From the NCBI RefSeq assembly GCF_001194135.2, contig NC_068987.1, forward strand, positions 5,320,577-5,384,576: 64,000 nucleotides of DNA. Direction: 5' to 3'. Shown here in pieces: positions 1 to 64,000 of this stretch; the stretch's first letter is position 1, and every line of letters starts with the position of its first letter. The position numbers and the translations under genes are program-made. This stretch comes from Octopus bimaculoides (taxonomy: Eukaryota). The notes under the pieces are model-generated. The model saw only the letters and a list, made by a program, of their open reading frames with translations. It ran no database searches and was not told where the DNA came from.

Positions 1-122
1 AACTTGCAGCTGGCTTATGTATTTGATAGTATAAAACATGTGTGGGTATATTAGACGCATCCCAATTTCAGAATTGCATTTTCAAGAAAATTGTTTTTTA
101 GTACTTTAAAACATGTAATATT

Positions 123-328
123 TAACCATTTAGCATTCAAACAGTTATATCCAGCCCTGTTTTAAGTTCAAACTGGCCAGATCCGGCTTCTCACATTTAC
201 CCTGCAATGTCGTTCTCAAAATAAACGATCACATCATCAATATCTTAAAGCTATGAGATAATCCATGATTAATTCAAAACAATGTGAAACATTACATTTG
301 ACAGAGTAATCTGAATGATGAAGGGTTA
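123..328. mobile_element. TTAA-flanked MITE family 2 (other copies ~9630-9840, 11945-12170, 12446-12664, 30770-31440, 46840-47005, 49245-49480)
   Basis: TTAACC(C/A)TTTAGCATT ... AATG(C/A)T(A/G)AAGGGTTAA ends with a shared internal sequence. Confidence 0.65.
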
Positions 329-1059
329 AATCTACCCCAGTATATCACTGGTACTTTATTTCATCAACCCTACAAGGCTGAAGGTAAAGTTAGTCTTAAT
401 CTTGTATTATAATTAAATCTTTTTTGCCCATAAGGGGCGAAATATAGAGGGGACAAACAAGGACAGACAAAGGGACTAAGTCGATTACATCGACCCCAGT
501 GCATAACTGGTACTTGTTTAATCGACCCCAAAAGGATGAAAGGCAAAGACGACCTTGGCGGAATTTGAACTCTAGCTACATTTTGGCATTAAAAAATTGA
601 GATTTGGTCCTGTAGAAAAATGTTTACATCAAAATTTGTAGCAACGTTATGGGAGAGTAAGTAACGCCTCCAATCAAGTTTATATCTAAATAACTTTTTT
701 ATTTTAAAAGCAAAATATATTTATCTTAGTTTAAATGATAGAAGAAAACATGAAACAAACTATATTTTAATTAAGCTTAAATAGAGCTCAATTCAAGGAA
801 TTTCATGGTATCAATATCATGCAATGAAGTTTTAAAAGAAAAAAAGTTATGAGTGTTTGTTTCTCACATTTGAGGGTGATAATATAGTTCTATACTTTTT
901 TTATGAATATAGTTCTATACTTTTTTTTATGAATATAGTTCTATAAGGAGACCTTTAATATATGTCACCAGCCTCATTGCGGTAAGGAAAAATTATCAAT
1001 GACACTGCTAATTGACACATTATTAATTAGCATAATAGTATAGCCTGGAGAAAAGATGG

Positions 1060-2012
1060 ATTACATGGAAAAATGCAAGCAAGTGAAGTAATATTCTTAA
1101 GATGATAAACCTGGAGAAGTACAGGACAGGTTATTACATCTGGTAAAGTACAGAATAAGAAATTGTTTACTTAAAATATCACAGCCAAGGATAAAATTTG
1201 AATATTAAAAATCATTTGATTGTAATTTACAAAGTAACATTATAATTAAAAAAAGGTACCATCATTTTGTTAAAATGTTGACACACTAGAATACTTAATG
1301 AATGAGAGCCAGAAGTACTAATATAGCTAAAGTTTTGAGCAAAGTAGAATAGTATACATGGTAGGCAAATTCATTTTGTAAAAAATAGGCATTGGGTCAA
1401 GACTAAAAATGTGAAGACTTGGCAGTAACTAGTTTATTTATTGTACTAACTAATTATGTACTACTATTATTTTTTATAACTTATTTTCAAATTTCTAATT
1501 ATTAATTAATAATTAAACAGATTATAGCAGTGACTCCATCTAAGAATATCTGTAGAAGGAATTGTATTCTGAATTATCATCAGACTATGGATAATTAAAT
1601 TACAACAGGTATATAGTCCATTTTTTTTTTTTGTATTATAATGCATTGTTGTACCATTCAAAACTTTTTATTCTTTACAAACAATACACAATGCTTCAAG
1701 CGAACTGCAATGCTCTCTTAAAAAAATGAATTTTTTTAAAGTGTAAAAAATATTATAATTGAATTATTTTTATTTTTAATAGAAGTAACAATAACAAATA
1801 GAAGTAATAGCTTGTAATAAAATTTTAGTTTTAGTAAAAGCTAATATTTTTAAAATCTAAATATTTTATTTGAAATTTTATCCTTGGCTGTGATATTTTA
1901 AGTAAACAATTTCTTATTCTGTACTTTACCAGATGTAATAACTTGTCCTGTACTTTCCCAGGTTTATAATCTTAAGAATATAATTTCCCTTGCTTGCATT
2001 TTCCCATGTAAT
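1060..2012. repeat. Foldback element with ~150-bp inverted arms
   Basis: 1060-1210 is the reverse complement of ~1855-2012. Confidence 0.8.
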
Positions 2013-2641
2013 AGATATGTGTGTGTGTCATGTAAAATGCATGTGCTGTCATGTAAGCACCCAATATACTCTGTAAAGTGGTTGGCATTAGGAAAAGTAT
2101 CCAGCTGTAGAAACCATGTCAAAGTAGCTGGTGCAGCTCTCTCCAGCTTTGCCGGCTCCTGTCAAACAATGTAATCCATGCCAACATGGAAAACGGATGT
2201 TAAATGATGATGATGAGGAGGAACAGGATATGTATGTGGTTTTTTTTTTTATTGAAATTAAAACTAAGAGTTTGTCTTGCAACTCAAGCTTTAAGTCCCT
2301 GGTATCTAGGTTCTCATCTGAAGGTCAAAGTGGCATGGAACTCAAGTTGAAAGACAAAATCACAGTTTCAACAAAAGAAACTATTGCCTCTACAATATGT
2401 ATTGAGTACTCTTATCTCATTTGCCTGTTATAAACCAACACACATATACACACATTTATATATGAGTGGCACTCTAGAGAATAAGAGCAGTTCTTATTCT
2501 CTTTGAGTGGTTTAAATTCTTTAAAGAGAACAAAAGTCTAAAGATGGTTATTGGTGAAAAGAGGAAATTTAGAAATAATACACATTGTGTAAATTTTGCC
2601 CTACTTCTCTGAGAAACGTTCATATAATTATATAAATATCA

Positions 2642-3025
2642 GGTGCAGGAGTGACTGTGTGGTAAGTAGCTTGCTTACCAACCACATGGTTCCGGGTTCA
2701 GTCCCACTTCATGGGACCCTGGGCAAGTGTCTTCTACTATAGCCTCGGGCCGACCAAAGCCTTGTGAGTGGATTTGGTTGATGGAAACTGAAAGAAGACC
2801 ATCATATGTATGTATATGTGTGTCTGTGTTTGTCCCCCCAACATCGCTTGACAACCGATGCTGATGTGTTTATGTCCCCGTAACTCAGCAGTTCGGCAAG
2901 AGACCGATAGAATAAGTACTAAGCTTATAAAACAATAAGTCCTTGGGTCGATTTGCTTGACTAAAGGCGGTGCTCCAGCATGGCTGCAGTCAAATGACTG
3001 AAGCAAATAAAGGAATAGAATAAAA
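2642..3025 (+). mobile_element. tRNA-derived SINE family 1, near full length (other copies ~8300-8668, 14225-14725, 14870-15092, 20575-20980, 30830-31268, 33325-33560, 59140-59345, 62840-62970)
   Basis: Head GTGGTAAGTAGCTTGCTTACCAACCACATGGTTCCGGGTTCAGTCCC; shared body; many dispersed copies. Confidence 0.8.
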
Positions 3026-3663
3026 GAATCTTTGTCTGTCTATATTTCTCTCTCCCTCTCATGTGGTGGTGGTGGTGGTGNNNNNNNNNNNNNNNNCCGT
3101 CGCTTACGACGACGAGGGTTCCAGTTGATCCGATCAATGGAACAGCCTGCTTGTGAAATTAACGTGCAAGTGGCTGAGCACTCCACAGACACGTGTACCT
3201 TTAATGTAGTTCTTGGGGAGATTCAGCGTGACACAGAGTGTGACAAGGCTGGTCCCTTTGAAATACAGGTACAACAGAAACAGGAAGTAAGAGTGAGAGA
3301 AAGTTATGGTGGAAGAGTATAGCAGGGTTCACCACCATCACCTGCTGGAGCCTCGTGGAGCTTTAGGTGTTTTCGCTCAATAAGCACTCACAACGCCCAG
3401 TTTGGGAATCGAAACCGCGATCCTACAACCGCAAGTCCGCCGCCCTAACCACTGGGCCATTGCGCCTCCACCCCTCTCATGTATATACACACACACACAC
3501 ACACACACAGATATACATTACCATAGCTAAAAGGGGGCATTCTTTTGGCAGGGTGCAATATTTTTTAATATGTATAATGTTGTATATTTCATGGGGTGGG
3601 CTTCTCCAAGCAGTACAAACTTGTTATGCTGCTGTAGTCTTATATGTCTATGTGTATAATACA

Positions 3664-3697
<34 letters not shown>

Positions 3698-5690
3698 GTG
3701 TGGTATTATTTGAGGTGTAAATTACATTCGTTGAAGCTATTTCATTTCATTTAAACCACTGAACCCAACAAATGAATCTCTATGTGGTCCATAAAGCTGC
3801 TAGAAATAGCAACAAAATTTCTCTAACATACTTATTGTCTTCAGAAAAAAATCTCAAATTTTATTGGAATAATGTATTAGAAACATGATGTTTGCGGGTG
3901 GGGGAAAGAAAATCATGAAATGTTAGAACTCTCTTGATATCTCTTCTATCAGAGATGAACTATGCCACTGAAGTGAACTTGTAACCTAATAATTCAGCTG
4001 CTACAGCTTGAACTAGATCCACTTGACATACGAATGTTAAAACATGCCTTCACATTCACAAACCTTTCAAAGTCTGTGAGTCAAATGTGAAGTAGGTCAA
4101 ATCATTTTACAGCCAGCTCAGCTTAAAGAAAGAAAAGGGTAATTCCAGTTCATAATGTTCCGCTTTGTTTGACGTTTGACTACGTCAGAATCAAATACCA
4201 TTTTCTGAGTCACAATCTTTAGCATGGATCCTGTAGATGAGTCACAACCTTCAGCTGTGATTCTGACTCTTGTGGAGGTTGGGGGGAGCTGCCTTGGTTA
4301 AAAGAAGAAGAAAAAAAAATCAAAACCAAACAAGGTATAAGAAATATATCAAGTGAGAGAAAATGTAGTATTTTAGGTTTATTCTCCAGATTCTAAGCAT
4401 GTTCGCAAAATTTGTCATTAGCATTTTTATCACTTTTTGCAATAGGAAAACTTACTGTAAGAAATTTCGCCATAAGACAGATTCACCCTATGGACAACAA
4501 TTAGGTATATTTTATCAGCTTTTAAAAAAATCTATATTAATAAATGTGAAATTCTGTCCGTCCGTCTGGGACCTCTGTATCTCAGTGTACATTTGCTCTA
4601 CATAGACATATTATACCTTTTTGGAATCAGGATGATCCTGGGATTGAAAATCTGCCCCTTATTTGGTTCTTGAACATCCAGCATTGGAATCTGATTTAAA
4701 AGTAGTTGGGTTGCTATTTCTAGCAGGTAAAGCTTGGCTGATGTTTGCTGTCTTGGTTTGTGTTTGTCAGATGATGTCAGAGAACAAGTGGAAGATAAAT
4801 GACATTTGCTTCGTTAATTTTATGATGAGAAAAGAACTTTGGGACAAATTGGCCAACAGTTGGAATTCAACTCGGAATTGGAACAACAAAACGATTGTAT
4901 TACAGAATTAATTCTCATCTGTCCTTAATGAAACACCACCAGGACATAAAGTCATTATAGACATATCATAGTCATGCTATTTAACTCTGTTTAGTTTGGG
5001 GCCACAGGCTCAATTAGCCCTCCACAGGAGCTAGCATAAAAGTCCACACGGAGTGCAACTCTTAAGCTAATATGAAATAAAATAAAAGAATGATAAATGG
5101 GTTCATAAAAACATTAAATGAGCAAGTTTTTATTCAATGTCCCATCAAAAGAATGTGATGAGGTCATTTAAAACCTCTGATAATTCCTAACAATGCTGTG
5201 CAAATAAAGTACTTTTTGCTTCAGATTAAATCAAAGCTTTTGTCTCTTAAGTCTTGTATTAATATTGCTATACTTTTCATTCTGGGTTCAAATTCCGTCA
5301 AGGTCGACTTTGCCTTTCGTCTTTTCAGAGTCGATAAATTAAGTACCAGTTGTGTATTGAGGTTGATCTAATCAACTGGCCCCCTCCCTAGAAATTTAGG
5401 GCCTTGTGCCTAGAGTAGAAAAGAATATTGCTATATTTTTTCTTCATCTCTGCTGCATCCCCTTGATCTGATGTAATATGTTTTATCATTGTCCATATGG
5501 TGAATTTGTTTTTCAGCAAATTTTCCTCTGGCAAAAATGTTCATGGCAAAATTTCCAATTACTGATTCTGAGATAAGATTCATTATGGCTTGATAATGCA
5601 GAAATCTGTTTTGAACATGGAAAATTTCTAGCAAATGATTCTGAGATTATTTACATTTGATGGATATTTGTCCTCATCTTGTTTGTTGTT

Positions 5691-5736
5691 AACACAACAT
5701 TTCAGCTGATATACCCTCCAGCCTTCATCAGGTGTC
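5691..5736 (-). ncRNA. Minimal type I hammerhead ribozyme motif in a truncated family copy (5647-5752)
   Basis: GACAC-CTGATGA-A-GGCTG(GAGGGTATAT)CAGCT-GAAA-TGTT-GTGTT. Confidence 0.6.
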
Positions 5737-6371
5737 TTGGGGAAATTTCGGACATTTATTGTATCTCTTGTATTTAATAATTTATGTATATTGACCGGCT
5801 AACTTGCTTATCCTTATATTTACTTCTACACACACACACACACANNNNNNNNNNNNNNNNNNNNNNNNNNNNNNNNNNNNNNNNNNNNNNNNNNNNNNNN
5901 NNNNNNNNNNNNNNNNNNNNNNNNNNNNNNNNNNNNNNNNNNNNNNNNNNNNNNNNNNNNNNNNNNNNNNNNNNNNNNNNNNNNNNNNNNNNNNNNNNNN
6001 NNNNNNNNNNNNNNNNNATATACATACATATATATATATATACACACACATGAAGGCACATGGCTTAGTGGTTAAGGTGTTGCACTCACGATTGTGAGAT
6101 CGGGGGTTCAGTTCCTAGAGTGGGCGTTGCATTGCATTCCTGAGCAAAGCACTTCATTTCACATTGCTCTGCAATCATTTCAACATCTCAGATGTGGCAC
6201 CTGTTGAACCCTCATGCGTTTTCTAATGACGGGAAAGTCCATCATATACACACACATTGTTATATTTTGGAATGGTCATTTTTTTTTTCTCCTCTTGCGA
6301 ACTAGCCACAAGCACAATATACACTTGATCTTTACTTCAGCTTTGTTAGTGTTCTTACTCTAGAGTCCTTT

Positions 6372-7600
6372 GAAATCATTTGTCACAAACCTTGTGACCT
6401 CTTCAGCAATTCTCCATGCCATGCGTCGCTTCCTGTCTTGTTTAGTTCATTCTGTCTTTCTATAGTACTTGACCTTATCTGTGCATGTATTTGCATGTGT
6501 GTGTTTGTGCATGTATCTATGTTTTGAGTATGTGTATGGCTTTGTCTAATATACTGTTCCTGTATCCTTTATTTAGGTTTTTTTATTCATTTATTTACTT
6601 ATTTCTCTATTTTTTCTCATTCCATCTAAAGTATGTGTGTCCCGTGTATATATGGTTTTATGTATTATACTGTTTGAATGTGTCTTTTTTTCTTTTTTCC
6701 CTCCTTCTTATTATGTTGCATAGTGTGGTGAAGGTGTGTTATAGTTCCATTCATGTTTTCTATTGAGGCTCAATCTGTCTGTTACTATGTGTATGGCCTC
6801 TATAATCTGTCTAAATATTGTGTCAGTTCAATGCATAGATAATACCTTAACATCTATGTTATTAACCAAGCCTCTATGTTCTAATTGAGCATATTGAAAG
6901 AGTACTGATGAGCTTTCCTCCTCTTTGAGCTCCCACCAGTGTTCATGTATCCACTCTCATATGCTACATGCTGTCTCTTCCATATATGTTGTTGCCTTGT
7001 TCTTGCACCATCGCTCATTACACTGTTAGACTACATTCCTCATCTTACAATTAAGCTGTGGGTTCACCCCACATACTATACAGTTGCTATCTATTGTTGT
7101 TTCTTGGCTTTCTTTAATTTGAGAACTAATTTGGTGCTCATGGTTGATAAGGAGCAGTCGTTGTCATATCTACATATGGAAACTTTTTGAATGAATATGA
7201 TCCACAGATCAGGGATTTTATAGGTGGGGGTTCCTGGTTCTTCTGCTACTTTAATACATAGATTTACCTTATCTAATGGTTTCCTAAAAAGGAATGCTAG
7301 TTCGCTGACAGGGGTATCATCAAGACACACATAAACATACTTTACACTGAATGATAAAAAAAATACAGTAATAAATAAGTAAATAAATGAATAAATAAAA
7401 ACTAAACAAAGGACATGTGCAAACAGTATAGTAAGCAAAACCATACACACACACACACACAAAACATGTGTACAACCATGCACATGTACACGTGCAAATA
7501 AGGATATGCACTATAGAAAGACAGAATGGACTAAATAGGACAGGAGAGTTGGTGAAGAGGTCACAGGATGTGATGAAATGACTTCAGACAAAGGACAGTG
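6372..7600 (-). mobile_element. Degenerate Penelope-like element (GIY-YIG remnant) between inverted ~270-bp arms
   Basis: Minus frame ~7060-6745: NCKMRNVV*QC...TYMEETACSI*EWIHEH...IDVKVL...RQIIEAIHI...LNRKHEW; arms ~6372-6645 and ~7318-7600. Confidence 0.7.
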
Positions 7601-10099
7601 AGAACAATAAAGAAGTAGACATGAAGGACATGTCTATAGCGTACATGGGTTCATTTGGTAAAAAATTAAAAAATGTTTTGAAGATGACCATTCTAAAATA
7701 AAACAATATCTGTTTCAACATATGATCTCACATCAGGAATCTTACAAAACAAATATATAAATGTAATATGTATATATATATATATATATATATATCATCA
7801 TCATCACCATCATCATTACTTAATGTCTATTTTCCATGCTGGCTTTGGTTGGACAGTTTGACAGGAGTTGGCCAGATTACACACATACACACACATATAT
7901 ATACACATATATTCACACTCACACACACATATACATACATATATATATATATATATATACATGCATAAATATACACACACACATATACATATATATATAT
8001 ATATATGTATATGGTGTAGAGAGGTGAGGACGTGGGCGTAGGGGTGGGATATGTGGGGGTGGAGGTGGAGGGAGTATCAATGAAAAGAGAAGTTGAGTAG
8101 GAGTGAAGAGAGGAAGTAGGTGTCAGACGAAGAGAGGAAGGGAGCTGAGCCCGTGTGGGGAGAAGAGAGAAGATTAATTCCTGTTCACAGCAAAGGCGGG
8201 TTTCCGGATGACCCCTGTACAAACAAAGATAGGTATTGTAATGAATGTATATACACATATACATACATACATACATATATATACACACACACACACACAT
8301 TTATTCTTTTACTCGTTTCAGTCATTTGAATGTGGCCATGCTGGAGCACCACCTTTAATCAAACGAATTGACTTCTTTGTAAGCCTAGTACTTATTCTAT
8401 TGGTCCTTGTGCTGAACTGTTAAGTTATGGAGGACGTAAACAAACCAACATTGGTTGTCAAGTGATAGTGGGAAGACAAACACTGACACACAAACATATA
8501 CATACAACGGGCTTCTTTCAGTTTCCGCCTAGTAAATCCACTCACAAGGCTTTGACCAGCCCGAGGCTATAGTAGAAGACACTTGTCCAAGGTGCCACGC
8601 AGTGAGACTGAACCCAGAACCATGTCGTTGGTAAGCAAGCTACCTACCACATAGCCACTCCTGTGCCTGTATATATGTATTATATATACATATATGTCTG
8701 AATGCATATATATATAAAAAAATCCATCAATTCAATAACACAGTTTACAAAGTCTATGCTTGGAACGACCACTTTTAAATACTATTGGAATTTACTCACA
8801 AGGTACAGGGATCTTATATGTATACCATTCTGCCGAAATAATGGAACTGCAGATACAATATCCCTGCATATCTCGCGTCTATTTTCATATCTTATCTAGA
8901 ATAACTATTGCTTAATATCAACAGAAATACCTTAAGCATGGCAGGTAAAAAGGAATATCACAAAAGCTAGACTTAATTAACGTTTGCCTTACTGTTTCTT
9001 GGCTTTCTTTAATTTGAGAAATAATTTGGTGCTCAGGGTTGGTAATGAGCAGTTGTCATTTCAGCTTATAACATTCCATTTAGATAATAGATGTCACTGC
9101 TGGAGACGATGGTGAGCAGTGATCTCTTAACTCTCACCACCACCACTACTACTACTACTACAATGAAAGTTGCTTTAAATAGCAGAAATATAACAACCAC
9201 TACTAGTAAGAACAGAAGGATTACCAGCACTACTATAATGACTATAATTATTACTAATTAGTTAATGTATTTGGTTGTACTGTTTAACATCAGGGAGATT
9301 GCAATTAATTTTTGTTGTTTGGCTTTTATCCACCATTTTTGTTTTATTTCTATTTCATCTCGTGGTAGTGGACTCCTTTATCTTGTCATTTTCTGACTGG
9401 ATCGACGTTATTTAAATCTATTTCTTTATTTCCACCACAATGCAAAAATAATAATAATAATCAAAAAATAAATTAAAAAACTCCCCTTTCCTAATATAAG
9501 AATTACCATTTCACACTGACCAGCTATCTTTACCACACCCTTTTTTTCATATATGAGGTGCCTTAACTACAATTTAGTTCTGTAATTAAAAAATAATTAG
9601 TATCCAGTAAAGTTAGCTCACTAGTTAATCCTTCAACATCTAAACTGGCCAGATCCATCCCCAAAATTCTGTTTTATTTTCAAACCAACCGGATCTGATC
9701 TCTCACACCTACCCTACAATATCGTTCTAGAAATAAACGATCCCACCATCAAAATCTGAAAGCTATGAGATAATCCAGGATTAAATCAAAACAATGAATA
9801 AGTAAGCATTGCATCTGATAGAGTAATCTGAAAGTTCAAGGGATACAGAATTGCTCCTTATCAAGTATTAGGGTTCCTTCTAAACATGCAGGGCATGTCT
9901 TTAACTCTATCACCATCACTTTCTTCATGCTGCCCTTTGAAGATTTTTTTCTCCGTCTCTTCTCTTCATCGTTCCAATTATTCTTTAAATTTCTTTAACA
10001 CTATTTCTCAGCTCCAAACCATGTTCCACATCCGGTCTTTTGTGATTCTAATAAAATTCTTTGAATAAATATTTATAAAAGCTGTTAAAACAAAAACTA

Positions 10100-10710
10100 C
10101 TTCATCATCATCATCATCGTTTAACGTCCGCTTTCCATGCTGGTTGGATGGTTTGACTGAGGACTGGCGAGCCAGAGGGCTGCACCAGGCTCTAATCTGA
10201 TCTGGCAGAGTTTCAACAGCTGGATGATCTTCCTAATGCCAACTGAGTGTAGTGGGTGCTTTTACGTGCCAGTCAGGCGGTACTGGCAACGCCCATGCTC
10301 AAATGGTGTTTTTTTTACATGCCACCTGCACAGGAACCAGACTGGCAATGACCACGCTCGAATGTTGTTTTTCACATGCCACTGGCACAGGTGGCAGTAA
10401 GGTGACATTGGCAACGATCACACTCGAATGGTGCATTTTATGTGCCACCGGCATGGGAGCCAGTCAGCGGCCTTGGCAATGGTCACACTTGGATGGTGCT
10501 TTTAACGTTCCACCTGCACGAGTGCCAATCAGGCAGTACTGTCATCGGACAAGTCAGCGATTTTGATTTCACTTGCCTCAATAGGTCTTCGCAAGCAAAG
10601 TTTATTGTCCAATGAATGAAGGGTACTTATAAGTGGGCTGGTTACACCACTGGCATAGGCCACGGGTTATGGTCTCACTTGGCTTACTGGGTCTTCTCAA
10701 GCACAGCATA
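10100..10710 (-). mobile_element. RTE-like LINE 3' end / 3'UTR with (GAT)n tail; tail family has >15 copies in the window
   Basis: Shared GGTTGGCGTTAGGAAGGGCATCCAGCTGTAGAAA...GGAAAGCGGACGTTAAACGATGATGAT; linked to the ORF-end sequence seen at 42830-42890. Confidence 0.65.
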
Positions 10711-13002
10711 TCTCTATGAAATTGTGCTTTTATTTTGTTTTTTGTCCCTTTCTTTTGGAAGTAGTTTTTAAATTATTTTTTTATAAGCAGTTGCAGATGT
10801 AACTGTGGTTAAGAAGCTTGTTCCCAACCATGTGGTCTTGTGTTCAATCCCACTGCCCCAGGTTCTATTGTCTGTTTTGGCTTGGTTTCTACAGCTGGAT
10901 GCCATTCCACATGCCAACCACTTTACAGAGTGTACTGGGTGCTTTATACATGGCACCATCACCAACAGGGTCACCAAGTAACTTGCAAATGCAAAACACC
11001 CCTTTGGCAGCTGGGAGGAGGGAGTGAGAGGGAGACGTGGCATGGTGCCAGTTGATGAGAGATTAGAAGGATAGGGGTAGGAGTCATGCTGTAGAATAGA
11101 TACATGAATCCTCCAGTTGAAAAGGAAAGGAGGATGTTTTTGTGTGCCACTGACATGGGTGCCAATTTGCATGACAGCGGCATCTGCCATGAATGTGATT
11201 TTGCTTGGCTTGATGGGTCTTCTTCTTAAGTACAACAAAATGCTATGAATGACTGTGTNNNNNNNNNNAAAAAAAAAAAAAAAAAAAACTATTCTTTTTA
11301 AAGAAATATTTTCTTATTTATTTATTAATCAAAAATATTTTTAGGGTAATTTTTTTTCATCCCACTCCCACAGAAAAAAAAATCACATTTAAAGAGGGAA
11401 ACATCAATTAAAAGTGTTAGTATTAATCAGAAACATTAATAGGAAGTGATTTAAATTGACTTCAATTTCAAAATTAGATTGCTCATTTTATATTGATTAC
11501 AATTAAGAAATATTGATTTTTGCATGAATTAGCTTTGCCTTACATCTGTATTTTACTGGATGCAGCCTCCAATTTAAGTCTTAAAATCATGTGATGGAAC
11601 TAAGCTTTAATATTTTCCAAAATGTTGTAATTTCAGCTTCTGTAATTTCCTCCATGGCAGAGCTACATGCAGCCCTAATGACTAGAGCAAGGCTGTGCTA
11701 GGGGACATGGAAATGTAGAGATCTCGTTTAGTCTTCATCAGTTACCTTATTTCTTATGCATTATTATGTCCTTTATTTAATGCTGTTACCTGGACTTTTC
11801 TCTAATGGCCTATCTTTTTTTTGTTTTTTACACTATGGCATTCATTTCCAAGCACTTTAGCAATTTTCAACCCTAATCTAACCACTGTTGCCATATTAGT
11901 GATGTGTTTGGCATCTATGATGGTGATTGGTGTTAGTCCAATGTTTAACCCTTTAGCATCCAAACCAGCCATATCCGGCCTCAATAGTTTACCTCTTATG
12001 TTCAAAACCAGTCAGATCCAGCCTCTTACACCCATCCTACAATATCATTCCCAATGTAAAGAGTCACATCAAATAAATCTCACAGCTATGAGAGAATGCA
12101 CGATTAATCCAATCCCATGCGAACAAATAAGCATCAAATTTGGTAGAATAATCTGAAGACTAAAGGATTAAACTGCAGCGATGGAGTTTAATCTTCGTCC
12201 TTGATGTGGGCTTATTGCTTACTACCTCAAGTGCTCAACAAAAACGTAGAATTAATTATTAATTCTGTATTTGTACCACATTCATTTAATGCTGTTTTGA
12301 GGAATGTTTGAGAAAACAATTAGATACTATGTTGTAGAATTGCTACAGATGGAAGTAATCATAATTTGAAGACACAGATTAATAAAATGATGGATTATTG
12401 TAAAACCTGAGTAACAGAAGATATCCTAATGAAACTGCAGAATCTTAAACCCCTTAGCATTCAGATTACGCTGTTAAATGTAATAATTATTTATTCACAT
12501 AGTTTTGAATTAATCATGCATTGTCTTGTAGGTTCAAGACTTTGATAATGTAATTGTTTATTTTTAGAATAGCATTGTAGGGTAGGTATGAGAAGCTGGA
12601 TCCAGCTAGTTTGAACATTAAACAGAAAATTTGGCCAGATTTGGCTGTTTAAATGCTAAAGGGCTAGAGGAAAATGGTTGCGACAATTACAAAATAATGT
12701 TTGAAAGACTCAGGAGTTATGAAGGCATTGGTAAAGTGGCATTACAAAGGCATAAAATTCTTTCGGTCATATAACTGTTTTAGTGTCATGGTTGCTTCAA
12801 AGTTACAGAGCATCACAGTGAGTGACGGGCATGGCTAGAACTGGAGGGAAGGATAAAATGATTTGGGGGAATGTTTAGCTTTTAGAAATGTTCAGATATG
12901 GCAACTCTATTACAAACAACAACATTCTGAGCATTTGAGAGATTAGAGGAATTAACGCAAATATATGTGTATTTGACAAAGATTCACTGATTCATCATTT
13001 CT

Positions 13003-13047
13003 TTATAGTTTTCCAAGTTCATCAAGATAGGCAGCAAATAGTTTGGT
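13003..13047 (-). CDS. CNDP2: CNDP2-like B exon 14 ([14 protein letters not shown])
   Basis: TTTACAG acceptor; TAA stop at 13003-13005; matches the CNDP2 C-terminal helix. Confidence 0.9.
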   Translation of the reverse strand, partial: TKLFAAYLDELGKL

Positions 13048-14523
13048 CTGTAAATAGAGAGAAAAAAAAGAGAAAGTATATTTAAACTGTCATAATTTAT
13101 ACATCCTATTGAATGGGTGAAAACATGGGTATCAGACTGAAAAGCTTGATTCCCACCCATGTGGCCTTGGGTTCTGTTTCACTGTGGCAACTTAAGCAGG
13201 TGTCTTATGAGAGATCCTTAGGTCAATCAAAGCCTTGTTAGTGAATTTGGTACACAAAAACTCTCTCTATATATATATATATTTCTGAATATATATATAG
13301 CAAATGGATGTGTTATAATATTCCGCACATACAATAACAGCCACACCAACAATACAACATACCTCCATTATCAGCTGCCCCATAAATATAAATATATCAA
13401 TAAATAAATATATATAAAAATAAATATATATATAAATATAAATAAATGAATTATAAGGAAAGGAAAAATTGCAGGTGTGACCAAACTAATTTATAAATAA
13501 ATAAATAAATATATAGATAAAGATATAAATAAATAGATAAAGATATATATATATATATCTAGGGCAGGTAAAATCCCCAAGATATAAATATATACATATA
13601 AATAAATCAGTTCGGCAAAAGAGACCGATAGAACATGTTTTTTTTGTCTTTCCTTATGAGCTGTACTGACTCTTTGTATCGATACCAACTCCTATGTTCT
13701 CTTAGTTATTTTGCTGAGTCATTATCAAGTACACAGATACATACACGTGCTTCACACAAATAATGAATTTCATAATGATAAGCTGTGATTGGACACAATA
13801 AAATGTATACAAGACATGAGACATCATTTTTGTCATCAAGAAAATAACACCACAGATATGCTTGAGAAAGATATGTTGGGTCAAGTAAAACCAATACTGT
13901 AGCTGTGGCCAGTGCTCCTTGACTGGCCCCCATGCTGGTGGCACGTAAAAAGCACTATCCAAATGTGATCGATGCTAGGCCCACCTGACTGGCTCCTGTG
14001 CCAGTGGCACATAAAAAGCACCTGCTGCACTCTCAGAGTGGTTGGCGTTAGGAAGGGCATCCAGCTGTAGAAACCTTGCCAGATCAGATTGGAGCCTGGT
14101 GCACCCATCTGGCTCTCCAGACCTCAGTCAAACCGTCCAACCCATGCCAGCATGGAAAACGGACATTAAACCCTCCTAACCACATGGTTCTGGCACACAC
14201 ACACATTTATCTATCTGTTTATATACTCTTACTCTTTTACTTGTTTCAGTCATTTAACTGTGGCCATGCTGGAGCACCGCCTTTAGTCGAGCAAATTGAC
14301 CCTAGGACTTATTCTTTGAGAGCCTAGTACATATTCTAACGCTCTCTTTTGCCGAACCGCTAAGTTACAGGGACGTAAACACACCAGCATCGGTTGTCAA
14401 GCGAAGTTGGGGGGNNNNNNNNNNTAACGCTCTCTTTTGCCGAACCGCTAAGTTACAGGGACGTAAACACACCAGCATCGGTTGTCAAGCGAAGTTGGGG
14501 GGGACAAACACAGACACACAAAC

Positions 14524-14556
<33 letters not shown>

Positions 14557-15090
14557 TACGACAGGCTTCTTTCAGTTTCCGTCTACCAAATCCACTCACA
14601 AGGCTTTGATCGGCCTAAGGCTATTATAGTAGAAGACACTTGCCCAAGGTGCCACGCAGTGAGACTGAACCCAGAACCATCTGGTTGGTAAGCAAGCTAC
14701 TTACCACACAGCCACTCCTGCGCCTATGTATGTATATATCATATCATCATCATCATTTATCGTCCGTTTCCCATACTAGTATGGGTTGGGTGGTTTGACA
14801 GAAACTGGCAAAGCCAGGAGCCACACCAGGCCCTATTGTCTGTTTTTGCATGGTTTCTATGACTGGATGCTCTTCCGGAGACGTAAGCACACCAACATCG
14901 GTTGTCAAGTGATGGTGGGGCAACAAACACAGACACACACACACATATATATACACACACAACGGGCTTCTTACAGTTTACATCTACCAAATCTACTCAC
15001 AAGGCTTTTGCCCAAGGTGCCATGCAGTGGCACTGAACCTGGAACCATGTGGTTGGTAAGCAAGCTACTTACCACACAGCCACTCCTGCG

Positions 15091-15136
<46 letters not shown>

Positions 15137-18100
15137 AATTATAAAAATTATTAAAAAAAATATACAGTACAGTACTGTTTTTACTTCGCAGATTTTCACC
15201 TATCGCAGGGGGTGTTTTGGAATGTAACCCCCACAATAGTCGAGGGATTACTGTGTATAAACAATGCGGATTCTAATTAAACAACTCAGATAATTTGTAA
15301 GACACTAACCCCTTTGATGAAATTGCTGATGTTGATTTTCTCATTCTGGGAGTGTGCCCCATCATCACAAGCACCCATAGGAAGTAGTAAAACATTTTTG
15401 TTAGTTGCTTGTTCCAAAGTGAGGGTCACTGGAATGCTACCCCCTTCACGGGTCATGTCAGGTTCTATGCCATACACTGGAGGAAGCAAAAGAGAAATTA
15501 AACTTTAGTCACAGGAAAAAATATTCTTTGTTAACAGATATTATATCATACATAAATAAGTGCATACATGTATACAGGTATAATCTACACACATGTATGT
15601 ATCTCTTTACCTGTCTGACAAGCTTTTTTAGCAGCATTGTAATTCACGTGATTAAAATCACTGAGCCAAGCAGGACCACCACCACCAGTGACTCTGTAAA
15701 ATAAAAAGAAAAAAAATTTCTTACAGATGGAGCTTAAGAAACTCAAAAGATGACAACCTACCCCTTTGCCTACCATGATGTCACAGGAGATGCACAGGAT
15801 GTATTTCCCTGTTGTCCATACATCACATATGTCACACACTGTGAAGGTAAATGGCTTAATTGTCAGGGTTTTTGGCTCACAATCTTCAGGTCATGAGTTC
15901 AATTCCCAGCAGTGCATTGTGTCCTTGAGCAAGACACTTTATTTCCTGTTGCTCCAGCCCATTCAGCTTGTTTAACTCTTTTGATACCAACCTGCCTAAA
16001 ACTGCTTCTGGTTCTGTAATACAAATGTCTTATTTTCATAAGTTCTGAATTAAAATCTTCCACCAAACCTTAGTCACAATTTATGTTTCTAACACTAGCT
16101 GAATGATAACTAAGTTATTTTACTTAAATTCTTTGTTATATTTATAGTTAATTGAAAGAAACACAGAGCATCTCAACAGAAATACAATGTCCAGCCAAAA
16201 TATTCTACATGCTTTATATTATAACTGACCAAATTTGGCCCCTCACACCTACTCTTCAATGCCATTCTAAAAATAAACTATCACATTATCAAACTCTTGA
16301 AGCTATAAAATAATTCATAATTAATTCCAGAAATCTGAATAAATAAGATTTCATTTAAGAGAATAATTATTTCTAGTCTAGAATAATTATTTCTAGTCTA
16401 GGCACAAGGCCTTGAAAATTTCTTTTGGGGAAGTGGGTTAGTCGATTATATCGACCCAGTGCGTAACTGGTACTTACTTCATCGACCCCGAAAGGATGAA
16501 AGGCTAAGTCGACCTCAGAGAAATTTGAACTCAGAACGTAGCGGCAGACGAAATACTGCTAAGCATTTCGCCCAGCATGTTAATGATTCTGCCAGCTCGC
16601 CTCCTTTAACAGAATAATCTGAAAGCTAAAAGGTTAATTGAGCTTCTCACTTGAGGTCACAATTACCCCGCCTCCCCCATGATTTCCCTGTTTCATTCTT
16701 GCATTTATTGGCACATTAGTGTATCTGATTTCAAATGCCTCTGGGGGTTTTGAAGGGTGGGGAGATGTGAAACACATCTAACCCATGCCAGCATGAAAAA
16801 ATGGACATGATACAATGATGATGATCAGGTTTTATGGGAAGTGGGAACATGGCGCTGTTCTTCAGTAATTATTGTAAGTCTGATATTGTTCAGACATGGT
16901 GTTGTGAGCCCACAGAGAGCTATATTAATACTATGGTCAAACCTTTCTTTAAACAAGCACTAATTTATGTGAACAACACTTCTGAATACCCAATCATAAT
17001 AAATTAAGATTACTGCACTCTGTTGATGCAGTAAAATGGTTCGTAAGAGAGCGGATACCCAGCTGTAAAAACCATCCTAAGAAAAAAGAAAATATGAAGG
17101 AACAAAGGGAGATAATGCAGGATAAAGGAGACTCTTTAGTCTAATGCAAACAACCTGCCTAGTGATGTTGGTATGATAAAATACAATGTTGAAAGGTGAT
17201 AGAAAGAATATAACGGTGTAAAAAATATGCCTAAAATGATGATACACACAGCCACCAAGATGGATGATCTTTCTTGTTTCTGTATGTCTTAGATTAGGAA
17301 AAAACTATGACACGAGGCAGCACTGCATTCAACTGATACTGCTATGGAAAAACAGATGTATTGTAATGATAGTTTTCCCTCATCTAATCTAGATATTTCC
17401 AGAATAAATACACTCCAAAACAGACATTAATAGCTTTATTAAATAGCAATTCTGAGCCAACTTGTCAGCTAAACAAATGAGGAGCAACTGAAGATGTCTG
17501 CTATCATCAGAACAGCTTGGACATGTGACTCAAGCACCCAGTCCACTCTGTAAGGTGGTTAGCATTAAGAAGGGCATCCAGCTGTAGAAACCATGCCAAA
17601 AACAGTATGGAATCTGGTGTTGCTCCTGGCTGTGCCAGTTCCTACCAAGCCATCCAACCCATGCCAGCATGGAAAACACCAACCACTCAGCAGTGTCCTG
17701 GCTTAGGACGAATGTTGCTGTAATTTCGACCCAGGAGACATTGTCTCCAGCTGGCTATACGACAAGATCTGTGTCCTTATATTTTTGAACAAGGGAATCT
17801 AGATTCCTTTGTTTGAAAAAAATATATATATATATAAGGACACAGAGATCATGTTGTAAAGCCAGCTGGAGACAATCTTTACTCCAAAGTACTGTTGCTG
17901 AATATCTCTCGTGAGATTTAAAAATAGTAATTTTCAGATGGTGAAAGTGTCCAATAAAAAAATAAAGGACAAATGAGATTATCTTACAATCCTAAAACAA
18001 CAAATGCTAATGCTTACCTAAATTTGTTGGGTGAGCCTCTTGTCTTGTAGCAATTCTCCAAATAGGATTTAGCCAATTTTGTCACTTCATCAGGAGTTTG

Positions 18101-21100
18101 GTTTGGCACTATACGAATGGAGAACTTTCCAATCACTTTTCTGGGAATAACAGTCTTTGCACCAGGTTCACTGAAAGCTCCTTCAATACCTAAGGAAAAA
18201 ACAAGAAACAAAATAAAATTTGGAATAACAAAACACAATGGCTGTGTTTCATTGTATCAAAATTATCAAATTATTGAAATAAGCCATATTTGATCAGAGA
18301 TGGGGATGAATAAAGTAAGATTTTTAAATAATCTAGGGTTACGATAAAGACATGAACAAATATTGTGTAAGAAAGTGCTTACTAGCAGAACTAGATGTAA
18401 AACATTTCAAAGAGTTTAAAGAGCAGGACAAAATATGGGAAACAGATGTGCAAGAGTTGGCTTCCAAGAGGAGTTAGTTCCGAAGAACAGATATTGATCA
18501 TGTGATATATCTTGGTTAAGGGCTCTTAATAATACCAGTTGCATGGTTTGAGATCATATTTGCTCAGTGGTGCTGTCCACCCTACCAGCAAGGAGCATGC
18601 TAAGAGATATTGTTTCTATACAGAACCCTCTACACTCAACCTCTAAATCTCTCGTGTTCTGGCTCCAAGTGCCACACCCTGGAACACTGTCTCAGCTGGG
18701 AAGCTAAAGCACAAGGGGTGGTGTTGACACTGCACAACTAGACAAGAGTGGAGGAATCTCAAGAAGATAGATCTTGGTTAAGGGCTCTGCATACCAGTAG
18801 CAGAGTTTGATATAATACCATTTAGACCAGTCAATAGTCCAAAACCTTTATTTTTCTGTCTTATATGATAGAGTTAATTGCCTGACTTTCGAAGATGAGA
18901 AGTGGACCCTCAAGTTATAAATCCCTCTTCATTTGAGAGGGATGAGAAATGATAGTTTTTGACTTTCATGCCTTTTGCCAGAGAATTAGATGAATAAAGA
19001 GTTACAAGGCTGATGAGTAAAGCTTGGCTAATTAGGAGATTAATGTTTTATTATGTGGCTTCTACCACCAGCAAATTATATTTTAATTAATGAAAAAAGA
19101 AAGAAAAAGTGAGTTACTGATGGCTCAATCATTGGAGTTCTGGCCTTCTGACTAAACATCATAGTAAAGCTTCTTAACCACACAGCCACACCAAAATTAA
19201 CAAAGTTTATAAGTACATCAATGAATATAAAGAGTAAGAGGTTTACCATGAAGTGAGAGAGATGGGTTTCGCCACCTATGCTTCAGAATTTCATCCTTTG
19301 ATGAATGCATGAGTTTTTCACAGCCTATATCTTTACAGTAGTCCTCCTGTACAAAGATTAAATAAGAGAGAATCACAAAGACATGTCTACGTATATATAC
19401 AAAGCAGATGGTAGAAATAAGGCCTTGTCCAGCATATTAATCCTTTTTGTGATTACGTTTCTAATGAGTTGACTGTTTTGCAATTGATGCTCAATATAAT
19501 CAAGGTTTTAGAGGTAGTTAGCAAAAAATCTCTAAGTCGGAAGCAACGACAGAGTCCTTTGGCATTATGTCATGCTTGAGAAGAAGACCCATCACGCCAA
19601 GTAAAACCACAGTCATGGCAGATACCGGTGGCACATAAAGGCTCCCATTACACTCTTGGAATTGCCACTTTTAGTCAACTGTTTTAAATGTCACTTTTTG
19701 TTAATTCTTACAATTGTCACCTTTTGTCAATTCTTTCAATTGTCACTTTTTGTCAATTCTTTCAAATGTCACCTTTTGTCAATTCTTTNNNNNNNNNNTC
19801 TTTCAATTGTCACTTTTTGTCAATTCTTTCAAATGTCACCTTTTGTCAATTCTTTCAAATGTCACCTTTTGTTAATTCTTACAATTGTCACTTTTTGTCA
19901 ATTCTTTCAAATGTCACCTTTTGTCAATTCTTTCAATTGTCACTTTTTGTCAATTCTTTCAAATGTCACCTTTTGTCAATTCGTTCAATTGTCACTTTTT
20001 GTCAATTCTTTCAAATGTCACCTTTTGTCAATTCTTTCAATTGTCACTTTTTGTCAATTCTTTCAATTGTCACTTTTTGTCAATTCTTTCAGTCGTCACC
20101 TTTTGTCAATACCTGAAATAATTTCCTTTTTTCAATGCCAAAGTCATATTCAAAGCTGTCATTTTTGATAACAGATTCCATTCTAAACTGGTGTCATTAA
20201 TATGATAGTTTCCTACCTGGAGCAATGCATTTGCATTCACAACTACATCTAACGCTGCTTAGAAGGGCTGTTGAACTAGACTTCAGCCAAAAACCTCACA
20301 GTCAGCATATCAAGACTTTTACTTTGTCGAGACAAAAAGGAAGAGTAAAAGACATGAGACTTACCAAATCAAAATCAATATTCTCATATAAGGAATTTTC
20401 TTCTGAAGTGATTGATTTCACAGAATCATAAATTCCTGGAATCAGGATACGACCATTCAAATCAACCAAAGAATTCATCAAAAAGACAAGGTCACTCATT
20501 GCTTCATGACTGAAAATAAATAAAGGGAAGGTGGAATAAGATATTATTCTTTAGTTCTTTTTTTGAAGGGGTTGGTAAGTAAGCTACTTACCACACAGCC
20601 ACTCCTGTGCCTGTGTATGTATTTGTGTGCCTGTGTTTGTTCCCCAATGCCATCATTTGACAACCGATGTTGGTGTGTTTACGTCCCCATAAATTAGCGG
20701 TTCGGCCAAAGAAACCGATAGAATAAGTAGCAGGCTTACAAAGAATAAGTCCTGGGGCTCGATTTCATCATCATCATCATCGTCGTCGTTTAACGTCCGC
20801 TTTCCATGCTAGCATGGGTTGGACGATTTGACTGAGGACTAGTGAAACCAGATGGCTATACCAGGCTCCAATCTGATTTGGCAGAGTTTCTACAGCTGGA
20901 TGCCCTTCCTGTTTGACTAAAAGGCAGTGCTCCAGCATGGCCACAGTCAAATGACTGAAAGAAGTAAAAGAATAAAAGAATATCTGCTGGTTTCATGCTG
21001 ATTTGATCTGTGAATTACATTAAGCACGCATACAATGATTAGGAAGAAACTAATCAAGAAAGCACTTCATTATTTACCTTCTTAACGAATGTGCTGTACT

Positions 21101-23087
21101 CATGCACATTTGTTTGTTTACACTTTTTTGCTCAATTGTATGGATGGACAGAGAGGTCAAAAATGCAATGGCTATATGCACAGGTGAAGCATGTGATAAA
21201 ACAAGATTGCTGTTCCGAAATAGAACAATGCCTGGAAAACTACATCTGCCATCTATGTACAAAACCCAAGAATTTTTTTTTTAAATTGATGGGTTGAATA
21301 TGGTAAATGCCATGATTCTGTCTGTCTTCAATAATCCCGGGTAAAAAAAAAAAAAAAAAAGACATGTCTGTGGAATACTCGGCCACTTATTTATTAATTC
21401 GGGAACAAGTAATTCAGTCAAGATCAAACAAGTGAATCCTCATTCATGAATGGAGGAGATCTACCACCAGAATTAGCATCACTATAAACCTAACATAAAA
21501 CAGGAGATGAAAGTAATGTAAAACTACAACTCAGACTGAGATGAAACAACAAAAAAAAAGGGTTAAAGACCCCTTCCAGTCATGAACAACCATGGGATTG
21601 CACCTAGAAAGTTTCCCTCCGAGGCACAAGTCTGGGCAAAGTTGTTTATAGAAGACCAGCAGTCACCCATACATACCAGTCTCCCCCTCTCCACGCCACC
21701 GATGTTATCCAAGGGAAAGGCAAAAGGGGCCGACACAGCTCGGCACCTGTGATGTCACAACTTATTTCTACAGCTGAGGGAACTGGAGCAGCGTGAAATA
21801 AAGTGTCTTGCTCAAGAACTAAACACACAGCCTGGTCTTGGAATTGAACTCACGACCTTCATGATTGTGACCACTGAGTCAATCACCTTTACCAAAATGG
21901 AACAGCAATAATAAATAGTAATATTAACAATACATGAAATTCTTATGCTGTTATAAGGTTACAAGGAAATTCATCAGAAGAAATGCCATTTTCAATGATC
22001 TCACCAGACATTTTCTTGATATCTAACATTGCCTATTTAGAACTTTTATGAAATCTCTTAGCATTTTGCTTTCCCCCCGAAAAAGGAAAAGAAATAAACC
22101 ATGAGCAGCTGTATTACTTTCAGATTCTATTATTTGAACTTCTGCTTTGTTACACGGGAATGTGGCTTTATATAAAACATGACCTACTACTTCATAAAAC
22201 ATGTAAACAACCTGCTATATATAACATTTGAACTTTTATATTATTTCCGATAATAATAAGCCAGTCATTTCGACTGGGCAGGTCTATATATATATATATG
22301 CATACATATAGTTCACTCTCCTGTTAAGGTAATACCAACAAAAGAAATACTCTATCAGGTGAGAGAAAGGTATTAATACACAAAGTTCATGGTTATGAGC
22401 TATCAATAGTTTCATACACTGATGATTATCTAGGCAGGGTTTTAAAACAAACCTAGTGTCTCAAAGTAGTGTTCAGGCTCTGGGCACAGGGATTTGTAAC
22501 TTGTATAGACCATGTGTGTAAAACCTGAAGGTTACTTGAAGAAACTAGATACATTTTAAAACCTGCCTAGATAATCTTCAAATTTATGAAACTTTTAGTG
22601 GCTCATACCTATAAACTGTGTATATTAAACAATATATATATATAAGATATAGAAATAAATTTATTTCTCAAATGCGTGATAATGCTATAAATAGCGTGAT
22701 CAGAATAAATTATCCATACATTGCAGAAAAATACGCTACTGGCCAGCTTATATATATCATCATCGTCGTTTAACATCCACTTTCCATGCTAGCATGGGTT
22801 GGACGGTCTGACTGAGGACTGGTGAACCAGAAGGTTGCACCAGGCTCCAATCTGAGCTGGCAAAGTTTCTACAGCTGGATGCCCTTCCTAACGCCAACCA
22901 CTCCTAGAGTTTAGTAGGTGCTTTTATGTGTCACCTGTACGAGGGCCAGAGTGGTTGGTGTTAGGAAGGGCATCTAGCTGTAAAACTATTGCTAGATCAG
23001 ATTGGAGCCTGTTGCACTAGCTCTCCAGACCGCAGTCAAACCATCCAACCCATGCCAGCTTGGAAAACGGACGTTAAATGATGATGA

Positions 23088-23119
<32 letters not shown>

Positions 23120-25916
23120 CTTCAAAAGGACTTGGTTCAACAATATGTAAATTTCAAAAGTTTAAAAACCAAAGTGACGGCACAAAGCGTTTAGGAAAGA
23201 GTGTTACATTGATGATCATAAGAACAAGGTTTCGATTCCTGGACTGAGTAGTGTGTTGTGTAAATGAGCAAAACATTTCATTTCATGTTATTCCAGTCCA
23301 CTCCCCTGTAAATGAGAATGATGTCCTGCAATGGAATGGTGTCCTGTTCAGAAGGAATGTCACCATCCATTACCATGGAAACTTGGTAACTTGGCTCTTT
23401 GAGTTCTGGGACTTGAGACAGTAATTATCAGGAAATGACAGTGATGATGATGATGATGATGAAAGTTTTAAAAAATGCCATATTATCTATGTTGGTGAAG
23501 AGATACCAAATAATAATAAAATAAACAATTGAAACACAGAAGTACTTACACAGAACCACCAAACACACCGGAATGTAAATCTTTAGACGAACATTCTACT
23601 TCAACGTAGAAGTAACAAACCCCACTGAAAGAGATTAGAAATATTGCTATTTTAATTTATTGGCATCACTAATTCACGTGGTACAGATAAACATCCTATT
23701 TTCCTTAAGATATAAACTAGATATTTTGTCAATGTAAGAAAAATTTCCAAAATTTGATTTGATTGAACCAAAGATAACATTTTCATATTCTAACATCAAA
23801 CATAATGCTCTGGTCTTTACAAGTCTTCTGTGAAATTTTACCAAATTGGGTGCTAGTATATCGCACCCACTTTGGGTGAATTACAACTACCTGGCATCTC
23901 TATCAGGATCATTGTCATTACATAATTGATTACACAGACACACTGAACACTTCAAAAGCAAACATGTTACAAATGACAAATTCTTAAAATACATACTGTT
24001 CACAAGAGTTTTGAGAAACAGTTATCAGTTATTTCACAAAACTTAGAAACTACATATCATCATTATCATTTAATGTCCATTTTCCATGCTGGTATGGGTT
24101 GGACGATTATCAAGCCAGAGGGCTGCACCTGTTTCTACAGCTGGATGCCCTTCTTATTGCCAACCACTTTGCAGAGTGTACTAGGGGCCTTGTTTACGTA
24201 GCACCAGTATCAGTGCTTTATACAGCACATATAAATTGTTTATATATTCTTTGAATAAATTTTACTAATGGACATTAACCCTTTCGTTACCAACCCGGCT
24301 GAAACCACCTCTGACTCTGTAGTACAAATGTCTTGTTTTCATATGTTTTGAATTAAAATCTTCCATCAAATCTTAGTCACAATTTATGTTCCTAACACTA
24401 GCTTAATGATAACTAAATCATTTTACTAAATTCTTTGTTATATTTGAAGTAATTGAAAGAAACACAGAGCTTCTCAAAATAAATACGGTAACGAAAGGGT
24501 TAAATGATAATGATGATGATGGTAATGACAAAATTCTACAATTAGTTATTCCATTCATTAATTAAAAACACCCTGAATCTTATTGAATCTATGGCCAAGA
24601 TTAAAGCATCTTTCTACCTATTTATCTATCTTGAACAATACCAATGACTAATATCTGATGAATCTATCACAAAGACATTCTACTACATCAAAGGGATATT
24701 GGAAATTTTGTCATAAACATCTTTGCTGTAGGAATATTCACAGTAAGAAATATTGCTGGCATAAAATTCACCGACAAATACTGCAATACAATCCACAAGA
24801 TAAGATACATTATTTGTACAGCATTGCTTGGAATTTTCATAGATTTTAAATGACTTCACCGTACTTTTGGACATTGAATAAAGATTTGCTCATTTAATGT
24901 TTTTATGAACCTTTTTATCGATTCTTTTTCAAAAATGCTGATAAAATATGCTTTTATCATTGTCCATATGGTGAATTTGTCTTGCTGTAAATTTTCTTAC
25001 GGTAAATTTTCCCATGGCAAAAATGTTTACAGAAAACTTTTTGCATCATATGAATCTAATTTTGTTAATCATAAGCAAGTAAATCTTATCTTACTAGTTA
25101 AAATTACATAATTAATTAATATTTGAAAAAAATATTAAATATGGTTCATTAATTATCCTTACCGAAGTCCATAAGTCAAGCAGGGTTTATTCTTTCCAAG
25201 CCAGTAATTATCAGAGATGCAGACGAAATCAATATCCTACAAATGGAACAGAAACATGTTACTATGCATGAAAAGACAGATATCAAAGACCTACCCTGTT
25301 CTTCTAAAAAAAATCCCCATCAAAATGGAATAGTTCCAACTTATTTGGCCTTCCTGATCTGAAACTCAGCCCACATCCCCACGAAAAAATTTTCCCCACA
25401 AATTTCTTTATAATCGTAATCTATGTCATTTGAAAGGTATATATATAAAATTTCATTAAAAGATACCCATTTTCCTGAAAGTTATGAGGGAAAAAAATTC
25501 AGATTCTGTGAATTTTCCAAAACTCCTCTCCCTACCCCCTCGAAAAAAATCTTTCTCATAAATCCTTATATACACTGAATCCACCGCATCTAAGTAGTAT
25601 TCTTTCAAAAGTATCAAAAGTATCTCTGGAAGTTATGAGGCAACAAAGTCAGGGGTGGGGGGTACACAACTGTAGTTTTGCCAACAAAACTATACCGTTG
25701 TTCACAGTAAAGGGCAATAACTCCAGTTGCACTAAAAAATCCCGTATCTCGGGAAGCCGTGGTCCAATTTACACGAAACTTGTTTTATGCCATTTATATT
25801 CTCATTAAAAGGGTACTTTATACTTTCAGAGTATTTTTCCATTATGCACCGGTTTGGCTGTATTAAATTACAGTCAAGCACAAATGCAAGCAAGCAATCA
25901 AGCACACAGTTTTAGT

Positions 25917-25970
<54 letters not shown>

Positions 25971-26379
25971 TAGACAGACAGACAGATAGATAGATAGACA
26001 GACAGATTGATAGACAGATAGATATACTGTCTGATCTAGGTTACATCATCCATCGTATGTTATTTATTATTTCTATACATTGGTCTGTGTCAAATCTACG
26101 AAATATAGTAACAACACAATCCATGATGCTGCACTGGAATGTTAATTTACTTACTGAAAGGTGACATTTCATTCAGCCGATACTCTTACAGTCATATTTA
26201 CCAAACTACATGCACAGCTCTATGTGTTGTCAGCTTTTCTAGATGTCTCTTCATTTGTCATTTCCAAATCAGCCAGAATCAATTCAACCAAGCATATTCG
26301 TCTGGTTACTAATCTCTACGTATCTGTTTAGTTTTTAACCAGTTCTTATCTACTATTTAAGCTTAACTCTATGAGTGTG

Positions 26380-26410
<31 letters not shown>

Positions 26411-29400
26411 TAGGGTTAGTAAAAATATTGCAGCAATAAAAAAGATATATATAAAACTGCTAAAAATAACAAACAAGGATAAAAAAAAAAATAGAGATAA
26501 ACTCAAAAATTTGAAGGAAATTAATAGAAGCTAAGTTGGAAAATAGGTGGTGGGGGATATGGAATAGGAAAACCATCTCCTTACCTTCAAAAAAGAATCT
26601 TTCTTTGACATTAACAGTTCTGAAAGACCAACAGAATCAGATTCTTCCATGGCTTCAAACACAAACTGGAAACAAACAAAAAAAGTAGTTATTAAGGATA
26701 GCAATACATATCAACAATAGAATTGAAGGAATAAAGGTAGATTAAAGTTTAATTAAGGTGTGAGAAAAAAAACAACAAAAAAACTAATGTCTTACTTTTA
26801 AATTGACAGGAATGTCAATTTTCTGATTTTGGAAAGCTTCAATAGTGTTCAACCAACCAAGAACTGGTCCCTGAAATTATAAAGAAATATATACATTGGA
26901 GCCTAGTGTAGCCATCTGGTTCGTCAGTCCTCAGTCAAATCGTCCAACCCATGCTAGCATGGAAAGCGGACGTTAAACAATGATACATAGTAAAGAATAT
27001 GCAACAATTCAAAGAGTAAAACGGTTCCAGGTTGGATTCATCATCATCATCATCGCCACCGCTGCCACCACCACCACCACCGTTTAATGTCTGGTTTGTG
27101 CTGGCATGGGTTGGACAGTCTGAGAGAAGCTGTCCAGGCAGAAGCCTGCACCAGACTTCTGTGTCTGTTTTGGCAGGGTTTTTACAGCTGGATGTCCTTC
27201 CTAACACCAACCACCCACCCAGCAAGGGAAAAATATCATCTCCCATAGACTGTGGTTAACAAATGTTTTGTGAGTGGAAACTGGTCAGTGGAGACCGTTT
27301 GGAAGCTCATGTGTATGAATGCATGCTGCCAAATGCATGCACACACACACACACACACACACACACTGTATGTTAGCAAGGCTGATAAATCAGTGGATTA
27401 AACAAAAATACCTTGTGGTATTTAGTCGGTTAAGTTAATGTACCCTGTGAAGGTGCATGGCTTAGTGGTCAGAGGTATTTGGCTCACAATCATAAGGCTG
27501 TGAGTTCGATTCCTGGTGGCACATTGTTTCCTTGAGCAAGACACTTAATTTTCACATTGCTTCAGTCATTTCAGCTGGCAACAATGAGCTGTACCTGTAA
27601 TCTAAAAGGGACCAGCCTTGTCACATCCTGTGTCACACTGAATCTCCTTGACAATTACGTTAAGGGTTCCATGCAATTTTTTGTCTACGAAATACACTCA
27701 CAAGACGTTGGTTGGTCCAGTTCTATGTTAAAAAAAAAAACTACTTGCCCAAGGTGCTATGCAGTGAATCTGAACCTGATACCAGGTTGATGGGAAGCAA
27801 ACTTCTCAACCAACACAACCATGCCTGCACCTCGTTTTTTTTTTAATTTCCCACAAATTCACTCATCCAGAAATGAAGTACCCAGCTTACCTTATCATCA
27901 GTTGATCCTCTCCCAAATAACTTGCCGTCAATTTCTGTTAAAACAAATGGCTCTGTATTCCAGCCATCAGACTAATAAAGAGAAAAAAAAAATTACAAAT
28001 TTAGTAATTATTCAATTTCAAACAATGAAGTCATAACATTATTTACATTTGACGGATATTTGTCCTCATCTTGTTTGTTAACACAACATTTCAGCTGATA
28101 TACCTTCCAGCCTTCATCAGGTGTCTTGGGGAAATTTTGAGCCTGGGTCCTCATTCCTAAGGTATTTTTCGATGTTATTATCATCATCATCATCATTATT
28201 ATTATTATATTATTATTCGGTTCACTGCCTAGAATCGAACTATGGGCATATGACGTAGTGGTTAAGAGTGCGGGTTACTAACCCCAAGATTCCGAGTTTG
28301 ATTCTAGGTAGTGACCTGAACGACGACGACGACAACGACAACAACAACAACATCGAAAAATACCTTAGGAATGAGAACCCAGGTTTGAAATTTCCCCAAG
28401 ACACCTCATGAAGGCTGGAGGGTATATCAGCCGATACTTTGTGTTAACAAACAAGATGAGGACAAATATCCATCAAATGTAAATAATGTACATAAGTCCT
28501 CATCTCTTAAGTATAGAACTGAATGAAGTCATAAGTTAAACAGAGAAAACCAGTCACATAGCAGAAGCCTATTCCTTCATCACCATCGATGTTTAACATC
28601 CACTTTTCCATATGGAATTTGCTGAGGCAGATTTACTACAGCTGGATGCCCCTGAGAGGTAATATTTTCGCATGACTAGATACGTTTCCACGGAAGATTG
28701 GAAACGAAAGACACTGCTTACGTAACTAGGACACTTTTTTACAACTATCATGTAAGGACACATTCACACACACACGAGAGGTTTCTTTCAGTTTCCATCT
28801 ACCAAATCCACTCACAAGGCTTTGGTCATCCAAGGGCTATAGAAGACACTGGTGCCTCGCAATGAAACAGAACCTGAAACCATGTGGCTAGGAAGCAAAC
28901 TTCTTCACACAGCCACGGCCGCACCTACACAAAAACACACAACTTTTCATTAACTGACATAAGTTGTGCGAATTGCATATTTTGATAGACTAACTCTCTC
29001 CTCCGATAGAATCTTTCTTTTCTGTTCTTTGCTCCCAGTAAATAACAGGTTTCAAGCAGAAGCAACGAGCTTTCACTGAGTTCGTGATGAAGGCGGATAG
29101 AATCAACGACATAAGCAAAGTGTACAGATGGATGAAAAATTTCAAAAGAAACCCGCATTGAAGACATGCCACTAAAGGGGAGATAATCCATTGCGATCAC
29201 ATGAACCATCAGCGAATGAATAAAATTATTTGAACGGAGAGAAAAGTCACAATACAGTAGAGAAGATGGTGAAAGACTCTGGAAATTGAAAAGTATATGC
29301 AGAGTGCGTACTTCAGCAACTGACACCCAACTTCAGCGAAAGAAGTGTGGAGAGCAATGTGCAGAAATGGACGAAAATTTTCAAGTAAAAGAAATCTCCG

Positions 29401-32400
29401 CATTAAAGACAAGCCAGTTAAAGGGAGACAAACCACTGCGATCACTGACCTGAATGACCAGTGAATGGCTAAATTGATTTGCACGGACAGAAAAGTTACA
29501 ATCTATGAACTTGCTGCACAGAACTGAACTGTGGTCACAATGCTTTACAGAAGTTGGCGGAAGACTCTAGAAATCGAAGAGTGTATGCAAAGTGAGTACC
29601 ATGCAGCTAAAACCCAATTTGAGGAAGAGAAAAGGGGCAGTCTGCTCTGATCTGCCTGGAAGCGTTTGAAGTGAATGAAAACACTTTTTTACCTGATCTG
29701 GTGACAGGGAATGAAACATGAGCATATCTTTATCACCTGAGCATAAAGGCTTTGTCCCTGGAAAGGCATCACACCTCTTCTCCAAGGCCTAAGAATTTCA
29801 AGAGCCAGCAATTGGCACAGAAAGACATAGTGGCTGTCATTTTGGATGAAAAGGTGTCAGTTTCTGTGATTTTCAGGAACATGGCTTCATCATGAACAAA
29901 GGACAGTGTATTGAGGCATTGAATAAGCTTAGAGAAGCCATGAGGAAGAAGAGAATGAACAAGAATCAGGAAAACAATCAATATTTACTATGACAATGTG
30001 CAACCATACGTCTTTGGTGACAAATCAAGCAAGAGGTGAATTGGGCTGGTCAGTGGCTTCTACACGTCCGGTGCCTTCTGACTTTCACAGCTCAATCAAA
30101 CCAAAGACAGTCTGAGTCTTGGGGACAATTTGATGACAAAATGAAAGTGGCTTTGAAAAAGTGGACACAACTGTATATGTTTAAATCATTTTTTAAAACA
30201 GATTCAAGAGATAGGTTCAATTCTTCTTCTTCTTCTTCATTGACCCCCCTCCCCCAGCATCATCATATAATGTCCATATTCCATGCTGGCATGAATTGGA
30301 CAGTTTATCAGGAGCTGTCCAGACTCCAGTTGTCTGTTGTGGCATGGTTTCTATGGCTGGATGTCCTTCCTGACGCTAACCACTTTACAATGTGCTGGGT
30401 GGCATAAAATAAAGTTTAACAGAAATAAACTAAAATAAAACCAACCTTATTCGCTGGTTGTACATCAAGATGTCCATACACTACCAAGGTTTTCTTTTTA
30501 GGATCCTTACCAAGTTGTCCGAAAATCACAGGAGGAAGTTTAAGGACTTCTGAGGATGGGTGGACTTGATCTCCAAGTTCCAGTAATTCAGTTTGAATAT
30601 GAAGTTTCTCCATTTCCTTTCAAATAAAATATAACACATCATTATATTAAAACACGTTTATGGTTGGAAAATATCGAGAAGTACGATTGTTAGGTCTTGT
30701 ACAGTATGTCTACGATTGTGTGAAGGCAAACTTACATTTTTCTAACAAGACGAAAGTCAGAATATTTAACCCTTTAACATTCAGATTACTCTGTCAAATA
30801 TAATGTTTATTTAATTCATGTTCTTTTATTCTTCTACTTGTTTCAGTCATTTGACTGCGGCCATGCTGGAGCACCGCCTTTAGTCGAACAAATCGACCCC
30901 TGGACTTATTCTTTGTNNNNNNNNNNGCCATGCTGGAGCACCGCCTTTAGTCGAACAAATCGACCCCTGGACTTATTCTTTGTAAGCCTAGTACTTATTC
31001 TATCGGTCTCTATTGTTGAACCGCTAAACTATTGGGGATGTAAACACCAGCATCGGTTGTCAAGCGATGGTGGGAGACAAATACAGAAACACACACATAC
31101 ATACATATATATGATGGGCTTCTTTCAGTCTTCGTCTACCAAATCCACTCACAAGGCTTTGGTTGTTGGCCCAAAGCTATAGTAGAAGACACTTGCCCAA
31201 GGTGCCACACAGTGGGACTGAACCCGGAACCATGTGGTTGGGAAGCAAGCTACTAACCACACAGCCACGTATTGTTTTGAATTATTCATTCTCTTTGTGG
31301 TTTCAAGGTTTCGATGATGTGGTTGTTTATATTTAGAATGACATTCTAGGGTAGGTGTGAGAGGTCAGATCTGGCCAGTTTTGAATATAAAACAGGGAGA
31401 ATATTTTGGTAGGATACAGCTGGCTTAAACGCTAAAGGGCCAAGATGTGAATCATGCATGAGAACCCTTAGTTAAGTTTTTTTTATCCTTACAGATACTC
31501 AGACACAAATTAATCAATGGTAAAGTAAAAATGAAATATTTTCTTCAGATTTGCAGAATTAAGAAATCAGTGTAATGTGCCAAGCCTCATCAGCCATCAT
31601 CCCAGTGTCCTCCCTGTGTCCAGGAGCCAGCTTACCAAGGATCTCCATTTCCTCCTTTGTTTCGCAAACTCATACAATTAGCCAAGGTCCTCTTTCTAGT
31701 CCATTCTTTGATGCCATCAATCCACAAACCTCTCTAACACCTTGCTCTTTTCCCCTCCACATTTCTCATTAGAATGGTCTTAGGAAACAACTCATTGCAC
31801 AATGTATGCTCAGAATATAATAGTTTTACTGAGTTGAGTGTCAGTATTGGGTGTATTTGGACTCAGTTTTTCTAGTATTGCAGCATTTGTTTCTCTGTAT
31901 TTCTAGCTCATTCTGCTCAATCTATAAAAGATCCTCATCCCAAAGGCATTAATTTTCTATTAGATGTTTAACCTAAAGAAAACTATAAGAGTAGAAAAAA
32001 ACCAAAAACAAAGAAAACAGATTCATTTAAAATAATTTCTCTTACAGCTTTTGTCCATTCAACCATTCTTCTAACTTCTGGCCTCAGTTTCACAGATGCT
32101 GACACACTAGGAATGGCCACAGCAGTGCCAAGCCGTTTAATAAAACGGTCGGCATTATCGTCAATGTACCTGAATAAGAAATTAAAACAATATATTAATG
32201 ATTCTTTGAAGGCAAACAAACATCCATAGAAGTTTTCATCTCAAGATTACATTTACTGTCAGGAAATGGTCATGACTCTAAGCTTCTTACAGAAAAATGT
32301 GGACCAAGCAATATATTTTTTATTTATGTGTTTCAGCCAAGTGGCTGCGGTCATGCTGGTGCAAAGTTGTCAACAACCAGGTCAATCACACATTGAATGT

Positions 32401-33476
32401 GGATTTCTATAAAAAAACATAAATGCCTACACATGCACACACAAACTCAGTTCTATAAGTACAGATAGATATTGTCAGTGGATCACATATCCAAAAAAGA
32501 CGCACACACTAAACATTAGGGCAGTAATGTCTTTACCTGATATATGCCTCCAGCCACTGGAGTCTGTGAAGTCATTGATAAAGCTAAGCGCTTTATGGAT
32601 GCAAAACCATTGGTCACTCTATGACTGGAGATATTTAACTTCATGTAAATATATATATGTATTTATATTCTTTTATTCTTTTACTTTTTTTCAGTCATTT
32701 GACTGTGGCTGTGCTGGAGCATCACCTTGAAGGGGACCCAATGGACAACCAAGAATGTGGAAGTATGTGGGGGCAACGGAAGGCCCCTTCAGAACCCGCT
32801 TTAATAACCAAAAGTCCTCCTTCAACATCCCAGAGAGATGTAACACCACAACTCTAGCCAAGCATGTTTGGGCTTTGAAAGAAAGCACCTCCGATAATAG
32901 AAAGCAGCCACCATATTCTCTTCCATATCGGTTAACTCTGATGAGTGTAAAGTTATATAATCAGATTGTTACCTAACACTCCAATGTATTCTTTACACAA
33001 AACCAATTGGTAAGATCAGCCGTGATGAACATTTAATAGCATACATTTTGGATAATATATATCTATATCTATATCTATAATATATATATATATATATACA
33101 CACACAACGCACACACCTAAACAATAATAGGTTACACATGCTGAAAAAGGATAATTACAATTAGACATATAATTTAGGGCCATGGTAATTAGACCACACC
33201 AATTTGAAACCATTTAATTGGGCCACACCACTTTGAAACCATTAAAACGAACCTACTCTGAGCTATTCTTACTGAGTTTCATCTATTATGTATCATAATG
33301 AAATCATTTCCCCTTATTACGCAGTTAATACTGTGGTAAGAGAATACTTTTCAACCACATGCTTCTGGGTTCAATCCCACTGTATCACACCTTGGGCAAG
33401 TGTCTTCTGCTATAGACTCAGGCTGACCAAAGCCTTCTGAGAGGATCTGACAGACGGAAATTGAAAAGAAGCCCAA

Positions 33477-33513
<37 letters not shown>

Positions 33514-36500
33514 TTGTCTTGATATTGTGTGATTGTTGTAAACGAATCTCATTTCTTTCCAATATTCTGCAATAACACATCTGGCTGTGAGGACAAACAC
33601 AAATAAAGACACACAACCCGGAGTGGTTGGCGTTAGGAAGGGCATCCAGCTGTAGAATCTCTGCCAAATCAGATTGGAGCCTGGTGTCGCCTCCTGGTCC
33701 ACCAGTCCTCAGTCAAATCATCCAACCCATGCTAGCATGGAAAGCGGACGTTAAACGAGGACGATGATGATGATTACACACATGCTGCACCTCACCATCT
33801 CTTCCAACTCATGACTCCTTGCTCAGCCCATTTTGAAGCATGGCTCAGTGATAAGGGTATTTGACTCATGGTTGTAAGGCCGAAAGTTCAATTCCTGGCA
33901 GCACATTGTCTCCTTGAGCGAGACACTTTATTTCACATTGCTCCAGTCCACTCAGCTGACAAAAATGAGTTCTACCTGCATTTCAAAGGGCCAGTTTTGT
34001 CACATTCTGTGTTATGCTGAATCTCCCTGAGACCTACATTAAGGTTACGCATGTTTAATGTTGGGTTTCATGGAAGTGACGACAAGTGATTGTGACCTTT
34101 GGCAATTTAGTTTGTTTATGTCCCTATAACTTAGGGGTTCGTCAAAAGTGACAGATGATCGTTTCAAAAAAAAAAAAAAAAAAAAAAAAAAAAGAAAGTG
34201 CGTTTTCTGATTTAGGAACAAGGTCAGTAGTCTTGAGGGGAGGAAATTAAACATTACGAAACGCCTTAAACATATTTAGTTTATTGTTTTATAATTATTT
34301 CCATCACAATACAATAAACAAATATATTTTGTAAAAAAAAAACTAGATTAAAAACAACCAAGAATTCATTCACTGAGGATATTGTCAAGCCCCTTGTATC
34401 GGTAAGTCAATATTTTGGGACCCCTAAAGCGGCAAGCTGGCAGAAACGTTAGCACGCCGGACGAAATGCTTAACGGTATTTCGTCTGCCGTTACGTTCTG
34501 AGTTCAAATTCCGCCGAGGTCGACTTTGCCTTTCATCGTTTCGGTGTCGATAAATTAAGAACCAGTTGCGTACTGGGGTCACTCTAATCGACTGCTTCCA
34601 CTACCAAAAATTTCAGGCCTTGTGACTAGAGTAGAAAAGAATATTTCGGGACCCTTGTATCCCACTAGTACCGACTAGTACCCATTATTACCTTCAGAGG
34701 GATAAAAAGCAGAGTTGACCTCGGTGCGATTTGAATTCAGAACATAAAGAACTGGAAGAGATATCACAAAGCACTTTACTGATACCACGCCGAGAAAGTA
34801 CCGACCACAGACAGTAAATGAACTTTAGAGCTCTTACATCAAAACTAAAATCACGTGGTTCTTTGCATGTGATTGCCAACATGCTGATCACAAGTGTCTT
34901 CTGACCTCAATTTTAAACCCTAGTCTAGGAGTGGTAGCGGTAGTGGGTCCCAAGTACGTCTACATCAGGGGGTCCCCAAACTTTTCAGGCCATCGACCTC
35001 TTCTTGGAATCATTGACGCCTCATCGATCCCTTCATGGAATCCTTGACCCCTCATCGACCCCTTCATGGAATCCTTGACCCCTCATCGATCCCTTCATGG
35101 AATCCTTGACGCCTCATCGACCCCTTCATGGAATCCTTGACGCCTCATCGACCCCTTCATGGAATCCCTGACGCCTCATCGACCCCTTCATGGAATCCTT
35201 GACCCCTCATCGACCCCCAGGCATGTACAAGAAAATAAATAATAATAAAGTAGATGTGCATTTATTGAATCCTTGAATAATCCCATCGACCACTTTGGAG
35301 ATCCCCTGGTCTACATCTTGTGTCAGACATAAACTCGGTTTCAACTACATTTTTGCCAGTACTATATCTGTTTAGTGCTGAATATCATATGAACAGAAAA
35401 AACAAAACAAGAGTATTGGATACTGTAGTAGAGATTTTGATTGAGTTAAGTTGTAACTTGCTTACAGATACTGTGCACCAGGCGAAACTCAAAATGGCAA
35501 GCGACCGACCGACTAACATGCATGCATACATATCTTTTTATAATATGGCTTAGGCATAACAGTACTAATAGCTCAATATACATATGCTATAAGCCACAGA
35601 ATTCCTACCACAAATCTAGTTCATGACTGGTCGTCATGTGTCCTCTTCAAATTCAGCTGTTAACACCATCAACAAAAAAACAATCTTTCATTTAGCACTT
35701 GAAAGCAAAAATATTTATATCTCCAAATTTATAATTTTCTTTGATGTATAAAGTAATATACAAAGAAATAACTGTACAACTCTAGTGAATGAGCCAAGGT
35801 AATTTTTTTGTTTAGTAAAATAAATTAGCCATTGAGAACTAATAATCAGTAATGTACTAGCTTGCTTTCAACAAAGTTATTTCAAACGAGGACTCGGAAA
35901 GTTCAAAGGTTATCAGTTATTGCTGCTAAAACCCAGATAACACTGTTCCACAGGCAGGCCTACGATTTAAAACAGTGGTTCTCAAACTTTGCAAAAAAAT
36001 TTACGCACCGGTCCCCTTAGTTTTTTTTTTTTTTTCGATGATTCGCGGTCCCCTATAAAATGCAGGATAATCAACATGCAAAATATGACACATTCGTGTG
36101 CCATAATTTCCGGACTATGAACAGCACTGCCCATAGACCCGCGACCCCGAAAACCCATAATTTAATCCAGGCAATGTCCCATAGGGATACAATAAACGCA
36201 TATGAATATATGGGGAATCAGTTGATCAATTGGTTATAAAAGAAATGAGAAAGGAAAAATACCGACAGCACATGCACGATCAACCGTTATACCCGCATAT
36301 TTTCTATCGGTTAATCATACTTGTTGTACAAGTGTGATTAGCAAATGAGTGTGTAAGAGTGACGTGGGTTGAGGCCAACGACAGAAAAGGATGATAGCAT
36401 GCAGAAAATTGAAAACCTTGAAATTTTAAAACTTAACTGTCTCAAGTCACCCCCATTTTCACGATACTTCAGCGTCCCTTCGCAGTCCCCTGGGGCAGTG

Positions 36501-38750
36501 CTTCTCAAACTATCTGATGTGGCGTACCGCCAATTCTTAGGCGATCTTATATCGAAATTTTGCCACATAATGAATATAATAAAAGTTGACAATTTTTTAA
36601 ATCTTATATTTATCTTGTAAACAAATAATACAATATTACATAAGCAATTTATAATGTTTCTTTTCTGGAAACTCGCCGTGTACCGGCAGCTGATGGCTCG
36701 CGGACCGGCACTGGTCCGCGGACCACCACTTTGAGTAGCACCGCTCTGAGGGACCGCGGACCCCAGTTTAAGAAACACTGATTTAAAGCATCCTAGTTAT
36801 AACCATCCGATCATTTTCGTGTGGTGGGGAGTATAAGACTACATTATTTAAAGCATCTTTTTCTTTTCTTAAGATGTCGAAGTAAGATTTAAAAGTGATT
36901 TGACAGCTATTTCTAGTACTTTAAACGATAACGTAGAGGCTCATTCATTATCTGTTTAAAGTGGGTGGTACATTCCTGGAATGCGGTGAAATTATTTTAC
37001 AAATGATTTATATAAACAAATCGATTGACTGAAAATAGTGGAGCACCGGGGAAAATGCCTTATAAATTCAGTTTCGTTCCGCCGAGGTTAACTTCGAAGT
37101 ACACAAAATATCTCACGTACAATAATCTGTCTTAAATTTAGAAAAAAGGATTATTTTTATTATTTTATCATCATTTTTATTATTACTCCACTGATGTAGA
37201 CTTTGCCTTTCATCCTTTCCGGGGTTGATAAAATAAGTACCAGTCAAGTACGGGTCGATGAAATCGATTTGTCCCCGCCTCCCAAATTTCAGGTTTTGTG
37301 CCTTTAGTAGAGAGAATTATTAGGAAAATGATGAATTACACCCCCAAAATGTCCCAAAAATCGGTCAACGACCTCCAGTACAAAACAGGGACAATATGCT
37401 AGATTCAACGAATATCTACAAAACTTCTAAAGTGTCATGTTTTATTGTTTACAAAACATAATCTACAACAGCAATTAAATCAGTTTAATTAGTGTTAATA
37501 ACTGACCGTTCCTTCGTTTGCTCAAAAATTATTTGCACTAAACATGTGATGGAATCTGCAAATGTCCACCAAAATTCTAAAGTATGGTGTTTTATATAAA
37601 ACATCTTTGTTTATTGTTTATAAAATATATAATCGGTTTAGTTAATGATAACAGATTGGTTTCTTAATTTTCTCATAATTATTTATGCTACATGTGCAGT
37701 GGACTCCCCGAATGTATTACAAAAAAGTCGTGTGCTGTTTTCTATCAATGTTCCATAAAATATTCCAGGAGTTGACAAGATCTGGCCACGTAAAATAAAG
37801 AACTTGAGATAATTTAGGTGAAACAAAATTATATTTCGTCAGACTAACGATTATGAATTAAATATTTTATACCATAAAATAATAATTAACTCAGTTTAAA
37901 TCACCTTAAGAGTCAGTCATGTAAAATAACGATTTGCTTTAAAATCGGATGGGTTGCAATTAGCCGTTTTTATGAGGTCCCGTTTGGTTGTTCTAGGAAC
38001 TGGTTGTAAACATACAAATCACATAACTTTACCAAAAAGATTCTAGCTGTGAGAAATCTTCCCCATTATTTTATTATGTTTTGTATGTCCCGGTCAGAAC
38101 CTGGGTAGATTTTCTCAGATACCCATAAATACATTAGATTATAAAAGCATTAGATTAAGATTTCTTATAAATGTTTGTAATTAATTTTTATCTTGTTAAA
38201 AGAAAAAAATTCAAATATTTTTCAATGCGATATTCAAAACGAAAACATAAAACTGAAAGGAATATTAAAGTCAGAGGGCGGTTAAAAAGTCTCAATTAAA
38301 TGAATAAAGGCAGACCCTGATATAATAATGAATAGCAACTTGCTGGGACAAGGACTGACCTTGGGCCCTAAAAAACATAAACTGAAGTAACCATCAAATG
38401 GTTGCTGATATTTTAAAAATAGTAGCAGAATCTCTATCGCATTAAGAAAATAAGACCGAAGACATTGGACCATGTAGTCATGTAAACAACGTAAACCAAT
38501 AAGGGAACCCTTAAGTGGTCGCACATATAAAAATAGCAGCCAAATCTCTCTCTCACAGAAAAAGACCGGGCACATCGGACGATGTGGTCCTAAAAAAATA
38601 CAAAACGAGATGGCTATGCTGGAGAGACGTGATAGTTAAGTAAATTATAATAGATCAGAGCAGAACAAACAAAATATAATAATAACATTAGTGGTGATAG
38701 TATTAGTAGATATATAACAGCCTATAAACTTACTTGAAGACACCTTCCAT
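13003..38750 (-). CDS. CNDP2: Cytosolic non-specific dipeptidase (CNDP2-like, M20A), copy B, 14 coding exons, 469 aa
   Basis: Exons 38734-38750, 32046-32169, 30446-30616, 27891-27971, 26796-26870, 26585-26665, 25163-25236, 23550-23624, 20365-20509, 19247-19346, 18018-18189, 15611-15693, 15310-15476, 13003-13047. All introns are GT-AG with compatible phases; total 1410 nt. Motifs [51 protein letters not shown]. Confidence 0.95.
15310..15476 (-). CDS. CNDP2: CNDP2-like B exon 13 ([15 protein letters not shown]...[10 protein letters not shown])
   Basis: Conserved motifs; AG/GT boundaries; 167 nt. Confidence 0.95.
15611..15693 (-). CDS. CNDP2: CNDP2-like B exon 12 ([27 protein letters not shown])
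   Basis: 83 nt; AG/GT boundaries; phases fit. Confidence 0.92.
17740..17877. repeat. Short inverted repeat / MITE-like
   Basis: ATTGTCTCCAGCTGGCT...GTGTCCTTATAT vs ATATAAGGACAC...AGCCAGCTGGAGACAAT. Confidence 0.55.
18018..18189 (-). CDS. CNDP2: CNDP2-like B exon 11 ([25 protein letters not shown]...)
   Basis: 172 nt; conserved motif; AG/GT boundaries. Confidence 0.95.
19247..19346 (-). CDS. CNDP2: CNDP2-like B exon 10 (EDYCKDIG...[11 protein letters not shown])
   Basis: 100 nt; RWRxPSLSLHG motif. Confidence 0.93.
19656..20110. repeat. 26-bp minisatellite, ~17 units
   Basis: Unit YTTTTGTCAATTCTTTCAAWTGTCAC; period 26 nt. Confidence 0.9.
20365..20509 (-). CDS. CNDP2: CNDP2-like B exon 9 ([16 protein letters not shown]...IDFDL)
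   Basis: 145 nt; AG/GT boundaries. Confidence 0.94.
23550..23624 (-). CDS. CNDP2: CNDP2-like B exon 8 ([24 protein letters not shown])
   Basis: 75 nt; DLHSG motif. Confidence 0.94.
24279..24499. mobile_element. piggyBac-like TTAA MITE
   Basis: TTAA-CCCTTTCGTTACC ... GGTAACGAAAGGG-TTAA; partial relatives near 15970-16200 and 51620-51700. Confidence 0.8.
25163..25236 (-). CDS. CNDP2: CNDP2-like B exon 7 ([24 protein letters not shown])
   Basis: 74 nt; SDNYW motif. Confidence 0.94.
25915..26025. repeat. (GATA)n/(GA)n/(GACA)n microsatellite
   Basis: Directly visible repeats. Confidence 0.9.
26585..26665 (-). CDS. CNDP2: CNDP2-like B exon 6 ([27 protein letters not shown])
   Basis: 81 nt; catalytic/metal EE pair. 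Confidence 0.94.
26796..26870 (-). CDS. CNDP2: CNDP2-like B exon 5 ([25 protein letters not shown])
   Basis: 75 nt; AG/GT boundaries. Confidence 0.94.
27891..27971 (-). CDS. CNDP2: CNDP2-like B exon 4 ([27 protein letters not shown])
   Basis: 81 nt; GRGSTDDK motif. Confidence 0.95.
28037..28521 (+). mobile_element. tRNA-headed, hammerhead-bearing retroelement with inverted 5' arm
   Basis: 13-bp TSD AATGAAGTCATAA at 28024-28036 and 28522-28534; A/B-box head ~28245-28315; hammerhead-like motifs at 28080-28125 (-) and 28400-28445 (+, degenerate). Confidence 0.8.
28080..28125 (-). ncRNA. Minimal type I hammerhead ribozyme motif, sense to CNDP2-B pre-mRNA (intron 3)
   Basis: GACAC-CTGATGA-A-GGCTG(loop)CAGCT-GAAA-TGTT-GTGTT. 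Confidence 0.6.
28930..30150 (+). mobile_element. Decayed mariner transposase remnant with duplicated N-terminal segment
   Basis: [16 protein letters not shown] (from VTGDETW) and YDNVQPY (from HDNARPH); multiple stops and frameshifts. Confidence 0.65.
30446..30616 (-). CDS. CNDP2: CNDP2-like B exon 3 (EMEKLHIQ...[11 protein letters not shown])
   Basis: 171 nt; GHLDVQP motif. Confidence 0.95.
32046..32169 (-). CDS. CNDP2: CNDP2-like B exon 2 ([13 protein letters not shown]...EWTKA)
   Basis: 124 nt; phase-2 start; AIPSVSA motif. Confidence 0.94.
32755..32885 (+). mobile_element. Penelope-type GIY-YIG endonuclease fragment
   Basis: [21 protein letters not shown]...[14 protein letters not shown]. 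Confidence 0.7.
34966..35308. mobile_element. hAT MITE containing a 31-bp minisatellite (~7 copies)
   Basis: TIR CAGGGGTCCCCAAA / TTTGGAGATCCCCTG; perfect 8-bp TSD GTCTACAT; unit GAATCCTTGACCCCTCATCGACCCCTTCATG at 35007-35217. Confidence 0.85.
35973..36780. mobile_element. hAT (Charlie-like) MITE with a nested second hAT MITE (36496-36743)
   Basis: CAGTGGTTCTCAAAC / GTTTAAGAAACACTG; TSD ATTTAAAA/ATTTAAAG; inner TSD CCCTGGGG/CTCTGAGG. Confidence 0.75.
38734..38750 (-). CDS. CNDP2: CNDP2-like B exon 1 coding part (MEGVF K)
   Basis: TTCGCG ATG G Kozak context; GTAAGT donor; phase 2 joins exon 2 to give MEGVFKYID; a paralogous exon exists in copy A. Confidence 0.85.
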
Positions 38751-40248
38751 CGCGAACTGAACAGTAACAAAACCGCGAACGAAGTGCGGAGCGACAGCTG
38801 AAAAATGAAAGTGTTGAGGGCGAGAGAGAGAGAGAGAGAGTAGAATGAAACTGGTGATAGAGAGGGGGAGAGGAGTGAGAGAGTGCGAGCTGAATTAAAC
38901 TGCTGAGAAAGAGTTTGGCGAGCATTCGATTTGTTATAAGAGAGTAAGAAAGCGAGCAGAGGNNNNNNNNNNNNNNNNNNNNNNNNNNNNNNNNNNNNNN
39001 NNNNNNNNNNNNNNNNNNNNNNNNNNNNNNNNNNNNNNNNNNNNNNNNNNNNNNNNNNNNNNNNNNNNNNNNNNNNNNNNNNNNNNNNNNNNNNNNNNNN
39101 NNNNNNNNNNNNNNNNNNNNNNNNNNNNNNNNNNNNNNNNNNNNNNNNNNNNNNNNNNNNNNNNNNNNNNNNNNNNNNNNNNNNNNNNNNNNNNNNNNNN
39201 NNNNNNNNNNNNNNNNNNNNNNNNNNNNNNNNNNNNNNNNNNNNNNNNNNNNNNNNNNNNNNNNNNNNNNNNNNNNNNNNNNNNNNNNNNNNNNNNNNNN
39301 NNNNNNNNNNNNNNNNNNNNNNNNNNNNNNNNNNNNNNNNNNNNNNNNNNNNNNNNNNNNNNNNNNNNNNNNNNNNNNNNNNNNNNNNNNNNNNNNNNNN
39401 NNNNNNNNNNNNNNNNNNNNNNNNNNNNNNNNNNNNNNNNNNNNNNNNNNNNNNNNNNNNNNNNNNNNNNNNNNNNNNNNNNNNNNNNNNNNNNNNNNNN
39501 NNNNNNNNNNNNNNNNNNNNNNNNNNNNNNNNNNNNNNNNNNNNNNNNNNNNNNNNNNNNNNNNNNNNNNNNNNNNNNNNNNNNNNNNNNNNNNNNNNNN
39601 NNNNNNNNNNNNNNNNNNNNNNNNNNNNNNNNNNNNNNNNNNNNNNNNNNNNNNNNNNNNNNNNNNNNNNNNNNNNNNNNNNNNNNNNNNNNNNNNNNNN
39701 NNNNNNNNNNNNNNNNNNNNNNNNNNNNNNNNNNNNNNNNNNNNNNNNNNNNNNNNNNNNNNNNNNNNNNNNNNNNNNNNNNNNNNNNNNNNNNNNNNNN
39801 NNNNNNNNNNNNNNNNNNNNNNNNNNNNNNNNNNNNNNNNNNNNNNNNNNNNNNNNNNNNNNNNNNNNNNNNNNNNTTTCAAAGTGCCGATTTTTGCCAA
39901 TTTTTTTGCAGATTCATATTCTCCGTAGCCGAAAACGGGGGTTTGTGTAGAAAAAAAAAAAAATGAAAAAAAAAAAGGGTGGAGGTGGGGGGTACAAAAA
40001 GAAGTCTTGTTGCTTTTTCTGGTGTTCCTGTGACTAGAAAAAACTTTTGGAGTCGTGTACTTCAGCTGCCTGACATTTGTAGAAAGTCTTGTCGCTTTCC
40101 TAGCAACCAAGAAAATCTCTTTATTTATGTTCTTCTTGATCTCTCTAGAAGAACTTACATATACTCAAGGAAAATCATACATACACATACATGTACATAC
40201 GTACTTACATATGTACATACATAGATACACATGGACATACATATGTGT

Positions 40249-40635
40249 GGAGGCGCAATGGCCCAGTGGTTAGGGCAGCAGACTCACGGTCATAGGATTG
40301 CGGTTTCGATTCCCAGACCGGGCGTTGTGAGTGTTTATTGAGCGAAAACACCTAAAGCTCCACGAGGCTCTGGCAGGGGATGGTGACGAACCCTGCTGTA
40401 CTCTTTCACCACAACTTTCTCTCACTCTTTCTTCCTGTTTCTGTTGTGCCCGTAATTCAAAGGGCCAGCCTTGTCACACTGTGTCACGCTGAATATCCCC
40501 GAGAACTACGTTTAAAGGGTACACGTGTCTGTGGAGTGCTCAGCCACTTGCACGTTAATTTCACGAACAGGCTGTTCCGTTGATCGGATCAACTGGAACC
40601 CTCGACGTCGTAAGCGACGGAGTGCCAACAACAAC
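40249..40635 (+). mobile_element. tRNA(Arg-like)-derived SINE family 2 (other copies 3097-3469 minus, 51036-51255 partial)
   Basis: GGAGGCGCAATGGCCCAGTGGTTAGGGCAGCAGACTCACGG...GTTTCGATTCCC head; (CAA)n tail. Confidence 0.8.
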
Positions 40636-41107
40636 ATATGTATATATGTATGTACACACACATACATACATGCATGCATATATGCATGCATGCATGACAG
40701 GCTTCTTTTAGTTTCTGTCTATCAAATCCACTCACAAAGCTTTGTTTGGCCTGGGGTTGTAGTAGAAAACATTCACCCAAGATGCCATGCAATGGGCCTG
40801 AACCTGTAGCCATGTGGTTAGGAAGCAGACTTCTTCACCATGGACCCATGTTTGCCCCTCTTCATTTAAAAATTCCATATCTTCAAAAGGTTAACATGCA
40901 ATTCCAAATACTCCATGTAATAGAAAATGATTTATTCCTTCAATTTTGGTCTGAACTTCTTGTCTAAATATTCAGTTGTTATTCTCTTGACTGGGCGTAT
41001 CTTTCTGTTAATGTCTACCTGCGTGACGAAATGATTAGTTATGGCTTATAACTTACCTTTAGGATATATGTGACTGTGAGTCACGTCTACAGTAGTATAT
41101 GAATACA

Positions 41108-42028
41108 TATTGGGTGATCCCATAAATAATGCCTTTTTTTTTCAATTGCATAAACTAAAAGTGGTGGTGGGAAGGGGGATAAACTACCTGCACCAACTTG
41201 CTATAAAAGCAGGTAATAATTTTACCTCATCATTCTTAGTGCAAGTTTTGAAGAGTGCAGTTCGATTTTAACAGTTATTTTTTCAAAACTATAATGGAAG
41301 TTGCAAAGGAGCACGTTCGGTATATTTTGCTTTATGAGTTCAATAAAAGCAACAAAGCAATGAAAAGTGAAAGGAATATTAATGCAGTATTTGGTGATTG
41401 GACAATAAGCATAAGCCAGCGTCAATGGTGGATACAGAAATTTTGAGCCAGAAACTACAGCCTAGAAGACCGGAAGGTCTGTGGAGCTCAACAAGGACAT
41501 CCTGCAAACCCTGGTGGAACAAAACCCCATTGTAACTGTTGAGGAACCAGTAGTGAAGCGTGGATTTGGTCATTCAACCATACATTGACACCAGCACTAG
41601 AAAAAAATGACAATCTTTGGTTTCAAGTCGAAAGGTGTTCTTCCATCAGGATAATGCTTAGCCACATACAGCAAGGATGAAATTCCAAAGGCTGGAGCAG
41701 TTTGAATGGGAAACGATGCCCCACCCACCATATTCGCCAGACATTGCTCCATCTGATTATCCTTTATTCTGCAGTTTTCAAAATCATGTGGACAGTAAAA
41801 ATATGAATTCTGTAGATGAGGTCAGAACAGTACTGGAGGAGTATTTTTTGTCACGGACAAGTGAATTTTGGAAGAGGGGCTTTGCAAGTCTACCAGATAG
41901 AGGGAAGAGCATTGTAGAAAATGAAGGAGAGTATATTTTAGATTAAAAAAGAACTTTGTTCATCTTAATTGTGAAAAATAAAAGAGGTGTAAAAAAAAAA
42001 CCTACATTATTTATAAGATGATGCAATA
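41108..42028 (+). mobile_element. Internally deleted mariner element
   Basis: TATTGGGTGATCCC-type TIR and degenerate right TIR; ORF 41677-41946 has HPPYSPDIAPSDY. Confidence 0.85.
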
Positions 42029-42799
42029 CATACATACATGATCATATGTGTCTATTTAATGTCTGTATTGTATATGTATGTATGTACACACACATACATG
42101 TATATGTATAAATATATGTACGTATAGGTATATATGTGTCTGTTTGTATGTATGTATATATATGAGTGTATATTTGTAGATATGCATACATGTGCATATG
42201 TGTTATCATCATAATCATCATTTCATGTCCATACATGCACACTTTTGCTTGTTCATAGGTTTAGTAATTGAAAGCTCTGAATTCATGAAGGTTTAATCTA
42301 TAATACTTAATATTTCTCTTGCAAGTATAATAAACATGGATGTTTGTAGATAAATACAGGATTACCAGACGAGAATTATATTTATCAAGTTGTAAATCAT
42401 TTACAGCATTTTGTTGATTCAGTGTGGTTAGACCTGAAGAAGGTTAAGCTCCACTGTGTGTAAAAGTGACCTAGATGCTGCATGTCACAATAGTGCACCC
42501 TGCAGTGGGGGTTAAGGGCTCAAGACATGCATACATACATGCTTACATACATACATTTGTTGGGACCTCACTTGGCCCTGCCTTCCTGAGATTCGAAACC
42601 AGATCCACTCACTTGTTGCTTGTCAAGCAACCAAGAAATCCTTTGTTTGTAACTTCACACCAGATAATTAATGGGAAACATTTGACTTTCAAAGACCTTT
42701 GCTGGTAACGGAAAAGTCAGTCCTTTGTTTAGGATTGGACCTACTTTCTGGCATAGTCTATATAAGAGAGACCATTTCCTTTCTCATGTTTTTTTGTGT

Positions 42800-43230
42800 C
42801 TGTCAGCCATTCTCAAGAAGCAACAATGACTTGTGACCGAGACCTTTGGAAATATGCTGTGCGTGAGAAGACCCGGCAAGCCAAGTGAGACCATAATCCA
42901 AGGCCTCTGCCAGGGGAGTAGCCAGCCCACTTATGCATACCTTCATTGGACACTAAACTCTGCTTGCGAAGACCTGTTGAGGCAAGTGAAATCGAAATCG
43001 AACCAAATTTGACGACTGGCACCCATGCCAACTTCTCCTTCCTTAGACACTAAACTTGGTTTGTGAAGATCTGTTGGGGCAAGTGAAATCGAAATTGTAA
43101 TGGCACGAGCACCGACTAAGCGTGATCATTGCCAGAGCAGCTGTCTGGCTTCCATGCCAGTGGCACATAAATAGCACCATTTGAGCGTGATTGTTACCAG
43201 CGTCGCCTCACTGGCACTTGTATCCCATAC
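42800..43230 (+). mobile_element. RTE-like LINE 3' fragment
   Basis: DRDLWKYAVREKTRQAK* C-terminus followed by the same 3'UTR as 10100-10710. Confidence 0.6.
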
Positions 43231-44299
43231 TACTGATCTTTATGCGCAGATTCCAAAATTCCGGTGTTATAAAACCTGTTAAAAGGATTTTGCTCCTGAA
43301 AAATGGAGGTCATGGAACTGTAAAATGTGAGAGTTAAGGCCCCTATTGGGGGTAGGTGCCTTAATGTCAACCAGAGAAGTTGAATTGTTGAGGATCTTTT
43401 GAACTTGGGTCTTATATGTATTGTTCGAATTTCTTTGAAATAGGAAATATATGTATGTTCACTGGGTTTGTAAAAGAGAGCAAAGCTACAGGAAACCAAA
43501 AGATGAATGATCACAATAAGCAGTCAGCTACCCTACCCTAGTTGTTACTACTCCCCAATGTGGAATTCCTCACCATACAGGTGGCAGGCACAGCCGTAAG
43601 ATGCATTACGGATCTATAGCAATTGGAAGGGCGTGACCCAACTCAGACATTAACAACTGTGTGACGTGAGGAGTAAGGGGAAATGAAAGTGTCACCTCTG
43701 GAGTTTGCAAATGACCACTATACCGATAGGTAACTGGACAGGTTCTGCCCCCTTTAAGCCATCTCAAATTCAAACCAAACATACTGCATTATACCCGCCC
43801 TTATGCATTGAATGTAAGTTCCAAATATCATAAGGATCCATTCAGTAATTTTGGTCCATGAAATTGTATGAAACACACAGCATTACATGTACATCTATAT
43901 ATATACATCTACACATATACGTATATATCTATATATATACATCTATACATATACAGCTATACATATACATGTATNNNNNNNNNNNNNNNNNNNNNNNNNN
44001 NNNNNNNNNNNNNNNNNNNNNNNNNNNNNNNNNNNNNNNNNNNNNNNNNNNNNNNNNNNNNNNNNNNNNNNNNNAATGCTTTTTTATTCACGTTTGAAAT
44101 AGTCAGGTTTTAACCCTGTAGCTTTAAGATTTCAAATGATGTGTTTATTTTTATACAACCATATAGATTTTTTAAAAAAAGTATGGAAAACAGGTGAAAT
44201 AAATAAATAGACAAAATCATATAGAATAGACTCTCCGAAATCTGGTTGATTAGAGGAATTAATCAGAAAACGTTTACTTCACAAGAATTCATTGATTCA

Positions 44300-44350
44300 T
44301 CATTTTCCGAGTTTTCCCAGTTCATCAATGTAAGCAGCAAATAGTTTAGT
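44300..44350 (-). CDS. CNDP2: CNDP2-like A exon 14 ([16 protein letters not shown])
   Basis: TTTTGCAG acceptor; TGA stop at 44300-44302. Confidence 0.9.
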   Translation of the reverse strand, partial: TKLFAAYIDELGKLGK

Positions 44351-47300
44351 CTGCAAAAACACACAGTAAAAAAAATGAATATATATATATACACACACAC
44401 AAATATATTTACACACACACACATATATACACACACATGTATACACAGGCACACACACACATATTATTTAATAAATACAATACAGTAATGCTTCAATATT
44501 TGAGTTAATCCATTCTCGGAGTCTGCTCGTAAAGCAAAAACTCATAAAGCAGAACAATAATTTCCCATAGTAATGTTATAGATTGTAATTCATTCCTAGA
44601 AAAATATTTTACCAATAAAGTTTATAATATTCGTAAATAAATGGCAATAAAACAGTAGTAGAATGTAAAGAATATTTTATGTAAAGTAAAAAGAATGTCA
44701 AGATTATTTATAACTAGCAGAAATACCCGGCTTTGCCCGGGTTAAAGAGAATAATGAAATCTAAAAACGCCGTCTAGACTACGCAACCCTCAACTGTTAG
44801 TAGCTACGATACCATATTTCTACATTAATAACTCTCCAATCCATGCCAGCATGGAACATAGACATTAAGTGGAATGCCAGTCTCTCATCTAGGAGGGCCT
44901 TGAAATCAATGTTACCAACTGGGGACTATGTGTGCCGTAGTGATAATAAAAAGACCCAAAGGAGGTCTGCAATGAAATAATTTTACTCNNNNNNNNNNNN
45001 NNNNNNNNNNNNNNNNNNNNNNNNNNNNNNNNNNNNNNNNNNNNNNNNNNNNNNNNNNNNNNNNNNNNNNNNNNNNNNNNNNNNNNNNNNNNNNNNNNNN
45101 NNNNNNNNNNNNNNNNNNNNNNNNNNNNNNNNNNNNNNNNNNNNNNNNNNNNNNNNNNNNNNNNNNNNNNNNNNNNNNNNNNNNNNNNNNNNNNNNNNNN
45201 NNNNNNNNNNNNNNNNNNNNNNNNNNNNNNNNNNNNNNNNNNNNNNNNNNNNNNNNNNNNNNNNNNNNNNNNNNNNNNNNNNNNNNNNNNNNNNNNNNNN
45301 NNNNNNNNNNNNNNNNNNNNNNNNNNNNNNNNNNNNNNNNNNNNNNNNNNNNNNNNNNNNNNNNNNNNNNNNNNNNNNNNNNNNNNNNNNNNNNNNNNNN
45401 NNNNNNNNNNNNNNNNNNNNNNNNNNNNNNNNNNNNNNNNNNNNNNNNNNNNNNNNNNNNNNNNNNNNNNNNNNNNNNNNNNNNNNNNNNNNNNNNNNNN
45501 NNNNNNNNNNNNNNNNNNNNNNNNNNNNNNNNNNNNNNNNNNNNNNNNNNNNNNNNNNNNNNNNNNNNNNNNNNNNNNNNNNNNNNNNNNNNNNNNNNNN
45601 NNNNNNNNNNNNNNNNNNNNNNNNNNNNNNNNNNNNNNNNNNNNNNNNNNNNAATAGTTTCATTTTTAAAGTGAAAGTATTTGACATGAGTGTTTTTGTT
45701 TCACTTTTGACACGTAATACTTAAATAGTGGAGGAGATATTATGTTGCTGTGGGCTCGAACGCTGCAAGAAGTTAAAATGTTTTTTGACTAAAACACAAC
45801 TGGAACCCTAAGTAAGGCATCTGTAAAATTTGAATGAAATTGGTTGTGTAGTTCTCGAGTTTTAGGGATTCACACAGACAGACAGACAGACAGACACACA
45901 TTCTCATTTTTATATATATAGATAAAAGATATATTATTATTCTCGTATTCTGAATCACTTTCCCTCGCACTAGACTCGTGCACACCATTACTTATAGACG
46001 CGATTGCCGATTCACAAGCACTCATAGAAGGATTTGCAGATTTCTTTTTAAAAAACAAGAAGTCTAGAGTTGTTTGTTTACAAGAAGCTTTTCTTTTTTG
46101 CTCTCTATAAATTTCTCAGTAACACAGGAGCATTTCTTATGGTAGTAGAAACTTTTGCACTTCATTCAAAATTTGGATCTGGTGCTTCAAAAATAAAACT
46201 TGTAAGCCTGGGGTCTTGTAAAGCAGATCCTTGTAAAGTGAGGTATACAGTATAAATTTTACTGTATAAATTTTTAAGAGCTACCAGTAGTTTCATGCGA
46301 TGAAAACAACTCCAACAGCCATATTTTCTGTGTTAATTTAAATAACATTGGAAAGAGACAAACATGGATTGTATTAGTGAGTGACTTTATGCCAATTGTA
46401 AAAATGTAAACACACACAAAAAATACACAAATATGATTAACCTGTTAACATTTCAACAGGCCATACCTGGCCTGATTAATACCTCCACCTTACCAAAGGT
46501 GGAGGTACTGTTTTCAGTCATGTTTGTTTGTCTCTGGACAAAATATCTCAAGAACTGTTGGATTTCAGAGATGTTTGGCCTCGTGACTGGCACAAAGTGA
46601 TTAGATTTTGGGATCGATCCAGTACAGGACAAGGATTCTGGATTATTTTTCCTGTGTTTTTACTTAATTTTTGAGAGTGGTCAGGTTCATTTTTAGTATA
46701 CTCATATATGAGAGGAGTCGAGTTTATTTCAGATATTCTCATTTTAAAAATCATCTCTGGTTAATCATTGAGAGGACATTAGTGTTGCCTTGGTAGAGGT
46801 TTACGCTCTCTGAGTGCCCTTGTTCTACCTGTTTTATGCTGAAACCAGCTAGATCCGGTTTCTCGTACCTACCTTACAATGTGATTCTAAAAATAATCAC
46901 TCACATCATCAACATCTCAAAACTATGAAATAATGCATGATTAATTCAAAATAATGAATGAATAAGGATTAAGTTTGCTAGAGAAATCTGAATGTTAGAA
47001 GGTTAGACAATTAAGTCAAACAATTTGTAGAATTCTTACCCCGTCAATGAATTTACAGATGTCAAGTTTCTCATTCTGGGAATGTAGATCATCGTCACAA
47101 GCCCCCATGGGTAGTAGCACGATATTTTTGCTTGTTGCTTTCTCGAAAAAGAAGGCTAATGGAACACTACCGCCTTCACGAGTCATGTCAGGTTCAACAC
47201 CATACACTGGCAGAAAGCAAAACACACATTAGACTTTAGTCACAGAAAAATTCTCGAAGTCACTTTAATAAGCTTTCCTTTTTCTTTCACATTTTCAAAT

Positions 47301-50300
47301 ATCAATATGGTGATGATGATGATGATGTCGATGATTGCTCTGCGAGGCAGACCATTGTGTGTGTGTGTGTCATCATCATCATCATCATCATCATCATCGT
47401 TTAACATCCGCTTTCCATGCTAGCATGGGTTGGACGATTTGACTGAGGACTGGTGAAACCGGATGGCAACACCAGGCTCCAATCTGATTTGGCAGAGTTT
47501 CTACAGCTGGATGTCCTTCCTAACGCTAACCACTCAGAGAGTGTAGTGGGTGCCTTCACATGTCACCTGCACGAAGGCCAGTCAGACGGTACTGGCAGTG
47601 TGTATATATACATGCCAGTGGCACGTAATAAGCACCATTTGAGCGTGGCCGTTGCCAGGCTCGCCTGACTGGCTCCTGTGCCAGTGACATGTAAAAAGCA
47701 CCCACTACACTCTTGGAGAGGTTGACATTAGGAAGTGCATCCAGCTGCAGAAACTCTACCAGATCAGATGGGAGCCTGGTGCAGTCACTGGCTCTCCAGA
47801 CCTCGGTCAAACCATCCAACCCATGCCAGCATGGAAAGCGGACGTTAAACGATGAAAATGATGATGATGATGATACAGGGTATTGGGTCATCCCATAAAT
47901 AATGTGTTTTTTTTATACTGCATTTCAAAATTAAGACAAACGAAGTTTTTTTTTAATCTAGATACATTTAGAATTCAACTCATCCACGATGTTCTCATAT
48001 CTACGATCTGAGGAGTTTGTTTACTCTTTTACACATCTCTATGTATTAAACAATTGTATTATTCTTTTCTGCTCTAGACACAATGGCAGCAATTATGGGG
48101 GAGGGGGGCAGTCGATTACATTTACCCCAGTATGCAACTGGTACTTAATTTATCGACCTCGAGAGAATGAAAGGCAAAGTCGACCTTGGTGGAATTTGAA
48201 CTCAGCATGTAACAATAGACGAAATACCACTAAACATTCCTTCCAACATGCTAACAATTCTGCTAGTTTGCCACCCCTACTAAATACACATATTGATATA
48301 AAATGTATTGATATATAATAATTTGCAATGTTAAAATTGATAAATCTACTTATAGAAGATTACACAACCGCTGAGTCATATAGAAATCACATGACAATAA
48401 TAAACCTGTATTCACCTCCCATATCTACTGATTCTAAACCAGCACTTCTTAAACTTTTGTCATTCATGACCCCATTTTTCACCATGCGAAATTTCATGAT
48501 CTCAAGTATTAAAAATGAAATAAAACATACAAATAAATACATAAATCATTTATTTTTTTGCTGAACAAGATACATAAAAAGTAAAGTAGTTATATTATTT
48601 GTCAAAATAAAAATAGTTTTAGGATTTGTGTGTTTGTGGTATAACATACAAACTGAAATTCAAGTGTTGAATTTAATTTTCACGACCCCAGCATTTCGTT
48701 TTCCGACCCCATTTGGGGTTATGACCCATAGTTTAAGAAGCACTGATCTATACAAATATCTATGCCTCTGCTTACCTTTTTTACAAGCCTTTTTAGCAGC
48801 AGCATAATTCTCGTGTTTATAATCACTGATCCAAGGAGGGCTACCTGTTGTGGTTATCCTGTGAAGTAAAAGAAAAAACACATTCCTTATAGATGGGGAC
48901 TTACAAAACTTAAGGGTCCTTTTTTAGTTTCCTTCTTTTGGGGATTTTACTTTTATGATTTATCCTCGACTTGTAGCCACGCTGGAGCTTCAACTGGAAT
49001 GAAACTGATGCATTGGACAGGAATCAAACCCAGATCAACTGCTTGGAAGACCACAATGCTAATCATTACACCACCAATGTCTTATAAAGTATTAGTCAAG
49101 TACTGAGGTTACTGATTCGACTAAATATTCTGCAACATTTCTGTGTCTCATAAAGCAGAGATGATTCATTAAATATGTTACTCAACTTCAACTGATTCTT
49201 CACATCTAGTACTTAAATAAATAAGAAGTTGACCAAAATATAGTTTAACCATTTAGTATTTAAATCCACCATATCAGACCCAAATACTCTACCTGTTTTA
49301 ATGTTCAAACTGACCAAATCCAACCTCTTGCACCAACCCCACAACATCATTCTTAAAAATAAACAATCACACCATTAAATTATTGATGGTACAAAGTAAT
49401 GCATGATTAATAAATAAATATAATAAATGAATAAAATAAATAAGCATTACATTTGATAGAGTAATCTGAATGCTAAAAGATTAAACTACAAAGTCTCAGA
49501 TTAGATAATAATATCTTGTGCCTTTGCATCTGTAAGGGCACAAGCTTACAGGTTAAAGACTTGAAGTACGAAAAGATAAAGAAGAAGTTGTTATGATGAT
49601 GAAGTTCTCCTAATAACAAATGGGAAAAACTTACCGAAGTTTGTTGGGGGAGCCTCTTGTCTTGTAGCAATTCTCCAAATAAGATTTGGTCAATCGTTGC
49701 ACTTCATCAGGAGTCTGGTTTGGCACTATACGAATGGAGAACTTTCCAGTCACTTTTCTGGGAATAACAGTCTTTGCGCCAGGTTCACTGAAAGCCCCTT
49801 CAATACCTAAGGAAAAAAACAAAACAAAACAAGAAACAAGAGGAGGGTGTAAAGCGAATATACTTGACTGATACTTTGTTTTATCAGCCCTGAAATGATA
49901 AAAGGCAAAGATAACCTTAGTCGAATTTGAACTCAGAATCTAAAGAGCTGGAAGAAAGAGCTGCAAAGCATTTTGTCTGATACGGTAACAATTCTGCCAC
50001 CTCATTGATTTTCTTTCTAATATAGGCACAAGGCCTGAAATTTGAGTGGGGGGGTTGATTATATGAAGCCTGATACTTGACTAGTACTTTATTTTATTGA
50101 CCCAGGAGGGGAGACAGGTTAAGCTGACCTTGGCAGAATTTGAACACAAACCTCAAATGAGCTGGAAGAAATAATGCTCCGTATCTTGCCTGACACACCA
50201 AGATTCTGCTCGCTCAATGTATTTTATTCCTTTCTTCTACATTAATACCACCGTTCCTTCCTTTATTTCAGAGACATTCTTGAATAAATTAAAACATGAT

Positions 50301-53300
50301 ATGAAGTGGAAGTGATTTACCATGAAGAGAAAGACAAGGGTGTCGCCAATTATGCTGCAGAAGTTCAACCTTTGACGAATGTAGAAGTTTTTCACAGCCT
50401 ATATCTTTCCGGCAGTCTTCCTATACAAATATCAAACCAGAGAGAAACACAAATAAATGTCTACATACATATATAAAGTGGATGAGAGAGGTAAAACTTA
50501 GTTCAGCACATTAATTCTTTCATGAACTAAAATGCCATTCAGTTCTATATTTAAGAGATGAGGAATTATGTACATTATTTACATTTGATGGATGTTTGTC
50601 TTCATCTTGTTTCTTGTTAACACGTTTCGGCTGATATACCCTCCAGTCTTCATCAGGTGTCTTGGGGAAATTTCGAACCTGGGTTCTCATTCTTAAGGTA
50701 TTTTTCGATGTTGTTGTTGTTGTTATCATTATTATTATTATTATTATTATTGTTATTATTATTATTATTCAGTAGTTTTATTTTTATAACGTGCTTTCAC
50801 TTCACTACCGGGCACAGCTCTGTGTGCCTTGGGTATGTGCTGTGGTTTGCTGTGATGCTCTTATGGTTACTGTATTGAAAGTGTTTTGCGTAGGATGTGT
50901 GCAGTGCCCAGTAGTGCAATTTTCTGTATGTTATATATATTTGTAAGTCCTGGTGTTTTTGTTATGTATTTGTCTGAATATTTTTTTATTATATCTAAGG
51001 CACCTACTATGATAGGAATTGTTTCTGTTTTTAGATTCCACAACTTTCTCTCATTCTTACTTCCTATTTCTGTAATTCGAAGGGGCCAGCCTTGTCACAC
51101 TGTGTCACGCCGAATCTCCCTGAGAACTACGTTAAGGGTACACGTGTCTGTGGGGTGCTCAGCCACTTGCACGTTAATTTCACGAGCAGGCTGTTCCGTT
51201 GATCGGATCAACTGGAACCCTCGACGTCATAAGCGACGGAGTGCCAACAACAACAAGGAGAAAAAATAAACATCATGGAACTTACCAAATCAAAATCAAT
51301 ATCCTGATATAAAGAATTTTCTTCCGAAGTGAGTGGTTCCACAGAATCATAAATTCCTGGAATCAGGATATGACCTTTGACATCAACCAAAGAATTCATC
51401 AAAAATATAAGGTCGCTCATTGCTTCATGACTGAAAAAAACCCCAAACAACCCCAAAAACAATAAAAATAAAAAAGTAACTTGAAATATTACTTTTTAGG
51501 CTATTTTTGTTTAGACATGCAACTGATTTTTATGTGGAATGTCATAGCAATATATCAGCATTAAGAATTAAATTAGTGTTGCTGGCTGAAGAGGTTAGCA
51601 TGCCAGGCAAAATGCTCAACCCTTTCGTTATTGTATTTATTTTGAGATGCTCTGGGTTTCTTTCAATTAATTTTAAATATAACAAAGAATTTAGTAAAAT
51701 AACCAAAGTGACGGCACAAAGCGTTGAGGAAAGAGTGTTACATTGATGATCATAAGAACAAGGTTTCGATTCCTGGACTGAGTAGTGTGTTGTGTAATTG
51801 AGCAAAACATTTCATGTTATTCCAGTCCACTCCCCTGTAAATGAGAATGATGTCTTGCAATGGAATGGTGTCCTGTCCAGAAGGAATGTCACCATCCATT
51901 ACCATGGAAACTTGGTAACTTGGCTCTTTGAGTTCTGGGACTTGAGACAGTAATTATCAGGAAATGACAGTGATGATGATGATGAAAGTTTTAAAAAATG
52001 CCATATTATCTATGTTGGTGAAGAGATACCAAATAATAATAAAATAAACAATTGAAACACAGAAGTACTTACACAGAACCACCAAACACACCGGAATGTA
52101 AATCTTTAGACGAACATTCTACTTCAACGTAGAAGTGACAAACTCCACTGAAAGAGATTAGAAATTTTATATAATCATGTACTCAATATATGTGTATAGA
52201 GACAATTTAGATGCAGGTGTGTTCATGGCCGTTGCCAGTGTCACTTGACTGACTCCCATGCCAGTGGCACATAAAAGGTACCATTTGAGCATGGTTGATG
52301 CCAGTGCCACCTGACTGGCTCCTGTGCGGTGGCACGTAAAAAGCACCCACTACACTCTTGGAGTGGTTGGCGTTAGGAAGGGCATCCAACTGTAGAAATC
52401 TTGCCAGATCAGATTGGAGCCTGGTGCAGCCATCCAGTTCACCAGTCCTCAGTCAAACCATCCAACCCATGCTGGCATGGAAAACAGACATTAAACGATG
52501 ATGATGATGATGGTTTTCTATGACAGGATGCCCTCATTGTTGCCAACCTTCATCTGTTTCCAAACAAAGTAATATTCTATTATTAGAATATTCCTTGATT
52601 AAGAAACATCTAAAAACTTAATTTATTGAAGATCTATTGGGTGGTGCATCATTATTGCGGCTTTTTTTCAACAAAAACAATAACAACATGTAACATAAAC
52701 ATCTTTAAATGATTATTCCGGAGCATATTCACCATCTACTTCAATTACTGCTTCCCATTTGCTTGGCAGATGGTGAGAATGTCATTTAAAGATGTTTTTT
52801 GTTAAATATTGTTATTGTTTTTGTTGAATAAAATTTGTTGTAAAAAAGCTGCAATAATTATGCACCAACCCAACATTAACCCACATAAGCCCATAAAAAA
52901 TGTTCACTGTATTTAGATTAAACGTTATGGTAAGCTTTCACAATCTGGAAGAGAAGGACAGTATGCAACTGCTAGCTATGGGTGTCGACTACCTACTGAG
53001 CATTTCGTATGGTCAGTCAGATGCTTCCGGATGAGTTCAGGTCCAAACAAGTAGGAGCAGGTTTTGTGTTGTGAAAACGCAACCAGGGGTAGATATGGGC
53101 TAATGGTTTGATCTATCATTGATTTATTTCCATGTTATGAATGAAATCAATAACTGATTATAGATTGTCTACTCTATCTAATCAAAATGATTTTTAATAA
53201 TTAATTGGTGCTCCTTTGGCATGTGATCTACAAGGGATTTTGCTTTAAATGAATTTTTAGTTTACTTTTCAATTTCTAAAACCCCGTTAGGTGTTGGCTA

Positions 53301-55063
53301 AAGATTTTTACAATGTGACCAGTGACGAGATGAAGGCAGTTTCATTTTTACAAGAACCCAGCACTAAATTTAATCTTTATATCCTAGTTAACATGGAGGT
53401 CTTTTTAGAATACCAAGCACTACATTATTAGCCATGTTAAGTTGGATATAAAGATTACCATTTTGTACTGATACTGCTTCCATTATTAATAATTAATTTT
53501 TAAAAAGCCAGCCAGTTATTTGCAACATCAGTGTCAGAAAAGTTCTGATATTCAATATATTGTAGCAGCAAGGTTTAATGAGCTTGCAGTCACTTGGATG
53601 CTTCCTACTGATCAGTTCCTGTAGACTGAAATCATTTGATATGGGAATTCTGGTGCCCATGACAGATGAATTTCATTTGCTATGATCTCTGTGTGCCCTT
53701 TTATGCATGAAGCGCCCATATGAGAGGAACTCTCAAGGTTAAGAAAACATCCGTTTTAAGTTGGATATAAAGATTATAGTGGTGAAGAGCACGGGCTACT
53801 AACCCCAAGATTCTGAGTTCGATTCCAGGCAGTGACTTGAATGATAAATACCTTAGGAATGAGAACCCAGGTTTGAAATTTCCCCAAGACACCTGATGAA
53901 AGCTGGAGGGTATATCAGCCGAAATGTTGTGTTAACAACAAACAAGATGAGGACAAATATCCATTGAATGTAAATAATTTCTAATTTTGTTAATCACAAA
54001 TAAGTAAATCTTACCAGTTAAGATTACATAATTAGTCACCCACCTTCACCTTCCCCTTCCAAATACTTCCTCCTGGTAGCAGCAGCTTTTTCCCTTTCTT
54101 TTTCCCCTGTTCTTAAATGTCTCTCAAGTTTCATGGCAACTTCACTAGTGCTGGTGACATGTAAAATGCACTCAGTGTTCTCTATGAAGTGGTGGGCATT
54201 AGGAAGGGCATCAAGCTGTAGAAACTACCAAAGCAGATACTGGAATCGGATGCAGCTTACCAGTTCCCTGTCAAATTGTGGAACCGATGCCAGCATGGAA
54301 TATGGATGTTAAATGATGACGAGTAATAAACAGGACTCATTAATCATTCTTACCGAAGTCCGTAAGTCAAGCAAGGTCTATTCTTGCTAAGCCAGGAATT
54401 GTCCGAGATGCAGACAAAATCAATATCCTACAAATGAAAAGAAACACATTAAAAATATGGAAAGAAAAATATTGAAGACTGAGCTTGTTTTTCTTGGTTG
54501 TTCTATGGAATTGATATATAATATATGTTTATATATATTTGGAGGAGAAAATTTTTCTCAAAGAGTTAAGATCAAGAAAAGAACCTTTTTAGAAAGTAGA
54601 AAGACACTAAGCCAAAACACATTTCTTGAAATCTCTTCCCAAAGATTAGTGTCTTTCTACTTTCTAAAAAAAAAAGGTTCTTTTCTTGACCTTAACCCTT
54701 TGAGAAAAAATCTTCTCTCCAAATATTATAACTGTATCAAGGAATTTCCAAAACACTCCAAATATATATATATATTTCGTTTTTGGATTTGGTTTGCAAG
54801 ATTCTTTGTGTGAGCTTGTGTGTTGAAACATATTCTGTTGTGTTTGGGGAGTCATACATACATACATGCATGCATGTATAGGCACACATACACACAGAGT
54901 CAAAACTATTGAAAAGGTTGCAAGACGCAATGAAAATTTTAGGAAAATAAAAATAAGAAATAAGTGGAAATTTTACCGGTGAGTGTGTTAAATTATAAGG
55001 CACACAAAGAGAATGACTCTCCCCAGACACAACAGTATATATATGTATAAATTAATACACACT

Positions 55064-55110
<47 letters not shown>

Positions 55111-57978
55111 ATGTATAAATTAATACATATATTTTATGAAACCAGAACAGAAAGCCATAAGAAATATCACTAAGCATTTTGTCCGAAGCAGTAATGTTTC
55201 TGCCAGCTGACCACCCTAAATGGACGTAGTAATAAAAATATGCATTAGAGATAATTCTCAATATTTTTTTAATTAATTATTTTGGTAGTAGGTTATAAGG
55301 AGACTTTAAAAACCTGCTTGGAAACCTGCAAGAGAAACCTGACTACATGGCAATCAGAAACACTAAATAGAGTCGAGAGGGCAAAGCCGTCTCCGACTTT
55401 GAAGCAGCCAGGATCACTAATCTAAAGCGGAAAAGAGCCCCACATGATGGAGACCAATACTGCAATGCCTAATGTAAAATGTTGAATGATAAACCTCGGT
55501 AGACACAAAGAGGAAGACATAAGTTGAAAAGTGCTGATAAAGCAAACTGCAAAGAGGAATCGAAAATGGTGTTACCTTCAAAAAAGAATCCTTCTTTGAC
55601 ATCAACAGGTTTGCAAGACCATCAGAACCAGATTCTTCCATGGCTTCAAACACAAACTGGAAACAAACAAAAAAAGTATTAAGAATGATGTGTAGCTTAT
55701 TTGTGATATCAGGATGGCTTAAATTGAATTGATAAATTTGAAATATCTTTGTAACGATGAAATATGCCTGTAAAGATGGTATATCTTTTAATGACTGTTA
55801 TTTAATATATTTTATTGGATAGGTCTGGAAGGACTCAAAACCAACAAAATCCAAGCAGTAGAGGCCACTACAGTAAGAGCAGAAAACACAGAGAGAAGAA
55901 ACATGTCAATGGGTCAGAAATAAGAGTGAACTGGTGTGTAACTTTATGCCAACTAGTCTCATAAATAAATCTTTCACTAACACATTTTGGGTCTCCATTA
56001 ATTATTTTGTGTATAGCTTAACTAAATCTATAATCTATCAATTTGAAAGCTCATTCATTATCAGCCATGAAAAGAAACACAAGTACACAGTAATCTCATC
56101 GCTTTATATAAAAATGGATTACAGTTTAATCTTATCTGATATAATTCTTATCAATAACAGACAGAAAATATGAAAGTGAATTAAAGGATGAGATAACATC
56201 TTATGTCTTACTTTTAAATTGACAGGAATGTCAATTTTCTGGTTTTGATATGCTTCAACAGCATTCAGCCAACCAAGAACTGGTCCCTGAAATTACAAAG
56301 AAATAACAATCGTACTGAAGTATGGTAAATATCCAGAAATATGAAAGAATGAAATATAGGGTATGTGAAGAACTTGAGGATATATTTGGTAATTTAATAA
56401 AACATCTGTAATCTAGCAAAAGCCAAATGTATTTTAGTAAAAATTTATGCTCGTGTTTTTGATAAGCTTCCTTATAAGATTATTTTAAGATGACAACTTC
56501 TAAATCATTGTTTTCTGCACAAACGGCAACAAAAACTACATGCATTTCTTTTCATTTCTTATGTTAGCATTTTATTGGCTAAGAAAGAAATATCTGAAAG
56601 AAATATAAAATTTTAACTGGTTTGAAGAGAATTGGTTTAATTGGTGTGAAATGTCCTCAAATAGTCCTTGTACCCTGTAGTTCCATGTTCAATTCCATGG
56701 GGCAAATATCATCTGCCATTGACTTGGGGCATTGTCACCATCATTACCATCTTTATTGTTGTTGCCATGATCATTGTCAACATGAAACATGAATGTTTTT
56801 AAATGATGATATATATAAATATATACATAGCGAGATCGTTGCCAGTGCCCCTGGACTGGCTCTTGTGCTGGTGGCACATAAAATACACCATTTTGAGCAT
56901 GCCCGTTGCCAGAATCGCCTGACTGGCCTTCGTGCCGGTGACACGTAAAAGCACCTACTACACTCTCAGAGTGGTTGGCGTTAGGAAGGGCATCCAGCTG
57001 TAGAAATTCTGCCAAATCAGATTGGAGCCTGGTGTAGCCTTCGGGTTCCACCAGTCCTCAGTCAAATCGTCCAACCCATGCTAGCATGGAAAGCGGACGT
57101 TAAACAATAATGATGATGATGATGATGATATATATCTATATGCATATAACATTCTATAACATAGACTAGAAAGAATTTAGCAATATACTTACTTAGAACC
57201 AAAGTACCCTGATATTAAGGCAGCTTACCTTATCGTCAGAAGCTCCTCTCCCATATAACTTGCCATCAATTTCTGTTAAAACAAATGGCTCTGTATCCCA
57301 GCCATCAGACTAATAAAGAGAAAAGAAATTACAAATTTAATAATTATTTAATTTCAAACAATGAAGTCATAAGTTAAACAGTGAAGATTTATTGCATCAC
57401 TGAAACCCTATCCTTTAATAATGATAATAGTAACAATAATCATAATTACAACAACAATGACAATAATAAATTCTTACATTTTAAGTATAGTAGCTCTATC
57501 TATTCTCCAGAATAACAACAGACCAGGACCTGAAGATTAAATAGATTAAAGGATTGACAAAGATATGATTAATCTTCTGAATTTAGTAAATGATACCAGA
57601 TAGGAAAAAGATCTTCTGTAGTGAAACAACTATTTAGGGCTAAAATAATTCTTAGAAAAGAGAAAACCCTCTTGATATAGATTTGGCAATTCTATTTTCC
57701 CTCAAATGTGTCGTTGAAACAGAAGCACTTCCTTCATCAAAGAGATAGAGAGGGATAGATAAAAGTACTTTATGTGTGCATGCATGTGTATGTGTGCGCA
57801 TGCACGTGCACGTGCATGCACATGCACGTGCATGTCTGTGTGTGTGTGTGTGAGAGAGATATATGTTTATGTTAGGGTTTGTTCCCCCACTTGAGAACTG
57901 GTGTTGGTTTGTTTACGTCCCTGTAACTTAGTAGTTCAGCAAAAGAAACCAATAAAATAAGTACTGATGGAGGAAGAA

Positions 57979-58010
<32 letters not shown>

Positions 58011-61000
58011 CAAAGAAGAAGAAGAAGAAGAAGAAGACAAAGAAGAAGAAGAAGAAGAAGAAGTAGTAGTAGTAGTAGTAGAAGAAGAAGAAGAAGAAGA
58101 AGAGGAAGAGGAAGAAGACGTAGTAGTAGTAGAAGAAGAAGAAGAAATAAAAATAAAAATATAAAAAAGGTATTTTCCACCCACCTTATCCGCTGGTTGA
58201 ACATCAACATGTCCATACGCTAGCAAGGTTTTCTTTTTAGGATCCTTACCAAGTTGTCCAAAAATCACAGGAGGAAGTTTAAGGACTTCTGAGGATGGGT
58301 AGACTTGATCTCCAAGTTCCAGTAATTCAGTTTGAATATGAAGTTTCTCCATTTCCTTTCAAATAAAATATAACACAACATCATTATATTAAAACATGTT
58401 TATGGTTGGAAAATATCGAGAAGTACGATTGTTAGATCTTACAATTTACAGTATGTCTCCAAGGTGGGTGAAAAGTAAGTAGGGATTAAAAATTGGTAAT
58501 AAAAGCCAAATTCCTTTCACAAATTAACTGAAACAAATGATACATGTTCTTTGTTACATGGGAAAATGAAAGTAAGCTAACCACCTACACTTTAAAAAAA
58601 AGTGGGGGAGTTTAGCTCAATCGGTCAGAGCATCGTGACGCATAATCAAGGAGATTTGAGTTCGAGTCTCATAGCTAACCACCTACACTTTTTTCTGCAA
58701 AATAGGGGTAGTTTATCCTGTTCAGGCTATATTATTAGCATTATCCTGCGATTGAGAATTTAAAATCACTTCTTTAGCTTTCTAAATCTTCATATTTCAA
58801 CATAAGCACTGGTGGCATCAACCAGTTTCCTCAAAAACGGCCAGGGATGGAGTGAACAACCTTCTGAAGGATGTTGTCTGGGATATCATTGAAAATCTCC
58901 TGAATCCGTGTTTCCAAGTCCTCTAGCATGTGAAGTTTTGTCTTGTACACCTCTTTTCCTTTCCACCCACCATGTATGTACTTGTGTGGCGACAAACACA
59001 CACTTTTCTAACAAGAGGGAAGTGAGGAGCACTTCCCTCTTCCCATTGTCAAATGTGATGCTTATATAATTCATATCGTTTTTAATTATTCATTTTCTTG
59101 TGGTTTCAAGATTTTTACGATGTTGTTCTACTTCTTTATTACTTGTATGTCATGTAACTGCAGCCATGCTAGAGCACCACCTTAAAGGGTGTTAGTTGAA
59201 GAAATCGATCCCAGGACTTATTCTTTGTAAGCCTAGTACTTATTCTGTCAGTCTCTTTTTGCTGAACCACTACGTTACGGGGATATAAACTCACCAGCAT
59301 CGGTTGTCAAGCGATGGCAAGGGTGGAAGGTGGGGGTAACAAACACAGACACACAAGCATATACCTATATATATATATATATATATATNNNNNNNNNNNN
59401 NNNNNNNNNNNNNNNNNNNNNNNNNNNNNNNNNNNNNNNNNNATAGTTTGTGGATTTGCTTCCCACACTCAACACACAAAAGTATGAAAATGTAAAGATA
59501 TATCTTTTTTTCCATCTCTGCTGAAATTCAACTTTAAAATGTTTTTAATTATGCTAATTCATTTCTAAAGTCTTGAATCGAAACAGATATCTAGTTTTGT
59601 AATTAATAAATAATTACTAATTTAATTACCTCTATTTTCTTATTTTCTTAAAAATATATATAAACCCTGGTTTATCCAATTACCCTACAGTTGAATATTA
59701 AATGTAATATTCAGCGGGACTGAACCAAAAACCACATGGTTGGGGAGCAAGCTTTTCAACCACACAGTCATGACTGTTCAGCCTAAATAACACTAAAAAT
59801 GATAAAAAAGTAATATAAATTTATTTAAAATAACTTCTCTTACAGCTTTTGTCCATTCAACCATTCTTCTAACTTCTGGCCTCAGTTTCACAGATGCTGA
59901 CACACTAGGAATGGCCACAGCAATACCAAGCCGTTTAATAAAACGGTCAGCATTATCATCGATGTACCTGAACAAGAAATGAAACAATAATCTTTGTAAT
60001 ATCGATAATCTATACAAGTTACGTGTGCTTGTGTATGTATATACATATATGTATGTGTAAAATGAAACAGTGAAGAAATTCCAAGAGTCAATTATATTAA
60101 AAACAAACAAGAAAATGCACAGAAATCTTTATGATTAAAATGTAGAGTTCATATATCCAACCGGTTTCAAATTTTTAATGATAATCATGATTTGTAATTA
60201 AATGATCTGGTAATATTATTACTAGATGTTGCTGGTTATAACAGAGGCAATATCAAATAACTGCTGTTAACAATAACAGAGAGGTAATAATGGAAATACT
60301 TAATTTTCATTCTTAATAATAAAAATGGTTTCAAATTTTTGCAGATTGGAGCCTGGTACAGCCTTCTGGCTTGCCAGTCCTCAGCCAAACCGTCCAAACC
60401 ATGCCAGCATGGAAAGCGGACGTTAAACGACGACGACGATTACGATGATGATGATGATGATGTTATATATATATATAAATATATATAACAGAATTGAAGT
60501 CACATCACGTCCGATGACGTAATGGTACATGCTCAAGGCTGGTTTGCTATCTGAAATTCCAACTTGAGCTGCAACTAAAAGCATGGATGTCATAGCTATC
60601 AAATGACAATTGGCTATAAAGCAGTTTGTCAAGAGAGTATGTGCATGCATATTTAAATACATCCTTCATTCATGTGATCCCCTCCCCCTCTCTCTCACAA
60701 AGACACACACACACACATACATACGAGGGTGTGCTGAAAAGTTCTTGGCTGTGAGTAAAAGAAAATACAGGAGGATCAGTTAATTATGATTTCATTCAAC
60801 ATATTCCCCCTCTCAGATTCACACACCTGTTGCAACGGGCCTTCAGTTTTTCTAAGACCTGTAAAAGAACTTGGAAGGTTGGGCCTCCAACCAAGTCTTT
60901 CTCTTAAGCCAGGGACGTTTCAGCACCCAGTCGTATATTAATCAAGGTGGGCTATCTTTCGTCTTGACTCGAAAAATCATAACAAAGAACTCGGTAATTT

Positions 61001-63428
61001 CCGTGAACACGTGTTGTCTTGTCAAATGTCAGTTGACGAAATGAGAAGAGAAAGCTAATGGGTTGTATGTGCCTGCATGCATATTCCTGTGTGTTGTGTT
61101 AGTACTTGTTCTTCTGTGTCTGTGTGTGCCTGTTCTGTTTTTATGCATTTATGTGTTGTGCAATGTAGATATAACGAAATGATGCCAGTAATGTCACATT
61201 TTAAACTTGAAGGAAAAAAGTCTTGCATATTTGTTCTTATCTGCTTCATGTGTATATGTAAAATCTGTAAATTTCCAAGAAGAAAAATGGAAATGAGGAC
61301 GCCATATCAATTATAGTAGACCTCAAGTTCAAAATGTGACATTACTGGCATAATTTCGTTATATCTACATTGCACAACACATAAATACATAGAAACAGAA
61401 CAGGCACACACACACACACACAACACACAAACAAGAACAAGCATGCACACACAGAGGAACAAGCACACACGCACACACACACAAACAAGAACAAGCACGT
61501 TCACACAGAGGAACAATCACACACACACACACACACACAAACACACAGGAACATGCACGCACGCACGTACAACCCATTAGCTTTCTCTTCCCATTTCGTC
61601 AACTGACAGTTCACAGAAATTACCGAGTTCTTTGCTATGATTTTTCAAGTCAAGACGAAAGTACTATTTATCGATGTTACCAATCAGTTTCGCCAGAGAT
61701 GGCAGTGTTACATAATCAGACTGTTACCTAACACTCCGCTGAATCTCAAACACGAAACCGATTCGTAAGAGCAGCCGTAATGGATATATAATACTGTATA
61801 CTTTGGATAATATATCGACTATTTAAGGCGGTGAGCTGGCAGAAACATTAGCACGCCGGGTGTTTCGTTTGCCGCTACGTTCTGAGTTCAAATTCCGCCG
61901 AGGTCGACTTTGCCTTTCATCCTTTCAGGGTCGATAAATTAAGTACCAGTTACGCACTGGGGTCGATGTAATCAACTTAATCCCCTTGCCTGTCCTTGAT
62001 TGTCCCCTCTATGTTTGGCACCCCTCCCCGTGGGCAGTAAAGAAATAAGAAACGTTGCTCTGTGTGTGTTAGACAGANNNNNNNNNNNNNNNNNNNNNNN
62101 NNNNNNNNNNNNNNNNNNNNNNNNNNNNNNNNNNNNNNNNNNNNNNNNNNNNNNNNNNNNNNNNNNNNNNNNNNNNNNNNNNNNNNNNNNNNNNNNNNNN
62201 NNNNNNNNNNNNNNNNNNNNNNNNNNNNNNNNNNNNNNNNNNNNNNNNNNNNNNNNNNNNNNNNNNNNNNCACTCCCTCCATCAAATCGATGTTACCTGA
62301 ACGGGTGCACGGCGTACCACACGCCAGGTGTTGAAGTGATCGCACAGCAACGTGAAATGATGTGTTTTGCTGAAGAATACAAGACACCACTCAGTCCCGA
62401 AAGTGAGACCACGATCCCGCGATTGTAAGTGCTTCATCCAAACCACTAAGCCATGCACCCTCGCAAACATATATACCATGGGCTGCATCCAGTGGCGATC
62501 TTTCAGTACGAGTTCCTAATTATCGGCCTTTTCCGTAAACAGTGTCTTCGGCGATCTTTACCAAAGATCGGCCTTTTCCGTAACACCCGCACGATCTTCA
62601 CTACGGTGATAGGGTTAGGATTTTAGTGTCAGGGTTAGGGTTAGTGTTTAGGGTTAGGGTTAGGGACGGAATTCCCTAACGCAAACCCTAACCCTAAATC
62701 TAAACACTTCAAAATAAATCGCGCTCTCTGTATGTCTTTCGCTGTTATGACGTCGTCTCCCTGTTTCTCTCCAACACTTTTTACGGAAAAGGCCGGTAAT
62801 TAGGAACTCGTACCGAAATATCGCCCATCCAGTTTTCGTTTACCAAATCGATTCACAAGATTTTGGTCAACCCAGAGCTATAGTAAAAGACATTTGGCCA
62901 AAGTGCCACGCAGTGGGACTGAACCTGATGACCATACAGTTAGAAAGCAAACTTCTTAACCACACACCCACTTTTGTTCATTACATTCTGAAAAAGCACG
63001 ACTTACTTTCAACCGATTAACTCTTTAAAAGTTGGAATCTCTCAATTTAGAATTTAAAAAATAAGGCGGTTTTTTTCGCATTTGGTTGCTTACTTTTTAA
63101 TCAAAAGCACAATCTAATTTCATTTTAAAATTAATAAAATATATTTGAATGAAATATAAAGACTTAACTTTTAGGAACACAGAAATAAAATGCCGATAGA
63201 GTTAAAAGAAGAAAAGAAGAGATTTATAAATCAGACAAATCTCCCTCAAAAGTCAACCTATTCTCTATACAAAAGACAGATACATTGCCTGATGACATAG
63301 CGAAATGTCATGACGGAAGGTAAACCAGGTGAGTACAAGGCTGACAATACAATAACATTAACGGTGATAGCAATAAAGCAATAATATACTTCTAAGATTT
63401 AATAAACTTACTTGAAAACGGTTTCCAT
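44300..63428 (-). CDS. CNDP2: Cytosolic non-specific dipeptidase (CNDP2-like, M20A), divergent copy A, 14 coding exons, 471 aa
   Basis: Exons 63412-63428, 59844-59967, 58185-58355, 57229-57309, 56212-56286, 55576-55656, 54354-54427, 52073-52147, 51286-51430, 50321-50420, 49635-49806, 48776-48858, 47040-47206, 44300-44350. All introns are GT-AG, the frame is open, total 1416 nt. Motifs [49 protein letters not shown]. Confidence 0.94.
44714..45922 (-). mobile_element. Non-autonomous Helitron spanning an assembly gap (last intron of copy A)
   Basis: Minus strand: A|TCTATATATATAAAA 5' end; 3' hairpin ACCCGG-GCAAAG-CCGGGT followed by CTAG|T. Confidence 0.7.
46480..46820 (+). mobile_element. Helentron/HINE-like non-autonomous element
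   Basis: CCTCCACCTT..AAGGTGGAGG 5' palindrome and subterminal TTGGTAGAGG...CGCTCTCTGAGTGC end. Confidence 0.55.
47040..47206 (-). CDS. CNDP2: CNDP2-like A exon 13 ([15 protein letters not shown]...[10 protein letters not shown])
   Basis: 167 nt; AG/GT boundaries. Confidence 0.94.
48440..48745. mobile_element. hAT (Charlie-like) MITE
   Basis: CAGCACTTCTTAAAC / GTTTAAGAAGCACTG; TSD TTCTAAAC/ATCTATAC. Confidence 0.75.
48776..48858 (-). CDS. CNDP2: CNDP2-like A exon 12 ([27 protein letters not shown])
   Basis: 83 nt; AG/GT boundaries. Confidence 0.92.
49009..49080 (-). pseudogene. tRNA-Gly(TCC) pseudogene
   Basis: ACATTGGTGGTGTAATGATTAGCATTGTGGTCTTCCAAGCAGTTGATCTGGGTTTGATTCCTGTCCAATGCA; broken anticodon and T stems; B-box mutated. 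Confidence 0.7.
49635..49806 (-). CDS. CNDP2: CNDP2-like A exon 11
   Basis: 172 nt; [25 protein letters not shown]. Confidence 0.95.
50321..50420 (-). CDS. CNDP2: CNDP2-like A exon 10 (EDCRKDIG...[11 protein letters not shown])
   Basis: 100 nt; AG/GT boundaries. Confidence 0.93.
50540..50770 (-). mobile_element. Hammerhead-family element (motif 50619-50661) with (AAT/AAC)n tract
   Basis: Same core and tail as the 28250-28521 copy; 3-nt deletion after GAAACGT. Confidence 0.7.
50770..51040 (-). mobile_element. R4/Dong-like non-LTR retrotransposon 3' fragment
   Basis: Open frame 51040-50867 [18 protein letters not shown]...[20 protein letters not shown], then a 3'UTR ending in (TAA)n. Confidence 0.7.
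51286..51430 (-). CDS. CNDP2: CNDP2-like A exon 9
   Basis: 145 nt; [16 protein letters not shown]. Confidence 0.94.
52073..52147 (-). CDS. CNDP2: CNDP2-like A exon 8 ([24 protein letters not shown])
   Basis: 75 nt; DLHSG motif. Confidence 0.94.
52636..52873. mobile_element. Tc1/mariner-type MITE
   Basis: Long TIRs TATTGGGTGGTGCATCATTATTGCGG / GCTGCAATAATTATGCACCAACCCAACA. Confidence 0.7.
53775..53979 (+). mobile_element. tRNA-headed hammerhead-bearing element (same family)
   Basis: Pol III-like head (GTTCGATTCC B box), then the family core with a hammerhead motif at 53888-53933. Confidence 0.75.
53888..53933 (+). ncRNA. Minimal type I hammerhead ribozyme motif
   Basis: GACAC-CTGATGA-A-AGCTG(GAGGGTATAT)CAGCC-GAAA-TGTT-GTGTT. 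Confidence 0.6.
54354..54427 (-). CDS. CNDP2: CNDP2-like A exon 7 ([24 protein letters not shown])
   Basis: 74 nt; AG/GT boundaries. Confidence 0.94.
54539..54723. repeat. Short palindromic MITE-like element
   Basis: ~70-bp arms GGAGAAAATTTTTCTCAAAGAGTTAAG... / ...CTTAACCCTTTGAGAAAAAATCTTCTC. Confidence 0.6.
55576..55656 (-). CDS. CNDP2: CNDP2-like A exon 6 ([27 protein letters not shown])
   Basis: 81 nt; MEESGS motif. Confidence 0.94.
56212..56286 (-). CDS. CNDP2: CNDP2-like A exon 5 ([25 protein letters not shown])
   Basis: 75 nt; AG/GT boundaries. Confidence 0.94.
57229..57309 (-). CDS. CNDP2: CNDP2-like A exon 4 ([27 protein letters not shown])
   Basis: 81 nt; GRGASDDK motif. Confidence 0.95.
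57968..58146. repeat. (GAA)n/(GTA)n compound trinucleotide microsatellite just after copy A exon 3 donor
   Basis: Directly visible repeats. Confidence 0.9.
58185..58355 (-). CDS. CNDP2: CNDP2-like A exon 3 (EMEKLHIQ...[11 protein letters not shown])
   Basis: 171 nt; GHVDVQP motif. Confidence 0.95.
58602..58680 (+). pseudogene. tRNA-Met(CAT)-like degenerate sequence between 19-bp direct repeats
   Basis: TAGCTCAATCGG A-box, CGCATAA loop, GTTCGAGTCTC B-box; AGCTAACCACCTACACTTT at 58575-58593 and 58673-58691. Confidence 0.5.
59844..59967 (-). CDS. CNDP2: CNDP2-like A exon 2
   Basis: 124 nt; [24 protein letters not shown]. Confidence 0.94.
60722..60935. mobile_element. Mariner-type MITE
   Basis: TA-CGAGGGTGTGCTGAAAAG ... 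TTTCAGCACCCAGTCG-TA. Confidence 0.7.
60956..61661. repeat. Near-complete palindromic foldback element in copy A intron 1
   Basis: Arms ~60956-61213 and ~61320-61661, with a CA-rich minisatellite expansion in the right arm. Confidence 0.8.
61825..62055 (+). mobile_element. SINE family 3 (other copies ~430-570, 5280-5430, 16400-16605, 34426-34640, 37195-37320, 48080-48290, 49865-50210)
   Basis: AAGGCGGTGAGCTGGCAGAA head; central GGTCGACTTTGCCTTTCATCCTTTC.GGGTCGATAAATTAAGTACCAG domain. Confidence 0.75.
62493..62826. mobile_element. TIR element carrying TTAGGG/CCCTAA telomere-like tracts
   Basis: ~50-bp TIRs; ATCCAG direct repeats at 62487-62492 and 62827-62832. Confidence 0.7.
63412..63428 (-). 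CDS. CNDP2: CNDP2-like A exon 1 coding part (METVF K)
   Basis: ATG GAA ACC GTT TTC AA|GTAAGT; phase 2 gives METVFKYID. Confidence 0.85.
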
Positions 63429-63494
63429 TGTGAAGTGTGAAGTGTCAGTCACAGCACAAACTGTGAAGAAATAGATTAAAAGAAACGATTAAAG

Positions 63495-63534
63495 TGTTTA
63501 GAGAGAGAGAGAGAGGGAGGGAGGAGAGAGATAA

Positions 63535-63565
<31 letters not shown>

Positions 63566-63622
63566 AGAGAGAGAGAGGGAGGGAGGGAGGAGAGAGATAA
63601 AGAGAGAGAGAGAGGGAGGGAG

Positions 63623-63653
<31 letters not shown>

Positions 63654-63668
63654 GGAGGAGAGAGATAA

Positions 63669-63708
<40 letters not shown>

Positions 63709-63727
63709 GGAGGAGAGAGATAAAGAG

Positions 63728-63760
<33 letters not shown>

Positions 63761-63839
63761 GAGAGAGGGAGGAGAGAGATAAAGAGAGAGAGAGAGAGAG
63801 AGAGAGGGAGGGAGGAGAGAGAGAGAGAGAGAAAGAGAA

Positions 63840-63873
<34 letters not shown>

Positions 63874-63886
63874 GGGGGAGAGAGAT

Positions 63887-63930
<44 letters not shown>
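63495..63930. repeat. (GA)-rich polypurine tract directly upstream of copy A start exon
   Basis: ~435 nt of GA/GGA/AAAG repeats starting ~70 nt upstream of the ATG. Confidence 0.9.
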
Positions 63931-63933
<3 letters not shown>

Positions 63934-64000
63934 GTTTGTCTTGCCGGGTAGACAGAGAAGCGTTAAAAAAAAAAAGAGACGATGTATGCGAGGGCCGCAA

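Follow-up and report, generated by a model that had tools for sequence, protein, structure and literature searches.

CNDP2 is a widely conserved housekeeping enzyme that functions in Cys-Gly/glutathione turnover and hydrolyses many dipeptides. Enzymes of the CNDP2/Dug1 type carry out Mn2+-dependent hydrolysis of a broad dipeptide range and are inhibited by bestatin, and mammalian CNDP2 synthesises the exercise signal Lac-Phe. The residues that set the substrate preference of CNDP2 are known mainly from one vertebrate comparison, that of CN1 with CN2. A 64,000-nt window of the Octopus bimaculoides genome, which is the whole stretch of DNA analysed here, has a tandem pair of intact CNDP2-type M20 dipeptidase genes on its minus strand. 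An earlier sequence-only reading described one of them, copy A, as a neofunctionalised dipeptidase with substitutions clustered beside the metal ligands and pocket residues. We asked whether copy A is a maintained enzyme and what its changed pocket may mean. An altered substrate preference is, on the sequence comparisons given below, the best reading of copy A.

A tandem pair of CNDP2-type genes

Copy A (44300–63428, minus strand), a CNDP2-like M20 dipeptidase paralogue, has 14 exons and encodes 471 aa in the spliced model. Copy B (13003–38750, minus strand; 14 exons and 469 aa in the spliced model), the canonical CNDP2 orthologue, follows A downstream on that strand and serves both as its comparator and as its gene-conversion partner. 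The modelled proteins match RefSeq XP_014789613.1 (A) and XP_014789504.1 (B) without a difference; existing annotation gives the two genes a single generic name. Every intron of the two genes is of the GT-AG type, and neither has an internal stop. The copies have exons of equal length throughout exons 1–13 and differ in exon 14 (A, 51 nt; B, 45 nt). Pfam searches of A returned Peptidase_M20 (PF01546; 118 bits, cut-off 24.6) and M20_dimer (PF07687; 41 bits, cut-off 21), the latter (lid) domain covering residues 205–362. The scores of B were similar.

The gene models were obtained from filtered tblastx and protein-guided splicing, in place of an unfiltered tblastx between the two gene regions, in which interspersed repeats and low-complexity sequence predominated. 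A 119-bp block upstream of both genes (61977–61859 and 34593–34475) was considered as exon 1, but it is a SINE-like repeat and was rejected. A pattern search located the actual first exon, which in A (63412–63428) has the start codon, METVFK and a split final codon. Exons 5 (56212–56286) and 9 (51286–51430) of A were taken from the spliced model, and exon 14 (44300–44350) includes the stop codon. The span of the sequence-only reading, 47040–54427, corresponds to exons 7–13 of A only. tRNA and Rfam scans of the 64-kb window gave no matches.

Copy A retains the catalytic core

The five M20 metal ligands have been listed previously (PMC6271292). All of them (H99, D132, E167, D195 and H445), together with the catalytic E166 and D101 and with D133, are kept in the A copies of O. 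bimaculoides, O. sinensis and Argonauta hians. In copy A, exon 3 (58185–58355) encodes ligand H99, L100V and catalytic D101 in a row, exon 4 (57229–57309) the bridging ligand D132 and D133, and exon 6 (55576–55656) catalytic E166 and ligand E167. The substrate backbone and carboxylate are held by H228 and T330 from the partner subunit, by R343 and by G415–S417 (PMC11626516, PMC12655758). These anchors (H228, T330, R343 and G415-G416-S417) are also kept in all three A orthologues, the conserved carboxylate anchors T330 and R343 being encoded by exon 11 (49635–49806). The earlier claim that the metal and catalytic residues are intact and stops absent in A thus extends, unchanged, to all three A orthologues.

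In comparison with CNDP2/CN2/Dug1 (MEROPS M20; 2ZOF, 4RUH, 4G1P), A is 58% identical to mouse CN2 and has in common with it the Peptidase_M20 and M20_dimer architecture, the five ligands, E166, D101, H228, T330, R343 and a leaderless N-terminus. On direct reading, A is collinear from residue 2 with CNDP2 and with the cytosolic B, and it has no hydrophobic leader. The AF2 model of A (pLDDT 89.3, pTM 0.89) matched 2ZOF (mouse CN2), 4RUH and 4G1P in Foldseek with TM scores of 0.93, 0.89 and 0.92, respectively. Its confidence is low at residues 438–440, just ahead of ligand H445.

Pocket residues conserved across the family are replaced in copy A

By alignment, adding 3 to the copy A position gives the human CNDP2 (4RUH) number through residue 375, and adding 4 gives it thereafter. 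Relative to the human enzyme, A has Y197S, G200S, Y215H, R308N, S313C, I418V, V420L, T421A, L422F, T423F, G443D and A444L. Known contact residues include Y197, I213, G416, S417, I418 and P419 (PMC12655758). Bestatin has its S1 group clamped by Y197, a position occupied by Leu in CN1 (PMC11626516). Nearness of the changed residues to the substrate was judged from such contact lists and from distance along the sequence.

The motifs quoted in the sequence-only reading were all recovered where it had placed them (10 of 10 peptides, minus strand). Exon 7 (54354–54427) encodes ligand D195, Y197S, G200S and K203R; its SDNSWLS (54386–54406) has the Ser codon exactly at 54395–54397, the B counterpart being SDNYWLG (25195–25215). 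Exon 8 (52073–52147) has Y215H (CAC versus TAC at 52137) and the lid residue H228. Exon 10 (50321–50420) has Y287C, R308N and S313C, with HNWRHPC at 50334–50354 for HRWRNPS of B (19260–19280). In exon 12 (48776–48858), ITTTGSPP (48834–48857) stands for VTGGGGPA (15669–15692). Exon 13 (47040–47206) has an 11-residue motif at 47145–47177 (15415–15447 in B) with I418V, V420L, T421A, L422F and T423F, and DDDLH at 47082–47096 for DDGAH (15352–15366). The D-L pair of the latter (G443D and A444L) lies exactly at 47085–47090, directly before the His ligand H445.

In human and mouse CNDP2 and in yeast Dug1, SDNYWLG, HRWRYPS, DDGAH and the canonical EGGSIP(V/I)TLTF stretch are all retained. A canonical pocket signature of 24 residues followed by F or L, together with DDGAH, was invariant in the sampled homologues and is present in B; A lacks it and shows a 25-residue variant together with DDDLH. 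Among 114–116 other metazoan homologues Y197, G200, Y215, R308, I418, T421, L422, G443, A444 and N455, and also S313 and T423, are invariant or nearly so, and A has replaced all of them. The A state at 197, 200, 215, 308, 418, 422, 423, 443, 444 and 455 was found in 0 of 116 other metazoan homologues. The altered positions, including the S1-pocket residue Y197, the contact I418 and the flanks of ligands H99, D195 and H445, are otherwise invariant, as had been claimed, and the A residues are shared by 0 of 114–116 other metazoan homologues, which does not fit their being common among invertebrate CNDP2s. Other details of the sequence-only reading changed. The new Asp (G443D), supposed to favour basic substrates, is confined to Octopus and absent from Argonauta A, and so does not characterise the A clade as a whole. 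In a 16-residue stretch counted among the A changes, 378 and 382 are A-specific, but the loss of the pocket residue H380 is common to both octopod copies.

We defined conserved columns as those at least 95% conserved across 114 non-cephalopod homologues, which gave 174 columns. The A orthologues deviate in 17–18 of these, B in 4–5 and the two nearest non-octopod sequences in 1, in agreement with the proposal that A is the derived copy and B the canonical one. There are 13 A-specific changes and 0 B-specific changes in these columns. Unique replacements are also more numerous in A (36–41) than in B (10–15; Tajima-type test, p = 1e-4 to 2e-3). Of the A-specific sites, 4 of 13 lie within 2 residues, in sequence, of a metal or catalytic residue, compared with 14 of 154 conserved sites (p = 0.037), so clustering beside the ligands is modest but real in sequence space. 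Several of the residues vary among the A orthologues: 197 (S/N/N), 308 (N/N/C), 421 (A/V/T), 422 (F/F/N), 423 (F/Y/I) and 444 (L/P/P). For Y215H, S313C, E302V and M306Q, the three A orthologues share a codon or use synonymous ones, so that these changes probably arose on the A stem.

Origin of the pair and gene conversion between the copies

O. sinensis and Argonauta hians likewise have an A-type copy upstream of a B-type copy, and this shared, ordered arrangement indicates that the pair is old. Exon 8 of Argonauta A, which is unannotated, is intact and also reads CHF. In the tree, A and B group together within the octopod clade, outside of which fall the nearest sequences from non-octopods, probably decapodiform cephalopods. 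G56, G169D, Q425E and Y456F are derived in both A and B and absent from those outgroups; G164A is found in the A and B copies except O. sinensis B and is likewise absent from the closest outgroups. We infer that the duplication occurred after octopods split from their closest non-octopod relatives in the database and before the Octopus/Argonauta split.

When the A-specific 190 aa of the C-terminus were used as a protein query, the matches were short canonical fragments only (≤63% identity), with no new A orthologue among them, and a literature search found no published work on octopus or cephalopod CNDP2 paralogues. Logan transcriptome members in 90% clusters were found neither for A nor for B, which makes this source uninformative on expression. 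The O. vulgaris model P0002, in which 5' exons of A are followed by 3' exons of B, was considered as a B gene converted by A over exons 2–8. This was rejected: O. sinensis and O. vulgaris both have fully canonical B-type models (P0125, P0126), so that P0002 is a chimera at the level of the gene model.

Over much of their length, A and B are kept alike by gene conversion. Identity between the copies is 89–97% in exons 2–6, 8 and 11 (96% in exon 3 and in exon 2, 59844–59967, which belongs to a converted region), 87–90% in exon 9 and 71–88% in exons 7, 10, 12 and 13. A recent conversion tract over exon 8 and intron 8 (51698–52168, minus strand) is 96% identical to B 23164–23645 (482 bp); positions 52136–51987 are identical between the copies, and the H/Y codon is located at the 5' edge of the tract. 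Tracts within exons are sharp-edged, and regional trees along the gene shift from by-lineage to by-paralogue clustering. Exons 7, 10, 12 and 13, which hold most of the pocket changes, stay diverged. Exon 7 is an island of divergence (80% identity to B with flanks, 88% for the exon alone), as is exon 10 (79–82%); exon 13 has 76–77% identity and exon 12, the most diverged, 71–73%. As these exons and the His215 codon at the tract edge remain different, the mosaic suggests that selection maintains the A-type pocket.

Tandem paralogues in partial concerted evolution with selected 'islands of divergence' represent a general evolutionary pattern. The A/B pair is like it in its sharp-edged tracts beside exons at 71–82% identity and in its tree switch. 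This likeness is to a pattern and not to a family, and in A/B the islands coincide with exons carrying enzyme pocket residues.

Copy A is under purifying selection

Copy A is under purifying selection, which is weaker than that on B. The pN/pS between the A copies of O. bimaculoides and O. sinensis was 0.39 (dN/dS 0.37–0.39), below 1 at p = 7e-5, compared with 0.16 for B (A versus B, Fisher p = 0.015). For codons 400–456 it was 0.54, which is indistinguishable from 1. Codon ML gave an omega of 0.18 for the A clade versus 0.057 for the rest (p = 3e-7), with a high omega on the A stem and 0.14 in the A crown (p = 0.002), the omega of A being 2–3 times that of B; these branch estimates are rough, because synonymous sites are saturated between Octopus and Argonauta (dS at least 1) and because gene conversion breaks the single-tree assumption. 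In agreement with the sequence-only reading, the copy is not decaying: O. sinensis and Argonauta have intact orthologues of it, and its omega lies well under 1.

On the A lineage omega is raised, but an A stem omega above 1 (p = 0.42) and the branch-site test (p about 0.09) were not significant with our own codon-ML code, whose null optimisation looked poorly conditioned, and we therefore claim no positive selection. The sequence-only reading is supported in part: A is a derived, constrained copy with a changed pocket, but the term 'neofunctionalised' is an inference, and the ongoing change at several A-specific sites also fits relaxed constraint.

Copy A and vertebrate CN1 changed at seven shared sites

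CN1 (serum carnosinase, beta-Ala-His dipeptidase, 3DLJ) is an independent duplicate of a CNDP2-like ancestor with narrowed specificity. CN1 is separated from CNDP2 at 26 of the 174 conserved columns. A is changed at seven of these, that is, at 7 of its 13 A-specific sites (odds ratio 8.7, p = 7e-4): 100, 197, 200, 308, 421, 422 and 444. The replacement is identical at three of them (L100V, G200S and T421A) and different at 197 (Ser/Asn in A, Leu in CN1), 308 (Asn/Cys versus Leu) and 444 (Leu/Pro versus Glu). Nested in the octopod clade, A is not a CN1 orthologue. It is unchanged at several CN1-type positions, among them E414, G416, S417, D133 and L210, all of which CN1 has changed, and CN1 is secreted, whereas A has the same leaderless N-terminus as B. 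Nothing in this analysis points to carnosine as a substrate of A. The positions that diverged independently in A and in the CN1/CNDP2 split are, by this analogy, likely to be specificity-determining. Neither the CN1 parallel nor the conversion mosaic had been described in the sequence-only reading.

DISCUSSION

We propose, from sequence comparison, that copy A is probably a functional, octopod-specific tandem paralogue of CNDP2 with a remodelled pocket that is kept by selection and a changed side-chain preference. After the duplication, B stayed canonical. A retained the two-metal machinery and the backbone/carboxylate anchors and swapped a shell of otherwise invariant residues around the pocket: Tyr197 (Ser/Asn), Gly200, Tyr215, Arg308 and Ser313, the helix following Ser417 (418 and 421–423), and the neighbours of ligands His99 and His445. 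The enzyme would most likely still be a metal-dependent dipeptidase or amidase that accepts different side chains, chiefly at the N-terminal (S1) residue. Conversion repeatedly homogenises much of the two copies, and selection probably preserves the A-type pocket exons and the His215 codon. Opine/arginine metabolism, metal switching and N-lactoyl-amino-acid synthesis had also been suggested for A; nothing in this analysis links A to them.

Paralogue divergence of this sort is common. A could have acquired no new function at all. Being partly redundant, for example as a low-level or tissue-restricted version of the same activity, it could have a drifting pocket on a weakly selected fold and core, the clustered changes reflecting lost fine-tuning. 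We consider this possible but rather unlikely. The variation at 197, 308, 421, 422, 423 and 444 among the A orthologues, the raised omega of A relative to B, the pN/pS of codons 400–456, the non-significant tests for positive selection and the low model confidence ahead of H445 are all in keeping with relaxed constraint. However, the ORF and splice sites are intact in three species despite saturated synonymous divergence, the A-crown omega is low, and 0 of about 20 catalytic, metal and anchor residues have changed. Y215H and S313C are fixed in all A orthologues, and no A orthologue shows a reversion at 197, 200, 308 or 444. Conversion homogenises the neighbours of the divergent exons but not these exons themselves, and the overlap with the CN1 specificity sites is unexpected under random drift.

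M20 dipeptidases are dimers in which lid residues complete the active site of the partner subunit, and A might be non-catalytic, for instance a pseudoenzyme, a protein with a binding role or a modulator of B within a heterodimer. R308N and S313C do lie in the dimerisation (lid) domain, the tandem genes could be co-expressed, and the O. vulgaris P0002 model fuses A 5' to B 3' exons. This is nevertheless very unlikely, as pseudoenzymes usually lose the metal ligands and the catalytic Glu and Asp, all of which are conserved in all A orthologues; no support for heterodimers was obtained, and P0002 is most simply an annotation artefact, given that a canonical B-type model exists. Finally, whole-gene and 5'-region nucleotide trees pair A with B within each lineage (100% bootstrap), and A–B dS within species (0.30 and 0.60) is far below the orthologue dS of about 1, as if Octopus and Argonauta had duplicated the gene independently and recently, with convergent A residues. 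In exons 10–14, however, an Argonauta A+B clade has 0–0.5% support, against 39–55% for a clade of A orthologues. Derived codons are identical in all A copies (CAC His215, TGT Cys313, CAG Gln306), the A-upstream-of-B order is conserved, and the sharp-edged within-exon conversion tracts are seen directly. An assembly artefact is excluded by the 16% protein divergence, the differing introns and the presence of the pair in three assemblies. We regard independent duplication or artefact as highly unlikely.

Within the preferred reading, that of a maintained paralogue with changed preference, a bolder and distinctly less probable version may be drawn from the analogy with CN1. Octopods might have independently evolved a second specialised CNDP enzyme, a functional analogue of the CN1/CN2 split, with a remodelled S1 pocket, a narrow or new substrate class and pocket codons shielded from conversion; the seven sites shared with CN1 might then be a general CNDP specificity switch. 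Candidate substrates would be peptides with unusual N-terminal residues or non-standard dipeptides, or the enzyme might run in the reverse, condensing direction.

An old, still-constrained octopod duplicate that is altered at the same otherwise invariant positions as CN1 offers a second natural experiment on specificity. It gives a small set of candidate sites for residue swaps: 100, 197, 200, 215, 308, 421–423 and 444. The locus is also a clean case of exon-scale divergence islands persisting amid gene conversion. It also draws attention, within cephalopod biology, to a metabolic enzyme that is lineage-specific and unstudied.

Genomic organization of the A and B genes

The DNA of the window is animal, AT-rich and rich in repeats, with several gaps. 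We built spliced models of copy A, the diverged CNDP2-type M20 dipeptidase gene, and of copy B, its canonical neighbour, using their best database relatives as guides. Both genes are on the minus strand, with B located downstream of A. Copy A extends over 63428-44300 (14 coding exons, 471 aa) and copy B over 38750-13003 (14 coding exons, 469 aa). Exons 1-13 are of the same lengths in both, all the introns are GT-AG, and there are no internal stops in the spliced models. The interval 47040-54427, said in the sequence-only reading to look like a neofunctionalised dipeptidase, covers only exons 7-13 of A. The A and B proteins match exactly the RefSeq entries XP_014789613.1 and XP_014789504.1 of Octopus bimaculoides, respectively, both named 'cytosolic non-specific dipeptidase'. 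The two are, therefore, already known as annotated genes, undistinguished under one generic name.

Gaps in the assembly, among them 38963-39876, 44989-45652, 43975-44074 and 62078-62270, amount to 2154 N in runs of 10-914 bases. They fall between A and B and within the first and last introns of A, and touch none of the coding exons. An interspersed repeat family that is palindromic and MITE-like has at least 17 loci, with matches in both orientations, lies mostly within the introns of A and B (for example 47380-47900, 52257-52512, 56871-57130, 20765-20910, 22756-23091, 13931-14171 and 10102-10325), and is the source of spurious conserved 'ORFs' in the window. A second, SINE-like repeat is present in seven copies with 79-90% identity (61820-61990, 34425-34593, 37187-37265, 48110-48228, 16428-16609, 5280-5377 and 468-572). 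It has no ARAGORN or Rfam match, and its copies 5' of exon 2 in both genes look like a conserved exon.

Copy A departs from conserved positions around an intact catalytic core

The A and B proteins are 83.8% identical; 31 of their 76 differences are in the last 98 residues. The peptide motifs quoted in the sequence-only reading were all found on the minus strand where it had placed them. Numbering was set by alignment to human CNDP2 (4RUH) and mouse CN2 (2ZOF), A positions being shifted by +3, and by +4 beyond residue 375. This alignment bears out the assignment of S194 of A to Tyr197, two residues past the ligand Asp195, and of D439-L440 to Gly443-Ala444, immediately before the ligand His445.

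We then counted the consensus residue among 116 other metazoan homologues. At 12 positions B has the consensus and A does not: Y197 (116/116; S or N in A), G200 (116/116; S or N), Y215 (115/116; H), R308 (115/116; N or C), S313 (110/116; C), I418 (116/116; V), T421 (113/116; A or V), L422 (111/116; F or N), T423 (105/116; F, Y or I), G443 (112/116; D), A444 (116/116; L or P) and N455 (116/116; K). Tyr197 is described in CN2 as a clamp on the S1 group of bestatin, its counterpart in CN1 being Leu (PMC11626516); Ile213, Ile418 and Pro419 are reported contacts (PMC12655758). The 'new Asp' emphasized in the sequence-only reading, G443D, is found in Octopus only and so does not define the A clade. 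From the stretch spanning His380, also quoted there, the changes at 378 and 382 are specific to A, and the loss of His380 is common to both octopod copies.

His380 itself, which is reported to contact the ligand and is kept by 97 of the 116 homologues, is replaced by T, S or N in the A copies (exon 12, 48776-48858) and by G, S and S in the B copies (exon 12, 15611-15693); one of the two nearest outgroup transcripts has Cys there. As B has also lost it, even the 'canonical' octopod pocket is slightly unusual. The otherwise conserved Gly169 is Asp (EESDS) in all the octopod copies except A of O. bimaculoides. In the latter, the corresponding residue 166 (exon 6, 55576-55656), adjoining the catalytic E166 and the ligand E167, is Gly, apparently through a return to the metazoan consensus.

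The divergence is asymmetric. Among 174 columns conserved in at least 95% of 114 non-cephalopod homologues, the A orthologues of O. bimaculoides, O. sinensis and Argonauta hians depart from the consensus at 17, 18 and 17, and the B orthologues at 5, 4 and 5; all of the B departures save one (G169, O. bimaculoides A) are common to A. The two closest non-octopod sequences, the transcriptome contigs P0004 and P0005, which are probably from decapodiform cephalopods, show one departure. Thirteen columns (100, 197, 200, 203, 215, 308, 418, 421, 422, 432, 443, 444 and 455) are A-specific, that is, changed in at least two of the three A orthologues with the consensus kept in all B; the reverse pattern was observed at none of the 174. 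Relative to the outgroup, 36-41 replacements are unique to A versus 10-15 to B (p = 1e-4 to 2e-3).

The catalytic and binding residues listed in the literature (PMC6271292, PMC11626516, PMC12655758) are unchanged in all the A orthologues, as the sequence-only reading had stated for the metal and catalytic residues: H99, D101, Q103, D132, D133, E166, E167, D195, L210, H228, V231, T330, R343, E414, G415, G416, S417, P419 and H445. Its claim that the substitutions cluster beside ligands and pocket residues holds modestly, in primary sequence: a metal or catalytic residue is no more than two residues away from 4/13 A-specific sites versus 14/154 other conserved sites (p = 0.037), and a ligand or contact residue no more than three away from 9/13 (p = 0.025).

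We also obtained an AlphaFold2 model of A from a 50-sequence alignment (mean pLDDT 89.3, pTM 0.89; TM 0.93 to mouse CN2). The sole segment with pLDDT below 50 is residues 438-440 (D-D-L; 47085-47093), immediately before the ligand His441 (human His445), where A replaces the invariant Gly-Ala. Residues 415-424 are modelled as a helix starting right after the backbone-binding residue equivalent to Ser417.

The A/B pair is old and probably arose within octopods

Both types of copy recur in O. sinensis, as the A-type protein P0001 (92% identical across the aligned part of the query) and the canonical B protein P0125, and in Argonauta hians, as P0024 (A-type) and P0003 (B-type). The order is the same in all three species, A immediately preceding B on one strand. 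The annotated A-type protein of Argonauta (GAB1599913.1, 445 aa) lacks exon 8. The genome does contain an intact copy of this exon, flanked by AG/GT sites and reading GICHFF..., i.e. with His215 (locus L002:37937-38011, GCA_054771915.1), so the deposited model is incomplete. In the same locus, an RNA_pol_Rpc34-domain gene is directly upstream of A on the opposite strand (L002:6872-7816). All six coding sequences extracted from the three species are intact.

The O. vulgaris protein P0002 (CAI9725218.1) combines A-type 5' exons (SDNNWLS, CHF) with B-type 3' exons (HRWRHPS, DDGAH). Either a chimeric annotation or read-through transcription from A into B could account for it; since O. vulgaris also has a canonical B-type model (P0126), we favour a chimeric model. 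From derived residues that A and B have in common and the nearest outgroup lacks, among them Q425E and Y456F in exon 13, which is unconverted, the duplication can be assigned to the octopod lineage.

Gene conversion has left islands of divergence

Synonymous divergence between A and B is 0.30 within Octopus and 0.60 within Argonauta, far below that between the orthologues of the two genera (∼1 or more, saturated). In bootstrapped regional trees of exons 1-9, A and B cluster by lineage with 67-100% support, except for the Octopus A+B clade in exon 9 (50%). In exons 10-14 the Argonauta A+B clade receives 0-0.5% support and the A-orthologue clade 39-55%.

Direct comparison of A and B within the window gave identities of 89-96% for exons 2-6, 80-88% for exon 7, 87-90% for exon 9, 79-82% for exon 10, 89-92% for exon 11, 71-73% for exon 12 and 76-77% for exon 13. 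Exon 8 and ∼375 bp of intron 8 form a 482-bp stretch of 96% identity (A 51698-52168, B 23164-23645), which is a recent gene-conversion tract; inside it, A and B are the same over 150 bp (52136-51987). Within exon 8 they differ only at a synonymous site (52144) and at the His/Tyr215 codon (52137), which sits at the 5' edge of the tract. In Argonauta, exons 3 and 9 of the two copies are 99% identical and exons 10-14 are 62-74% identical. The diverged exons are the ones bearing the pocket changes. This is the pattern expected if selection removes conversion events that overwrite pocket codons, and a chance arrangement of tracts could also have produced it. The mosaic, like the parallel with CN1 described below, was absent from the sequence-only reading and emerged from this analysis.

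Copy A remains under purifying selection

Between O. bimaculoides and O. sinensis, dN/dS is 0.37-0.39 for A (<1 at p = 7e-5) and 0.15-0.19 for B (Fisher p = 0.015 for the difference). We applied our own GY94/F3x4 codon-likelihood program to codons 282-472, which are least affected by conversion, on the paralogue tree. The one-ratio omega was 0.096. Given its own omega, the A clade had 0.179 versus 0.057 elsewhere (2ΔlnL = 26.1, p = 3e-7). Splitting stem from crown gave an A-crown omega of 0.139 on a background of 0.055 (2ΔlnL = 9.3, p = 0.002). The stem branch is very short, and its omega (∼5-11), though very high, is poorly defined and does not exceed 1 significantly (p = 0.42). The branch-site check proposed in the sequence-only reading, run here on the A stem, was also not significant (2ΔlnL = 1.82, p ∼0.09). 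These data show a post-duplication burst of amino-acid change followed by renewed, weaker purifying selection, with adaptive change not proven. Y215H (CAC), S313C (TGT) and M306Q (CAG) have identical codons in all three A orthologues, and E302V has synonymous Val codons (GTT/GTA); these are, therefore, probably stem events.

Parallel with vertebrate CN1

Human CN1 (3DLJ) differs from CNDP2 in the same motifs: SDNLWIS versus SDNYWLG, HLWRYPS versus HRWRYPS, IPIAKMF versus IPVTLTF and DDGEH versus DDGAH. Across 81 vertebrate CN1 sequences, 26 of the 174 conserved columns have a majority residue unlike the CNDP2 consensus. These 26 include seven of the 13 A-specific sites, namely 100, 197, 200, 308, 421, 422 and 444 (odds ratio 8.7, Fisher p = 7e-4); the replacements are identical in A and CN1 at L100V, G200S and T421A, and Y215 is variable in CN1 as well. 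A and CN1 are not orthologous: A groups inside the octopod sequences, is devoid of a leader peptide, and keeps E414, G416 and S417, which are changed in CN1. The best argument at hand for a role of these sites in tuning substrate preference is that two independent duplicates have diverged at the same invariant positions.

Interpretation

Copy A is probably a working two-metal enzyme of the cytosol, a dipeptidase or amidase, whose substrate pocket, chiefly on the S1 side, has been remodelled and kept distinct from that of B. Such remodelling would alter its specificity, and selection against conversion may maintain the difference. The main rival, appreciably less probable, is relaxed constraint on a partly redundant copy. 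In its favour, the A clade shows repeated changes at sites 197, 200, 308, 382, 422, 423 and 444, and over codons 400-456 the pN/pS of A is 0.54, indistinguishable from 1. Outright decay is another matter: intact in three species and with dN/dS below 1, A is an old, conserved paralogue. It is unlikely that A is non-catalytic, its listed catalytic residues being unchanged. Independent duplication, to which the clustering of A and B by lineage might point, is likewise unlikely beside the shared gene order, and so is an artefact.

Apart from the one on G443D, the specific ideas of the sequence-only reading found neither support nor contradiction in this analysis, and our literature search found no account of cephalopod CNDP paralogues. 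The pair is not a categorically new system, and the function of A is a predicted one. As a case of divergence between enzyme paralogues it is solid and testable, and is made attractive by the parallel with CN1 and by the islands of divergence under gene conversion.
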